The notes under the pieces: model-generated | What the model was told of the DNA's origin: nothing | Databases searched by the model: none | What the model saw: only the letters and a program-made list of their open reading frames with translations | Shown: piece by piece, positions 1 through 64,000 of the stretch | How the letters are laid out: the number at the start of each line of letters is the position of its first letter | How positions within the stretch are numbered: position 1 is the first letter of the stretch | Source of the DNA: Raja brachyura | Taxonomy: Eukaryota | Assembly: GCA_963514005.1 (NCBI GenBank) | Contig: OY740787.1 | Location: forward strand, 14,756,001 to 14,820,000 | DNA: 64,000 bases | Reading direction: 5' to 3' | Made by a program: the position numbers and the translations under genes

Positions 1-777
1 CCGCCCCCTCTCCTCACCTCCTCCCCGTTGAGGCGGTGGTAGAAATAAGTCAACTGAGACTTAGTTTAAAAGAACCTATTTTGTTTGCTGACTCATAAAG
101 CGCGTACACACTACCAGCGATGTTACACGTAACTTTTGCAACTCAATGGCACGTCGTAAGAATGTTTATAAACTGGCAGTGATTAATCTACTGGGAGTTG
201 TGTTCAGAAAGCGCTGGTAACATTTCCCTCCGTGTCTGGAGAAGGGCTTTTTTTTAGGCTGCTACTGTTTCAAGAGGCGGTGACTTTACCCGTTGCGTTA
301 CGTGTGGTTGCTCGCTCGTTAACATGGTGTCAGCCAAACTGCGCTGGATGTTGCAAGCTACTAGTTGGTTTTATTGTTTTCTGAAATGTTATGTTAGGAA
401 CTACTGGGCTTGCGGGTTTACTGGGTTTGCTTTTGCCATTGGACAACACGTATTGCCAATAATTTCACTTTCTCCTCTGTAATTTTGGTGTGTGGCACGG
501 AAAACCAAACGCAGTTTATTTGTCCGGATAGAACATGCGAAAAAAAGACCTTGACATTTAACAATCATCCCGCTTCCTTTTTCAATGTATTTATTTATTT
601 GGCTTTGACCTGGCCAAAACTTACCCTCGATCAACGTGTCTGTCTTCTTTGTTCTTCGTTGGGTCTTAATTTACACAACCCGATTCGCTGCATTATAAAT
701 AATTTTGGGGATTTTTTTTTGTGTTAGAAAGTTCCGAGGCCGCGAAAGGTGCAATAAAATAAGCAACTTTCTTGACG

Positions 778-955
778 CAGAAACAAAGAACTGCCGATGC
801 TGGTTAATACACAAAGTGCTGGAGTAAAGGAAATGTGTAGGAAAGAACCGCAGGTGCTGGTTTACGCCGACGATAGGCACCAAAATGCTGGAGGAACTCA
901 GCGGGACAGGCAGCATCTCTGGATGGGTGACATTTCGGGTCGAGACCCTTCTTAA
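778..955 (-). mobile_element. Penelope-type terminal repeat fragments
   Basis: gaactgcagatgctgg...aactcagcgggacaggcagcatctctgga...gacatttcgggtcgagacccttctt motif, which recurs throughout the window. Confidence 0.7.
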
Positions 956-956
956 G

Positions 957-1337
957 TGGTTGGACAGGCTAGATGCAGGAAGATTGGTCCCGATGTTGGG
1001 GAAGTCCAGGACAAGCGGTCACAGTTGGGGAAGTCCAGGACAAGCGGTCACGGTTTAAGGATAAGGGGGAAACCTTTTAGGACCGAGATGAGAAAAACAT
1101 TTTTCACACAGAGAGTGGTGAGTCTGTGGAATTCTCTGCCACAGAAGGTAGTTGAGGCCAGTTAATTGGCTATATTCAAGAGGGAGTTAGATGTGGCCCT
1201 TGTGGCTAAAGGAATCGGGGTATGGAGAGACGGCAGGTACAGGATACTGAGTTGGATGATCAGCCATGATCACATTGAATGGCGGTGCAGGCTCGAAGGG
1301 GCGAATGGCCTACTCCTGCACCGAGTTTCCATGTTTC
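957..1337 (+). mobile_element. CR1/HER1-like LINE 3' end
   Basis: ORF2 C-terminus GKSRTSGHGLRIRGKPFRTEMRKTFFTQRVVSLWNSLPQKVVEA plus the typical 3' UTR. Contains a 29-bp tandem duplication at about 995-1051. Confidence 0.85.
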
Positions 1338-1339
1338 TT

Positions 1340-1925
1340 CAGTAACTCAGCGGGTCGGACAGCATCCCCGGAGAATCAGTCTCGACCCGAATCGTCACCT
1401 AGCCACGTCCTCCAGAGATGCTGCCCGAGTTACTGCAGAGCTTTGTCTCCAACTTTTTTTCGTGTAACCAGGTCCACTCGCCGTAGGGACAAGGAACTGC
1501 AGATACTGGTTTACAAAATAAAGCGCCAAGTGCTGGAGTAACTCAGTGGATCGGGCAACAGCTCTGGAGGACATGGATGGGCGACGTTTCGGATCGGGAT
1601 CCTTCTACAGACTCATTCCCCAACAGACAAAACAATTCTGGTGTCTGAGACTGGAAAGCCCGTTAGCTGGTCCGATGACATTAATATGTAGGTAACTAAC
1701 CGGGGCAGCAAGTCTGTAGGAAGGAACTGCAGATGCTGGGTTGAACCGAAGATAGACACGAGAAGCCGCAGTATCTCAGCGGGACAGGCAGCTTCTCTGG
1801 AGAGAAGGAATGAGTGACGTTTCGGGTCGAGACCCTTCTTGATTCTTCAGTCTGATGAAGGGTCCCGACCCGAAACATCACCCATTCCTTCTCTTCAGAG
1901 ATGCTGCCTGTCCCGCTGAGTTCTT
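1340..1925. mobile_element. Cluster of Penelope terminal repeats in inverted configuration
   Basis: Arms ctcagcgggacaggcagc.tctctggagagaaggaat / attccttctcttcagagatgctgcctgtcccgctgag form a fold-back. Confidence 0.7.
1852..1880 (+). ncRNA. Minimal hammerhead-ribozyme-like motif in a Penelope repeat
   Basis: CTGATGA-a-GGGTC(cc)GACCC-GAAAC-ATCA: CUGANGA core, stem II and GAAA box. Confidence 0.55.
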
Positions 1926-1949
1926 GTGTCTAGTTTAGAAGTCAGTGTG

Positions 1950-4900
1950 TTGGGCGGTGCTGCAATAACAAATTCAAATACACTGTTCCAGTGTTGGGAA
2001 ATTAAACATGCCCACAGTGGAGACCAAGTCAGTGAATACCGGGGACGAGCAATAAAAAAAAGGGGTTATTTGGGGAATGTAGCCTTAATTCATCCACGTC
2101 AGCGGCGGTCGCAAACCGACACGCACTTTTGAGAGTGAAATATCGGGATTTTCGATTCCTCGGTGTGAAAATGCTCCTGATTCATTTGGAGATTAAAACA
2201 TGCTGCGATTCGGGCAACTGAAGGGTTAACGAAAGCAATGAGAAATGGCTCTGTCTACATGCTCCTAAAGCAATTCGAAGTTGATTTATAGAGTGGCATG
2301 TGAAAAATACAAACTAGCAGCGGCGAGTTGCCCCAATTAGATGCACACGCTCGCCGCCACATTTCACCACAGGTTACCACTGTGTCTGGAAATGGGTGTT
2401 GCTCCTGAATGTGTCGGTGATATCCTTGCGTTACCATTTAGCGTTTGTTTTTTTGTTTAAATTAAATCAATGAATAAATCTGATTTTTTTTTTTGGGGGG
2501 GGGGGGGGGGAATTTCGGGCGCAACGAAAAAAACGCGATTATGGTGCCTTTTCTGACCTGTCAGCTGGAAAACGGGAGGTGCAAGAGCTGTAACCAAAAT
2601 AGGAAGTGGGTGTGGTAGAGGCAGAGTGAAGGAAGATGTCTGGCGAATTAATATTAGTGGAGAAAAAAAAAGTTACTTTAACGATCTGTCATATCGTTCA
2701 GCAAAATATCAAAACCAACAAAAAAAAGCAGCAGAAAGATATTTCCACCCCAATCAACCAGACCCGGGCAGATAAAGAATTTGAAGATAGACACAAAATG
2801 CTGGAGTAACTATCTTCTCTCTCCAGTGTGTAAATCTGCAGTTCGTTGCAACAGATAAAGAAGGTGGCTGTGTGTTAAAAAGTTACTTTTAAACATTTGC
2901 CCCGTGGGAAGAGGTGCAATTGTTGATGTTTTCTTCGGTAAATGCTTGCAATCCGGCGATGTATTTTTTTGTTTAGCTTTGTATTTGTTCGGCTCGGTTT
3001 GTTAACGGTATGAATGAAGAGAGGGGATTAATTTTCAGACCGCGCTCTCTCTCTCGCTCTCTCTCTCTCCGCGGCTTGCACCGTTAGTTAACACGCCCCT
3101 GTCTGCCTCCCTGTTTTTTTTTTTGTCTGCCATGCCAATTTGCATTCTTTGATGGATTGCAGGGGTCTCAAAGAGCACTTCCAGGGAAGCGCTGAAGTAC
3201 CATCTCGACAAACTCTTAAGAGAGAGGCAACAGTAGTACAAGTATTTGTCCAAACTCGTTGAGTCCACTAAGGCATTCTCTGAGCCCGTGCAAAGATCAA
3301 TATTGCAGTTTGCCGATGGGCTTTGTACATGCACTCACAGTTTAGGTCTTTTAACAATATTAGCTCACAGCTCAATGAAGGGCCGTTAGCCCCAAGTACT
3401 GAGAGGAGCGCTTCCTTGAAAACCTGCCCCCCAGTTCCCACCACGTCCTGAAATGAATAACCAAACAAAAAGTGCAGGAAAGAGAGAAGCACGCGTCCCC
3501 TTTCATTTGGAATCAGGGACTTGCTCCAAGCTGTTTCAAAATGTACTTGGCAAATATTAGCAATATACTTCCAAGCCAATAACGCCGTCTTAGTTTTCTG
3601 GTTAGAACTGAAGGGTGGGATGGGGCGAGGAGGGGTGTAAAAAAAAGAGGAGTCTATTCTATTTTACTTGGGGGCGGCTAACAGCTATGAAACATGTTGA
3701 TCGCATGCTTCAAATGGAACTCCCGGCCACAATTAGCCCTGGAAGTTTTTGAAGGGAACATTTTTTCTTTTTTAAAGAGTTCCTCTGGCTCCTTGTCATT
3801 AGGTTTGCGAGAGAACAAGCGATTCTTTTTTCACGGCTGGGTTGCCCCATTGAAAGTTTGGGTATTGTGCGTCTAAGCCGTCGCAGTGAAAGAGTGGTGT
3901 GGGTTCGAGATTGGGCCGGGCCGGGCCGGATCCTTGGAGCACAGATTGCACAATCCCCGATTTTTACAGCTTTTTTTTTACTGCTTGCCGAGAGAGAAAA
4001 CGGGAGAGAGCTGTTCGGAAAACAATTTGTTAAAACATGCCTTAACCAAGTGCAATGCAGCCAGCAGACCCGGTGTGAAGTTTTCTTGCAATTGATGCCA
4101 TTATTGACCCTTTTAAGGAAGAATTCCTGCGAATGTTTTCTGGAATTATTTGTCCCACATAAACTGGAGGAAAGACACCCTTTCCTTTCAGCCGGAGTAA
4201 TTGTGAAAGGATAACAGAAGTTTGATTTAATGATTAGCCACCTGACCCTCTGCTCCTCCGAAACCTTTAACTAGAAAATAACTGGCCTTTTTCTAAGGGG
4301 AATGGGTCTGAATGTTAATCGCACGGAGGAGGGGAGGGGAGAGAGAGAGAGGGGGAGAGAGAGAGCTTCATATTGAAATGGGCTCATTGTTCTGGGTAGC
4401 ATTTGAAAAGCTGTCGATCCATTCAAGGCTTTATGCAAGTTTAAGGCAAGACACGGCTCAAATCCTTCCATCGCCCGAACGAATGGTCGAAACCACCCCT
4501 GTGAGTACACGGCTAATTTTAATGACAATTTTATAACTTTCCAGGTCATTTTATTTTGCAAACGTACACAATTTCAGTCCATTTGCCATCTGCCACGATT
4601 GTGTCCCCCCCCCCCCCCCCCCCAAATCCCCCTCCCCCGAAGAAGGAATAGCTGTCTAATTTTGAGAGGTTGCATAATTGCTCAGGAGATTTTGCTTTTA
4701 AGTAAAACATTTTAATTGAAAGCTTCTTTTGCGCCAGGCTTAGGGAGTAAGACTACAGGGAGTTCGAAAGTTTGAAAGATAAAACGCTGTGTTCCTGGTC
4801 TCTTCTTGACTGTACATTTTCGGCATGTTGATATGATACAGCTGTGATGTTTAATTCTCCCCCCCCTCCTCAACCTCCAATAAATCCTGCATGGTGATGT

Positions 4901-5450
4901 ATATCTCTGCTCCAGTTCGAAAACCCACAGGGAACTTACTATAAAGGAAAAATGTAGAACAACCCAGAGAACAATATAGATCGATGGCACAACACACTTG
5001 TACCATTCATGCTGCAGTTAACTGCCAGGCAGCCTGTTGTGGATCTTTGATGCGCCGCGGTAAATTGCAGTTAGGGGGGGAAAGAAACGCAGGCTGATAG
5101 TTTCCCGAGTCTGTTGGTGTCTGGTAGGGACATTTTCTCTCTCTCTCTCTCTCCGATAAGGTAAACTTGACTTCTCTTTTGAAACTTAACAGGCTGTTGC
5201 TATTTCTGTCGCGCTCCGCCGTTGAACTGTCTGCTGCTCTTTAAAATTTGGCAACCTTTACTCTTTTTGTTGCAACTTTTGCGGATTTTGTTCAAAAACA
5301 TTATTTGAAGCATCTAAGAAAGTATTACTTTATGGAAACACTGATTTTATTTTTTGGGGGTTCAGAGGCAAGATTTCCTTCTCTTTTGCTGCTAACTTTT
5401 TTTTTCCCTTCTTCTTCATCACTTGTGACTCAAACCTCCAGCCCAGGATG
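1950..5450. promoter_or_regulatory. Repeat-poor, CpG-retaining block: candidate intragenic promoter/enhancer cluster
   Basis: Almost no TEs over 3.5 kb. Many CpGs (e.g. 2030-2360, 3040-3100, 3840-3960, 5040-5230), (CT)n/(GA)n and poly-G/C tracts, and a possible donor aag|gtaaac at 5160/5161. Confidence 0.4.
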
Positions 5451-5559
5451 ACTGAAAAGACCCTAAAGCTGTTTTGGATAATGTCCTGAATGTACATCTC
5501 AATGGGATCTCTTGATGCCAGACCCTAACTGGGCAATATCCTGATCTTTCATTTCAATT

Positions 5560-5945
5560 AGTGTCATACAGCGTGGAAGCAGGCCATTCTACCCAACTTG
5601 CTCATGCTGACCCACATGTCCCATCGACATTAGTCCCACTTACACTAGTCCTACCTGCCTGCGTTTGGCCCATATCCCTCTAAACTCGTCCTATCATGTA
5701 CCTGTCCAAATGTTTCTTAAACGTTGCGATAGTACCTGCCTCAACGATCTCCTCTGGCAGCGTGTTCCACCCACCACCTTCTGTGTGAAAAAAAGTTATC
5801 CCCTCACATTGCTATTACATTTCCCCCCCCCTCCCCCACCCCCTCACCTTAAACCTATGTCCTCTGGTACTTGATTCCACTACTATTCCACTAAGAATCC
5901 CTGTGAGTCTACCTCATGTTTTTCTCTCATGATTTTGTACATTGG
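5560..5945 (-). mobile_element. CR1/HER1-like LINE 3' end
   Basis: Reverse of YKIMR...HRFKV...FFTQKVVG and the 3' UTR ending gcctgcttccacgctgtatgac. Confidence 0.75.
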
Positions 5946-5984
5946 ACTGTACTCTAATGCCAATGCACTCTTGGGCGATCTATG

Positions 5985-6900
5985 GCACCAGCATCCTCTG
6001 GAATGGCACCCTCTTTGGAATGGTTCGCGAGTGCCAGCAGTGTCTGGGCTGGTGCTCCGAGATCTGTCATTACTGGCTTGGTGCACAGGTGCCAGCCACA
6101 AAGGCCGATAGCAGCCCCCAGAGGTATGGGTTTAAACCAGACACTGCCCCCCCCCCCCCCTCTCACACTGGCACTGATACCAGCACCTGCAGCACTGCCT
6201 GTGCCAGCTGCAACAGGACGGTGCACTGGTGGACTGTGTGCAAAGGTGCCAGCCCCCCTGCAAGATCTTGCACGGATACCAACCCTGCCAGATGGTACAT
6301 TGGTGCCAGGCCCCTGTAGGACTGTGCACCTTGATGGTGCCCGCCACTATGATATTCCTCATATGTTGCAAAACATACTTGGCTAATAAAGTATTATTGT
6401 GATTGTGATTGGTTGCCATTGGTGCCATCCCCTCGGAGACTATGGAATGGTGCTGGACCCTGCAGGACTGCATGTTGGTGCCCGCCGCTGCAAGACTGCA
6501 TGTTCGTGCCAGCTGCTGCAAGACTGCATGTTGGTGCCAGTTGCTGCATGACTGTGCTTTGGTGCCAGCCCCTGCAAGGCTGTGAGTTGGAGCCAGGAGT
6601 CTCATCAGGACATGCATTGGTGCTAGCTCCTGCAGGACTGAGCGTTGATGTTCGTCGCTGCAAGATTGCGTGTTGGTGTCAGCTCTACGCGGGCGGCGCT
6701 TCAATGTTGATCCCTCCAGGACAGCGTGTTGAAGCCGATACCTTGTGGCATCGCACGCGGGTGGCAGACCATGTGTGGTGATGCCAACCTTTGTGGAGGG
6801 TGTTCTGATGACAACCTTCACTGCAGCCATAGTGCTATTAGGAGCCCCTGTGGAACCATGCCAGTGTTCGTGCCTTCCTGTGTGCCAGGTTGCCTGCAAA
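5985..6900. repeat. Degenerate GC-rich minisatellite; 28-bp unit ctgcaagactgcatgttggtgccagctg, best preserved at 6460-6690
   Basis: About 8 tandem 28-bp units, with ggtgcca/tggcacc motifs recurring in the flanks. Confidence 0.8.
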
Positions 6901-7447
6901 AATTCACTCAATCTCCTTTTTTTTGTATTGAGGACAGAAAATATTGGAAACACCCAGCAGGTCAGGCAGCATCCGTGGAAGGAGAAACCAAATTAACATT
7001 TCAGATTCCCAGCAAAAAACAGTTTTGTAATTTTCCGTCACTTTCCAATTTTCTGTGGCGGCATTCATTATTCCAATATCATTCATGAACCTGGGAGTAA
7101 TTGGAAAATGTATTTGGGAAAACCTTAGAAATAATCTCACGTCAATGGGTTTTGCACAATTAGATGTTAAAAGAGACAAATGTCTGAAGATCTGCATAGA
7201 TTTAGTGTTACAGTTCTAATTCTGAATATTAGAGAATTAGTTGCAAACCTTTTCAATTTTAATTGCATTGATCAAAATCAACACTTCAGTCAAGCATGTG
7301 AATGATATGCATGGTATACAAGTAATTGTGTGGGGGGGGGAAGCATGATGATTATCTTATCATATTGGGGGATAGGATTATTGCATAAGTTTCAATAAAG
7401 ATATCAATGACAGGTAAATTGTTATTGTTTCCCCTTCCTCCATACAG

Positions 7448-7696
7448 AAGTCGAAAGCCCTTGGCCTGACTATATAAGAGAGCGCAGGAATGCAATCTCA
7501 ATGCGGCCACACGGGACAGGGCAGTCCTATTGCAAGATAAATGAAGAGCCGTGCAGCTCCAGTGAAGACACTAGCTCGTCCTCAAAAATCAAGAACTCTC
7601 TGGGCTCACTGCCGCATTTAACCGAGCCGCAAACTCCCTACCGGGCAGTGTGTTTGTCAGTGGACCCCCGAAATGGCTACATGGACCAACGCTATT
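7448..7696 (+). CDS. GLI2: GLI-family coding exon (GLI2 locus; homologous to GLI3 exon 3), 249 bp, phase 1-1
   Basis: Polypyrimidine acceptor tttccccttcctccatacag| and donor |gtacgt. Translates (E)VESPWPDYIRERRNAISMRPHG...EEPCSSS...GSLPHLTEPQTPYRAVCLSVDPRNGYMDQRY, collinear with human GLI3 [21 protein letters not shown]...EEPSTSS...[31 protein letters not shown] (recalled). Joins in frame to the 60786 exon (TAT T|CC TCG CAC). Confidence 0.88.
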
Positions 7697-8719
7697 GTAC
7701 GTATTTACTCATCTGCTACTCATTTATGTTTTACACGGAAAAGCCCTCGCATTGGGCTGCGATTCCACTCGATCATGTAAAATTGTAAATGAGTCAGAAT
7801 AGTAACACTTCTTTTTAAAAGATGATCACACATATTTGTCTGGTCCATCCATGCCTTGTATCGCTGTAATTTCAAACTTTTTTTTAACACTATCTATCTG
7901 ATGAAATCATTCATATTGTAAAGTGATCCTGCTGCTCCATGGTAAACATTTGCATGTTGCTCTGTGTTGGAAAATGGCATGCTTCCAGAGGTACAGGTCA
8001 GTACGACTTTTGATGGGATATTTTTCAACAGTAGATGTAATTTATTATAGGAAGGTTACAGGTCAAAGGTATCTTAACTCGGAGCAAAGGCAAGATCTAT
8101 GGGGATTATCCGAGGACATTAAGTGATGCCTTAGAAGAGAGTGGATAAGCACAGCCAATTACTTTGCTATCCTTTTGACACATCTAGAGAAACTAATTGG
8201 CAATGGGCTCGCCTTTGACTGGAAGACAAATTTGTTTTTTGAATTTCTCAAGACGAGGGAAGAAGGGTCCAAAATGTAATTTGCATTTGGCAATATGTTA
8301 AGCCACAAGTCAAAACTCAGGAGAAGTTGCAGTTAAGATTGCCGGGAAGAAATTAAACTCTGGATTTGTTGTCTTCAAGATGATGTTAAGAATGCAGAGG
8401 GGAAATTACTGTTGACCGATACTTTGAGCTGTGTGTAGCATTGATCATTAAAACTTACTTCCCTGCATTGTGGTAGATAGGCTACGTGAAATGGATTAAG
8501 GAGGGAAAATGCCAAATCACGTGATGGGGGCGCCACATTAAACGTCTTCTCTTAGTTTCACTGCCTGGTATTTTTATCTAAATGATTTTGAGTGGCATAC
8601 AGAAGCTTATGATCCAAGGCTAATTAATCCACGCTGCATTTTGATGACTACATTTCATGCTTTGCTGCAAATCAAAATGGAACGATCCTTTTATGAATTT
8701 CAAATGATGGTACTGTGAG

Positions 8720-9000
8720 AGCACTCATGAGGAGTGAGAAGTTTAAAGGAGATCTGACAATGATTTTTTTTCTACACTGAGGGCGGCTGCAATCTGAACG
8801 CACTGCCTGAGAACGTGGTGGAAGCAGATGCTCCATTTTACAAACATTTTCAGTAGCATCTGGACAGACATTTAAATCACCAAGGTGCAGTAGGCTACAA
8901 ACCAAGCATTGGTTAATGGGATTAGTATAGGCAGGTACTTGATGGTTGGTGTGGATATAATGGGCTGAAGAACCTATTACTGTGTTGTATGATTCTCAGA
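8720..9000 (+). mobile_element. Degraded CR1-like 3' end
   Basis: gagaagtttaaaggagatctg...ttttctacactgagggcgg...atgggctgaagaacctattactgtgttgtatgattct. Confidence 0.55.
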
Positions 9001-9044
9001 CACTTCCAACATTCCCAGTTTATTGAGGTCCAAGTAAGGTGAAA

Positions 9045-9260
9045 AAAACACACAAAGTGCCGTAGTAATTCAGCAGGTCAGGCAGCACCTCTTGAGAACA
9101 TGGATAGGTGTTGTTTTGGGTCGGGACTCTGCTTCGGACCCTTCTGGACCTGAAACTACACCTATCCATGTTTTCGAGAGGTGCTGTATGACCCGCTGAG
9201 TTACTACGGCACGTTATGGTTTTTTTTTGTAAACCTGCATCTGCAGTTCCTTGTTTCTCC
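9045..9260. mobile_element. Penelope terminal repeat fold-back
   Basis: Inverted arms gtgccgtagtaattcagc...cacctc.tgagaacatggataggtg / cacctatccatgttttcgagaggtg...gctgagttactacggcac. Confidence 0.7.
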
Positions 9261-11897
9261 AGGAAATGTAGAAATTTTGTTAATTAGGTTTATCCAAGAC
9301 TTAGAAAGCAATGGCTACAGTTCTGTCCTTTGAGTTCCCAGAGAGAAAGTGGGGTGAAGTCACTTATTGGATTTCCTAAGATTAATTATGGTGAAATCCT
9401 TTTACAAACTCCAAAAGATTCGAGTTTGAAGAGCTGTTTCAGCAAGTTACCAAATAAATATAAGTGCCAGTGATTTTCTCTCCAGGTGAGTCCACAAAAT
9501 AGCATAGGCAGTGAGCTCTCTCAGCAAGTCACAAAATGTCCAGATAGTAAAGCACTCGCTTGAATTCAGCAGGAAACTTTCTGCAGACCAGCACTTCCTT
9601 CTGGCTGTGGTCAAGGTATACTATACGTAAATAAATACTGCCTAATATTCCTTAGTTGCCAATTCTTCCCAAGCGCCTTCAAAGAAAGTCTTCATGTGTT
9701 CTCAGAAGTAAATGAAAATCCCCCCGAAAGAAAAAAAAACTGCAGATGTTGTAAATCTGAAATTAAAAAAACAGAAAGCCTTGGAAATGCTCAGTGGGTC
9801 AGGCAATATCCACAGTGGAAGAAAGAGTCAAAGGCTCAGGTAGATGGCATTTCATACGTTCTGTCTGACCTGCCGAGTGCTTACATTTTCTGTTTTTGCC
9901 CTTGATGCCATCTAAGATGCCATGTGTGGCTCAAGTTATTTCTTTCTGCATCCTGTTATAATTAAGGTCATAAGGGATAGGAGCAGAATTAGGCCATTCG
10001 GCCCATCAAGTCTACTCCGCCATTCAATCATGGCTGATCTATCTCTCCCTCCTAACCCCTCAACTTACTTTTTTCTTCCAGTTCCACTATAAAACTCTGA
10101 ACACAAGTTCTGTGTTTTCCCATTGTGAGAGAGAACAGATATTCAGCAAGAAAATAAGCATCAGTTTTGGGGATTAACGAGGGGAAGGGTTCTGATGGAA
10201 TGGGTTAAATTGAGCGACGCACAAAATATCAGTGGACACAGAACAGTACGGCACAGGCACTTCAGCCCACAATATCCATGTCGAACATGATGCCAAGTCA
10301 AACTAATCCGCTTTGCCTGCATGTGACCCACCTCCCTCCGTTCTCTGCAAAACTACGTTAATGTAGAATGTACAAAAATAACTGAAATACAATAATGTGT
10401 AAAGAAAGTGTGTTGGAGATCAGAATTTACAAGGTGCACCAGACTGGCTAAAAGTGCAGAGAGAACTGACAAGGGAGAAATGATCATTTGATCTGACTCC
10501 GTCAGTGAAGTGAGAACCACACAGATTGAACCAAATTAACAGTTTAAAAAATCTTTCCGAAATAATTGAGAAAAATAGTCAAATTACTGTGGCCTCATTA
10601 ATTGGACTAAACCTTCGATGTGATTCTTTGCAAGAAGGGACTGAAAAGGCAAAAAGAAAATCCTTTGATTTTCTCAACGTTGCCACATGAGGAGTGCTGT
10701 CGTTAAACTGGGTTTTCATTCTGCACAGCTTGCTGTCGGAGGAGCATGTCTGACAGCCTGTTTACGAAGTAGTAGCATTCAAAATATGTCACTGAAGTTT
10801 CTTTAAGGTGTAGCTTTTTAAATATAGGCTGTTTTCCTCTGTAACATAAATCATCAATGTGAGTAGTTTATTTTCCATTTACAAGCAGCGGGAGACCAAG
10901 GAGGCAATGATTATTGGGGCGGGCACATTATTACACTGTGCAGTGATTTGGGTGTGTTTCAGAGAGTTTATGTGTGTTTTTTTAATAAGAGAACGCAAAT
11001 AGACTCCCTTTGTAAAATCTAAGCACAGCGGTCCAGAAGTGCATCCGTCCTACTAATTTAGCAATGATGCTAATCTGGTTGATAAATATATGAGTTAATG
11101 GTTTGCGCTGAACTGGAGGGGAGAAGAACTTCAGGCGTAGGTGTCTAGCATTGTAGTCCTGTATTGCTGTAACATCTTTTCAGTAGTTGCCTACTGAATG
11201 ATACCTTGGTGGCACTACTGCTCCTCTGTGTGCCTTTTTCCCTCACTACTTGATCGGCGGTGTTCGTTTTTGTGCCATTGATCATTTTCTCTGTATCCAC
11301 CCACACTGTGGAAGAAGAAAAAAAAAACTCACGGCCACCTCTTTGCTGGGAACCAAGACGTGCTTTAATCTTCGTTTACGTGGGTATGGCTTACAACGCT
11401 GAAAGGATTGAATCACCCTTAGCCTCAGATTTTGTCAGCAGTTTTGCAGTTCAAATATCATATTTGCAGAAACAATTTTAATTAGGTTTAATGATGCTAA
11501 AATAAGGCAGTTTGGTAAATGTGATACCATTGATTGCAGTTCCTGCCATTTCTTGGCAAACTCTCCATCCTAGCATCAGGGTTTGATCCCTTAATTAGAA
11601 GCTTCCCGAGGTGGGTCTGTTCATAATTATGTTTTCCAACGAGATCTTTGTTGATTTTGTTTTGTTTATGTGTTATAAAAGAAGCAATGCTGCTTAATCA
11701 AGAGGAAGTCTAACTCTATTTTGAAGCATTCTTGAGTGCTGGTACTGAACCCTATCACATAACTGAGCAGCTGATGGATGTAGGCATCTTCCAATAATCC
11801 TATGGGAGCCACCATTTCATGTGCCCCGCCCAAAGCAGGGAAGATAAAGACTCTTAATGGTAACACATCTTTTCCATAGGTATCTTTCCCAGGAACT

Positions 11898-12740
11898 TGT
11901 GTAGGAAGGAACTGCTGATGCTGGTTTAAACTGCAGATAGACATAAAATGCTGGACCCTTCAGAAGAAGGGTCACGACCCGAAACGTCACCCATTCCCAC
12001 TCTCCAGAGGTACTGCCTGCTGAGTTACTGCTGAGTTACGCCAGCATTTAGTGCCTATATCCCTTTCCCAGGAACTTGCTGAGTTTTGATGTGACTGAGG
12101 AAGAACAGTCAGAAGTAGATGTAAAATGGCTGCCATTGCTATTGAGAATTAACTCCACAGCGAGAGATCAGGGTCTGGAGGTGTTAATCTCGCTCTCATC
12201 CTTCACTCCTCAGTCCACTAATCACCCACTGTCCCCTGTCTCGTGACTGCCCCTCTCATGTTACTCTGCGATCCTCCCTCTCCACTCTTAGTCCCAATGC
12301 AGGGTTTTGACCCAAAATGTCGACAATCCCTTTCCCCCCTCATCGATGCTGGTTGACCTGCCCAGTTCCTCCAGCGATTGTAGAAACAAGGAATTGCAGA
12401 TTCTCGTTTACATAAAAAGATACAAAGTGCTGTAGTAACTCAACGGGCCAGGCAGCATCGCTGGAGAACATGAAGAGGGGACGTTTTGGGTCGGGCCCCT
12501 TCTGCAGATTGAAGGATCCTGATTCAAAACATCACCTATCCATGTTCTGCAAAGATGCCGTCTGACCCGCTGAATTACTCCAGCACTTTGTGTCTTTTTT
12601 TCCCTTAAGCAGATTTTGAAGGGTTTTGACCCGAAACATTACCTATTCCTTTTCTCCAGAAATGCTGCCAGACCTGCTGAGTTACTCCAGCTTTGTGTGT
12701 CTATCTTCATTGCAAACCAACACCTGCAGTTCCTTCTCAC
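11898..12740. mobile_element. Nested cluster of Penelope terminal repeats
   Basis: Several copies in both orientations, including gaagaagggtcacgacccgaaacgtca at about 11963. Confidence 0.65.
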
Positions 12741-13189
12741 ACTCTATGTTGCTTGGATAGATTGACTTCTGTGTTTACATGGAATAATGAAGCATTTATG
12801 TCAAGTGAGTTAAATACTGACCTGCTGTGAACTATTCCATGCTAACGTGAGATCTTCTGTTCAATTACTAGCATGTGAGTTCCACTGTTTGGTGAGTTAG
12901 TAATTACATTGCGCGATCAGCTTAATTGTTGGAGTGTGTGCTGAGGTTAAGTGATCTCAGTCAAGGCAGCAATAGTGATACAATTTGCTACACTAACCTT
13001 GGGTTGTGAAATGGAAAATCATTCCAAATGCATGCACTTGATCAAGATTCAATGGTTTCTGCAACATAATGGTGATAACATGCAGGATAGCCCAGTGGAA
13101 TTTTCCTGCTCTTTTGGGTGGGAAGCACCAACCTACTTAAAAATTGCAATAGCACCTGCTCCAACTAATAAAATGCATCTATGAACCAG

Positions 13190-13670
13190 AGTCACCGAGT
13201 CGTACCGAGTACCGAGCGTAAAAAACAGGCCAAACTTGGACCAAATTGCCCACGCCAACCAACATGCCCAAATTGCCCACGTCAACCAACATCTAAACTA
13301 GTCCCACCTCCCTGCATTTGGCCCATATCCCTCTAAATCTATCCTATTCATGTCCCTGTTATAAACGTTTCTTAAACATTGCGATAGTCCCTGCCTCAAC
13401 TACCTCCTCTAGCAGCTTGTTCCATACACCCACCACCCTTTGTGAAAAAGGAGCTTCTCCTCAGGTTCCTATTAAATCTTTCCCACCTCGCCTTCAAACT
13501 GTGTCCTCTGGTTCTTGATCGCCCTGCTCTGGGTGTACCGATCCATTCGTCTCACGATTTTGTACACGTCTATGAGATCACCCCTCATCCTCCTGCACTC
13601 CAAGGAATAAAATCCTAGCCTGCACAACCTCTCCATATAGCTCACGCCCCTTGGCAACATCCTCGTAAAA
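13190..13670 (-). mobile_element. CR1-like LINE 3' end
   Basis: Minus-strand VSYMERLCRLGFYSLECRRMRGDLIDVYKI. Confidence 0.85.
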
Positions 13671-14019
13671 AAAGTAAAATTTTACCGACCGCAATTTCAA
13701 GGTGAATTATTCAACAAGGAATAAGGGAGAAAACATAAGGTGGAAGTGGGTGGTGACTAATGCTCTGGTGCATTTTAGTTGCTGGCAGTGAAATTAAAAA
13801 AATCTTGCAGTATCCATTTTACTAAACATATTCTCAGATGAATGAGAAGGGAGTTTATTAAAACATGCAGCAGCACAAGGCATCTGGTTCATATTTTGCC
13901 TGAAAATCAGAGTACATATCAAACACGATATAGAATTGTTGTGACTTCAACTCTCTTGAAAAAGATTTTGCAGTTGACATCAGATGGGGTTTTTTTCCCC
14001 AAGGAAATGGGATTTTATG

Positions 14020-14515
14020 AGCTGGAGCAGAATTAGGCCATTCGGCCCATCAAGTCTACTGTGCCATTTAACCATGGCTGATCTATCTTTCCTTCTCAAC
14101 TCCATTCTTCTCCTTTCTCTCCATTGCCCTTGACACCAGTACGAAACAAGCATCTGTCGATCTCCGCCTTTAAAACATCCACTGACTTGGCCTCCACAGC
14201 GGTCTGTGGCAATGAATTCCACAGATTCACCTCCCTCTGACTAAAGAAATTCCTCCTCATCTCCTTTCTATAGGTATGTCCTTTTATTCTGAGGCTATGG
14301 TCTCTGGTCCTGGACTCTCCCACTGGTAGAAACGTCCTCTCAACATCCACTTCATCCAGGCCTTTCACTATTCGGTACAATTCAATGAGGTGTCCCCTCA
14401 TCCTTCTAAACTCCAGCGAGTACAGGCCCAGTGCCATCAAAAGCTCATCATCATATGTTAACACTCATTCCTGGGATCATTCTCGTAAACCTCCTCTGGA
14501 CCCTCTCCAGGATCT
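14020..14515 (-). mobile_element. CR1-like LINE 3' end
   Basis: LGLYSLEFRRMRGHLIELYRIVKGLDEVDVER...FFSQREVNLWNSLPQ. Confidence 0.88.
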
Positions 14516-14859
14516 ATCCAGGATTTGCTTGGTTATGAAAAACCAAATGATGTAGCGGTCGTTGTGTTTATCTAAGTAACATGACCACGTATGGGCTCTG
14601 CATTGCATTTTTTGTACTCTACACTGAAGTCGTTTACGGTGAGCGTGGCAGAGTAGCAGCCTATGTTTCAAAGAGTGGTCGTTTTAATAGTGTAATTGAC
14701 CTCCTGCTTTCCTGCAGCACGACATTTTTCGTTTATGAAAAAAAACGTAGCATTTTGTTTGTGTTTGTCCCAGAGATAAAAAAAAATAGTGGATGTATGC
14801 AAAGAAAATTGGCAGAGCAAACTGTAACATCGTGTCAGTTTGAGGAGTAATGGCATAAT

Positions 14860-15310
14860 TCCACATGTCCTCGATGAATCCTTAAATTTAATTTAAAGGC
14901 AGCTCTAATCTGCTGTACTTTTTCAAACATGAATTCAGCCACATATGGTAAAATTAACCTCTGTCCTGTGCTCCAGTGCTGCGGTGTAATCCTTCGCTAA
15001 ATTGCCGCTGATTATCTTCAATTTTAATTAACTTTTGTTTTGATTGAGCAATTAGCTTTACTTTCTTTCTTGATCCCTCGTTGATCCTCCCACTGAAGCT
15101 GTCAGTTCAGACAGGGATTACATTCCACAGGGGCGCTCCACTGCTCAACCAAATTAGTTGCCGGTGCGCGGGAGGCAAGACAAGCTATTTGACCGCTTAA
15201 GCACAGGGTATCAATGCCAGCAAGGGACAATCAGGAACCTGCTGGTGGATTCCTCCCATTCTAGGTTTGACAGTTTAATGCTAATTGGAGGTGGCCTCCA
15301 CTGCTGCTGT
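14860..15310. promoter_or_regulatory. Candidate conserved non-coding enhancer
   Basis: TE-free, complex sequence dense in TAAT/ATTA, TAATCC/GGATTA and TGTCA motifs inside a GLI intron. Conservation cannot be verified from this window. Confidence 0.4.
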
Positions 15311-15314
15311 GGGC

Positions 15315-15680
15315 TTATGTTCATATGTGATACGAGCAGAATTAGGCCATTTGGCCCATCAAGTCTACTCCGCCATTCAATCATGGCTGATCTATCTCTC
15401 CCTCCAAACCCCATTCTCCTGCCTTCTCTCCATAACCCCTGACACATGTACTAATCAAGAATCTATCAATCTCTGCCTTAAAAATATCCATTGACTTGGC
15501 CTCCACAGCCGTCTGTGGCAATGAATCCCACAGATTCACCACCCTCTGACTAAAGAAATTCCTTCTCATCTCCTTCCTATGGGAACGTCCTTTAATTCTG
15601 AGGCAATGACCTCTGGTCCTAGACTCCCCCACTAGTGGAAACATCCTCTGCACATCTATTCTATCCAGACCTTTCACGAG
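15315..15680 (-). mobile_element. CR1-like LINE 3' end
   Basis: VKGLDRIDVQRMFPLVGESRTRGHCLRIKG...WDSLPQTAVEAKS. Confidence 0.85.
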
Positions 15681-16152
15681 TGCAAATGCAGCATGGGACA
15701 ACTCTAGTCAAGTTTGTATGAGTCACATTTAAGTCAGTCACCATTGGAGCCACCAAGCACCTTAGATATAATATGCAATGTATTCCATAGAGCCATGCAG
15801 GAGGAAAACCATGCAGTCCTTGGAGACCACAGCAAACCACAAGTACCATTTATATTAATCCTGCAATAATCCTGCTTTAACCTCCCTCCATTGACATCAC
15901 CAACAAATTGCTATTCAGTTTGGGGCAATTAAGGACAATTTAGACTGGCACTGGGAAGAAACACACACAATGTGTGTGGGGAGAACATTCATCGGGCGAA
16001 CGTTCAAACTCCACACAGACAGCACGGGAGGTCTATTAGCTACACTACTCTGTCACCCCATGGACAACTCACTAATGTCTGACCTCTCTGTCTTAAGGAA
16101 TTAGTCTGATATTATTGCAGCAGAAGATTAGAAGGAGCTGCTGAATATATTG

Positions 16153-16525
16153 AGGACTGCTCTCTAGTTGGTGGTAGGATGATTCATTGCCTGATAACAG
16201 CTGGGGAAAAAAAACTGTTCATGAATCTGGAGGTGACGGTTTCTTCCCAGCTGTTATCAGGCAACTGAACCATCCTACTACACTAGAGAGCGGTCCTGAA
16301 CTACTATCAACCTCACTGGTGGCCCTCGGATTCTCTTTGATCGGACTTTACTGGCTTTTTCTTGCACCAAACGTTATTCACGTTATTCCCTTCATCGCGT
16401 ATCTGTACACTATGAATGGCTCGATCGTAATCATGTATTGTTTTTCCGCTGGCTGGTTAGCACGCAACAAAAGCTTTTCACTGTACCCTGGTACACGTGA
16501 CCATAAACTAAACTAAACTAAACTA
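16153..16525 (+). mobile_element. Rex1/Babar-like LINE 3' end with an inverted 5' piece
   Basis: FFPAVIRQLN C-terminal motif and a (taaac)n tail. 16153-16218 is the reverse complement of 16236-16297. Confidence 0.6.
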
Positions 16526-17402
16526 CCGTGACTGGGACAAATGGGACTGAATGAAGTATTGGAGTAACTGAGTGGATCAGGCAGCATCTCCGGAGAACAT
16601 GAATAGGTGATGTTTCGGGTCAGGGACGTTCTTCAGATTGTCTCCAGAGATGCTGCCAGACCCGCTGAGTTATTCCAGCACTTTGTCTTTTCTTTTGTAA
16701 ATCAGCATTTGCAGTTCCTTAAACCAGCATTTGCAGTTCCTTGTTTCTACTGAATGAAAAATCATGAGAGGAAGCGTATAAAATCATGAGAGGAATAGAT
16801 CGGGTAGATGCACAGAGTCTCTTGCCCAGATTAGGTGAATCGAGGACCAGAGGACGTAGGTTTAAGGTGAAGGGGAAAAGATTTAATAGGAATCTGAGGG
16901 GTAACTTTTTCACACAAATGGTGATGGGTGGGTGTAAGAAACAAGCTGCCAGAGACATTGTATAAGACGTTGTATAAGACGTTGGTGAGATTGCATTTAG
17001 AATATTGTGTGAAGTTCTGGGCACCTTGTCATTGGAAAGATATTGTCAAGCTTGAAAGGGTTCAGAAAAGATTTATGAGGATGTTGCCAGGAATAGAGGG
17101 TGTGAGCTATGAGCTATGGGGAGAGGTTAAGTAGGCTGAGACTCTATTCCATGGAGCGCAGGAGGAAAAGGGGTGATCTTATAGAGGCGTATGAGATCAT
17201 GAGAGGAATAGATCAGGTAGATGCACAGAGTCTCTTGCCCAGAGTAGAGGAATCTAGGGCCAGAGGACATAGGCTTAAGGTGAAGGGGAAACGATTTTAT
17301 AGGATTTCGAGGGGTAACCTTTTCACACAAAGGGTGGTGGATGTATGGGACAAGCTGCCAGAGGAGGTAGTTGAGGCAGGGACTATCCCAATTTTAATGA
17401 CG

Positions 17403-18092
17403 ATTTTTAAATGTTTCTGAGTATTAGAGATATTTAACAGTTGTTAGACTTAATTGTAGGCTTGCACGGAATACAAACTTTCACCTTTGTTTCCGATCCT
17501 TTCAGAGCCTATCAGGCAATTCTGAATAGGCACATGAAACCTCTTTGCTTCATTGGTGAGACCAAGCGCAAACTCGGCGATCGTTTTGCTGAACACCTTC
17601 GCTCAGTCCGCCTCTGCCTACGGGATCTCCCAGTTGCCAAACACTTTTAAGGGGCTGTTCCACTGTGGCGACCTAATCTGCAAGTTCTGGCGAGTTTGCC
17701 CTCGACTCATACTCGCAGCATGGTCGACACAAGATCGTAGGAAGTCTTTGTAACTCTTCTCCATGCTCGAGAGTAGTGCCCGTGTACTCGAGGCCTCAGC
17801 TAGGTCGCGCCGTATGGGAAAAAATTGATACATTTTTTACTCGTAGGCTTAGTCGTAGTATGTCATCATGTTAATCATAGGTAATCAAGGGTAGTCGAAG
17901 GTAATCGAAGATAGTCGTAGATAGTCTTCAACATTGTCGAAGGGAGATCGAAGGAGGTCGTCTTCACTCTCCACTATTCGGTGTCCAATTTTCCCGAAGT
18001 TAGTCGAAGCTGGTCTTCAACATTGTCGAAGGAGGTCTTCAACATGACAGTTTTTCAAACTCTCTTAAACTCTTCTAAACTTGCCAATTAGG
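17403..18092 (+). repeat. Local duplicate of 19605-20252
   Basis: Near-identical 0.65-0.7 kb (the ORF track shows near-identical peptides at 17441 and 19642), flanked by the 19-bp direct repeat aggcagggactatcccaat. Confidence 0.92.
17650..18092 (+). mobile_element. Truncated PIF/Harbinger-like MITE (part of the duplication)
   Basis: Left TIR aggggctgttccactgtggcgacctaat; right TIR cut after attagg. Confidence 0.75.
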
Positions 18093-18839
18093 CAGGGACT
18101 ATCCCAATATTTAAGAAACAGTTAGACAGGTACATGGATAGGACAGGTTTGGCGGGATACTGGCCAAATGAAGGTTGGTGGGACTACTGTAGCTGGGACA
18201 TATGGGCAAGTTGGGCCAAAGGTGTCTGCTTCCACACCGTATCACTCTATGACTCTATGAAAATAGTTTTGCATTGTTTGTGCTTGTGTTTGACAATTGA
18301 ATAGTTGAATACAAACATCAAACAGTGAAGGCAAATATTAATATGCACATTTGGAGATCAAACTCACCAACACATTCATCTCCTCTCATTCGTGACGCAG
18401 GTTAATATTGTTATGAAGACAAGTCTCTCCCCTTCCAAATAAACATATGTATAAGATCTGACCTGGTGTTAGATTTATTAGCCACTAATTAGACACAGAA
18501 TAAGTAAAGGGAAAAATCCTACATTATGGAGCTGGTTTATGTTTACTTCAAAGCACTCAATGTCGTTGTCGCAGAGCTATACAGGATGTAAACAGGCCCT
18601 TCGGCCCGACTCATCCATGCTAACCAAGTTGCCCAACCAAGCTAGCCCCATTTGTCTGTGCCTGACCCATATGCCTCCAGACCATTCCTATCCATGGGTG
18701 TTAATACATTGGTCATAGCATATTTACACTAAAAACCCATTAAAGTCATTTGCTTATCATTCAAGAAGTGACTAGGTAGTTAATGGAAAACTGTACTGCA
18801 GAGCAGGAAGAAATCAATGAGTGGACATTCAAGGGAGGT

Positions 18840-19125
18840 CAAATCATGAGTTCAAATCCCACTACGACAGCCAGGAAATGTAAATTCACTTAATTAGTTA
18901 AACAGACCTGGAAATAAAAGCTGGATTCTTTAATGATGATGATAGAACTACCAAACAGCTGAAAAAGCTCCTCTGGTTCGCTCTTGTTCTTCAGGGAAGT
19001 AAATGCTTATGGTCTGGCTTGTATCTTTCTCAGACCCACAGTAAAGAGGCCGCTTCTGAATTGGTTCAAGAGTATTTGGTACAGACAGTAAATGCTGACC
19101 TTCTTGTGACTCCCACACCCAGTGA
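18840..19125 (+). mobile_element. Old chondrichthyan SINE relic
   Basis: B-box-like gagttcaaatccc head followed by a body also seen, reversed, near 46385 and 63530-63990. Confidence 0.45.
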
Positions 19126-19462
19126 ATGAACCAAAACAAAAATCGAGGGTGAATCATCCTGAGTGCGACTGGTGATGTAAAGGGGGCTGCTGGCACTCTG
19201 CCATTCCTGCAGACGTCCTGGCTTTAGCCAAGATTCATTGACAGGCAGATGGTGTTGCATCTACCCCGACACTGCATGTCTAAACTCCATGTGGAATCCA
19301 GCAGTGGGACCCAGTCTCGTGGGATTCATCAAACACAAGTCAAACCAAACCTCTTGGTTTCAGAGGCAATTTTCACCCTGTGGATTAGGAGGCCAGGAGA
19401 AAGGTGACAAGTTTGATTTTGTTTATTTTAATATTTTTCATTATTTCTGAATATTAATTAAT

Positions 19463-19570
19463 TTTTAATTCTCAGAAACATTAAAAAAAATCTATAACAG
19501 TTCACGTCTGATTATTATTTTTTATAACGTGAACTGTTATTGTTTTTTAAAATGTTTCTGAGAATTAAAA
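19463..19570. repeat. AT-rich inverted repeat (arms of about 45 bp, 19-nt loop)
   Basis: ttttaattctcagaaacatt...ataacagttcacgt / acgtgaactgttat...aatgtttctgagaattaaaa. Confidence 0.8.
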
Positions 19571-19739
19571 TTTGATTTTTAATTAACCATCTATGTGAGC
19601 TCTTTTTTTAAATGTTTCTGAGTATTAGAGATATTTAACAGTTGTTAGACTTAATTGTAGGCTTGCACGGAATACAAACTTTCACCTTTGTTTCCGATCC
19701 TTTCAGAGCCTATCAGGCAATTCTGAATAGGCACATGAA

Positions 19740-20880
19740 ACCTCTTTGCTTCATTGGTGAGACCAAGCGCAAACTCGGCGATCGTTTCGCTGAACACCTT
19801 CGCTCAGTCCGCCTCTGCCTACGGGATCTCCCAGTTGCCAAAGACTTTTAAGGGGCTGTCCCACTGTGGCGACCTAATCCGCAAGTTCTGGCGAGTTTGC
19901 CCCCGACTCATACTCGCAGCATGGTCGACACAAGGTCGTAGGAAGTCTTTGTAACTCTTCTCCATGCTCGAGAGTAGTCCCCGTGTACTCGAGGCCTCAG
20001 CTAGGTCGCGGCGTATGGGAAAAAATTGATACATTTTTTACGCGTAGGCTTAGTCGTAGTAGGTCGTAGTAGGTAGTCGAAGGTAATCGAAGATCGTCGT
20101 AGATAGTCTTCAACATTGTCGAAGGGAGATCGAAGGAGGTCGTCTTCACTCTCCACTATTCGGTGTCCAATTTTCCCGAAGTTAGTCGAAGCTGGTCTTC
20201 AACATGACAGTTTTTCAAACTCTCTTAAACTCTTCTCAACTTGCCAATTAGGTCGCCCAAGTGGGAGTGCCCCTTAACTCTCCTGTGTAGGAAGGAATTG
20301 CAGATGCTGGTTTAAGCTGAAGATAGACACAAAAAGCTGGAGTAAGTCAGCGGGTCAGGCAGCATCTTTGGAGAAAAGAAACATGTGACGTTTCGGGTCG
20401 AGACCCTTATTCAGGCCATTCTTTCCCATTCCCATTCTGACCTTTCTGTCCCGGACATCATCCGTCATCAGAGTGAGGCCAAATGTAAATAGGAGGAGCA
20501 GCATCTCATATTTCACGAGGGCGGCTTACAACCCAGCGGTATTAATATTGATTTCTCTAACTTCAAGTATCCTTTGCAACCCCTCTCTCTCTCTGTCAGT
20601 CCCCATCCCTAGTTGTGATACTAGTTTTACTGACATCCTGTTTAATTCCTCTGTCCTTATACTCATTGTCACCTCTCCCATGGCCTATGGTGTGCCCCAC
20701 ATTTCCTTGATTATCGTTGCTTTTTGCATATCTTTCATTTCTCCCATGTGCCGTCTATATCTCTTGTTCCCCTTTCCTCTGACTCTCAGTGTGAAGAAGG
20801 GTCTCGACCCGAAACGTTGCCTATTCCTTTTCTTCAGAGATGCTGCCTGACCTGCCGAGTTACTCCAGCTTTTTGTGTCT
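19740..20880 (+). mobile_element. Penelope-like element 3' end (GIY-YIG C-terminus plus terminal repeat), with nested insertions
   Basis: FIGETKRKLGDRFAEHLRSVR..DLPVA, resuming as degenerate HSDLSV...SEAK..EEQHLIF..LQPSGINIDFSNFK, followed by the terminal repeat with gaagaagggtctcgacccgaaacg. Confidence 0.8.
19851..20274. mobile_element. PIF/Harbinger-like MITE (424 bp)
   Basis: TIRs aggggctgtcccact.tggcgacctaat / attaggtcgcccaagtgggagtgcccct; flanks TTA / TAA; internal gtcgta/gtcgaag repeats. Confidence 0.8.
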
Positions 20881-21459
20881 GTCACCCACTTGTTCATGAT
20901 ACTTCACTGCCTGAGTCCAGGGTGCAAAAGTCAGATTCGCTTTCTGCACCCAGTCCAGTTCAGTGTTAGCGGCCATCCAATGTTAACGGCCATTTTGGGT
21001 AATAAACTGGGTCCAGGACAATCTCACTGCCTCTGGAAGCCCTTCAGTCTGCCAACTACAACATGGGTACAGCACTGAAGCACGACACCTACTTTAATTC
21101 CAAGTTGGCAAATACTTTGTTTGGTGGTGTGTAGTTGTTGGAGCAACGAATCATTTCTGGGTTTGTACCTTTATTCAACAATTCGCCTCTTACCAGTTGA
21201 TCCCACAGTTTCTAGTCATGGGTTTGCAAGTTAGGAACAAATTAACTTTGGAACTAGGCTCCCTCTGCTGGGCAGGCAAGTAATAATAAAATAATACACA
21301 ACTCCAGACACATAATGCAAAATTATAAGGTGTCAATTAATTTCAAACAATATTTTGAAATGTTGCTACGTTAATGTTAGCATACAAACATATAGTGCAA
21401 TTTGTTATATGTTTTAATGAAAATAATGTAATTAGGGTTCTATCATACACCAATAGAGT

Positions 21460-21650
21460 GGGTAGAGCTAGGGCCCCACAGCATCAGAGGCCCGGGTTCA
21501 ATCCTGACCTCGGGTGCTGTCTGTGCAGAGTTTGCATGTTCTCCCTGCGACTGTGGGTTTCCTCTGGGTGCTCCAGTTTCTCCAAGCCACAAGCCAAAGA
21601 TGTGCGGGTAGGCCGGTTAATTGTTGTCTGAAAATAGCTCCTCGTGTGTA
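21460..21650 (+). mobile_element. HE1/V-SINE (partial)
   Basis: tRNA-like head with B box ggttcaatcc, and V-domain gctgtctgtgcagagtttgcatgttctcc. Confidence 0.75.
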
Positions 21651-22161
21651 GGTGAGTGGTTCAATGGTTGAATAGTGTATACAGGGTTTCTGTCCTTTGA
21701 AGTTTAGAAGACCAAACAAATAACTGTCAAAACACGCAAAATTCTTTGAGGGCTTGGCAAGGATCAATGTGATAATTCTAGAACTGGGGTTCATAATCTC
21801 AAAATATGGTTGCAGTGTATCCTATGTGTACAGCATGTGTACAGGCCTGACTCACCCCTGCCAAACAAGATACCCATCCAAGCTTTTCCCATGTGCCCGT
21901 GTTTGGCCCATGTCCTTCTAAAAGTTTCCTATCCATAGGTCTAAGACCATTTCACTCAAAGGGTGATGGATCTTTGGAATTCTCAGCCCCAGTGGGTTGT
22001 GGAGGCTAGAGCCACTGATTTCATTCAAAACTGTTGTCAATATTCAGTCCCCATGCAGCCTGTGCTGCACAAAAAATAAATACAACAATTGCTGGCAGGA
22101 ACAAAAATTAACGTGGGGGCGAGACTGACGAACCAAAATCCGACATGGCACCAATTAGTCA

Positions 22162-22460
22162 TTTAGACTTTAGAGATACAGCGTAGTATCAGGCCCTTCA
22201 GCCCACTGGGGTCATGCCAACCTACGATCACTCCATCGACTGGCATTATCCTGCACACTTTAGGACAATTTACAATTTTACTGAATCCAATTAACCTACA
22301 AACGCGTACGTCTTTGGAGTGTGGGAGGAAACCGGAGCACTCGGAGAAAACCCATACGGTCACAGGGAGAACATACAAACTCCGTACAGACCCGGGGCCA
22401 GGATGGAACCTGGGTCTCCGACGCTGGAAGGCAGCACCTCTATCACTGCGTAATTATGCC
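22162..22460 (-). mobile_element. HE1/V-SINE
   Basis: Reverse V-domain plus a CR1-like tail ending in (ctaaagt)n. Confidence 0.8.
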
Positions 22461-22524
22461 ATTCATTACTTAGTAGTAGGCTCCCTTCAGTCAGGACTGA
22501 CCATGGGTGATGCATCCTAGTTTG

Positions 22525-22910
22525 CAGGTGATGTGTGGTCAGATGCAAGCCTGGGCGATGTCATATGGAGGACAGGCTGTTGCCCATGCAGCACGACCCC
22601 CCCCCCCCCACCCTCTCCACGTCGCTGATCGATCCAAAGGAACAGCAGGGCCATTACAGTTTGGCACCAGCGCTGTCGCAGGAGCTGCCAGAGCGAGGTT
22701 GCAGGCAACGATGAACTGCCTTAGGGGCTCCGACTCCGGATTTTCTTGAGGTTTACTCCAGGAGCCTGGATATGGATATGGCTATAAGGCAGTGGAGATT
22801 TTAAATCAGAGATGGACTGCCTTCCCAGGCGGACGAGACCCATCTGCCCGAGACTCTTAGGGGCGGGAGCGTCTAACTTCCCGTGCAGGTCTATAGCACC
22901 TACCCACTGC
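22525..22910 (-). mobile_element. RTE-clade non-coding (5' UTR-like) fragment
   Basis: GC-rich aactgccttaggggctccgactccggattttc...gactgccttcccaggcggacgagacccatctgcccg resembles recalled RTE/Expander-type UTRs. Confidence 0.4.
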
Positions 22911-23559
22911 CCATTAATTATATGTTGGATAACAATAACTTTAGAGCCAATAACACCAATAATACAGTAACAACAAACAACAAAACTAATATAATAAACA
23001 AAGATTTACACCTGTATTGATAACTTTTGGGGTATTAGAGAAGCGAAGGAGGGTTTGATCATCAGGATCTTGATGAATGACAGAGCTGGCTCAATGGGCA
23101 GAATGCTCTACTCTTATTACTGCTGTTCTTATACCCTCATCTTGAATCTCAGGTTGGATATGAGAAGGTGTGTGTGATATCTAGCCAATACCGACCCAAC
23201 ATCTCCAATTACGCTAATTATCAGGACTTGGAACAAGAGTTGCTTGCAGGGATTGTGAAATGGCGTCAAAATGGCACCTCTTGCAAACAGTGTGGTGACC
23301 TGTAGTCTGTGCTAACCGGGGGATTGGCATGTGTGTGGTGATAGTCTTGCTAAAAAAAGCGATTTCACTGTACTTTGGTAGGGGTGATAGTAAAGAAACA
23401 ATAAAGAAACCATAACCTGGCTGGTGCCTTACCTGCACTGCAACATTTCAAAGTATTTGAACAACTTAGTTTATGATTGCATTGGTGGAACGTCACAAAG
23501 TGTCTAGCTGCATACTTGGCTCGAGTAGCCTTAAAATTCACATCCAACATGTAAACTTC

Positions 23560-24240
23560 CACCCAGCAGTTAATTGGCTCAAAGTAGCAGAGTATCCTTT
23601 CTGTGGCCGCTTTTAAACCACGTTTGTTCTGCTTGTCTATGCACCATTCTAGTTATTATTTTTATTGCTATCTCAAAAGATAGGGAGTCAGTGCATTATT
23701 CATAAAGCTGGGTTGGTTGAGTTTAGTGATGATGAATAGGTTCAAAGGAGAGGTTTTGTCTGTCAGTGTTCCCGCTGATGGCAGGAAACCTGGCAGAAAA
23801 TTTGTTAACATGCTTAATGTCTGTGGTTACTGTCACCCATCCATAGTTAGCTTGCAGGCACCGTGATTCTTCACAGGCCTGCTCCTTTGCTTGTGCAGCG
23901 CTACAATGTGACAGCAGCTGAAGCAGACCCATTAATTTGGAGGATGAAATATGCATGCTGCTGATAGATAGTGCGTGTGATGCCTCTGTTATCTAATGAG
24001 AAATCTGTTGTGTCAAGAGGGCTTGGGCAAATGGGACTCGGGGTAGAGTTGCCTGTGTTTGATTTAGTTGACTGGAGAATAAATGTGAGACCAATCTTCT
24101 TTATAATTCAGAAATACCCACTGAATCTTAAAAGTTCTTCAAAGCCGTGCATTAGAGAGGAAAAAAGAGTATTAGTGTTATTTTGCCAGCTTCCTTACAT
24201 GGTGAATAGTGAATTAATATTATTCGCTGAAAAGTGAATA
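23560..24240. promoter_or_regulatory. Candidate conserved non-coding element
   Basis: TE-free, with tgtca/tgaca, cagctg, cattaatt and gata motifs. Confidence 0.35.
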
Positions 24241-24611
24241 ATATTAGAACCATATAAAGTGATGGGCTTCACAAGTTAATGCAGGATAGGCAGAGTCCAG
24301 ATGAAAGGTCTCAACTTGAAACATTGACTGTCCTTTTCCCCCACAGATGCTGCACGACCCACTGGGTTTGTTTGTCCCCTGATAGCTTGTTTGCTTGCAG
24401 AGTCAAGTTGGATATAAAGTATTCTTCCTCTGGATTGTCAGAACTAGACAATAGGGGAATCAAGGAAACCAGCAGGAAAGTGTAGCTGACACTAGTAATG
24501 AGTTCAACCATGATCTTATTGAACAGGCTTCTGTACATCATAGCCTTTTGCTCCAACATGTTTGTGTTCAGCTTTAAAAGAGTAGTTCCATATTAGTCCA
24601 TTTGATATGTC

Positions 24612-24875
24612 TTTAGACTTTCGAGACACAGGGCGGAAACAGGCCCTTCGACCCACCGAGTCCGTGAAGACCAGCTATCACCGCATTCACCACTGTCACC
24701 TACACTCTAGTGGCAATTTATGTTTTTTACCAGAGCTAATAAATCTACAAGCCTGTGTGTCTTTTGAGTATGGAAGAAAACCTGCATGGTCATGGGGAGA
24801 ACATACAAATTCCATCCAAGCAGCACCGTTAGTCAGGATTGGACCCGCGTCTCTGGCGGTGTGAGGCAGCAGCTC
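24612..24875 (-). mobile_element. HE1/V-SINE
   Basis: ggaaacaggcccttcg...gtcaggattggacccgcgtctctggcg. Confidence 0.7.
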
Positions 24876-25719
24876 TTCCCATCTAGGGGAATGTGCAACA
24901 AGTGAGGATGGGAAGCAGGGTGAAGGATGGTTGTTCAAGGAAGTTAAGAGGCAGGATGGAGGAACAAATAAGGCAGCAACTCGACCACTGCGCCACCGAG
25001 CCGCCCGGGGCAGCCGCCGCTGTAATTCAGTGGAAGTCCTTCTTGCCTCTGAGATTGTGAATTTGGGTCTCGCTCAAGAACCAGGCCATGGAATATTAGA
25101 ATGACACACCATGCAGTAGTTAATGCAGGTCCTTTGTTCATTGATGATTTTATGGGCACTGGTTCTGATGGAGTATGGACGTGATGGTTCATATAGCCTC
25201 CCGCCCCAATGTAATTTAATGATAAAACAAAAAGTGAGACATAAAAACACATTGGGTGTAAGGGGAATTCACAAGATTGCCAGATTCTGACCTGTCAACT
25301 GCAGGGCATTGCTAGAATTAATCTCAAATTCTTAATGTAAATCATTCCTGTTATTGTAGAATAACAGAAAGAATATTGATTCTGATATAAACATATTGAG
25401 TAGTTTTAGTGCTTTCTTTCAAATGGCAAGATAGGTTAAGAGTCAAGTTTTATACAGGGTCAAAATAAATCAAGTAGAAAATAGTTCTCCATTTTGAACA
25501 TAGTACACCAATGTCTAAGCATGAATTGAGTTTTCCAACACACCCTCTAGATACGCTTGCAGGGAGAGATTGATAATAAGACATTGATACTGTGATGATC
25601 TTTTGAAATGCCTTCCCTTTAACTATGGGACCCTGGTGGCATTTTTAATAAATATATTCATTTGCAGGTCAATGGCCATTCATAATTAGGCTTGAGAAGG
25701 TAATGCTGTATCACGTTCT

Positions 25720-26070
25720 TAGTCATAGTGATACAGCGTGGAAACAGGCCCTTCAGCCCAACTTGCCCATGCCGACACATGTCCCATCTACAATAGACCC
25801 ACCTGCCTGTGTTTGGCCCATATCCCTCCCAAACTGTCCTATCCATGTACCAGTCTAATTGTTTCTTAAACATTGCAATAGTCCCTGCCTCAACTACCTC
25901 CTCAAGCAGCTCGTTTCATACACCCACCACCCTATGTGTGAAAAGGTTACCTTCAGATTCCTATTAAATCTTTCCCCTGCAACCTATGGCCTCTGGTTCT
26001 CAATTCCGCAACTCTAGGCACAAGACTCTGTGCGTCTACCCGATCTATGATTCTCATGATTTTATACACG
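25720..26070 (-). mobile_element. CR1-like LINE 3' end
   Basis: VYKIMRIIDRVDAQSLVPRVAELRTRGH; FKKQLDWYMDR. Confidence 0.8.
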
Positions 26071-26089
26071 TGACTTGTTGAAGTTACGC

Positions 26090-26455
26090 GCATTGAAACA
26101 TATAAGATTATTAGGGTTTTGGACATACTAGAGCAGGAAATTTGTTCCCATTGTTGGGGGAGTCCAGAACCAGGGGCCATAGTTTAGGAATAAGTGGTAA
26201 GCCATTTAGAACGGAGATGAGGAAAAACATTTCCACACACAGAGTTGTGAGTGTGTGGAATTCCCTGCCTCAGAGGGCAGTGGAGGCTGGTTCTCTGGAT
26301 GCTTTCAAGAGAGAGTTAGATAGAGCTCTTAGGGATAGTGGAGTTAAGGGAGAGAAGGCAGGAACGGGGTATTAATTGTGGATGATCACATTGAATGGCG
26401 GTGCTGGCTCGAAGGGCCAAATGGCCTACTCCTGCACCTAGTGCTTATTGTCTAT
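26090..26455 (+). mobile_element. CR1-like LINE 3' end
   Basis: FPLLGESRTRGHSL...WNSLPQRAVEAGSLDAFKRELD. Confidence 0.85.
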
Positions 26456-27114
26456 TGTCATTACATTTATACAAGAAATGTGTGATTTATTTCAAACTCG
26501 GGATAGAAGGACAGAATGCGGAACCACTGATTTTTACCATATTCAGGTCAGACGCTTTAGGAAGGTTAAGTTGTGTTTGCTTATCCTAGGTCTTAGGGTC
26601 TTTGGTGTGTGACTTGCTGTAGTCACCTCCTAAAAGGTGTTTGGTACAGGTCCTGATTACAGTCTTGTTGGAAAAACGGCTTTCAGAATCAGAATACATT
26701 CAACAGTGCCCTGCTTGTGTGTGGTGGTGCAGGAACCATGTGGTGCTGAAAGAGTTAATGCTCTTCGGTTTTGTGATCAGTTTTGTGAACTGAAGTGATC
26801 AACAGCAGGGAATGCCATTCACATTGGGGAAAAAAAATAAATCACCCAGTGTTATAAACAGGAAAGCGGGAGGTGAAGCTTGACAGGGCTGGGCTTGAAT
26901 GGGCCGTTTCTCCATGTCGGCACATCACACGCATTCCTAGACACACAGGATGAGCTGTGGTTCCAACTGTCTCGGCTACAGTGCGGGCCAAGCGCGACGG
27001 AGAACAGGAAAGAAGGGCGAGAAGTTGCGCAGGTCAGCAAATGTTTCATGGATTGAGTTTTCATTTTGCATCAGGGCAAGTTAAACGAGACAGTCTTTGT
27101 ATTTTTCATTCTAG

Positions 27115-27420
27115 CCGTTTCCTCTTCTCTCCTCTCCCATTGAGAAGAAGCTTCGGGAACAGCTTCTTCCCCACTGTTGTCAGACTATTGAAGGGTCCTC
27201 CCATAAGTTAGGGTGTAGTCCCGATCTTCCAACCAACTTCATTGCGGGCCTTGCACTTCTTTGTAACTGTAACGCTATAGTGTTGCAGATTATATTCTGT
27301 ACTCTGGTATTTTTCTTGTTGCATTACCTGTTGTACTGGCGTATGACTTGATTGTACTAATGTGCCATCGTGTTTGACTGGATAACACTCAAACCAAGCT
27401 TTTCCCTGAATCTTAGTAAA
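27115..27420 (+). mobile_element. Rex1/Babar-like LINE 3' fragment
   Basis: FSPLP..RSFGNSFFPTVVRLL motif followed by the 3' UTR. Confidence 0.5.
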
Positions 27421-28760
27421 CGCAGCGGTAGAGTTGTTGCTTCACAGCGCCGGAGACCCAGGTTCGATTCTACCATGGGTGCTATCTATACATCAGGCAC
27501 GTGCCGTCAGGGTAGGCAAGGTAGGCACTGCCTACCCTGACTTAACTTATAACATAGTAATAACTAAATATAAATAATAAAGGCATGGGAGAATTATGCC
27601 TATGTAAGAGACCGATCTCTTAGGTAGGCATAATTATCCGTGCCTTTCATCCGCAGCGCTTGTAACACGGGAAGGTCTGTGCAGCCCACGTGCTGTCAGC
27701 GCTGCCTGAAACCGTCAGTTTCAAGCTGGGCTGAAGGCAGCAGAAATTCTGCCTTTGCTGTACTGCGCATGCGCATCAGTCTACTGCGCATGCGCTGCGC
27801 AAGTTTCTTGGCGGGGTTTTCAACTATGGTTTGTCGTGTACCAATGATGTGGTAAATACATTCGGGTAGCTCGGGTGGCTGAGCGGCCGCCGGGACAGAC
27901 AGCAGAACCAGCCACCACCTTAGCTCCTACTGCCGGAGCCCGCTCACCTCCGGCAGCTCTCCATCTAAAAACCTCTCTCCTGCTGCTCGCTGGCCTCACT
28001 CATGTTCTTAAATTCCGACAGTGCGATTGAGGTTACTCGGCTGTAGGAATTTAAGGATTTGCAGGAAGCCGCTGACATGAGCGAAGTCGGCGAGTGGCAG
28101 GTGACAGGTGTTCCGACGGAGAGCACTGCCAAAGGTGAGCGGGACAGCAGAAGGCGCTGAAGTGGCGGCCAGTTCTGCTGTCGGGTCCCGGTGGCCGCTC
28201 GTAGCTCCCCGAGCTGCTTCTATCCCCAGCTACAGTGCGTGGCTTCGCGCCCGGAGAGCTGCGGTAGTGGTGAGTGAGTGAGTTACTGGCAGTATCCCCG
28301 ACACCCTCCTTCTCAACACTCGTGCCCTCCCACAACTTTACAGACTCTACACATGCTGTGAAAGGAACTGTTCCCCCAATTGGTCTAGGACTAGGAAGCC
28401 TTGGGCAAATTGAAATGTCACTGTTTTCATTTCTTTATTTATTTAATGGAGAGAACAATCTGCGCATGCGCGGTTTAATTTTTTATTAAGCGGACTGAGT
28501 GCCCACCCTGAGTAATTACTCACAGCACGTGCCTGCTATACCTGGTACGTTCTCCCAGTGTCCATGTGGGTTTGCCCCAGGCCCTCTGGTTTCCTCCCAC
28601 ACTCCAAAGACGTATAGGTTTGTAGGTTAAGTGGCTTTGGTAGAGATTATAAATTGTCCCCAGTGTGTAGGATAGTACTAGGGTATAGGGATCGCAGGTC
28701 GGCGTGGACTCGGTAGCCAATGAGCCTGTTTCTGCGCTGTAGCTCTAAACTAAACTAAAC
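27421..28760 (+). mobile_element. HE1/V-SINE split by a hAT insertion
   Basis: Head at 27421-27493 (cagcggtagagttg...ggttcgattc); body resumes at 28544 and ends in (ctaaa)n. Confidence 0.8.
27494..28535. mobile_element. Non-autonomous hAT-like DNA transposon (1042 bp)
   Basis: TIRs caggcacgtgccgt / acagcacgtgcctg; 8-bp TSD ctatacat / ctatacct; subterminal tgcgcatgcgc repeats; no transposase ORF. Confidence 0.85.
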
Positions 28761-28837
28761 GTGATAATGATATACCAATATTATAGTGATGTTCAGTTGC
28801 AGGTATAGTTTCTCCCAAGTAAAGAGTAAAATTCTCA

Positions 28838-29097
28838 CAGAGTCTGCGCCGACCAGCGATCCACACGTACTAACATTATCCGACACACACCAGGGACAAT
28901 TTACAATTTTACCAAGCCAATTAACCTACAAACCTGTATGTCTTTGGGATGTGGGAGGAAACCGGAGATCCCGGAGAAAACCCATGTGGGTCAACGAGAG
29001 AACGTACAACCTCTGTACAGACAGCACTCGTAGTCAGGAACGAACCTGATTCTCAGGCACTGTGAACTAGAAGCTCTACCACTATGCTACTGTGCCA
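28838..29097 (-). mobile_element. HE1/V-SINE
   Basis: Reverse V-domain and tRNA-like head. Confidence 0.8.
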
Positions 29098-29261
29098 ACA
29101 TATTGTTCTACTTTCTATGTTCAATGGTGGTGCTTGAATTCCCTCTGGGGTCCGATGAAAAATCTGTGAGAATAGAAACACATGTTTCTCTCTCCACAGA
29201 TGCTGCCTGGCCTACTGGGTGTTTCCAGAATGTTGTGATTTTGCTTTAGGCATTAGTGTTG

Positions 29262-29582
29262 TTATGTTGGGTGAATCCAGAACCAGGGGCCACAGTCTTA
29301 GAATAAAGGGGAGGTCATTTAAGACTGAGCTGAGAAAAAACTTTTTTACCCAGAGAGTTGTGAATTTATGGAATTCCCTGCCACAGAGGGCAGTGGAGGC
29401 CAAATCACTGGATGGATTTAAGAGTTGGATAGAGCTCTAGGGGCTGGTGGAGTCAAGGGATATGGGGAGAAGGCAGGCACGGGTTATTTGTTGCGGACGA
29501 CCAGCCATGATCATATTGAATGGCGGTGCTGGCTCGAAGGGCCGAATGGCCTCCTCCTGCACCTATTTTCTATGTTTCTATG
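29262..29582 (+). mobile_element. CR1-like LINE 3' end
   Basis: MLGESRTRGHSLRIKGRSFKTELRKNFFTQRVVNLWNSLPQ. Confidence 0.85.
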
Positions 29583-29989
29583 TTATGTGTGTCTGGACTT
29601 GTGTATTGGCCTGAGTGGCTAATTACATGAGTGAACCAGCTGGGATTTTACAGCTTAGGAACAGCTTGAAGGTTACTTTTTTTTAACTCATATTTGCCCC
29701 ATAATCAGAGTTATGAATACTCAAGGAACAGCAGATGCTGGAATCTTGAGCACAACACGTCTGTGGAGGGAATGAACAGGCGATGTTTTGGATCGGGATC
29801 CTTCTTCAATCCAAGGAAGGATGCCGACCCGAAAAATGTCTTATCCATTCGCTCCTTACTTGCTGCCTGATCCACTGAGTTCCTCCAGAGTTATGAAACC
29901 AGGTTCAACTTCTCAAACTGACCTTGGTGGTAACTGAAGTGGCATTTTCTTGATTCTCAATCTCAGCTTTTGGCATAGCATATGAACCA

Positions 29990-30345
29990 GAAACATAGAA
30001 ACTAGGTGCAGAAGTAGGCCATTCGGCCCATCGAGCCAGCACCGCCATTCAATATGATAATGGCTGATCATCCAAAATCTTTATCCCATTCCTGCTTTTT
30101 CCCCACATCCCTTAATTCCGTTAGCCTTAAGAGCTACATATATTTAATTATCTTGAAAACATCCAGTGAATTGGCCTCCACTGGCTTCTGTGGCAGAGAA
30201 TTCCACAGATTCACAACTCTCTGGGTGAAAATCTTTTTCCTCATCTCAATCCTAAATGGCCAACCCCTTATTTTTAAACTGTGACCCCCGGTTCTGGACC
30301 TGGACTCCCCCCAACATGGGGAACATTTTTCCTGCATCGAGCCTG
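29990..30345 (-). mobile_element. CR1-like LINE 3' end
   Basis: GHSLKIRGWPFRIEMRKKIFTQRVVNLWNSLPQ. Confidence 0.85.
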
Positions 30346-31582
30346 AAAAAAAACTAGCGTAGATGTGGCATGTTGTTCGGAGCAGGCAAGTTGGGCCAAA
30401 GGGCCTGTTTCCACGCTGTATGACTCTCTGACTCTATGTCACTAATGTAATCACACGTTGAATGAAACCCGGTTGTCAACAGGAGAAATGATGGGGGTGA
30501 AGTTCAGAAAGTGGTGAGCAATGGTCAGACGCATCGAGAAAAATAGCCTGGGGTCCACTTTAAAACCCTCGTGGTATGTTCAACGCAGTATTTGCTGTGC
30601 CACCTGGAAATGCATACCAGGGTATGAGTTCAAGTAAAGAGTGAGAAAGGCCACCGTTGTGTTTGAAAGTCCCAGAGGTACTCCAGGAGGAGTCTTCTAA
30701 CAGTGGTAAATAATGGATACACCTGCCTGCAGAGCACTTGGGCAAAATAATTCCCACAACAGGGAAGTGCTAACTCCCAGCTCAGTACGGGGCTGAGATT
30801 ATCCCCTGTAAAGAAGGAAATCTTAAGTAGCTGGTATCACTTCCAAAGAAATACCTTTGGAATTAATACCTCTTTATTGCTGTTGAATTTTTTTTGCTGA
30901 GTTTGAATTACATAGCCCAGCTGAATTATGCATTTTCCCACGGTACCGTTGAGAAAGGATAATCTTATATTCATCTCCTCAGCATTTTTTTAATTTTGCT
31001 GGTCGGGTGTTTGGTGCTTGGATGCTTTGCTGGTGCTGATGGAGGAATTGCCCGCACAACAATGCGGCAGAGAGGGTAGTCCTGAGCTGCATCTCTGCCA
31101 GCGGAATTGCTCAGACGCAGATCACACAAGACAGATTGTTGTTATGGGAGCTTGCCGCGTGCTCTCCTTGACACTTTGATTTCCTATTCCTATGTTTCAT
31201 CTATAGTTTTATTTCTCTATGTGTGTCTGGTCTTTATTAGATGCTGAAAGACCTCAGCTTGGTACCTTGTAGCTGCGGATCAATGGAAGAAGAAAAGATT
31301 TTATGAGCAGGCGTCAGGGATAAGTTCACGACCCGTGCACCACCTTGCGCATTTTTTTTTACATTATGAAGGAGCCGTTAATGTCTCTTGGCAGTAATTA
31401 TATCTTACATAGTTAAAGAGGTTCAAGAGGCGCTGCTCACTCTGTGCCTCTGAATTCCTAACAATCTGCTTAATGGCACTGCCGATAGAGCCTAGTTAGT
31501 CTTATAGGCTGCGTCTCCTTCAGTTATGGTTTTGCAGCCTGGCAGAAGCCAAAGGCAACCTTGAATTTGAGAACAAGTTTTC

Positions 31583-31860
31583 GGGCAGCACAGTGGCACA
31601 GCGGTTGAGTTGCTACCTTACAGTGCCAGAGACCCGGGTTCAATCCTGACTAAGGGTGCTGTCGGTACGGAGTTTGTATGCTCTGCCTGTGACCGTGTGG
31701 GTTTTCTCTGGGTGCTCCGGTTTCCTACCATGCTCCAAAGATGTACAGGTCTGTAGGTTAATTAGCTTTGGTAAAACTGTAAATTGTCCCTAGTGTGTAG
31801 GATAGTGCTAGTGATCGCAGGTTGGTGGGCCGAAGGGCCAGTTTCTGCGCTGTATCTCCA
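31583..31860 (+). mobile_element. HE1/V-SINE (near full length)
   Basis: ggcagcacagtggcacagcgg A box, ggttcaatcc B box, V-domain and CR1-like tail. Confidence 0.85.
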
Positions 31861-31894
31861 AATTATTACGTAAAGTTTGAAGTCTATCAATGAA

Positions 31895-32345
31895 AGATTA
31901 ACTTATGATGAACCTTTGACGGCACTGGGCCTGCACTTGCTGGAGTTTAGAACGATGACTGGGGGATCCTCATTGAAACGTACCGAATAGTGAAAGGCCT
32001 GGATAGAGTGGATGTGGAGTGGATGTTTCCACTAGTGTGTCAGTCTAGGACCAGAGACCACTGCCTAAGAATAAAGGAATGGACCTTTAGAAAGGAGATG
32101 AGGAGGAATTTCTGTAGTCAGAGGGTGGAATTCATTGCCACAGACAGATTTGGAGGCCAAGTCAATGGGTATTTTTAAGGCGGAGATAGACAGATTCTTG
32201 ATTAGTAAGCGTGTCAGGGGTTATGGGGTGAAGGCTGGAGAATGAGGTTGAGAGAAAAATATGGATCAGACATGACTGAATGTTGGAGTAGACTTGATGG
32301 TCCGAATGGCCTAATTCTGCTCCGAGAACGTATGAACATATGAAC
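31895..32345 (+). mobile_element. CR1-like LINE 3' end
   Basis: VKGLDRVDVEWMFPLV..SRTRDHCLRIK; (tatgaaca)n tail. Confidence 0.8.
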
Positions 32346-32507
32346 AAGATAGCCTAATTGATTTATTCCCATCTACACAAGAGAATATATTAGAGTAGGA
32401 CACTTGACCAACCTGCACTCACATCCCCACCATTCCTAAATTCTCCCCCCCCCCCCCCCCCACCCCCCTTTCAATGAGATTATAGACCTCTGCCTCAGAT
32501 CTCATTT

Positions 32508-32720
32508 GTGTAGGAAGGAACTGCAGATGCTAGTTTAAACCAAACATGAGCAAAAAAAGCTGGAGTAACTCTGCAGGACAGGCAGTATCTCTTGAGAGAA
32601 GGAATGAGCTGACGTTTCGGGTCGATTCACTTGGTTTCGACCCAAAACGGCACCCGATCCTTCTCTCCAGAGATGCTGCCTGTCCCGCGCGCGGAGTTAC
32701 TCCAGCTTTTCATGTTTACT
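32508..32720. mobile_element. Penelope terminal repeat fold-back
   Basis: tgtgtaggaaggaactgcagatgc...ctccagagatgctgcctgtccc..gagttactccagc. Confidence 0.65.
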
Positions 32721-33084
32721 TTCAGATCTCATTTGTTCCCTTCACCACAGGTGGTTGCAGCAAGAGCAAGCTCTCACAGACTACAATGACTTAATGATTG
32801 GTTCACACGTAGTGGCTGGGAGATAAATAAACAGGGACATTGAGAGAATTTTCACCTCATTCCTTCAATTGATTCCGACGGACTCCATTTTTTCACTCCA
32901 ATGGCTTTCTGTAGCTCATTTATCGTATGAAGTTAAAACCAGTTGGGTATTTTCAGTGGAGCAGACGACATGTGTAGGAAGGAACAGCAGATGCTAGTTC
33001 ATAAGATGTTAGGCCTTAAAAATAACCATTGATTTGGCCTCTAAATCTTTTTCTCCAGAGATGTTGCCTGAACAAGCTGAGTAA

Positions 33085-33363
33085 TGCCCCTGTCCCACTT
33101 AGGAAACCTGAATGGAAACCTCTGGAGACTTTGCGCCAAACCCAAGGTTTCCGTGCGGTTCCCGGAGGTTTTTGTCAGTCTCCCTAATGGTCGAAAGTGG
33201 GTTCCGTTTAAAAAATCGGTGATTTTTTAGTCGAAGCCAGTTGCGATGCTGGTTGAAGGTGGTTGCCGGAGGACAAAAACCTCCGGGAACCGCACGGAAA
33301 CCTTAGGTGGGGCGCAAAATCTCCAGAGGTTTCCGTTCAGGTTTCCTAAGTGGGACAGGGGCA
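33085..33363. mobile_element. PIF/Harbinger-like MITE, 279 bp, with TIRs of about 90 bp
   Basis: tgcccctgtcccacttaggaaacctgaa... / ...ttcaggtttcctaagtgggacaggggca; flanks TAA / TTA. Confidence 0.9.
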
Positions 33364-33707
33364 TTACTCCAACTCAGCTTGTTCAGGCAACATCTCTGGA
33401 GAAAAAGTATAGGTGACGTTTCCAGTCGGAACACTTCTTCAGACGGAAAGTAGAGGTCGGGAAATAAATCGGAGGTGAGAAAAGGCCAGAATAAATCAGG
33501 GCTGGCAAAAGATGAGCTTGGGATGGATGGAGCCCATGATGACCCATTGTTGGCTGGGAAGCGATACAAGGGTGCGAACAGTGGAATTCCGGAGATGCTG
33601 CCTGACCAGCTGAGTTACACCAGCATTTGGTGTCTACCTTGGGTATTTCTAGCATTCGGTTTGTGGGTTCCTATTGGTGATGCATGACAATGTTATGGAG
33701 CAGTAAT

Positions 33708-34252
33708 AGAAACATAGAAAATAGGTGCAGGAGTAGGCCATTCGGCCCTTCCAGCCTGCACCGCCATTCAATATGATCATGGCTGATCTTCCAACTCAGT
33801 ATCCTGTACCTGCCTTCTCTCCATACCCCCTGATCCCTTTAGGCACAAGGACCACATCTAACTCCCTCTTAAATATAGCCAACGACTGGCCTCAACTACC
33901 TTCTGTGGCAGAGAATTCCAGAGACTCACCACTCTCTGTGTGAAAAATGTTTTTCTTATCTCGGTCCTAAAAGATTTCCCCCTTATCCTTAAACTGCGAC
34001 CGCTTGTTCTGGACTTCCCCAACATCGGGAACAATCTTCCTGCATCTAGCCTGTCCAACCCTTTAAGGATTTTGTAAGTTTCTATAAGATCCCCCCTCAA
34101 TCTTCTAAATTCTAGTGCGTACAAGCCGAGTCTATCCAGTCTTTCTTCATATGAAAGTCCTGACATCCCAGGAATCAGTCTGGTGAACCTTCTCTGTACT
34201 CCCTCTATCGCAAGAATGTCTTTCCTCAGATTTGGAGACCAAAACTGTACAT
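33708..34252 (-). mobile_element. Well-preserved CR1-like LINE 3' end
   Basis: MSGLSYEERLDRLGLYALEFRRLRGDLIETYKILKGLDRLDAGRLFPMLG... Confidence 0.9.
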
Positions 34253-34649
34253 AATGTGTAAATGAAATTGAGTACAGATCAAATATGATCCAATTGGATT
34301 ACAGTAGTAGATAGTACAGATCCATGGGTCCTATGAAGAACTTTGTTACTTTCCTAAACATTATAAAGCTCTATATAAATCCAAAAGGAACATACTATCG
34401 ATACTAAAATATTGAAATAAAACCAGCAAAGCTTGGATAAAATCAAATCAGGCAGCATCAATGGAAAGAAAAGTACTTTTGCTCTCTCCACAAATGTTCC
34501 CTAGCCGCCTGATTTGTATCCAGACTTCTGTGTTGCTCAACCAAAACACAATCTTTTTTTCCCTGAATCTAACGACAGAAGATGGTTCTGCACCTCATCC
34601 ATACAAGGTGGAAGTTCATCTTCAACTGAATACACCAGATGTGCTAACA

Positions 34650-34950
34650 GAGGCACAAGGAAGTGCAGGTTCTGGATTCTTGAGCAAAATATGAAGTGCT
34701 GGAGGAACTCAGCGGTCAGGCAGCATCTGTGGAGGGAATGGGCGGGCACTGTTTTGGGTCGGGACCCTTCTTCTGACTCTTATTGGGATTGCCAGTGAGT
34801 GAGCAGCGGGCTACACATTCAGAGGTGGTGACATTGGAGTGGGTAAATGGAATTGGGAAGTCGGAAGAAAGGTCCCAACCTGAAACGTCGCCTGCCCTTT
34901 CCCTCCAAAGATGCTGCCTGACACACTGAGTTCCTCTAGCATTTTGTCTT
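34650..34950. mobile_element. Penelope terminal repeats (inverted pair)
   Basis: gaactcagcggtcaggcagcatctgtggagggaa / ttccctccaaagatgctgcctgacacactgagttc. Confidence 0.6.
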
Positions 34951-34959
34951 TTACACCAT

Positions 34960-35310
34960 ATAGACAATAGACAATAGGTGCCAGAGTAAGCCATTTGGCC
35001 CTTCGAGCCAGCACCGCCATTCACTGTGATCATGGCTGATCATCCACATTCAGTTCCCCGTTCCTGCCTCCTCCTCATATCCCCTGACTCCGCTATCTTT
35101 AAGAGCTTTATCTCACTCTCTCTTGAAAGCATCCAGAGAATTGGCCTCCACTACCAGAGCCAGAGAATTCCACACATCCACAACTCTCTGGGTGGAAAAA
35201 GTTTTTCTTCATCTCCGTTCTGAATGGTCTACTCCTTATTCTTAAACTGTGGCCCCTGGTTCTGGACTCCCCCAACATCGGGAACATGTTTCCTGCCTCT
35301 AGCTTGCCCA
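34960..35310 (-). mobile_element. CR1-like LINE 3' end
   Basis: LEAGNMFPMLGESRTRGHSLRIRSRPFRTEMKKNFF. Confidence 0.85.
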
Positions 35311-35561
35311 TTGAAGTTAGCTTCTGAAATCTGGTGCTATTGATTTCAGTGCAATCGTATTTCTGGTCAACATCCCTTTCATTGAGTACCTAGATTTTTT
35401 TACTTGCATGCTTTCCAATTAAATTAGATCATACTATACATGAGTACAGTCAAGCCACACACAAATATAACAGGTAGCGCAAAGAGAAAAACACTTAGAG
35501 AGAAAATGTCCAGCATCCACAATGAAGGTAGGTTGGAAGATCGGAACTATCCCCTAACTTA

Positions 35562-35870
35562 TTTAGTTGAGTTTAGAGATACAGCGCGGAAACAGGCCCT
35601 TCGGCCCACCGACTCCACGCCGACCAGCGATCCCCGCACATTAACACTATCCTACACACACTAGGGACAATTTACGCCTACACCAAGCCAATTTACCTAT
35701 AACCCTGTACGTCTTTGGAGTGTGGGAGGAAACCGAAGATCTCGGAGAAAACCCACGGGGAGAACGTACAAACTCCGTACAGACAGCACCCACAGTCAGG
35801 ATCGAACCCGGGTCTCCGGCGCAGCAAGCGCTGTAAGGCAGCAAATCTACCGCTGCACCACCGTGCTGCC
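35562..35870 (-). mobile_element. HE1/V-SINE (well preserved)
   Basis: Full reverse copy with tRNA head, V-domain and tail. Confidence 0.88.
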
Positions 35871-36691
35871 CAAGGACTATTGTGAGGATTATTAACAGTG
35901 GGAAGAAGTGATTTCTGTCTCCGATGGTACATGCTTGCAGGCTTTTGTTTCTTCTGCCCGATGGGAGAGGGGAGTGAATTTCAGTGCTGACCTTCCATGT
36001 GCAAGCATGCCGACATCACATTAAACAGAAAACCTATTTCTGGGTATATTTTAGATGTCAAAAGTATATTTTTCGTTTGTTTTAAGCTGTCCGCAAGGAT
36101 CCTCCACCATGCTTAGCGGTTTTGCCTTGTGCATCTTTCACTGGCCTTTGGATGGTGGCTCTGTCCCTTTCACAGTGTAAAACCTTTTATCCTGGTTAAT
36201 CTTGGAGATAATAAACTTTTTGTTTAAAGCAATTACTTAATCCTGGTGATCTCCAGCATTAAGTAGGACTGTTATTGAGTTGGTAATAAATCAGAGCTTA
36301 GCCAGGTGGGGGTGATTACACGGAACTGCAATCACTCTTCTGGACCAACGCGATACCTTGGCAATTTTAAGTGCTGTAATTATACAAACAGCATGTTAAC
36401 AACAAACAGTTTGCATGCAAGACAGTGAGTTGCCCCATGAATTTTTGCTCATTTTTATTTTTTACTGCGCGCTCCTCCCGAGCAGAATGATACATAGATG
36501 TTATTAGCAGGTACTGGAAACACATCTGCTGGATGCAGATAATTTCCTCATCTAAGCACAATCAGGTTTTTTTTCTCTAAAAAAGGACCAGATAGCGCTG
36601 TCGTCAAGTGCCTTGCATGCACTGTGCTTCCCAGTAGTATTCCTATTTAAAGAGGCCTCAATGCCAACATCCCACATTGTTTGCAGCTTAA

Positions 36692-37179
36692 AGGGCCTGT
36701 CCCACCAACATGCGCCTGCATGTGGCAAGCGCGACCAAACTGGCAGCAGGGGCCGCGCGGAGGTCGGGTGAGTGGCGCAACGCGGCGCAAAGTGAGGCGA
36801 ACTTGGAGCGAAGTCTTAAAGGTAAGTTTGCCAGGACAGAGAGCGACACACAGAGAGGGGCACAAAGGCACACACAGAGAGGGCCATGGAGCCACACACA
36901 GAGAGGGTCACGGAGGCAACTACAGATAGGTTCATGGAGGCACGACGCGAGGCGGTGTGTAATGCGTCGAGGCGACAGCGAGCAGACCAGCCGTTGCCGC
37001 GCGGAATTTTTGAACACGGTCAGCTTTTCGGAGCCCCGCGCGATGTCGGGACGAACTCCGCACAATTCCGCACGGCTCCGGCGATTGAAGTGGGACCGGC
37101 CCCGTGACGCCGGACGGCTCAAGCGACCACGTTAGGTCGCGCTCATCGCATGGAGTTGCATGCTGGTGGGACAGGCCCT
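36692..37179. mobile_element. PIF/Harbinger-like MITE (488 bp, CpG-rich)
   Basis: TIRs agggcctgtcccacca.catgc / gcatgctggtgggacaggccct; internal cacacagagaggg tandem of about 21 bp at 36838-36915. Confidence 0.8.
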
Positions 37180-37589
37180 TTCGGAAGAAATATCAGGATT
37201 AGCACGCTTACGAACTTGTTCTGCTGTTTACTCCCTGCCACTACATAAGGTGTTGATTCCTTGTGCTTCACGCATATCTACCTACCTACTAACCTCCCCT
37301 CATTGCCACCACACCCCCGCTCTCAGTGGCCTTGAAAATTAATAAGCTATGTGATAATGAACGATTATACAATAAGCCTGATCTATTGAGTGCCCATGTT
37401 CTTGTGTACATATACAAGGACCACTCATATCCGATACATATGCTTACGCACTGATGCTCCTTCCCCTAACTCTTGCCAGCACAGATTTCTTGATAGGATC
37501 TCTGCAGATTCTCCAGTGCCCTCGTTTTTCCTGTTGTAGCACTGTGATCACCACCACGTTTAAATCAGCACATCACAGTGATTCTTTGA

Positions 37590-37850
37590 GGTGAGAGGGA
37601 CAAAGTTTAAAGGCGATGTGCAAGGCATGTTGTGTGCACACAGAGGGTGGTGAGTGCCTGGAACGCGCTGCCGGGGGTGGTGGTTGAAGCAGATACGTTA
37701 GTGGCATTTTAAAACACTTTTGGCTCGGCTTACAGATATGCAGGGAACCTAGGGCTATGGGTCTCGTGCAGGTTGATAAGTGATGGTCTTGGTATCGTGT
37801 CCACCACAGACATTGTGGGCTGAAGGGCCTGTTCTTGTGCCATACGGTTC
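37590..37850 (+). mobile_element. CR1-like LINE 3' end (older)
   Basis: aggtgagagggacaaagtttaaagg...cacacagagggtggtgagtgcctggaacgcgctgcc...gggctgaagggcctgtt. Confidence 0.7.
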
Positions 37851-37974
37851 AGTGCTCTCACATGCCACCAAATTGCCTAGCCTTTGGCATTAACCCAAAT
37901 GCAAAAGCAAACTATCCCACGTCATCTGGATTACCAAATACACTAACTCTGCAACGTTGCCTCTCGGTTTTCTG

Positions 37975-38385
37975 GAGTTTATTGTCACGTGTACCGAGGT
38001 ACAGTGAAAAGCTTTTTTTGCATGCTAGCCAGTCAGCAAAAACACAGTACATGATTACACTTGAGCCATTCACAGTGTACAGAGGCATGAAAAAAGGGAA
38101 TAACGTTTGGTGCTAGATGAAGTCCAGTAAAGTCCAAATTAAACACAAAAAACTGGAGTCTGAAGAAGGCTCTTGACCCGAATCGCCACCCATTCCTTCT
38201 CTCCAGTGATGCTGCCTGTCCCGCTGAGTTACTCCAGCTTTTTGTGTCTATCTTTAGTTCCTTCTTACGCAAAGTCCAATTAAAGATAGTCGGTGGGTCT
38301 CCATTGAGGTAGATGGTAGCTCAGGACCATTCTCCAGTTGTAAATAAGAAGGTTCAGATGCCTGATAACAGCTGGGAAGAATATG
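37975..38385 (-). mobile_element. Rex1/Babar-like 3' end with a nested Penelope repeat (38150-38270)
   Basis: Reverse of the 16236-16525 element (gcctgataacagctgggaagaa). Confidence 0.6.
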
Positions 38386-38684
38386 TTCTTTAGAAAGGAG
38401 AAGGCAGGTGAATGGGGTTGAGCGGGAAAGACAAATCAGCCGGGACAGAATGGCGGAGTAGATCTAATGGGCTGAATGGCCTAATTCTGTTCCTAGAACT
38501 TAATGAAAGCATGAATGTGGAGGGTTGAGCCCAGGCTGCTGGAGCCGTGAGGTAGCAGCATGAACAGCTGTGCCACACTGCTCCCATGTTGGGACACGTG
38601 ACCCAGATGGTAGTCCCACCTCTGATGATGCAGCCCCCTGCCAACTCCTGCAAGATTGCATGACGGTAACTGAAGATTCGTACG

Positions 38685-39320
38685 TTCTTAAGTTCTAGGA
38701 GCAGAATTCAGTCCATTAAGTCTACCCCGCCATCCAATCATGGCTGATCGATCTTTCCCTCTCAACCCCATTCTCCTGTCTGCTCCCTGTAACCCCTGAC
38801 ACCCTTATGCCCCTGTCCCACTTAGGAAACCTGAACGGAAACCTCTGGACACTTTGCGCCCCACCCAAGGTTTCCGTGCGGTTCCCGGAGGTTTTTGTCC
38901 TTCAGCAACCTCCTTCAACTAGCATAGCAACCGGCTTCCACTAAAAAATTACCAATTTTTAAAACAGAAACCACTTTCGATCATTAGGGAGACTGACAAA
39001 CACCTCCGGGAACCGCACGGAAACCTTAGGTGGGGCGCAAAGTCTCCAGAGGTTTCCGTTCAGGTTTCCTAAGTGGGACAGGGGCATTACTGATCAAGAA
39101 TCTGCCAATCTCCGCCTTAAAATACCCATTGACTTGGCCTCCACAGCCACCTGTGGCAATGATTTCCACAGATTCACCACCCTCTGACTAAATAATCTCC
39201 TCCTCATCTCCTTCCCAAAGGTACGACCTTTTATTCATAGGCTATGGCTTCTGGTCCTAGACTGTCCCATTAGTGGAAACATCATCTCCACACCCACTGT
39301 ATTCAGGCCTTTCACTGAGG
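38685..39320 (-). mobile_element. CR1-like LINE 3' end hosting a MITE
   Basis: CR1 3' UTR continuous across 38808-39086. Confidence 0.8.
38808..39086. mobile_element. PIF/Harbinger-like MITE, 279 bp, opposite orientation to the 33085 copy
   Basis: Same TIRs as 33085; perfect TTA/TTA TSD; internal part is the reverse complement of the 33085 copy. Confidence 0.92.
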
Positions 39321-40037
39321 TCTCTGGGAATGCAAGGAAATACAAGTGTGGCCTTCGTGCAGCTTTGAATAGAGTAGAAAGTTACAGCACATGGCTCAGT
39401 GGCTTAATAACATTGACAACTCACACTAATGCAGCAGCTTCATTGTAGAAAAAAAGTGCCCTGGGCACTCAGCAGAGAAATAGAGAAAAATATATTCCAA
39501 AGCAAATGAAGAAATATTAGGAGACATATCCAAAAATATGGTTAAAGAGGTCAGCCTAAGGAGAGTCTAACTACATTAGATCGGTCCCTTCATTGACCAG
39601 GGTTTCTGTAAAAACTGATGTCAGGAAGGAGATTTCCTAAAACACCTCTATTTTTTTAATGTACCTTCAGCATCACACCGGATCAACTGTTAATTCAGGG
39701 AAAATCTTTTTTACTGGCCTGATCTTGCCTTCCTCCGGGGCTTTGCCAAGGCTTTGATCAGTGGCACATTCTTTTTTTCCTTCCTCTTTCAAAGGTTTCC
39801 AAAATGCAGCCGGAATAGAAATGTTGTAAGCCATCCAAACCATTAAAGGCGAAAAAGCTTCAGACTAAGGGCTTAACCTCCGAAAGGAATTAAGATATCG
39901 CCAGGCTAGGAAACAGAGACAAGGGGATGGTCAGCTGGAAGGAACTTGGCAATCTGTAAAGCAATTCTGAAGAAGGGTCCCGACCTGAAACTTTGCCTGT
40001 CCATTCCTTCCACAAATGCTGTCTGTCCCACTGAGTT

Positions 40038-40470
40038 AGTCATTGTCACATGTACCAAGGTACAGTGAAAGGTTTTTGTTGCGCACAAACTAGTCAGTGG
40101 AAAGCCAATACATGATTGCAATAGAGCCATCCACAGTGTACAGATACATGATAAAGGGGATGTTGTGAATAACATTTGGTGCGAGATAAAGCCAGTAAAG
40201 TCCAATCCAAGATAGTCCAAAGGTCTCCAATGAGGTGGATATTAGTTCAGGACTGCTCTTTAGTTGTTGGTAGGATGGTTCAGTTGCCTGATAACAGCTG
40301 GGAAGAAACTGTCCCTGAATCTGGCGGTGTGTGTTTTCACACTTCTATCCCTTTTGCCCGATGGGAGAGGGGAGAAGAGGGAGTGACCAGGGTGCAACTC
40401 ATCCTTGATTATGTTGGTGGCCTTGCATGAGGTCTAAATTGAGTCAATGGAAGAGAGGTTGGTTTGTGCG
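40038..40470 (-). mobile_element. Rex1/Babar-like LINE 3' end
   Basis: Reverse of LFSPLPSGKR...FRDSFFPAVIRQLN plus the 3' UTR. Confidence 0.65.
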
Positions 40471-40957
40471 ATGGTCTAGATTCCAGCATCTGTAGTTCCT
40501 TGTGACTCAAAATCTGTTCCATCATTAAGGGAGAAATTCATGACATTTGGTCAATCTGTGGCTGCTCAACACCTGGCTTGAGATCTAAATATTCTGTTGG
40601 TTTATGTTTCATTCACAAGAAGAAGAGGTCAATCTTTGCCATACACTCTTTGTCCTTCTTTGCTGCCTTATTTTGTTTTGAAGGACCATTTGCAAAGATA
40701 AGTAAAAAGTTGAATTTTTGATTTAACCTTCAGGTAAGAATCATAAATAATGAATCCAGCACCCCAAGCAGGCAATTTGTTTTGCACAATCAAATATAGT
40801 ATTGCATATGTAAATCTAACTCAGACACCCAATGAGCATGGCTTCTTTTAAGAGTTCAGGAGTTTTTCCAATTAAAAACAATCATAAAATGCTGAAAATA
40901 TACAGCAAGTCGGGCAGGATCTGCAGAGAGAAAGAAAACAGAGTTAGTATTTAGGTT

Positions 40958-41265
40958 GTGTAGAAAGGAACTGCAGAAATACACAAAATGCTGGTATAAC
41001 TCAGCGGGGAAGGCAGCACCTCTGGAGATAAGGAATAGGTGACGTTCCGTGTTGAGACCCTTCTTCAGAACAGCAGATGCTGGTTTATACCGAAGACATA
41101 TACAAAGTGCTGGAGAAACTCAGCAGGTCAGGCAGAATCTCTGGAGAAAAAGGATGGGTGCCATTCTGGTTCTGAAGAAGAGTCCCAACCCGAAACGTCA
41201 CCCATCCTTTTTCTTCAGAGATGTTGCCTGACCTACTGAGTTGCTCCAGCACTTTGCGTCTATAT
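40958..41265. mobile_element. Penelope terminal repeats
   Basis: Two forward arms and one inverted arm; ctgaagaagagtcccaacccgaaacgtca at about 41172. Confidence 0.65.
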
Positions 41266-42839
41266 TTAGTATTTTAGGTTGGTGATCTTTCGTCAGAACA
41301 TAAGCAGTTTAAGACACGGAGAAAATGGAGGGATGCGATGGAAGGCATGGTGAGGAGATACAAGTGTTATTTACGCTAACTCTGGCACTGCAGCATGTTC
41401 ATTCTGTAAAAGTCAACAGATGTAACTATAGCTTTTGTTATGGAGGAAGAAAAATGTCTCACCTTTGCAAAGGGGTGGCCACCTTTTATCATAATTGCTT
41501 GAGGCAGTCGGTGAATCTTCAGGTGCTCGGCAAGTTTCATTTGTGCATGAAGTTGGCAATGCTGCACTTCCCACCCGTCTTATGCCCTGAGAGGATCATA
41601 AGAGAGTCTCTTTTAACTTAATAAAATATGTTCTTGATGTTATTCATTGAACAAAAATATTTTGACTTCCTTAAAGGGGAACAGTGGAGGTAGCCACAAG
41701 GAACTGCAGACATTGAATTACAGAAAAGTTGTCTCAAGCAAAATGAGTGGGAAGGAACTGCAGATGCTGGTTTAAACCAAAGATTAAGGCTTAATCTTAA
41801 GAAGATTAAAGGGTCTCAACCCAAAACATCACCTATTCCTTTTCTCCAGAGATGCTTTCTGACACGCTGAGTTACTCCAGCTTTTTTGCGTCTATCTCCA
41901 AGCAAAATGCAACTCCACTTTGTTGACATTCCTCTGTCCAGGAGTCAGAGATGACAAGATTTACTCCAGGAGCTCATCGTTGAATTCTTATCATTTAATT
42001 AAAGGTGTTGAGGTCCACCCACCTCCATTTTGGTCCTGTAAGGTGGGGGGGGGGGGGGGGGGGGGAAGAGGGGATAGGAGAGGGAAAGGTTGGCCATCGG
42101 TGAATGCCCTTCCTTCTGTGCACCCCACCCCTTCCCTTCCAACAGGTTCTGCAGGTACAGGTCCATCCCAGGTTACGACGGAGTTCCACTCCTGAGAAAA
42201 TTCATACCCAAGCATTTTGCAAGTGAAAAGCCTTTTTTTGGTTAGCACGAAACAAAGGCTTTACACTGCACCTCGGTACACATGACAATGAACTGATCAA
42301 ACTGAAATAAAAGGTGTAGGAAGGGACTGGTTTACACCGGCAAGTGGTAGCGAGGTTTGGTGGGTCCAGAGGGTGGAGGAGTTAATGGACAGATGGATTC
42401 AGGGGCGGGACAGATGGGTGGAAATAGTCTAAATGTAGAAACAAGGAACTGCACATACTTGTTTACAGAAAAATACAGTGTTGGAGTAACTGAGCGTGTC
42501 AGACAACATCTCAGAGGAAGTGAATAGGTGACGTTTCGGGTCGAAACCCTATTTCATAATTCATCCAAGGAAAGACATAAACTCAGGAGAATGTGAGTTG
42601 GTGACGTTTTTGATCATTCTGAAGAAGGGCCCTAACCCAAAATGTTACCTATCCCTGTTCTTTGATCTCTCTCTTGTTTGTCATGTCATACTATGTTTGC
42701 ATATTCTGTTGTGCTGCAGCAAGTAGCAATTTCATTGTTCTATCTGGGACATATGACAATAAAACACTCTTGACTCTTCCCCAGATATGTTGCCTGACCC
42801 GTGGAATTCCTCCAGCACTTGGTGGCTTTTAAAAAAAAA

Positions 42840-43380
42840 AAGTGGAAACAGTATCTGTTGTCTCCGTGCTTCTTTCAACTAATCGTTTGCATCCTCAAAC
42901 TCATCCTGCCTGCCGTTGGGTGGGTAAAAGGGGTGTGTAATAACTTGCCTGCTCCTACAGCTCCAAACTGTCACTTTGAAAGCTGTGGCGCTCTATTATG
43001 TATTTTCTTTCTTTTGTCAAGAATTGGCGGAGCTGGCTGTCTCAATACATCTCCCGTATAAACTGTTCCTTTGAGCATTTTTGCGCCGAGGGCATTAACA
43101 CTGATGATTCACAAACACGGAATAATAGAAGCAGACGTGTGTTGCTACCTTCCTAAAGAACAGACAAATATTTACAGAAGGAGCTGTCTGCCGCGGATTC
43201 CCATGTGATTTGCAAACGAGGGTATTCTTTTCCCGACTGGCAGATTGGTTGGAACTTTCTGTGCAGAATAAAAGTTGTTAAAAATGTTTTCTGAGGGAAC
43301 GGTTTTGCTTCCTTTCCACACTACTGTGGGCTACAGTGTGTCTGGCGGAATATGATCTCAGTTTCTGTTCTGTTTTAAAA
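42840..43380. promoter_or_regulatory. Candidate conserved non-coding element
   Basis: TE-free, complex, CpG-retaining sequence between repeat clusters. Confidence 0.3.
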
Positions 43381-43399
43381 GAGCCCAACTCTTTACATT

Positions 43400-43500
43400 G
43401 AAGTCTGAAGGAGCGTCTCGACCCGAAACGTCACCCACTCCTTCTCTCCAGAGATGCTGCCTGTCCCGCTGAGTTACTCCACCTTTTTGTGTCTATCTTC
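43400..43500 (+). mobile_element. Penelope terminal repeat
   Basis: ctgaaggagcgtctcgacccgaaacgtcaccc...ctgagttactcc. Confidence 0.7.
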
Positions 43501-44517
43501 AGGCGAGGAGCTGGGAAGGTGGGAGAATGGTGGACTGTTGCTATTATCCCAGGACACCGTTATTCCCTGCTTCCTATTCGATGATTGTGGTTTTCCCACC
43601 AGCTTGCACGTCAGTTGCTGCTCGTCACTTATGATGCTTGAGGCTCGAGCAACTTGGTATCAGCCTTATGCCAAAGTAGTTCAAAGTCCCTCCCAACTTT
43701 CAGCAGACTTTCAACCAGGTTCCAGTCATTTTCTGTGGACGCAAGAGACTGCAGATGCTGGGATATGGAGCAAAAAGCGGACTGCAGTGATTGCATCGAG
43801 TAGCATTTTGGGGGGGGAGGGGGGAGGAATTGTTGATGTTTCGTGTTGAGAACCGGAATCAGGACTGAGTGGAGAGTGGACATCCTGGATCGGGAAACGA
43901 GCGTGCGAACAGTCAGACCGGACTTCGAAATGGCGCCAAAAACATGGCGGCGTCTGCATATGTAAATGTGCAAAAGGAATTTCACTGTGCAGTTACAAAC
44001 AAAGCACCATTGAACCAATATAAAAAGGAGAGAGGGGGAGGGATGAGACAGAGGCGGGTAGGTGTTAAGGAGGACTAAAAAGGGGTGAAGAATGGCAGGC
44101 AGATAAAACCAGCTGGGGGAACAAGGAACTGCAGGTGCCAGTTTATTTTTTAAAATGGGCACAAAGGTGCTAGAGGAACTTGGCGGGTCAGGCAGCATCT
44201 GCGGAAAGGGGATTCGCAAGAAATGATTTGGGTTGCAAACTTTCTTCAGGTGGATTGAAGCGTTCTCTCCCCTACTCCAATCTGTCTGAAGAAGGGTCCG
44301 GATTCGAAATGTCACCTGTCCATTCTTTCGAAAGTTGCTGCTTGACCTGCTGATATCCTCCAGGCTTTGTGTTTTGCTCACAAATCAAGCGTCTGTATTT
44401 CCTTGTCGGCTTCATTTCTGCCTGGAAACTGCTTCACTGTCCCCTTTGGGATGCTGTGCCTTGATATTGGACCCATGCCAGAGATAAGGGAGGATGATAA
44501 TAGTTTCTTCTTCCTAA

Positions 44518-44980
44518 GGTTTAGTTTAGTTGATACAGTGCGGAAACAGGCCCTTCGGCCCATCGACCCAGCGATCCCCGCATATTAACACTATCCTGCA
44601 CATACTTCCCCTCTACTGTAAATGTACTGTAATACACTGTGAATACACCGTACACCGTATGGCTCGATTGTAAACATGTATTGGCTTTCAGCTGCCTGGA
44701 TCGCACGCAACAAAAGCTTTTCACTGTACCTTGGTACACGTGACAATAAACCAAACTGTAATAGGAAGGACTGTTATTGTGAGGACGCTAGAGAAATGTA
44801 CAATTATACCAAGCCAATTAACCCACAAACCTGTACGTCTTTGGAGTGTGGGAGGAAGCCGGAGATCCCGGTGAAAAACCACACAAGTGACGGAGAGAGC
44901 GTACAAACTCCGTACAGACAAGCACCCGTAGTCAGGATGGAACCCGGGTCTCTGGGGCTGTAATGCAGCAACTCTACCAA
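44518..44980 (-). mobile_element. HE1/V-SINE interrupted by a Rex/Babar tail (about 44620-44755)
   Basis: SINE tail at 44518-44600 and SINE head/V-domain at 44800-44980. Confidence 0.7.
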
Positions 44981-45529
44981 CGTGCTGGTTGTGGACAAGG
45001 AGTGTGAAGAAAAGGGCATGCTGAGAATCCTAGACGCATTTACAGGTAGAAGGAATGACCAGTGTGTGTGCTCCTTGCGTGAATTAAGGGTTAGGGTGAC
45101 AAAGGTCCTAGTTAACATTCCCGTGGTCATTGAAAAATAAATAAATTAAAGAGTGCCCGAGGCTAGGAGGTCTTGTGGTTTCCATGGGTTAGCAGGCTGC
45201 TTGTTGTTCAAATCCAACACATCTAAAGGGGATGAAAGCTTCTCCAGGCTATTGGATCAAAGCCTCCTGTGTGGAATGAAGTTTGGGCTTTTCAGTCATG
45301 AATCCTTAGCACAGAATTATTCTTCATTCAAGATCAATTGCACTCAGATTAAAGATGAGTGATGTGGGAAGTGAAGGAATTCATACTGCTGCTGTGGGGA
45401 ATACTATAACGCGGTAGGGAATATAGATATGAAAGAAAATACGATTTCTATTTATGGAGCATCTTTTGCAAATGCAAGCACTCTATGGCCAATGAATTAC
45501 TGCCTTTGAAGCACTGTTCTTTTCATGAG

Positions 45530-46012
45530 TAAAAGGAGCGGAGTTAGGCCATTCGGCCCATCAAGTCTACTCCACCATTCAGTCATGGCTGATCTATATT
45601 TTACTCAACCCCATTCTCCTGCCTTTGCCCCATAACCCCGACACCTGCTCTAATCAAGAATCTATCTATCTCTGCCTTAAAATGTCCATTGTCTTGGCCG
45701 CCACAGCCTTCTGTGGCACTGAATTGCACAGATTTACCACCCTCTGACTAAAGAAATTCTTCCTCATCTCCTTTCTAAATGTATGTCCTTTAATTCTAAG
45801 GCTATGACTGGTTCTCGACTCTCCCACTAGTGGAAACATCCTGTCCACATCCACTCTACTCAGGCCTTTCACAGGGTCAGTGCTGTCAAACGCTCATCAT
45901 ATGTTAACCCACTCATTCCTGAGATCATTCTCATAAACCTCCTCTGGTCCCTCTCCAACGCCAGCACACCCTTCCTCAGATATGGGACTCAAAATTGCTC
46001 ATAATACTCAAA
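45530..46012 (-). mobile_element. CR1-like LINE 3' end
   Basis: VKGLSRVDVDRMFPLVGESRT..FFSQRVVNLCNSVPQ. Confidence 0.85.
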
Positions 46013-46739
46013 TAGTTTCATTCTTTGTGGCCTGGTGAATATCACTGATGTAGGGCACCATTTATTGTGTGTTCCTCTATCTGTTCACCTATTACCTGCA
46101 ATGCTTTGTCCTGCCCTCCTCTCTTCCAGCTTTCTCCACCGAGCATATGCAATTTCCTTGTTCTGCATTTATTGCCCATTAGTTGTTGTCCTGACTTGCA
46201 TCTCTGGATAGAAGGAATGGGTGACATTTCGGGGCGAGATCCTGCTGCAGACTCGTGTCTCAACCCAAAACGTCACCCATCCCTTCTATCCAGAGATGCT
46301 GCCCGGCCCGCTCAGTTAGTCCAGCATTATTGTCACTTTTTTGGCGTAAACCAGCATCTGCAGTTCCTTCCTATATGTTCTGACTTGCAAGGCCATTTCA
46401 GAGGGCAGTTAAGAGACAAAGCAATCCCTCTAGGTGTGGAGTCACAGAGAAGTGAAACAATGAATGAAGGAATGAATTATACTTTGTAAAACAGGGCAAA
46501 AAAAACAAGAGATATCCTTTTTTAGGCAACATTCGAGAACCTGATTTTTTTTTTTAAACTTCAGAAGATGTTGGAATTGACAGCTTCTTGATTAGTAAGG
46601 GGTCAATTGTTACAGGGAGAAGGCAGGAGATTGGGGTTGAGAGGGAAGGATAGATCAGCCATGCTTGAATGGCGGAGTAGATTTGATGGGTTGAATGGCC
46701 TAATTCTGCTCTAAGGACTTATGAACATGCAGAGTAATC

Positions 46740-47385
46740 AAAATGGGAGCCTATAAGCTAGTAATATTTGTTGGAGGCTATCCTATCCCATTGAGATGGA
46801 GACAGAGAAACCCAGGACAAAGAATAAGCAGAGTTGTCCATGTGAAGATCGGGGTGGAAATTGGCAGCAAAAGTGCTGTGATATTTGTAGGGTTCTGCAG
46901 GAAGGCAGCACCAATATAGTCATCGGTGTACCAGAAAAATGTTTCAGGGTTAGATGGCTTATGGGCCTGTCCCACTTAGGCGATTTTTTAGACAACTACA
47001 GGCGACGTGTTTGTCGCCACTTGTTCGCCGGTGGTCGCCGGGAGTAATCTCGTCAGCCGTGCAAAATGTCGTAGCGCCTTTCTGGTTGCCGCTAAATTTT
47101 CAACTGTGTTGAAAATTCTTCGCCGACAGTGGGCTTGGCGCCAATGAGTGTAGATGGACTTCTCCTGACGTAGGTGCTGTCGTAGGTCGTCGCCAGGATG
47201 ACGTAGGTTGTCACCGGTTTCTCAGTGACCTGCTACGGCTATGACAGTCACCGGCAGTTGCTTAAAAAATTGCCAAGTGGGACAGGTCCATAAGGAGGAT
47301 TAAAGCAGAGACAGTTGCATGTATTCTATAGAGTACAGGTAGCAGCTTGGGCCCAAACAAGTTCATGGAACTACACGTTTAAACT
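46740..47385 (-). mobile_element. Degraded Penelope RT fragment split by a MITE
   Basis: Minus-strand FFWYTDDYIGAA (YIDD-like RT motif), and a decayed GVAMGT.LGPS-like segment at about 47340-47385. Confidence 0.55.
46962..47290. mobile_element. PIF/Harbinger-like MITE (329 bp)
   Basis: TIRs tgggcctgtcccacttaggcgatttttta / taaaaaattgccaagtgggacaggtcca; flanks TTA / TAA. Confidence 0.8.
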
Positions 47386-47707
47386 GCGGAAAGTGCGTGG
47401 AGTTGCAGAAGTTATTCGCCAATGGAATGGCCTGACAATGGGACAGTGTCCTGCAGTCAGACAGTCGCCGTTACTGTCATTATGTTTAGTTGCAGATTTT
47501 ATCGTTGGATATGGAGAGCTTTACTGTGTTCCCCAGACGTCGGCCCCAGCCTTTTGACTGGGGCAGACACAGAATGATGAAGTAGTTCAGCTGGTCAGGC
47601 AGCATCTCAGGAGAACATGGATAGTGGGCGTTTCGGGTTAGGACCCTACTTTAGACTGATTGTAGGAGAGGGGGGGAAGGGTGGGAAAAAAAGCTGGAAG
47701 AGAAGAC

Positions 47708-47995
47708 CATCATCATCATCATCATCATTGAAAACATCAACGGGCGCGGTGCCTTACAATGCTGTGCACGACAGTGATCGCAACTTCTACTGAAGTGTGG
47801 ATGGCCGTTGGCTCGCTAGAAGCTCATCCGCCCTTTGACAGGTCTTGTTTTTGGTCCTACTGGGGGTCCACAGCCCCCTCCTCACCTGGCAAACCAGATG
47901 GGGGAGACGGTTTAGTCGCCGACTATCCGACCCTGGAGCAGGTAGCACGGGATTACATGGTATCCATGGCGGGGGGGGAACTCCCCCTGACCTGA
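47708..47995 (-). mobile_element. RTE-related SINE-like element with a (TGA)n tail
   Basis: (cat)n tract followed by a GC-rich body containing acggtttagtcgccg. Confidence 0.4.
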
Positions 47996-48074
47996 CTCTG
48001 AAGAGAAGAGGGACAGGGCAGAGCCTAGATAAAGTTCTACGATTGTTGGTTCACTTTGTGACCCTATCCTGTCT

Positions 48075-48380
48075 TTAGTTTAGTTTAGAGATATAGCGTG
48101 AGAACAGGCCCTTCGGCCCACCGAGTCAGCACCTGACCAGCGGTCCCCGCACCCTAACTCTAGTCCTATTGGGAACTTATTTGGGACAATTTACATTTAT
48201 GCCAAGCCAATTAACCGACAAACCTGTGCATCTTTGTGGGAGGGAACCAAAGATATCGGAGAAAACCCGTCCCGGGTCATGGGGAGAGCGTGCAGATTCC
48301 GTGCTGACAAACACCCGTAGTCAGGATCAAACCCGAGTCTCTGGCGCCGTAAGGCAGTACCTCAGCTGCTACGCCACCGT
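48075..48380 (-). mobile_element. HE1/V-SINE
   Basis: (tttag)n tail, V-domain and tRNA-like head, all reversed. Confidence 0.8.
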
Positions 48381-49434
48381 ACCGAACTGTTGTAAAGTAA
48401 AAAAAGTGACAAATTCCACCCACAGCTTTGAGATAATGACTGGTTAAAATAATAGTTTATGATTTAGGTTATGGATAATTGTGTCCACTGCACATGGATA
48501 CTATTTCCCTGCTCTTTGAACAGTGTTGTGCAGTCATTTACATCTACTTAAGAGTGAGCTCCATTTCTTGATTTAAGGTCTTGTTCAAAAGACAGAGAGA
48601 GTACTTGCAATTATTTTAGTCAATAGTCAATAGTCAGATTTATTTGTTACATACGCAATGAAGTGCAGTGAAATGAACTTGCCAGCAGCGGTACAATAAA
48701 AAAGAACATCCCCACAGTACAGCACTAAGCACCAACCAGCCTCAACTGTGGTTTCTGAAGAGATCTTTTGACTCGTAGCGTGGCCGAAGAGAGAACTTTG
48801 CCTTGAATTTATCTATGATAGCAGCAGCAGGAATAGAAATATGTCATTAGACCATTAAACAAGTTCAAGTTCAAGTGAGTTTATTGTCATGTGTCCCTGA
48901 TCGGACCAAGAAATTCCTGCTTTGATTTTGCACAACAGAACATAGTAGGCATTGACTACAGAACAGATCAGTGTGTCCATATGCCATTATATAAATATAT
49001 AAACAACTCATCAATCTGAAAAATTCTGCTTCTCCCTGCAGACGTTGCCAACATTGCTGGGTATTGCCATCATTTTGTGTTCTCATTTACTGTTCTGTAG
49101 CCTCGCTCCTCCCTCACTCCAACCCTTCTAGGTCTGACCTCCTGTAAGAACTGATATTTGATGGCTTCTCCATTGCTGGCTGTGCATTCACCTGCTTGGC
49201 CCATTGGTTCTCCTTGCTCCGCAAGCCTTTGACCCAGTGGCGTGGCCAGGACAATGGGTCTTCATGGTCAAGTTAGGACTCTAACATTTATAAAACATTT
49301 CGGGACTTGAAGAGTACAAGATGGCACCTAAAATGCGACGACTCTTGTGCACGGACTCAGTATGGTCTACTACCTTACGCTCTTATACTTAGCATGATTG
49401 TGCCTAATCTAGAGCAGGATTGTCACTGAACAGC

Positions 49435-50008
49435 ATTTAGTATATTGTGTTCAGTTCTGGGCACCATGTTATAGGAGAGATATTGTCAAGCTTGAAAGGG
49501 TTCGGAGAAGATTTAGGGGGATGTTGCCAGGGCTAGAGGGTGTGAGCTATAGGGAGAGGTTGAGTGGGATGGGTCTCTATTCCATAGAGCGCAGGAGAAT
49601 GAGGGGTGATCTTATAGAGGTGTACAAAATCATGAGAGGAATAGATTGGGTTGATGCACAGAATCTCTTGCCAGGATAGGGGAATCTAGGACCAGAGAAC
49701 ATAGGTTCAAGGTGAAGGGGAAAAGATTTAATAGGAATCCCAAGGTGAAGGGGAAAAGATTTAATAGATACTTTACACACAAAGGGTGGTGGGTGTGTGG
49801 AACGAGCTGCCAGATGAGGTAGTTGAAACTGGGACTATCCCAACGTTTAAGAAATAGTTAGACAGGTACATGGATAGGACAGGTTTGGAGGGATATGGAC
49901 CAAGCGCAGGCAAGTGGGACCAGTGTAGCTGGGACATTGTTGGTCATTGTGGGCAAGTTGGGCCGAAGGGCCTATTTCCATGCTGTATCACTCTATGACT
50001 CTATGACT
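49435..50008 (+). mobile_element. CR1-like LINE 3' end
   Basis: YCVQFWAPCY...LERV...RGDLIEVYKIMRG; internal duplication caaggtgaaggggaaaagatttaatag; (actctatg)n tail. Confidence 0.85.
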
Positions 50009-50169
50009 GTATGCAAGAAAAATAATTTCACTGTACTTGGGTACCTGTGGCCATAAAGTACCACCACCAATCCTCTCCATGTGTCTATGTCTTTACAATG
50101 TTGCTGAAAGCTTCCTGTCTCGATAAGTTTCTGGTCTTCCATTTCTAATGTAGTTTAGAGTTGCATTTT

Positions 50170-50990
50170 CTATAATGCACGTGAAAAACCAGTCAAAATA
50201 AAGGTACCATACGCATTCATTAAAAAAAATACAATAAGGGCTCCATTTGCTCTGACTTCAAGAAGCACAGATGTTAATTAATGCACAAGAACCCGTTGGT
50301 GTGTTTTTAAATTTGTCTAGTTCTAATAATCGGTCTAATAATGGTATAAATTTTAATTTTAATTGGTAGTGGGAATCTTTCATAAAGTTTTGGTAAAAAC
50401 TCTGCAACTGTTGCAGGCAGCAAAGAGCTGCTGCATGAGGCTACCTTGATCTGAAACTGACCTGGCGCATGCAGTCATTTCATGTATTGTTAGGACAGAT
50501 GCCAGCTTATTTCTGCCGGAATTTCCTGTATGGGTCTCATTTCCTCTGTTCTGCAATTGAGCCACTAAAGCTATTTAATTACACTGAGAGTCTGCCCCGT
50601 AGGATATTATTATTGTCTGGCTACTTCCTGGTGAGGTTGAAGTACAGGACACTTGCAAAAAAAAGTGCGTCTATTGTGGAAATGAAGATGTACTGATCTC
50701 ACCCCCTCCCTCTTCATTGTACGTGAGAACAAGGAATTCCGTTGCATTTTAAAAGCAAATGCCTCGTAATTGGATCAATTGGAACCTGTTTTTCACGAGC
50801 ACATAGGAGTGCTTTTGCCCACATCGGATCGTGCTGATCATTTCTGCGTGGATTCATGTCTATCGGGAAATGGAGCCTCGGCATTTCTCTGCACTATTCA
50901 CAACGCAACATTCCCTGCATCAATCACGCAACTTCCTCGAGTTCACGTTCGTTCCGGTGAAGGCGCTGTGCACATGACAGCCAGCCAACA
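50170..50990. promoter_or_regulatory. Candidate conserved non-coding element
   Basis: TE-free, with TAAT, CATTGT/CAATTG and ttaattaa motifs. Confidence 0.3.
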
Positions 50991-51139
50991 GCCACTTGTC
51001 TTTTTCTTTTTTTTTTGCTTTTAATTTAATTTTAATTTCAAGTTTTCGTGTACCTTGTTGTGCGCTGTGACTGTTGGGAGACCAGTTTCCCTCCGGGGAT
51101 GAATAAAGTTCTATCATATCGTATCGTAATCCATCAATC

Positions 51140-51392
51140 CATCAAACACCCGTTTCTACCATAGCAGGCACAGACCGCCACATGAGATCCTTTTTCCCTG
51201 TGGCTATCAAACTGTACAACTCCTCCTCCTTCTGTGATGGGGTAGTGGACTCTCCTTCCCCCTCTCCAATCTTTGCACAACTCCAATCCTGGACTTTCCA
51301 CTTTATTTTAATGTTTCATGTATCTTATTGTGTTTTATGATTGTTGGCAGATCAATTTCCCTCCTAGGATAAATAAAGTTCTATTGTAACGT
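51140..51392 (+). mobile_element. LINE 3' end (RSFFPVAIKLYN; Rex/L2-like)
   Basis: agatcctttttccctgtggctatcaaactgtacaac; its tail aataaagttctat is also present at about 51100. Confidence 0.5.
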
Positions 51393-51804
51393 ATAAACTG
51401 GTGCACATGATTTTTGCGTTGAATTGTTGCATAAAATTAAGGAACATATTGGGCTGAAATCCCCCTTCTGACGCTGATTACAAAAGTCTATTCTACATCC
51501 ATATAATGTTAGACTCATTCTACCTTCAGCTTTTCTTCCTATTCATGTCTCGTTTGTGTTTTATCTTATCGTTCTTCAGCACTTCATGCCGTGATAACTA
51601 CTTAACTGATTATTCCGCACCTTCCCGTGGCATGGAGTCCAGGACTCGATCGGGACAAGAGATTGTGAAGGGGCATCTCACACGCAAGCACACACGTACA
51701 CAAACACACATACGCACACTGATAATCCTGATGTTGCCCCTCCCTTGTGGTTCGTCCCTTATAGCTTATCTGTGGTGGCTGTAGGAATGCTTTCCTTAAG
51801 GTCA

Positions 51805-52140
51805 CCGAGTCATACAGGGTGGAAACAGGCCCTTCAGCCCAACTTGCCTACACCCACCAACATGTCCAATTTACACGTGTTGCACCTGCCTGCATTTGGC
51901 CCTAGCCTGTCCTATCCATGTACCTGTCTTAAACATTGCGATAGTACCTGCCTCAATTAGACCACCGGCAGCTCGTTCCCTACACCCACTGCCCTTCATG
52001 TGAACAAGTTACCCCTCAAGTTCCTATCAAATATTTTTCACCTTCCTTCACCTTAAACCTATGTTCTCTGTTTCTTGTTTCCCCTACTCTGGCCAAGAGA
52101 CTCAGTGTGTGTACCTGGTCTATTCCTCTCATAATTTTGT
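51805..52140 (-). mobile_element. CR1-like LINE 3' end
   Basis: KIMRGIDQVHTLSLLARVGETRNREHRFKVK. Confidence 0.8.
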
Positions 52141-52292
52141 CCTCATGATGAGCGTACCTATGCACAGCACAGCAAAAGACTTGGTGATGATGAATTTCCA
52201 TCAGGAAATGCACAGATCCTCTTTTAGTGAATCTCAGAGTGTGCAAACCACACTGGAGCAGCCCCAACCTCATCATCATTGACATTTTTGTG

Positions 52293-52590
52293 CAGGGCAG
52301 CATGGTGGTGCAGCGATAGTGCTTCTGCCTTACAGCGCCTGAGACCGGGGTTCGATCCTGACCGTATGGAGTTTATACATTCTCCCCATAAACTGCGTGG
52401 GTTTTCTCTGGGTGCTCCGGTTTCCCCCCCACCCTCCAAAGACATACAGTTTTGTAGACAACTGTAAATTGTTCCTAGTGTGGTCCTAGTCCCTAAGATA
52501 ATGTGAGTGTGTGGGGATTGCTGGTCGGCGCGGACTCGATGGGCCGAAGGGAGAGTTTCTGCACTGCGTCTCTAAACTAAACTAAACTAA
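52293..52590 (+). mobile_element. HE1/V-SINE
   Basis: A/B boxes, V-domain and (ctaaa)n tail. Confidence 0.8.
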
Positions 52591-53506
52591 AAACAATTGG
52601 GCGTTAGTCTTGCGCACAGTGACAGTTTAATACACTGGACCTACTTCAGTGTTTAACCTATTTTCTGGACTGGAAACTGGACAGGCCATTGATGGGCCAA
52701 CATAGAGTGGCACAATTTTTGCATCAAGTTTTGAGGTCGCCAGCTTGCAGCCGCTATCCTCGAGCGGGCGGGCCCTACTCGAGCATTCCATTTGCAAATG
52801 CCATGGGGGATTTGCCCTGGTAAATCAGGTAAATGTGACCCTTGAACTCACGAGAGTGCTTCGCTTTTGTTCATCTTTATAATCCAGAACAATGGAGCTG
52901 CCTGGGTGATGAACTGAGGTTGCTCCATCAAACTCCCTGATCGCGGGGTTTGCGAATCCACCGCGGACGGTCTGCCAAGCCTCAACTTTTAAAGAGGTCA
53001 CTAACAGGATCTCTCCTTGTCAGGAATTTCCTTTCTGTTTTGCTGGCCTTAAAGTTCCCGCAGAGGGAACTTGTTTCAATCTGGCGTAACACTAAGAGGA
53101 AAATTTAAGAGCAATCGATTTTTATTTATTTTTCTCTCGTTCTTCACAGCCTAACTATTCCCAACGAAAAATTTATTTGGAAGAACTTTATTTTATCCCC
53201 CGTCGTACTTTGTTGGTAGAACTGAATTGACTTGGCCAACTCAATCTTCTTAAGATACAAAGTGCTAGGGTCATCAGGTCAGGCAGCATCTCTGGAGACT
53301 CCTGCACTTTGTGTCTTTTTTTTGGAAACCCGTATCTGCAGTTACGTGTGTCTACTGCAATCTCATGAGTTCCATTAGCATGAAATTTAAAAATATAAAT
53401 CCTTGTTTTTGATTCAGTCAGCTCTGCTTTTAAGGTTAGCCTTAACATGAAGAATGTTTGTGGTGACATCTATAACTGTCCATAAAACAAGGGTGTTTGC
53501 AACATT

Positions 53507-53697
53507 GTGTAGGAAGGAACTGCAGATGCTGGTTTGCACCGTAGATAGACATAAAATGCTGGAGTAACTCAGCTCGACCAGCTGCATCTCTTGTAGAGAA
53601 ATCTGAAGAAGGGTCTCGACCCGAAGCGTCACCCATTCCTTCTCTCCAGAGATGCTGCCTGTCCCACTGAGTCACTCCAGCATTTTGTGTCTATCCG
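53507..53697. mobile_element. Penelope terminal repeat fold-back
   Basis: ctgaagaagggtctcgacccgaagcgtca between inverted arms. Confidence 0.72.
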
Positions 53698-54261
53698 TTT
53701 GCCACATTGTCTGGTTAACCATCAAATTAATACTAAAAAATGTTTGCTGGAATTGTTTGATTTTCTGTCATAAATACGTGTAAAATAAGGACTAACTCAG
53801 AAAGGTGTCCGATATTTAACACTATTATATTGGTCCTAAATAGCTGTCTTAACACTGAAGGCAATAATTCTTAAACCAGGTAGGTTTAAAATATGTAGTG
53901 TCTGGTACAAGTCTCTTCACGCTGGTCTGGCAACTTTAATAAACAATGGCGTTTGCTGATGGTTAAGTGCGAAACCTGACTTAATTTGCTGCTTCAACAC
54001 GTGTTCTTACTTGAAGGAATTTGTTTCTGTTTTATATTCCACCAGCCTGTAATCTATTTATAACCCTGGAGGGCAGTCTGGACAAGAGGCAGGAACTGGG
54101 CGGATAATGCAGAATGAGATGCCCCCGTGAGCACCAGTCTAGAGCATGAGCAACAGGGTCCTACTTGGACCCTAATGCCAGCATTGAAACTCATTTTAGC
54201 AAAGTTGGTACGGGGAATATATGTGACGGGGCACTTTCCCACGATATTTATGGTATTCCCA

Positions 54262-54675
54262 TGATGTATTCACTGGAATTTAGAAGAATGAAAGGGGATG
54301 TTATAGAAACATATAACATTCTTAAGGGATTGGACAGGCTAGATGCAGGAAAAAACGTTCCTGATGTTGGGGGAGTCCAGAACCAGGGGGTCACAGTTTA
54401 AGAATAAGGGGTAGGCCATTTAGGACTGAGATGAGGAAAGACTTTTTCACCCAGAGAGTTGTGAATCTGTGGAATTCTCTGCCACAGAAGGCAGTGGAGA
54501 CCAATTCACTGGATGGAGTTAGATTTAGCTCTCAGGGCTAACAAAATCACGGGAAATGGGGGGAAAAGCATGAACAGGGCATTGATTCCTGATGATCAGC
54601 CATGATCATATTGAATGGCGGTGCTGGTTCAAAGGGCCGAATGGTCTCTTCTTGCACCTACTTCCTATGTTTCTA
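54262..54675 (+). mobile_element. CR1-like LINE 3' end
   Basis: YSLEFRRMKGDVIETYNILKGLDRLDAG. Confidence 0.85.
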
Positions 54676-54677
54676 TA

Positions 54678-54990
54678 TTTAGTTTAATTTTAGTTTCAGC
54701 ATGGACACAGGCCCTATGGCCCACCGAGTCCGCGCCGACCAGCGATATCCGCACACTTACACTATCCTACACACACTTGGGACAATTTTCAATTTTCAAT
54801 TTTCCAAGCCAATTAGCCGACAAATCTGTACGTCTTTGAAGTGTGGTGGGATACCGGAGTAAACCCACGCAGGTCAAGGGGAGGATGTACAAACTCCGTA
54901 CAGACAAGCACCCATAGTCAGGATCGAACTCGAATCTCTGGAGTTGGAAGTGCTTTAAGGCAGCAACTCTACTGCTGCGCCACGGTGCCA
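54678..54990 (-). mobile_element. HE1/V-SINE
   Basis: Reverse copy, tail-to-tail with the preceding CR1. Confidence 0.8.
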
Positions 54991-55689
54991 CCCAAATGCC
55001 AGCGATGCCACCTTTAAACTCATATTAGCAAAGTTGGTATGGGGGAATTTGTACGATGGGGCACTTTCCCATGATATGAACAATACAGGTTTCAAAGTAA
55101 AAACAAGTGTAATTTGCTTCACCAGAAGCTGATCATTCAAATGCTGTGGCTATCTGACCTCCTGCACTGCACCTTTTCACACAATATCTCAAGCACCCTG
55201 AAGTCTGGACAGCCTATGGGCTCAGCTTAAATACTGTGATTTTATAGAGGCATCAAACACTTTTAAAGTTGTAAGTTTCACAAAGTTTACAGTGGTTCTT
55301 TTAGTCCAGGGCTTTCTCTACATTAATACGTCAAGTGTGCACACTTGAAGAACTCTTCCAAGCACATCTTGGGATATGATCTAGGTACATCCTCTCGGAG
55401 GTAGCTCTTAATCCAGCTCTTGTTTAAACCACCAAGCTTGCCAGCCCTTCTGAGCGATGTAAGCGTAATACTACTCGGTAACCAGGTTTAAAGGGATATG
55501 GGCCAAATGCAGGCATGTTGATCGGTGTGGGCAAGTTGGGCCGAAGAGCCTGTTTCCACAAAGCATGACTTCCACCCAACCCGAAACATCATCTATCTAT
55601 GTTCTCCAAGGATGCTGCCTGACCAACTGAGTTACTCCAGCATTTTGTGCCTTTGCTTAGTAAACCAGCATCTGCAGTTCCTTGTTTCT

Positions 55690-56350
55690 ACCTTCTAGGG
55701 TTCTAATAACCAACGTGTGCCAAAGTATGTACACGTGAAAACTGTAGTTCGGACCTCCCCACTTTGAAACAAACCTTTCATTAAACCTGAGAGAAACCAA
55801 ACTCCTGTTTTTGCCAGAATTAGTCGAAACATTTTCCAAGTGTTCATTTACCGTGTAAGTGCAATAGATGTTTTAATTAAATTGATTAGATGGCACCTAC
55901 AAAGCAAAACATTGCCAAAAGTACATCATTTTAGTTCTTAGTCAAACTGGCCTCTCAGAATAAACAAAAGGGAAAATTGCTTCTATTCCAACGAGCTCTT
56001 CTATTGTGTTTGGGTTTTCTTTTGTTGTTCATCTCTCAGGTCAATAGATTAGCTTCTTTTTTTGCATGAAAGGGTTAAGAATTGTTTCTGAATTCCGCCT
56101 TGGTCTATCTCAGGTCGGCACGGCGACAGGTGCTCAGTGACCTGTGACCTCGGGCAGTTAATCAAACTGATTTGTGCTATTCGGAAATCGGAGACTGATA
56201 AATGGCCTTCTGAAATCAGAATGTGACTGGAGCTCGCTCACCACGACGTGGCTTTAAGCTAAATTCTGAAGTGTTTTGTTAGTACTGTGCTGTGGAATGC
56301 CATGGAGCAATATATTGGCCAGTTTAATTGTGATATTGATCAGAGGGTGA
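55690..56350. promoter_or_regulatory. Candidate conserved non-coding element
   Basis: TE-free; ttaattaaattgatta, aacaaaag, ctattgtg, tgacctgtgacct and ctgataa motifs. Confidence 0.35.
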
Positions 56351-57329
56351 GCCTCTAATCTGGATTACTGGATAAAAGGAGAGGGGGAGTGAAGCAACGA
56401 CCAAATCTTTCTTGGAGAGAGAATAATGTATAAGTGTTACAAGTAAGTTTAAAAACATTTAGACAGGTACATGGATAGGAGAGGTTTAGAGGGATATGGG
56501 CCAAATGCAGACAGGGGAGACTGGTGTAGATGGGACATGTTGGTTGGTGAGGGCAAGTTGGGCCGAAGAGCCTGTTTCCACGCTGTATGACTCTATGTAG
56601 ACTCCTGCTGTTGGCTAAAAAGTAATGGTAGATTTGCAAAAAGCAAGGCTTAGTTTGAGTCATTGAGTTGCACAGCATGGAAACAGACCCTTCGGCCCAA
56701 CTCACCCTTCGGCCCAACTCGAAGACAGTGGGTCTATGAAGTAATGTAGTACCGACTGAAAATGATGGGAATGAAAGCATGATTTCAGCTAACATCATCT
56801 GATTTTCACCCAAAGGATTGGGGAAAGCATGCACTCTCTCAAAACGCTTGAGTAAGATGTTCCTGTAGATTTGAAAATGCTGATGGTGGTGGGGGGTGGG
56901 GGGGGGTTCGTTTTGTTCATGTTAGAACATAGAACAGTGCAAAACAGGAAAGGGCCCTACGGCCCACAATGTTTGTGCCAAACATCTTTGCATGTTAATC
57001 TGATCTCTTCTGCCTGTACCCTTTATATCCATATCCCTTTATCTTGCCTATCTTAAAGACTTTTAAATGTCACTGTGGTATCTGCCTCTGCCACAGAAAT
57101 CTCACAAATCTCAGTCAATTTGTGTAGAGCAAACTCCCTCAACATGAATGATCATGTCCAAAAAAAATCTGAATTTTTGTGATTTTGGACACGGGCGATA
57201 AATAATAGACAATAGGTGCAGGAGTAGGCCATTCGGCCCTTCAAGCCAGCACCGCGAGTCAATATGATCATGGCTGATCATCCCCAATCAGTACCCCGTT
57301 CCTGCCTTCTCCCCATATCCACTGACTCC

Positions 57330-57445
57330 GCTATTGATCACTACACTGGGAATAATCCCTGCAATCTTTTTCTCTCCAAAATAGTGCTACATGATATTAT
57401 AACGTCCACCTGAGAGAGTCTGTGGGTTCTTAGTTATATAACCCC
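57330..57445 (-). mobile_element. Deu-domain SINE relic (SacSINE1/AmnSINE1-like)
   Basis: aatagtgc..atgatattataacgtccacctgagagag resembles the recalled reverse Deu core (tgccatgggatcttttacgtccacctgagag). Confidence 0.35.
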
Positions 57446-58639
57446 CATTGTTCAGACAATAAATTGCTTTGATTTTATAATGTCATAAGTTATAGGAGTT
57501 ATAGAATTAGACCTTTTGGCCCATCCAGTCTACTCTGCCATTTAATCATGGCTGATCTATCTATCCCTCTCAACCCCATTCTCCTGCCTTCTCCCCAGAA
57601 CCCCTGACATCCGCACTAATTTCTGCTTTGTTCTCACCAAAAGATTGTTTTATTTTCTACGAGTTATTGGTGAATGCCTAGGAAGGATCTATACTGTGAG
57701 AATGAAACAAAGCATAAAAGTGCCAGGGGAACTCAGCCGGTCAGGCGACATCTGTGGAGTGAATGGACAGGCGACATTTCGGGTCGGAACCCTTCTTCAG
57801 ACCCCATTTTACAGCACCATTGTAAAACCTCCTCACAGTGTGGCTACCTTGAAGAAGGTCTCTTCTTTCAAACGGGATCTCTGTGAGACACTTTCTCACT
57901 GCTCCCCTTGTTCCTGCTCTTTGACCGAGCTCCGACAGGGTTAATAATCCATGCAGTAAAATCTTTCTATATAGTTAAATCTTAAAAGAATTTTATTACA
58001 GTTTTGTTTGCCAAAATTAAAATATTAATAACCTAGCAGTACATAAACACATTTGTTTATTAACCATTTTATAACAAATTCTTCCATTTCTTTTTCAACT
58101 TTAATATAATTAAGTGCCCCAAAACATTTTACAGGACCAATATTATAAGAAATTGAAGCTGCAATAGGCCACTTGGTCCCCCCCCCCTTCTGCTTACTCT
58201 GTCATTAAACAAGACCTGGCTGATATTTTACTAATCAGGCCTTTTCTCCAGTAACCCCACAAACCTTGATTCTCTTACGATTCAAGTATTTATTGAGCTC
58301 TCACGTCTATACTCAATGACAGCCTCTTAGGTTTGAGAATTGCAAAGGTTTCAAAGTTGATAGCAAGTCGTATAAGATGTTGGGGTAGAAAAAATCAAGT
58401 TCAATCAAACTGGTGGATTCCAAGGAACATTTTAAATGACCATAGAGAGGTAGAAAGGCAAAGAGGTTCAGGGAAGGAATACAAGGACTTCGGATGTAAT
58501 AACAAGGAACTTCGAATGCTGGTTTATATCGAAGATAGACACAAAGTGTTGTGGGTCGAAGGGCCTGGTGTTGTGATGTACTGTTCTATGTTCTAAGCCA
58601 AAGGAAGTTCATCTTGAAGATAAACACAAAATGCTGGAG

Positions 58640-58945
58640 GGTGGCATGGTGGCACAGTGGTAGAGCTACTGCCTTACAGTGCCAGAGACCCGGGTTTGAT
58701 CCTGACTACGGGTGCTTCTGTGCGGAGTTTGTACATTCTCCCTGCGACTACGTGAGTTTTTCTCCGAGATCTTCGGTTTCCTCCCACACTCCAAAGACGT
58801 ACAGGTTTGTAGGTTAATTGGCTCGGTGTAAATGTAAATTGTTCCTAGTGTGTGCAGGATAGTGGGGATCGCTGGTCGGTGTGGACTCGGTTGGCCGAAG
58901 GGCCTGTTTTCATGATGTTTCCAAACCAAGCTAAACTCAACTAAA
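58640..58945 (+). mobile_element. HE1/V-SINE nested in a Penelope repeat
   Basis: Full SINE; the host repeat (acacaaaatgctggag ... cagcaggtcgggcagcatctctgg) resumes after it. Confidence 0.85.
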
Positions 58946-59039
58946 TCCAGCAGGTCGGGCAGCATCTCTGGAGCAAAGGAATAGGTGACGATTCGGGTCG
59001 AGACCCTTCTTCAGACTGAGCATTATCCTGAATCAGTTA

Positions 59040-60200
59040 ACGCAGTGTGAAACCGCAAGAGGGTTTCCCCTAAACACCAGCCGGAGTGTTACCTCTACTC
59101 GCTGAATTCCGCCACAGCAGCATTTGCTCTGGGTCCAGTCAAGCATCACAACTTAGTTCAGTCTCCGAGTGGCAGCCAGCGTTTTCCCTGCTCCCGGTTT
59201 CCATGAGGGCAATTCTCTCTCGGCATTCACTCAGGCCGTTAGTAATGGTGCATTAACTTCAGCCACGAGTTAAATAAAGCCCCGTGGCTCGCACCCACTT
59301 AGTGGCTGGTGCAGCCAAACAGAGACCCATTATTCTGGTTGCCCGGCGCATCCCTAAAGCATCCCGTGCCTGACTTGTCAAAGCCAGAGCCAATTTGTCC
59401 GATACGGTTCAGGCTGCAGATCCTACAGGGGCAACTTGGCCTGCCTGTTCGACAGCAGGGCAGCAGAACGTCTGAATGTAGCATCTTTCAGCAGAAAAGT
59501 GTGAAATTTGGTACAAGTGAAATGCAGTTCACGGTCAGCACAATGTATTTGACATAAAATAGAGTTATCTCCTTCGCTGAAGCCTTTGCCCTTTCTTTCT
59601 CACTTCATGCCTTTTCTTATTACCTGATGTCAGAATATTTGGCCCCACACTGTGAAATTTCAAACCACATCAGAACAGGCCTAACGAATCCAGAAATATC
59701 GAGCCTTTTGTCCCTTATCTGCAAACGCACCCTATCTCTCATGCCGCACAAAAGAGAGAGAAACCTATTGCTAAATTTTTCAACCTTATGTAAAGACTGA
59801 TTGAGCTGCTGTTTGTGATTAAGATGGCTGTCAGTCTCTGCACATGGATTGCACATTGACAGGTAAACGTTAATACTGAGCTGAGCACAGTTTACTCAAC
59901 TATCAAAGCAGGAGATTGTATGATAAATGAAAAGCTGGGGGATTCTAATACATTTGGCTCTGCTTCAGCAATTTCAATAACCAAAGGGTAGTCATCATCT
60001 GAAGTATGGTCAGAAGCAAGGAAGAGTTGACAGGGGGCTGTAAATTACTTTGCAGCCACTTCAGATGAGATGTGCTGAAACTCACACACTATTCCAGGCG
60101 TAATTGGCCTGCGCTTGATGTAATTTTTTTGAATGTGATAAGTCTGAAGTCCCTGCGCTTAATCCCCCGAAGATTTCGGCATCATCGGCCCGTGTTTGTC
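59040..60200. promoter_or_regulatory. Candidate conserved non-coding block upstream of the 106-bp exon
   Basis: About 1.1 kb without TEs, CpG-retaining, with taat/atta and tgaca motifs. Confidence 0.35.
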
Positions 60201-60303
60201 CTCGCAACCCTGCACCGTACAAACACCCAGCTAATGTCCACTGTGCCAGACCAGCTTTCCCTATCATTCCCCCCATGCCCCACCCCCAAACCCCTCAACC
60301 GCA

Positions 60304-60305
<2 letters not shown>

Positions 60306-60341
<36 letters not shown>
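60306..60341. repeat. (AC)n microsatellite
   Basis: About 17 AC units. Confidence 0.95.
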
Positions 60342-60343
<2 letters not shown>

Positions 60344-60785
60344 CCCTTCCACCCCACAGCACAAGGCCTGCTGCTGTAGCCGGCACTCATCCCGACCTGT
60401 GATTCCGCACTCCCAGCCCTGTCATGTTCTGTTTTGTGTCCCTCGCTCCGGCTTCTTTCACACTTCCTACCATCTTTTAGAGTTCAAAGCATGTGTAGCT
60501 GCAGGTCTTTGTCAGAAACCCAGTTGGAGGCCTTTAATGTTTGTGATGTAGGAACGCTGTGAATGACTTTGATTATTTATTAATTCTGCTTCTCTTGTCT
60601 GATTGAGCCAATAGCGAAGATGAAGGTCCTTATCTTTCTTTTTGCTGAACACGCTCTTGCGCCGAAACATCTACAGCTTTGTGGAAGACGTTGCCTTTTA
60701 ACTTTTTTTTTATTATTAACAATTCTTTTTATTTTGTTGCTGCACCACCTTTTTCCTAATGTCTCATTTTCTTTATTTGTTTCAG

Positions 60786-60891
60786 CCTCGCACCACATCT
60801 TCCCGGCGTTCCACACGCCGATACCCATCGACATGCGGCATCACGAGGGACGGTACCATTACGAGCCGCACTCTATCCACGCCATTCACGG
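60786..60891 (+). CDS. GLI2: GLI2 coding exon (N-terminal repressor region), 106 bp
   Basis: Branch-like ctaat plus ttttctttatttgtttcag| acceptor, and |gtaggt donor. Encodes [40 protein letters not shown] and YEPHS(I/V)H are GLI2-diagnostic (GLI3 has IDARH and YDPSP). 106 bp is the recalled length of the orthologous GLI2/GLI3 exon. Confidence 0.93.
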
Positions 60892-61059
60892 GTAGGTGGG
60901 ACTCGAGCTCGCCGACTGTACGCTGCCACCATCCTCACTCTTCCACTGAAAGGACGCACAGAAGGTCTTGACATGAGAGGGGCTACTCAATATTTCCCAT
61001 TGTCCCACTCCAAATTGGTGACTCCTTTCTCACTTTCCTTTGGCCTGATGTCGGTGGTT

Positions 61060-61415
61060 GAGGGGAGACTTGATGGGAGTATATATAAAATTATGAGAGG
61101 CATAGAGAGGGTAGAGAGTCAGAACGTGTCCAACACTAGAGAGCACAGCTGTAAGGTGAGAAGGGGAAAGGTTTAATGGGGCAAGTTTTTTTTTACACAG
61201 GGAGTGATGGGGGCCTGGAACACAATGTCAGGCTTGGTGGGGGTGGAAGATATGATAGTCGTGTTTATGAGGCTTTTAGATAGGCACATGGAAGTTCATG
61301 CCATAGAGATGTATCGATCATATACAGGGAGATGAGATCAGTTTAACTGACGTCATGTTCAGCACAAACATTGTGGGCCGAAGGGCCCCGTTCCTGTGCT
61401 GTACTGTTCTACGTT
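61060..61415 (+). mobile_element. CR1-like LINE 3' end (older)
   Basis: IYKIMRGIERVES..NTREHSCKVR; tail gggccgaagggcc..ttcctgtgctgtactgttct. Confidence 0.7.
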
Positions 61416-62204
61416 CCATAATGCTCAGTTATCAGCGCCGAGGTTTTAGCTATATATCATCTGTATTAATAACCTACGGGAAGAGTCTGACAGCCTGGGG
61501 ACATTTGTAAATGATATAAAGATGGCTAGTTGGGAGCAGGATGCAAAGAATGTGTGAGGGGATCTGAATAGATTGAGCGAGTGGACAAAAGTTTACTGGA
61601 GTACAAAGGCTGGAAATGTCAGTTTGTTTGCTCTGCTCAAAACAAAAAGGACACAAGAGACTGCAGGTACAGGATTCATGAGCAAAAAAAAAAACAAAGT
61701 TCTCAGTGGAGTTCTGTGGAAGGTCCCAACCCAAAACATCATCCCCAGATGGAAAAAGGATCCCAAAACATCATCAACTGTCTGAATGAGGATGGGTCCG
61801 AGTTGGATAATCGTCTGTCCATTCCCGCCACAGATACCGCCTGACCTGTTGAGTTCCTCCAGCACTCCTTGCATGTGCCATACATGCCTCAAGAGTGGCG
61901 CAATCTCCATTCCCCATGATTTTAGTTTTTCCTGCACCTTGTCGATCCTCCCAAATTGTGGGAGGATTGTTTAACCATAATGGTTGTCAAAATCCAAGCT
62001 CTTCCCTGAGAATCTATCTGAGCGCTGTGCACCGGAATACAAAGTCCTGGTGTCTTTCAACTCCTTAGCCTGGAAAAGCCAAGGAGGTCTGTAATCCTGT
62101 TGCTATCCAGTCTGTATACCTTCTCCAAGGAAGGGCCACCATTTTATCCTTGTTTACCCATGTACTTAATGTGGCAAATCTGCTAATATGAGAAAGCATG
62201 GGTC

Positions 62205-62330
62205 GGAAGAAAGGTCTCGACCTGAAATGTCACCCGTTCCTTCTCTCCAGAGATGCTGCCTGTCCCGTTGAGTTACTCCAGCATTTTGTGTCTGTCTTCG
62301 GTTTAAATCAGAATCTGCAGTTCCTTCCAA
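62205..62330 (+). mobile_element. Penelope terminal repeat
   Basis: gaagaaaggtctcgacctgaaatgtcacc...ctgcagttccttcc. Confidence 0.7.
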
Positions 62331-62669
62331 GACATGATGAGTACGTTGGCAGACCTAGTTTTAGAGGGCACCTATTCTCTCAAAACACCCGAATTAGCAC
62401 CAGCTGATCGAAAAGGAATCAGGAATTATTGCTTCTTTGTTTGTGTTGTGTTGTTTATGTTTGGCCTAATGCTTTATAGCAATGTCTTAAATGATTAAAG
62501 CAATGTTATCATCATCGTGAGGTAACCTTTAATTTCCTTGCATGTTCTCTCGCATGTGTGGGTGACCTGTGAACGTGCAAAATAGGAGCAAGTGTAGACA
62601 ATACAACCTCTTGCGTCTACTCTACCTTTCACTGTGAATGAGTTACTAGGTTAATTGGGCCACTGAAAA

Positions 62670-62915
62670 TCAAAGTGTTTTGCAACCGGGAGATATTGTA
62701 AATCCAAGGCGGGCAGAGCGTAGGTGTCCAGCGGAACGACCGCCCAGTCTGCGCTTGGTCTCGCTGATATATAGGAGTCCACACTTGGAAGAGCCGATAA
62801 AGTAAATGAGGTTGGAGGAGGTGGAAGTGAACCTCTGCCTAACCTGAAAAGACTGTCGGGTTCCCTGGGTAGAGTCGAGGGAGGAGGTATGGGGACAGGT
62901 GTTGCATCTCCTGTG
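62670..62915 (-). mobile_element. Penelope GIY-YIG endonuclease fragment
   Basis: RRCNTCPHT...QSFQVRQRFTSTSSNLIYFIGSSKCGLLYISETKRRLGGR. Confidence 0.85.
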
Positions 62916-63591
62916 TTGTTCTTTAAAGGAGTAACATTTTAAAGTTAAAATTCCCCTGTTATTAATGTCCCTATGGGTTTCATCCTGGGTTGTCTGCAGC
63001 ATTGTTTGGGAGATGAATCTTTGATTTCTGGGGTCTCAAGAAAGTTGTCACATTAGTATTAAAAGAGCAATACAGTCCTTTAAAGAAGTAATTCCATTTA
63101 ATCCAATGGGATTGAGTTAAAATTTTGCTGATGGACATAAACATGTTATTTGGCAAACAGAGTTTCATCGGCACCTATATTTGATGATTTAGTCACACAC
63201 ATGCACACATGCCTAAACTCACAGAAATGTAACTCGATGGTTACATAAGCTAAATAACGAAGGCCATATAAGCCCATTTGGGTTGTGAGCCAGAGACCAT
63301 TGTATAAACACTAGCACATATTGGACCGCTGCCCCTGCCCACTGTTAAGGATACAGAAAACGTCATGAGCAATTTAATCAGCAATTATTTACTGTCACAG
63401 TCAATGGAATTTAAATAAGCAAAATTTCCATAAAGAGTCACAACTCGTTCAAGACAGCTCACTTCTGCATTCAGCCCGCCTGTGTCTCCAACCTCGATAC
63501 ATCAATTCTACTTGGGATATTTCACCAGTGTGGGTGCCTTTGACAAGGGCAGCATTTACTGCCTATCCTGAATTGCCTTTGACTTTACTGT

Positions 63592-63860
63592 AGACTTTAG
63601 AGATACAGTGTGGAATCAGGCCCTTCGGCCCACCGAGTCCGCGAAGACCAGTCATCACTCCCCACCTTCCCCCCCCCCGTACACACTAGGGACAATTTAC
63701 AATTTTTACGGAAGCCAATTAACCTACAAACCTGTACATTCTTGGAGTGTGGGAGGAAACCGAAGCACCCGGTCACAGGGAGAATGTACAAACTTTGTAC
63801 AGACAGTGTCAAGATTGTACCCCGGGTCTCTGGCCCTAGAAGGCAGCAACACCACCGATG
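63592..63860 (-). mobile_element. HE1/V-SINE inserted in an older SINE relic
   Basis: Reverse V-SINE; flanks 63530-63585 and 63870-63990 belong to one older element. Confidence 0.75.
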
Positions 63861-64000
63861 TGTGTTGAGTGCTGTACTAGGACATTTCAAAGTTAATTCC
63901 ATTTTTCTGGGCCAGGTGTCACAGGCAGACCAGGCTAGGTAAAAATGTCAGTTCTCCTCCTCTACAGCAAATTGGTTTTCCACCAACCGTTGGTGGCCAG

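Follow-up and report, generated by a model that had tools for sequence, protein, structure and literature searches.

A GLI3-type exon, spliced and conserved in skate GLI2, was likely inherited from the gene that preceded the GLI2/GLI3 duplication

In Hedgehog signalling, activator and repressor roles are divided between GLI2 and GLI3. The closest described counterpart of the skate GLI2 exon analyzed here is exon 3 of GLI3, which is flanked by the first coding exon on one side and the FHxPxPID exon on the other, has phase 1 at both ends, is framed by the blocks RERRNAI and DPRNGY, and contains an internal methionine and a Ser/Thr run. All of these features recur in the GLI2 exon. In contrast, the two exons are only 51-58% identical, GLI3 His 121 corresponds to Arg in the skate GLI2 exon, and no examined GLI3 model skips its copy, which is kept in all sampled jawed vertebrates; of the 84 GLI3 models examined, all 47 that include the first coding exon also contain exon 3.

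Automatic NCBI models named GLI2 or GLI2a isoform X1, X2 or X3 (e.g., XP_055494716.1 and XP_032880713.1) already carry the exon and an internal start, and those of 12 species also include the skipped form, but they are silent on the paralogy with GLI3, on the loss in bony vertebrates and on function. Alternative splicing in the 5' coding exons is also known from the human GLI2 forms delta3 and delta4-5 (PMC1435915); as far as the available text of that report goes, these forms break the frame and remove repressor sequence, whereas skipping of the skate exon is frame-neutral, and the exon is lacking in the bony GLI2 proteins examined. In amphioxus, a single Gli gene gives long and short splice isoforms, of activator-like and repressor-like character, that were read as GLI2-like and GLI3-like (available text of PMC1955834). 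There, however, the C-terminal activation region changes and function was assayed, while in elasmobranch GLI2 an N-terminal segment is concerned, which is known from sequence alone. The SPOP-binding motifs of Gli3 and Ci (accessible parts of PMC9289945 and PMC4910529) are likewise short, nonpolar-polar-S/T-rich elements in a disordered N-terminal part, but the skate exon has a single weak candidate, with Pro at position 1. A literature search, conducted apart from most subscription papers and all supplements, returned no prior description of the GLI2 exon, and the available text of a comparison of the human GLI2 locus with those of gar and elephant shark (PMC9292287) mentions no extra exon. 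Events in which a frame-neutral exon is lost after gene duplication are familiar, and automatic annotation already includes the GLI2 exon.

The DNA analyzed (the window) is a stretch of 64,000 nt from Raja brachyura (assembly GCA_963514005.1, contig OY740787.1, positions 14,756,001-14,820,000, forward strand), and all of the features given below lie on its plus strand. The GLI2 coding exon paralogous to GLI3 exon 3 occupies positions 7448-7696 (249 nt), as indicated by the sequence, by transcript contigs and by a profile match. It follows a polypyrimidine tract and AG acceptor (7421-7447), precedes a GTACGT donor (7697-7702), and comprises 83 codons in a single frame that is open throughout. 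The upstream coding exon, which ends in phase 1, is located 94 kb away, outside the window (G000:C7:14669087-14669204). The next exon downstream (60786-60891, 106 nt, phase 1-2) is of the GLI2 type and begins in phase 1, beyond a 53-kb intron (7697-60785). In a tblastn search of Leucoraja GLI2 against the window the exons at 7448-7696 and 60786-60891 were the only ones found, with no further GLI2 exons inside 7697-60785. Because the length of 249 nt is a multiple of three and the phase is 1 on both sides, the exon can be skipped or deleted without damage to the frame: the peptide reads ...R-E-V-E...Y-S-S-H when the exon is included and R-A-S-H when it is skipped. The first-pass annotation had described an open exon with a good acceptor and donor, spliced in frame to a GLI2-type exon and frame-neutral when skipped, and on each of these points it was borne out.

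The likeness to GLI3 was assessed with a profile built from five GLI3 exon-3 peptides alone. Its single match in the six frames of the window was 7448-7696 (86.9 bits, E 2.6e-28), which on this profile search is not a chance resemblance. No Pfam family matched the exon, and two PDB matches to it, which consisted of four 5-6 bit repeats in a protein named 4D2, were judged to be noise. The alternative first exon of a Carcharodon model gave chance-level matches only in the window. The intron at 7697-60785 is rich in repeated fragments, whose translations resemble what we take to be the ends of LINE reverse transcriptases, together with short interspersed repeats.

The genome contains three GLI genes, located on the sequences C7 (the gene of the window), C4 and C42. 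The exons of the C7 gene are 91-97% identical to Leucoraja GLI2, and its zinc-finger exons, found downstream on the same strand (C7:14.91-14.97 Mb), are 92-96% identical to that protein, which itself gives Pfam C2H2 matches. In a terminal-exon tree (30 rows, 863 columns, computed by a quick method), C7 was sister to Leucoraja GLI2 and C4 stood beside Rhinoraja GLI3, with an SH-aLRT of 100 for the GLI2/GLI3 split. Inhibin beta B lies 520 kb upstream of the C7 gene, and a CP2-family gene, putatively TFCP2L1, lies downstream of it on the opposite strand, a neighbourhood that matches the order INHBB - GLI2 - TFCP2L1, presumably that of the human genome. The GLI3 gene on C4 adjoins inhibin beta A, which stands downstream, and contains a separate copy of the exon that matches that of C7 in slot and phases and is 57% identical to it; C42 carries GLI1. 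Had the window contained GLI3 or a duplicate of it, the exon would be quite ordinary, and its own GLI3-like sequence would be in keeping with such an identity. This identity is, however, ruled out by the tree and the neighbours, since the gene groups with GLI2 and adjoins inhibin beta B while a separate GLI3 with its own exon is found elsewhere, and we give it practically no credence. The locus is skate GLI2 with a GLI3-type exon, and the gene identity proposed from the letters alone is upheld by both phylogeny and synteny. A CP2-family gene is found near all three GLI genes (C7:14.15-15.30 Mb, C4:14.00-14.71 Mb and C42:9.85-9.91 Mb), and an inhibin beta gene near GLI2 and GLI3. The sides differ: the inhibin gene is upstream of GLI2 and downstream of GLI3, and the CP2 gene is upstream of GLI3 but downstream of the other two GLI genes.

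Contigs from four runs were compared with window positions 7000-8200 (1201 nt), and in all four the coverage was confined to 7446/7450-7696. The contigs begin to match at 7446-7450, where the AG matches the last bases of the upstream exon as well, and depart from the genome at 7696. In three of the four runs (X1, X2 and X9, from three studies) they continue from the exon into the first bases of the exon at 60786; the ends of the X1 and X2 contigs past 7696 correspond to its first 30 bases. In X1 and X2, the same contig also extends back into the upstream coding exon, and the X1 contig is identical to the genome over the exon. The inclusion junctions are present in contigs rather than in raw reads, the RNA nature of the three runs being read from the splicing of these contigs, in which rare variants are dropped. 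Five of the seven distinct substitutions observed in the exon among related runs are synonymous. In X9, two different contigs, of 611 and 659 nt, reach only 30 bases into the exon (window 7446-7475), and their upstream letters agree only at 0.62. This pair suggests that two different upstream exons are spliced into the exon, which would agree with those models whose start is the internal ATG, with alleles as the alternative reason.

The exon is not peculiar to the genome of R. brachyura. It is contained in 23 NCBI GLI2 proteins, representing 14 named species of sharks and rays and one further assembly, and it is 89-98% identical in the 11 elasmobranch GLI2 models compared (96-98% in skates). 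The claim that the exon was kept in a chondrichthyan GLI2 thus stands as regards its presence, but the exon proved to be elasmobranch-wide and already included in NCBI models. Among bony vertebrates, it was found in none of the 107 GLI2 cluster representatives (the best score, 9.2 bits, fell elsewhere in the protein) and in none of 52 further cluster members, 37 of which extend to the motif of the next exon. The bony proteins surveyed span gar, bowfin, reedfish, bichir, sturgeons, paddlefish, lungfish, caecilians, reptiles, birds and mammals, and the exon is absent from all of the listed isoforms of gar (6), bichir and reedfish (5), sturgeon and paddlefish (9), bowfin, lungfish and caecilians. 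Every bony-vertebrate GLI2 protein retrieved thus lacks it, in agreement with what the first-pass annotation gave for canonical GLI2 of human, chicken and zebrafish; this absence concerns protein models, not intron DNA, and one of the retrieval queries favoured skipped forms. When the query contained the exon, bony GLI2 was missing from the best 120 of 600 matches. The GLI2 proteins of chimaera and coelacanth were absent from the best-120 lists of both protein searches, while their GLI3 proteins were present, and their GLI2 models may lack N-terminal exons. Among the 50%-identity representatives, 39 matches were obtained, comprising 38 GLI3-like proteins and one repeat artefact, with no sequence from lamprey, hagfish or amphioxus; elasmobranch GLI2 itself was not among them, so that the blank for lampreys, chimaera and bony GLI2 in this set carries no weight.

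Judged by its sequence, the skate GLI2 exon is a paralogue of GLI3 exon 3: the homology spans the whole exon, and the position and intron phases are the same. Compared with 18 GLI3 peptides, it is 51-58% identical, whatever the lineage (52-58% to shark GLI3 and 51-57% to bony GLI3), while shark and bony GLI3 are 70-81% identical to one another over the same exon. Since it is equally distant from shark and bony GLI3, the exon is likely older than the jawed-vertebrate split and lost in bony vertebrates. An unrooted tree of the exon (82 columns), in which most branches lack resolution, has a long branch that separates the 12 GLI2 copies from the rest, and these copies are not nested in shark GLI3. 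On these sequence comparisons, which cover jawed vertebrates only, the simplest reading is that the exon is likely ancestral, having been present before the GLI2/GLI3 duplication and later lost once, from bony-vertebrate GLI2. Skate GLI1 cannot polarize the change, as no match to the exon or to the next two N-terminal exons was found in the 40 kb upstream of its zinc fingers (G000:C42:9815501-9855500). Mammalian GLI1 is likewise known to lack these N-terminal exons. The skate GLI1 gene is compact compared with GLI2 and GLI3.

An exon that arose in GLI3 after the duplication and was then copied into GLI2 in the cartilaginous-fish lineage would account for its occurrence in elasmobranch GLI2 only, and its fourfold sites are shared with the GLI3 of the same genome slightly, though not significantly, more often than those of six other exons (7 of 14 versus 78 of 254, p 0.15). 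These sites, which are few, give no sign of recent copying. The exon, however, is no nearer to shark GLI3 than to bony GLI3, the two flanking exons (28-42% and 61-64%) bracket its GLI2-GLI3 identity, and it stands in the corresponding slot, with identical phases, on a different chromosome and within a span of 147 kb. It has, moreover, evolved slowly since sharks and rays separated: between the skate and three sharks it is 87-91% identical, versus 80-83% for the C-terminal part and 85-92% for the first coding exon. Copying is thus very unlikely. It is somewhat less improbable, although still unlikely, that in certain basal bony fishes or tetrapods an intron of GLI2 still harbours the exon, intact or decayed but unannotated, such that its loss was multiple or incomplete. 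The survey of bony GLI2 was of proteins only and left out coelacanth, and a human GLI2 intron listed as intron 1 retains elements shared with elephant shark (Table 1 in the available text of PMC9292287); yet the listed isoforms of gar, bichir and reedfish, sturgeon and paddlefish, bowfin, lungfish and caecilians lack the exon, although the pipelines concerned do annotate it for sharks and for GLI3. Around the directly observed exon, spliced in GLI2 and homologous to GLI3 exon 3 in the same position and phases, the likely history is inheritance from the pre-duplication gene, retention in sharks and rays, and loss from GLI2 in the bony ancestor. The first-pass annotation had stated as much; its dating fits the divergence, which places the origin before the shark/bony split, whereas its loss or skipping in bony vertebrates is read from proteins only, and no exon-bearing outgroup was found for the duplication itself.

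The use of the exon appears to be optional in part of the elasmobranchs. In 12 NCBI GLI2 models from 12 species (sharks, sawfish and stingrays), the first coding exon is joined straight to the next and the exon is skipped, and nine species have both included and skipped models; these models are automatic and do not consist of reads. In skates, a skipped form was seen neither in the contigs of X1, X2 and X9 nor in the NCBI models of the three annotated species, Amblyraja, Leucoraja and Rhinoraja (all 8 named cluster members). Single contigs also span the downstream junction in X1, X2 and X9. The exon may thus be effectively constitutive in sharks and rays, with the skipped models representing rare noise or guidance by bony proteins and no regulated switch at all, which would be compatible with an ancestral origin. 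This is a possible reading but not the favoured one: the same skipped junction recurs in 12 species and in none of the 47 GLI3 models, a protein-guided artefact would be expected in skates too, and contigs lose rare variants. Skipping appears to be specific to GLI2: it is modelled for sharks, sawfish and stingrays, but none of the GLI3 models examined shows it. Optional use of the exon was thus probably the route to its later loss. The proposal that splicing could switch between GLI2-like and GLI3-like N-termini agrees with the 12 species that have skipped models, but no skipped form was seen in skates and the term switch is overstated, since the exon overlaps only about the first 17 residues of the repressor domain, the His tested there is dispensable, and processing is set downstream of the zinc fingers.

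The GLI3 counterpart of the exon corresponds to about residues 43-122 of a 1580-residue primate protein. The repressor domain of GLI3 has been mapped to G106-E236; mutation of H121 was without effect, while H141A and H157N abolished repression (available text of PMC3798401). Both H141 and H157 fall in downstream exons that GLI2 shares. Processing to the repressor is determined by a domain downstream of the zinc fingers (accessible part of PMC6406693), and the N-terminus of GLI3 is predicted to be disordered (accessible parts of PMC3798401 and PMC7119169). Since the determinants of repression and processing lie in other exons, inclusion is unlikely to convert GLI2 into GLI3. Inclusion would put 83 more residues, probably disordered, in front of the repressor domain, and it may tune the stability of GLI2 without giving the protein GLI3 character.

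The most invariant blocks of the exon are RERRNAI and DPRNGY. The residues P-C-S-S-S (7549-7563) form a candidate motif that fits the SPOP-binding consensus, nonpolar-polar-S-S/T-S/T (available text of PMC9289945). PCSSS or PCTSS is present in all 23 GLI2 copies of the exon; 21 of these satisfy the strict consensus if Cys is counted as polar, and all 23 do so if S/T is allowed at position 3. At the same site, GLI3 has PSTSS, PSTST or PATSS in 161 of 164 cases. Skate GLI2 has no other motif of this type in its first 400 residues, and none was found before the zinc fingers in the GLI2 proteins of gar, lungfish and reedfish; being short, the motif is expected two to three times per protein from composition, and Ser runs are common in such regions. 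Gli3 1-455 is a SPOP substrate (PMC4910529), Pro at motif position 1 confers weak SPOP binding (PMC8138767), and reports on SPOP and GLI2 are in conflict (PMC6406693), all according to the accessible parts of these papers. The literature search returned no published SPOP motif tested at exactly this site, and no motif positions are given in the available text of PMC12498101 and PMC12159753. Inclusion of the exon might give GLI2 a weak, Ser/Thr-rich site at which the SPOP-Cul3 ubiquitin ligase docks, and would in this way lower the level of the full-length protein.

The exon would also supply an internal start codon. An in-frame ATG (MRPH..., 7501-7503), identified by comparison of models, is the putative start of the NCBI X2 models, and short models of both GLI2 and GLI3 start at this same internal Met (MQP in GLI3). 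An out-of-frame ATG 11 bases before it (within window 7490-7540) opens a short overlapping frame and could damp the internal start. Tentatively, and from sequence features, the candidate SPOP-type degron and the internal start codon together represent the likeliest job of the exon, although even this assignment is doubtful.

A more speculative and rather improbable extension would be a regulated splice choice in elasmobranch GLI2, which would still produce the N-terminus of the pre-duplication GLI2/3 gene and in which inclusion provides a SPOP degron and GLI3-like turnover and skipping gives the bony form; the fixation of skipping by deletion of the exon would then have helped to make GLI2 the stable main activator of Hedgehog signalling. 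If so, elasmobranch GLI2 would be a living intermediate of exon loss via skipping. Cartilaginous fishes are the standard outgroup for studies of fin and limb evolution. The difference of 83 residues between the N-termini of GLI2 and GLI3 likely reflects a loss in bony vertebrates, not a gain in GLI3, and elasmobranchs, which by the NCBI models give both forms from one gene, offer a natural pair for testing this little-studied segment. The exon also has a practical bearing on the cloning and knockdown of skate and shark gli2. In the GLI3 isoform X2 of the chimaera Callorhinchus (P0077), some 28 additional residues, which are absent from other GLI3 proteins, separate exon 3 from the first coding exon.

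Follow-up and report, generated by a model that had tools for sequence, protein, structure and literature searches.

The 64-kb window analysed here (the whole stretch of skate DNA, 64,000 nucleotides) carries the second coding exon of a GLI gene and, across a very long intron, the coding exon that follows it (Table 1). By protein homology the gene is the GLI2 orthologue: the best matches of the second exon were shark and ray GLI2 proteins at 96–89% identity (Amblyraja GLI2, 96%), 80 of its 82 residues are identical to Leucoraja GLI2, and contig C4 of the same genome holds a paralogous exon (57% identical) and next exon (61% identical) that belong to a separate GLI3. In a quick tree built from 23 rows (N-terminus plus zinc fingers), skate and shark GLI2 clustered with bony-vertebrate GLI2 (SH-aLRT 96), and the motif-bearing Gli proteins of lamprey and hagfish paired with each other outside both the GLI2 and the GLI3 clade, in an unsettled position. 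The preliminary description, made from the letters of this DNA, had spoken of a GLI N-terminal exon; the exon is real, and protein matches and tree now narrow it to GLI2. The second coding exon of GLI3 (primate residues about 42–122) is homologous, occupies the same position in its gene and carries the same motif (Ala57 in macaque), whereas here the exon lies in GLI2, and the bony-vertebrate GLI2 proteins examined do not have it.

The exon is genuinely transcribed and spliced, with the RNA status of the sequencing runs being guessed. Its acceptor AG (7446–7447) is preceded by a pyrimidine tract, its donor reads GTACGT from 7697, and a frame open from 7450 yields the 82-residue peptide. In all four of the runs, contig coverage was confined to 7448–7696 and the 3′ loose ends continued in the exon that starts at 60786. 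On the 5′ side, the loose ends of runs X1, X3 and X13 matched the final part of a coding exon that begins MAAQAQTT and occurs in a single genome copy 94 kb upstream. These contigs covered the exon and its flanks only, a design blind to exon skipping. Run X9 joined two distinct upstream partners to the exon, the second of which had no match in window positions 1–7400 (best, 5 mismatches). The X13 contig left the exon (7667–7698) into sequence unlike the usual next exon, which may be an extra cassette exon or an alternative 3′ terminus belonging to a related species.

Elsewhere in the window, positions ~3000–4700, 3–4.5 kb upstream of the exon, contain few repeats and look promoter-like (GA runs, CCAAT, GC-rich words and GTGAGT near 4501); they are a candidate alternative first exon. 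CpG content gave no clear promoter mark across positions 1–7400. A low-complexity, GC-richer stretch at 5933–6992, whose overlapping open frames reach 286 codons, has the appearance of a repeat rather than a gene. Many short pieces of the introns (for example 14096–14464, 15381–15707 and 33858–34298) bear a likeness to LINE reverse transcriptases at their 3′ end and to SINE-like repeats. Rfam gave no matches within the 64-kb window.

Table 1. Coordinates of GLI2 features in the window (P positions are counted from the pseudo-phosphosite Ala, P0)
Feature	Coordinates	Strand	Remarks
Second coding exon, skate GLI2	7448..7696	+	249 nt, phase 1-1, skippable in frame; from splice sites and contig ends
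Trp at P-10	7462..7464	+	Shark/ray GLI2 only; outside the conserved motif
Conserved motif YIRERRNAI (P-7 to P+1)	7471..7497	+	Pseudo-phosphosite Ala at 7492-7494
Met at P+3	7501..7503	+	Predicted start of motif-less GLI2/GLI3 isoform models; Met in 112/125 rows
EPCSSS, likeness to SPOP-binding consensus	7546..7563	+	Candidate, from sequence only
DPRNGY, second conserved block	7663..7680	+	Invariant in 113/113 jawed-vertebrate rows; also in amphioxus Gli
Intron to next coding exon	7697..60785	+	53 kb
Next GLI2 coding exon	60786..60892	+	GT donor at 60893; from contig 3′ loose ends

Positions 7462–7503 translate as WPDYIRERRNAISM, with RRNAI at 7483–7497, Arg at P-5 and Trp at P-10, exactly as first claimed. 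Among the best 120 of 601 homologues, ERRNA was present in 111; the nine without it are seven shark and ray GLI2 models that skip the exon, through a clean junction giving Ala that matches the phase 1-1 prediction, and two that start at the downstream Met. Every aligned exon-bearing row (113/113) keeps ERRNA. Across 125 rows chosen on ERRNA, which are related, partly redundant and hence not independent, P-7 is Tyr or Phe in 124, P-5 is Arg in 123 and P+1 is Ile, Val, Leu or Met in all, and the consensus of the conserved unit is [YF]-x-R-E-R-R-N-A-[ILVM]. In these rows, selected as they were on ERRNA, P0 is Ala in 125 of 125 and never Ser or Thr; the other five Ala-containing columns of the exon each mix Ala with Ser and/or Thr. 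The conserved aromatic is the Tyr/Phe at P-7, which the first reading did not single out, and not the Trp at P-10, found in 5 of the 125 rows.

Invariance of ERRNA within jawed-vertebrate GLI3 is weak evidence, because 188 of 482 N-terminal columns (39%; 95 rows) are invariant there, as are 9 of the 36 columns with an Ala majority in the N-termini of GLI3. It is the sequence comparison with cyclostomes that provides strong evidence. Among the best 150 of 480 representatives (50% clustering), lamprey Gli (YVRERRNAL) and hagfish Gli (YSRERRNAL) keep the motif, as does teleost GLI3, and in lamprey and hagfish little of the exon beyond the motif remains alignable; across 11 deep lineages the invariant columns were ERRNA, one Glu and DPR only. 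Amphioxus Gli and a second hagfish Gli in the same set have a DPRNG-like block and no motif, and seven further proteins with the downstream block and no ERRNA comprise two Met-start GLI2, three amphioxus and two hagfish sequences. That second hagfish Gli is fast-evolving; its downstream block is degenerate and its SUFU-binding-like SYCQL stretch is altered. The motif is thus at least as old as the cyclostome–gnathostome split. Conservation of RRNAI across orthologues, one of the checks that the preliminary description had proposed, is borne out (ERRNA 113/113 plus lamprey and hagfish, with P+1 varying among I/V/L/M). Its picture of RRNAI as among the best-conserved blocks of an otherwise divergent exon holds at cyclostome depth and not among jawed vertebrates, where the exon is 57% identical to that of GLI3 and DPRNGY is as invariant as ERRNA.

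DPRNGY is older than the RRNA motif, since it is kept in amphioxus, where the motif is absent; the block had no family match, and is lost with the exon in bony-vertebrate GLI2. A further stretch, EPCSSS, resembles the SPOP-binding consensus nonpolar-polar-S-S/T-S/T given in an excerpt of PMC9289945.

The exon has a patchy history. No bony-vertebrate GLI2 with it appeared among the best 120 of 601 homologues, where a high rank would be expected, and within the best 150 of 480 representatives it is missing from the GLI2-like proteins of mammals and teleosts, from skate GLI1 and from one lizard GLI3 model. Because it is absent from the proteins examined, we infer that bony-vertebrate GLI2 lost the exon, a statement about the proteins matched, among which GLI2 of chimaera, bichir, gar and coelacanth does not figure. 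The 123 listed cluster members comprise 66 with an intact motif, 27 whose first residue is the P+3 Met, 4 without the exon and 26 that are fragments or begin at a later point. The Met-start members, GLI2 of sharks and rays and GLI3 from chimaera to primates, are gene models only, and may be real products of alternative first exons or default model starts; the review PMC7119169 states that human GLI3 isoforms had not been reported. The suggestion that the motif is splice-controlled agrees with predicted gene models that have and lack it. Shark and ray GLI2, in which the ancestral exon is kept beside models that skip it, may represent an intermediate before the loss in bony vertebrates.

The motif resembles known pseudosubstrates of PKA's catalytic subunit (PKA-C) in its core. 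An extract of PMC5059767 gives R-R-X-S/(A/G)-hydrophobic, X being variable, as the consensus of this class, and the sequence of the GLI motif fits its minimal R-R-X-A/G-hydrophobic form, with a hydrophobic P+1 (I/V/L/M) in 125/125 rows. Like PKI (PKIA/B/G; PF02827), it sets a non-phosphorylatable Ala in a disordered context with a core of RRNA[IL]; P-3 to P+1 of GLI equal, or differ by one conservative change from, the RRNAL of three of the skate's four PKI genes, and lamprey and hagfish Gli have RRNAL exactly. A fourth PKI-family gene (G000:C22:8924041-8924145), beyond the three familiar ones, has Asp for Asn at P-1.

The likeness to PKI ends at P-3. The skate's four PKI genes all show Phe at P-11, Arg at P-6, Thr at P-5 and Gly at P-4 before RR[ND]AL, whereas neither Phe P-11 nor Arg P-6 occurs in any of the nine GLI rows compared and P-4 is Glu in GLI. 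Glu also occupies P-4 in some PKA substrate sites (CFTR S660, VASP S157) and is thus compatible with PKA, which nevertheless leaves its invariance unexplained. In the region of the PKI amphipathic helix (P-15 to P-8), Pro is present in eight of nine GLI segments and one of four PKI segments. A control model of PKI had a helix at 3–12, while the AlphaFold model of the GLI exon was of low confidence (pLDDT 60, pTM 0.13) and DSSP assigned nothing; the prolines argue against upstream helix propensity in the GLI sequence. The Trp at P-10, previously read as a shifted PKI aromatic, does not bear that reading, being confined within the 125 rows to five shark and ray GLI2 proteins and flanked by Pro. 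No Pfam family matched the exon at E ≤ 1, a PF02827 search of the skate genome gave four matches, none at the GLI2 locus, and, unlike PKI, the motif sits inside a transcription factor of 1650 residues, itself among the substrates of PKA. We regard it as a candidate variant of the PKA pseudosubstrate class, and not as a member of the PKI family.

Two Hedgehog regulators offer precedents in the same pathway. Like the GLI motif, that of SMO is conserved among orthologues, has Arg at P-3 and P-2, Ala at P0 and Ile at P+1, and makes no P-6 salt bridge; unlike it, SMO has a Trp at P-13 in a predicted PKI-like helix, auxiliary helices, GRK2-dependent avidity and demonstrated binding (parts of PMC13186710 and 10.1101/2021.07.05.451193). 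The SMO peptide binds with a KD of 823–911 nM, compared with 1.1 nM for PKI(5-24) (10.1101/2021.07.05.451193, in part), a lower affinity that a passage of PMC13186710 proposes to attribute to loss of the salt bridge between P-6 Arg and E203. Both SMO and PKI use the upstream helix (passages of 10.1101/2021.07.05.451193, PMC13186710 and PMC11573668), and the helix-less PKI(14-22), which by our residue count still has the P-6 Arg, remains inhibitory at about 36 nM compared with 1.7 nM (PMC11573668, in part). With neither the P-6 Arg nor the helix, the GLI motif would be expected to bind more weakly than SMO or PKI(14-22). ARHGAP36 likewise has R-R-X-A-hydrophobic in an Arg-rich N-terminal region; its RRGAV differs in that nanomolar binding and degradation of PKA-C have been demonstrated (PMC5059767, in part).

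In our leading reading, PKA-C would bind the motif weakly, as a decoy in its active site or as a docking element, and we give this a probability of about 35%; the odds attached to the different partners are judgements and not computed values. The disordered N-terminal stretch of vertebrate GLI2 and GLI3 would present a short linear motif that, being non-phosphorylatable, could insert into the cleft of the catalytic subunit, with Arg P-3 and P-2 in its acidic part, Ala at the phosphosite and Ile, Val or Leu filling the P+1 pocket. Affinity would be low, as PKI's P-6 Arg and helix are missing, and any effect would be local, because a transcription factor is too scarce to inhibit PKA in bulk. If PKA-C binds, then more plausibly free PKA-C would be captured on GLI, or the motif would compete in cis with the C-terminal RRxS sites of GLI and tune the phosphorylation threshold. 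Exon skipping or a downstream Met start, as in the gene models, would remove the motif. It is hard to see the motif as a simple tether speeding up processing, because a filled active site cannot phosphorylate at the same time.

The PKA-C reading is raised by the chance rate of the exact core and by the pathway context, in which PKA turns GLI proteins off, GLI2 and GLI3 are PKA substrates with several RRxS sites and SMO and ARHGAP36 provide precedents; RRNA[ILVM] arose in 0.2–0.4% of 5000 shuffles of each of three GLI proteins, a pattern picked post hoc. It is lowered by the missing affinity elements, by residues that the PKA consensus does not predict (invariant Glu P-4, Arg P-5 in 123/125 and Tyr/Phe P-7) and by the literature, where searches of listings and abstract starts, with IP-MS supplements outside their scope, gave no report of the GLI3 N-terminus binding PKA-C. 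The same unpredicted positions lend weight to a non-kinase partner (an adaptor, co-repressor, or trafficking or ubiquitin-ligase subunit) that reads the motif whole, its likeness to PKI being coincidental: five consecutive invariant residues with Tyr/Phe at P-7 and Arg at P-5 exceed what PKA demands, the broad consensus RRx[AG][ILVMF], likewise picked post hoc, arose in 12–13% of 5000 shuffles of the three GLI proteins, and multivalent binding is known for the GLI3 N-terminus, with SPOP as one example (PMC9289945, in part). We consider such a partner as likely as PKA-C; against it, the exact core is far rarer by chance than the broad one, and neither Pfam, the PDB (no meaningful match) nor the ESM Atlas (no usable match) offered a candidate.

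A different basophilic kinase is an unlikely partner. AKT, SGK, RSK and S6K prefer RxRxxS/T, and RRx-[S/T]-hydrophobic agrees with Aurora A or PRKX/PKG. The invariant, non-phosphorylatable P0 together with Arg at P-5 and P-3 and a hydrophobic P+1 fits RxRxxS/T, and Arg, nearly constant at P-5, is absent from the six commonest residues at P-6; yet Asn at P-1 matches PKI, and PKA is the established GLI kinase (excerpts of PMC7119169 and PMC8703657). Least probable, in our judgement, is a nucleotide-level element (a purine-rich splice enhancer near the acceptor, or the context of the internal Met) or incidental conservation. The stretch is purine-rich, lies 23–50 nt from the start of an exon with very long introns on either side and shares the codons AGA GAG between paralogues, but four of the seven RERRNAI codons differ between the skate's own GLI2 and GLI3, all silently and one by two bases, which indicates selection on the protein, and the peptide persists in cyclostomes. 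Among narrower candidates, the sole PDB sequence match of the exon, PKC-beta (E 1.1), was taken as chance; a MAPK D-site was rejected because the P+3 hydrophobic is not kept in lamprey or several teleosts, and a phosphosite at P+2 because that position varies (T/A/S/P/V). A furin-type RxRR cut was set aside, as GLI proteins are not secreted.

A more ambitious form of the PKA-C reading, which we consider doubtful, is that vertebrate GLI3 and ancestral GLI2 carry their own PKA-C decoy, feeding back through the repressor. Full-length GLI would capture free PKA-C in competition with the PKI motif of SMO; the processed repressor, which would keep the N-terminus and lose the C-terminal PKA sites, would then act purely as a decoy, feeding back on its own production or damping PKA where GLI3 sits on chromatin. 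An off switch would be provided by alternative first exons and by skipping of the exon, and bony-vertebrate GLI2 would have lost the decoy permanently while specialising as an activator.

The idea that the motif relates to the more efficient processing of GLI3 is contradicted by published domain swaps, and shark and ray GLI2 has the motif too. In an extract of PMC4538735, human GLI3 in which residues 644–842 were replaced by the PDD of human or catshark GLI2 made no repressor after forskolin, whereas GLI3 PDDs in the same assay gave repressor; the N-terminus, and hence the motif, was retained in all of these constructs. Because repressor failed to form with the motif in place, the motif neither accounts for the difference between GLI3 and GLI2 nor suffices for processing, for which a passage of PMC8703657 also credits the PDD. 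The motif may nonetheless modulate processing.

The exon itself is already annotated in public gene models. Literature searches covering listings and abstract starts (subscription papers and supplements lying outside their scope) and keyword passages of PMC9289945, PMC4910529, PMC6143667, PMC1435915, PMC7119169 and 10.1101/2021.09.27.461918 described neither the motif nor a retained exon in chondrichthyan GLI2, and the word pseudosubstrate does not occur in the GLI3 review PMC7119169. In flies, PKA reaches Ci by way of a Cos2/Fu scaffold, and excerpts of PMC8703657, the source for this, name no equivalent direct PKA–GLI contact in vertebrates. In primate GLI3 numbering the motif includes Arg54, Arg55 and Ala57, upstream of the mapped repressor domain at 106–235 (PMC7119169, in part).

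By sequence comparison the motif is real and unusually old. Being vertebrate-specific and placed at known residues of GLI3, it makes a possible direct contact between PKA and GLI cheaply testable. Whatever its partner, ERRNA, unchanged from hagfish to primates, marks an uncharacterised functional site in the human disease gene GLI3.
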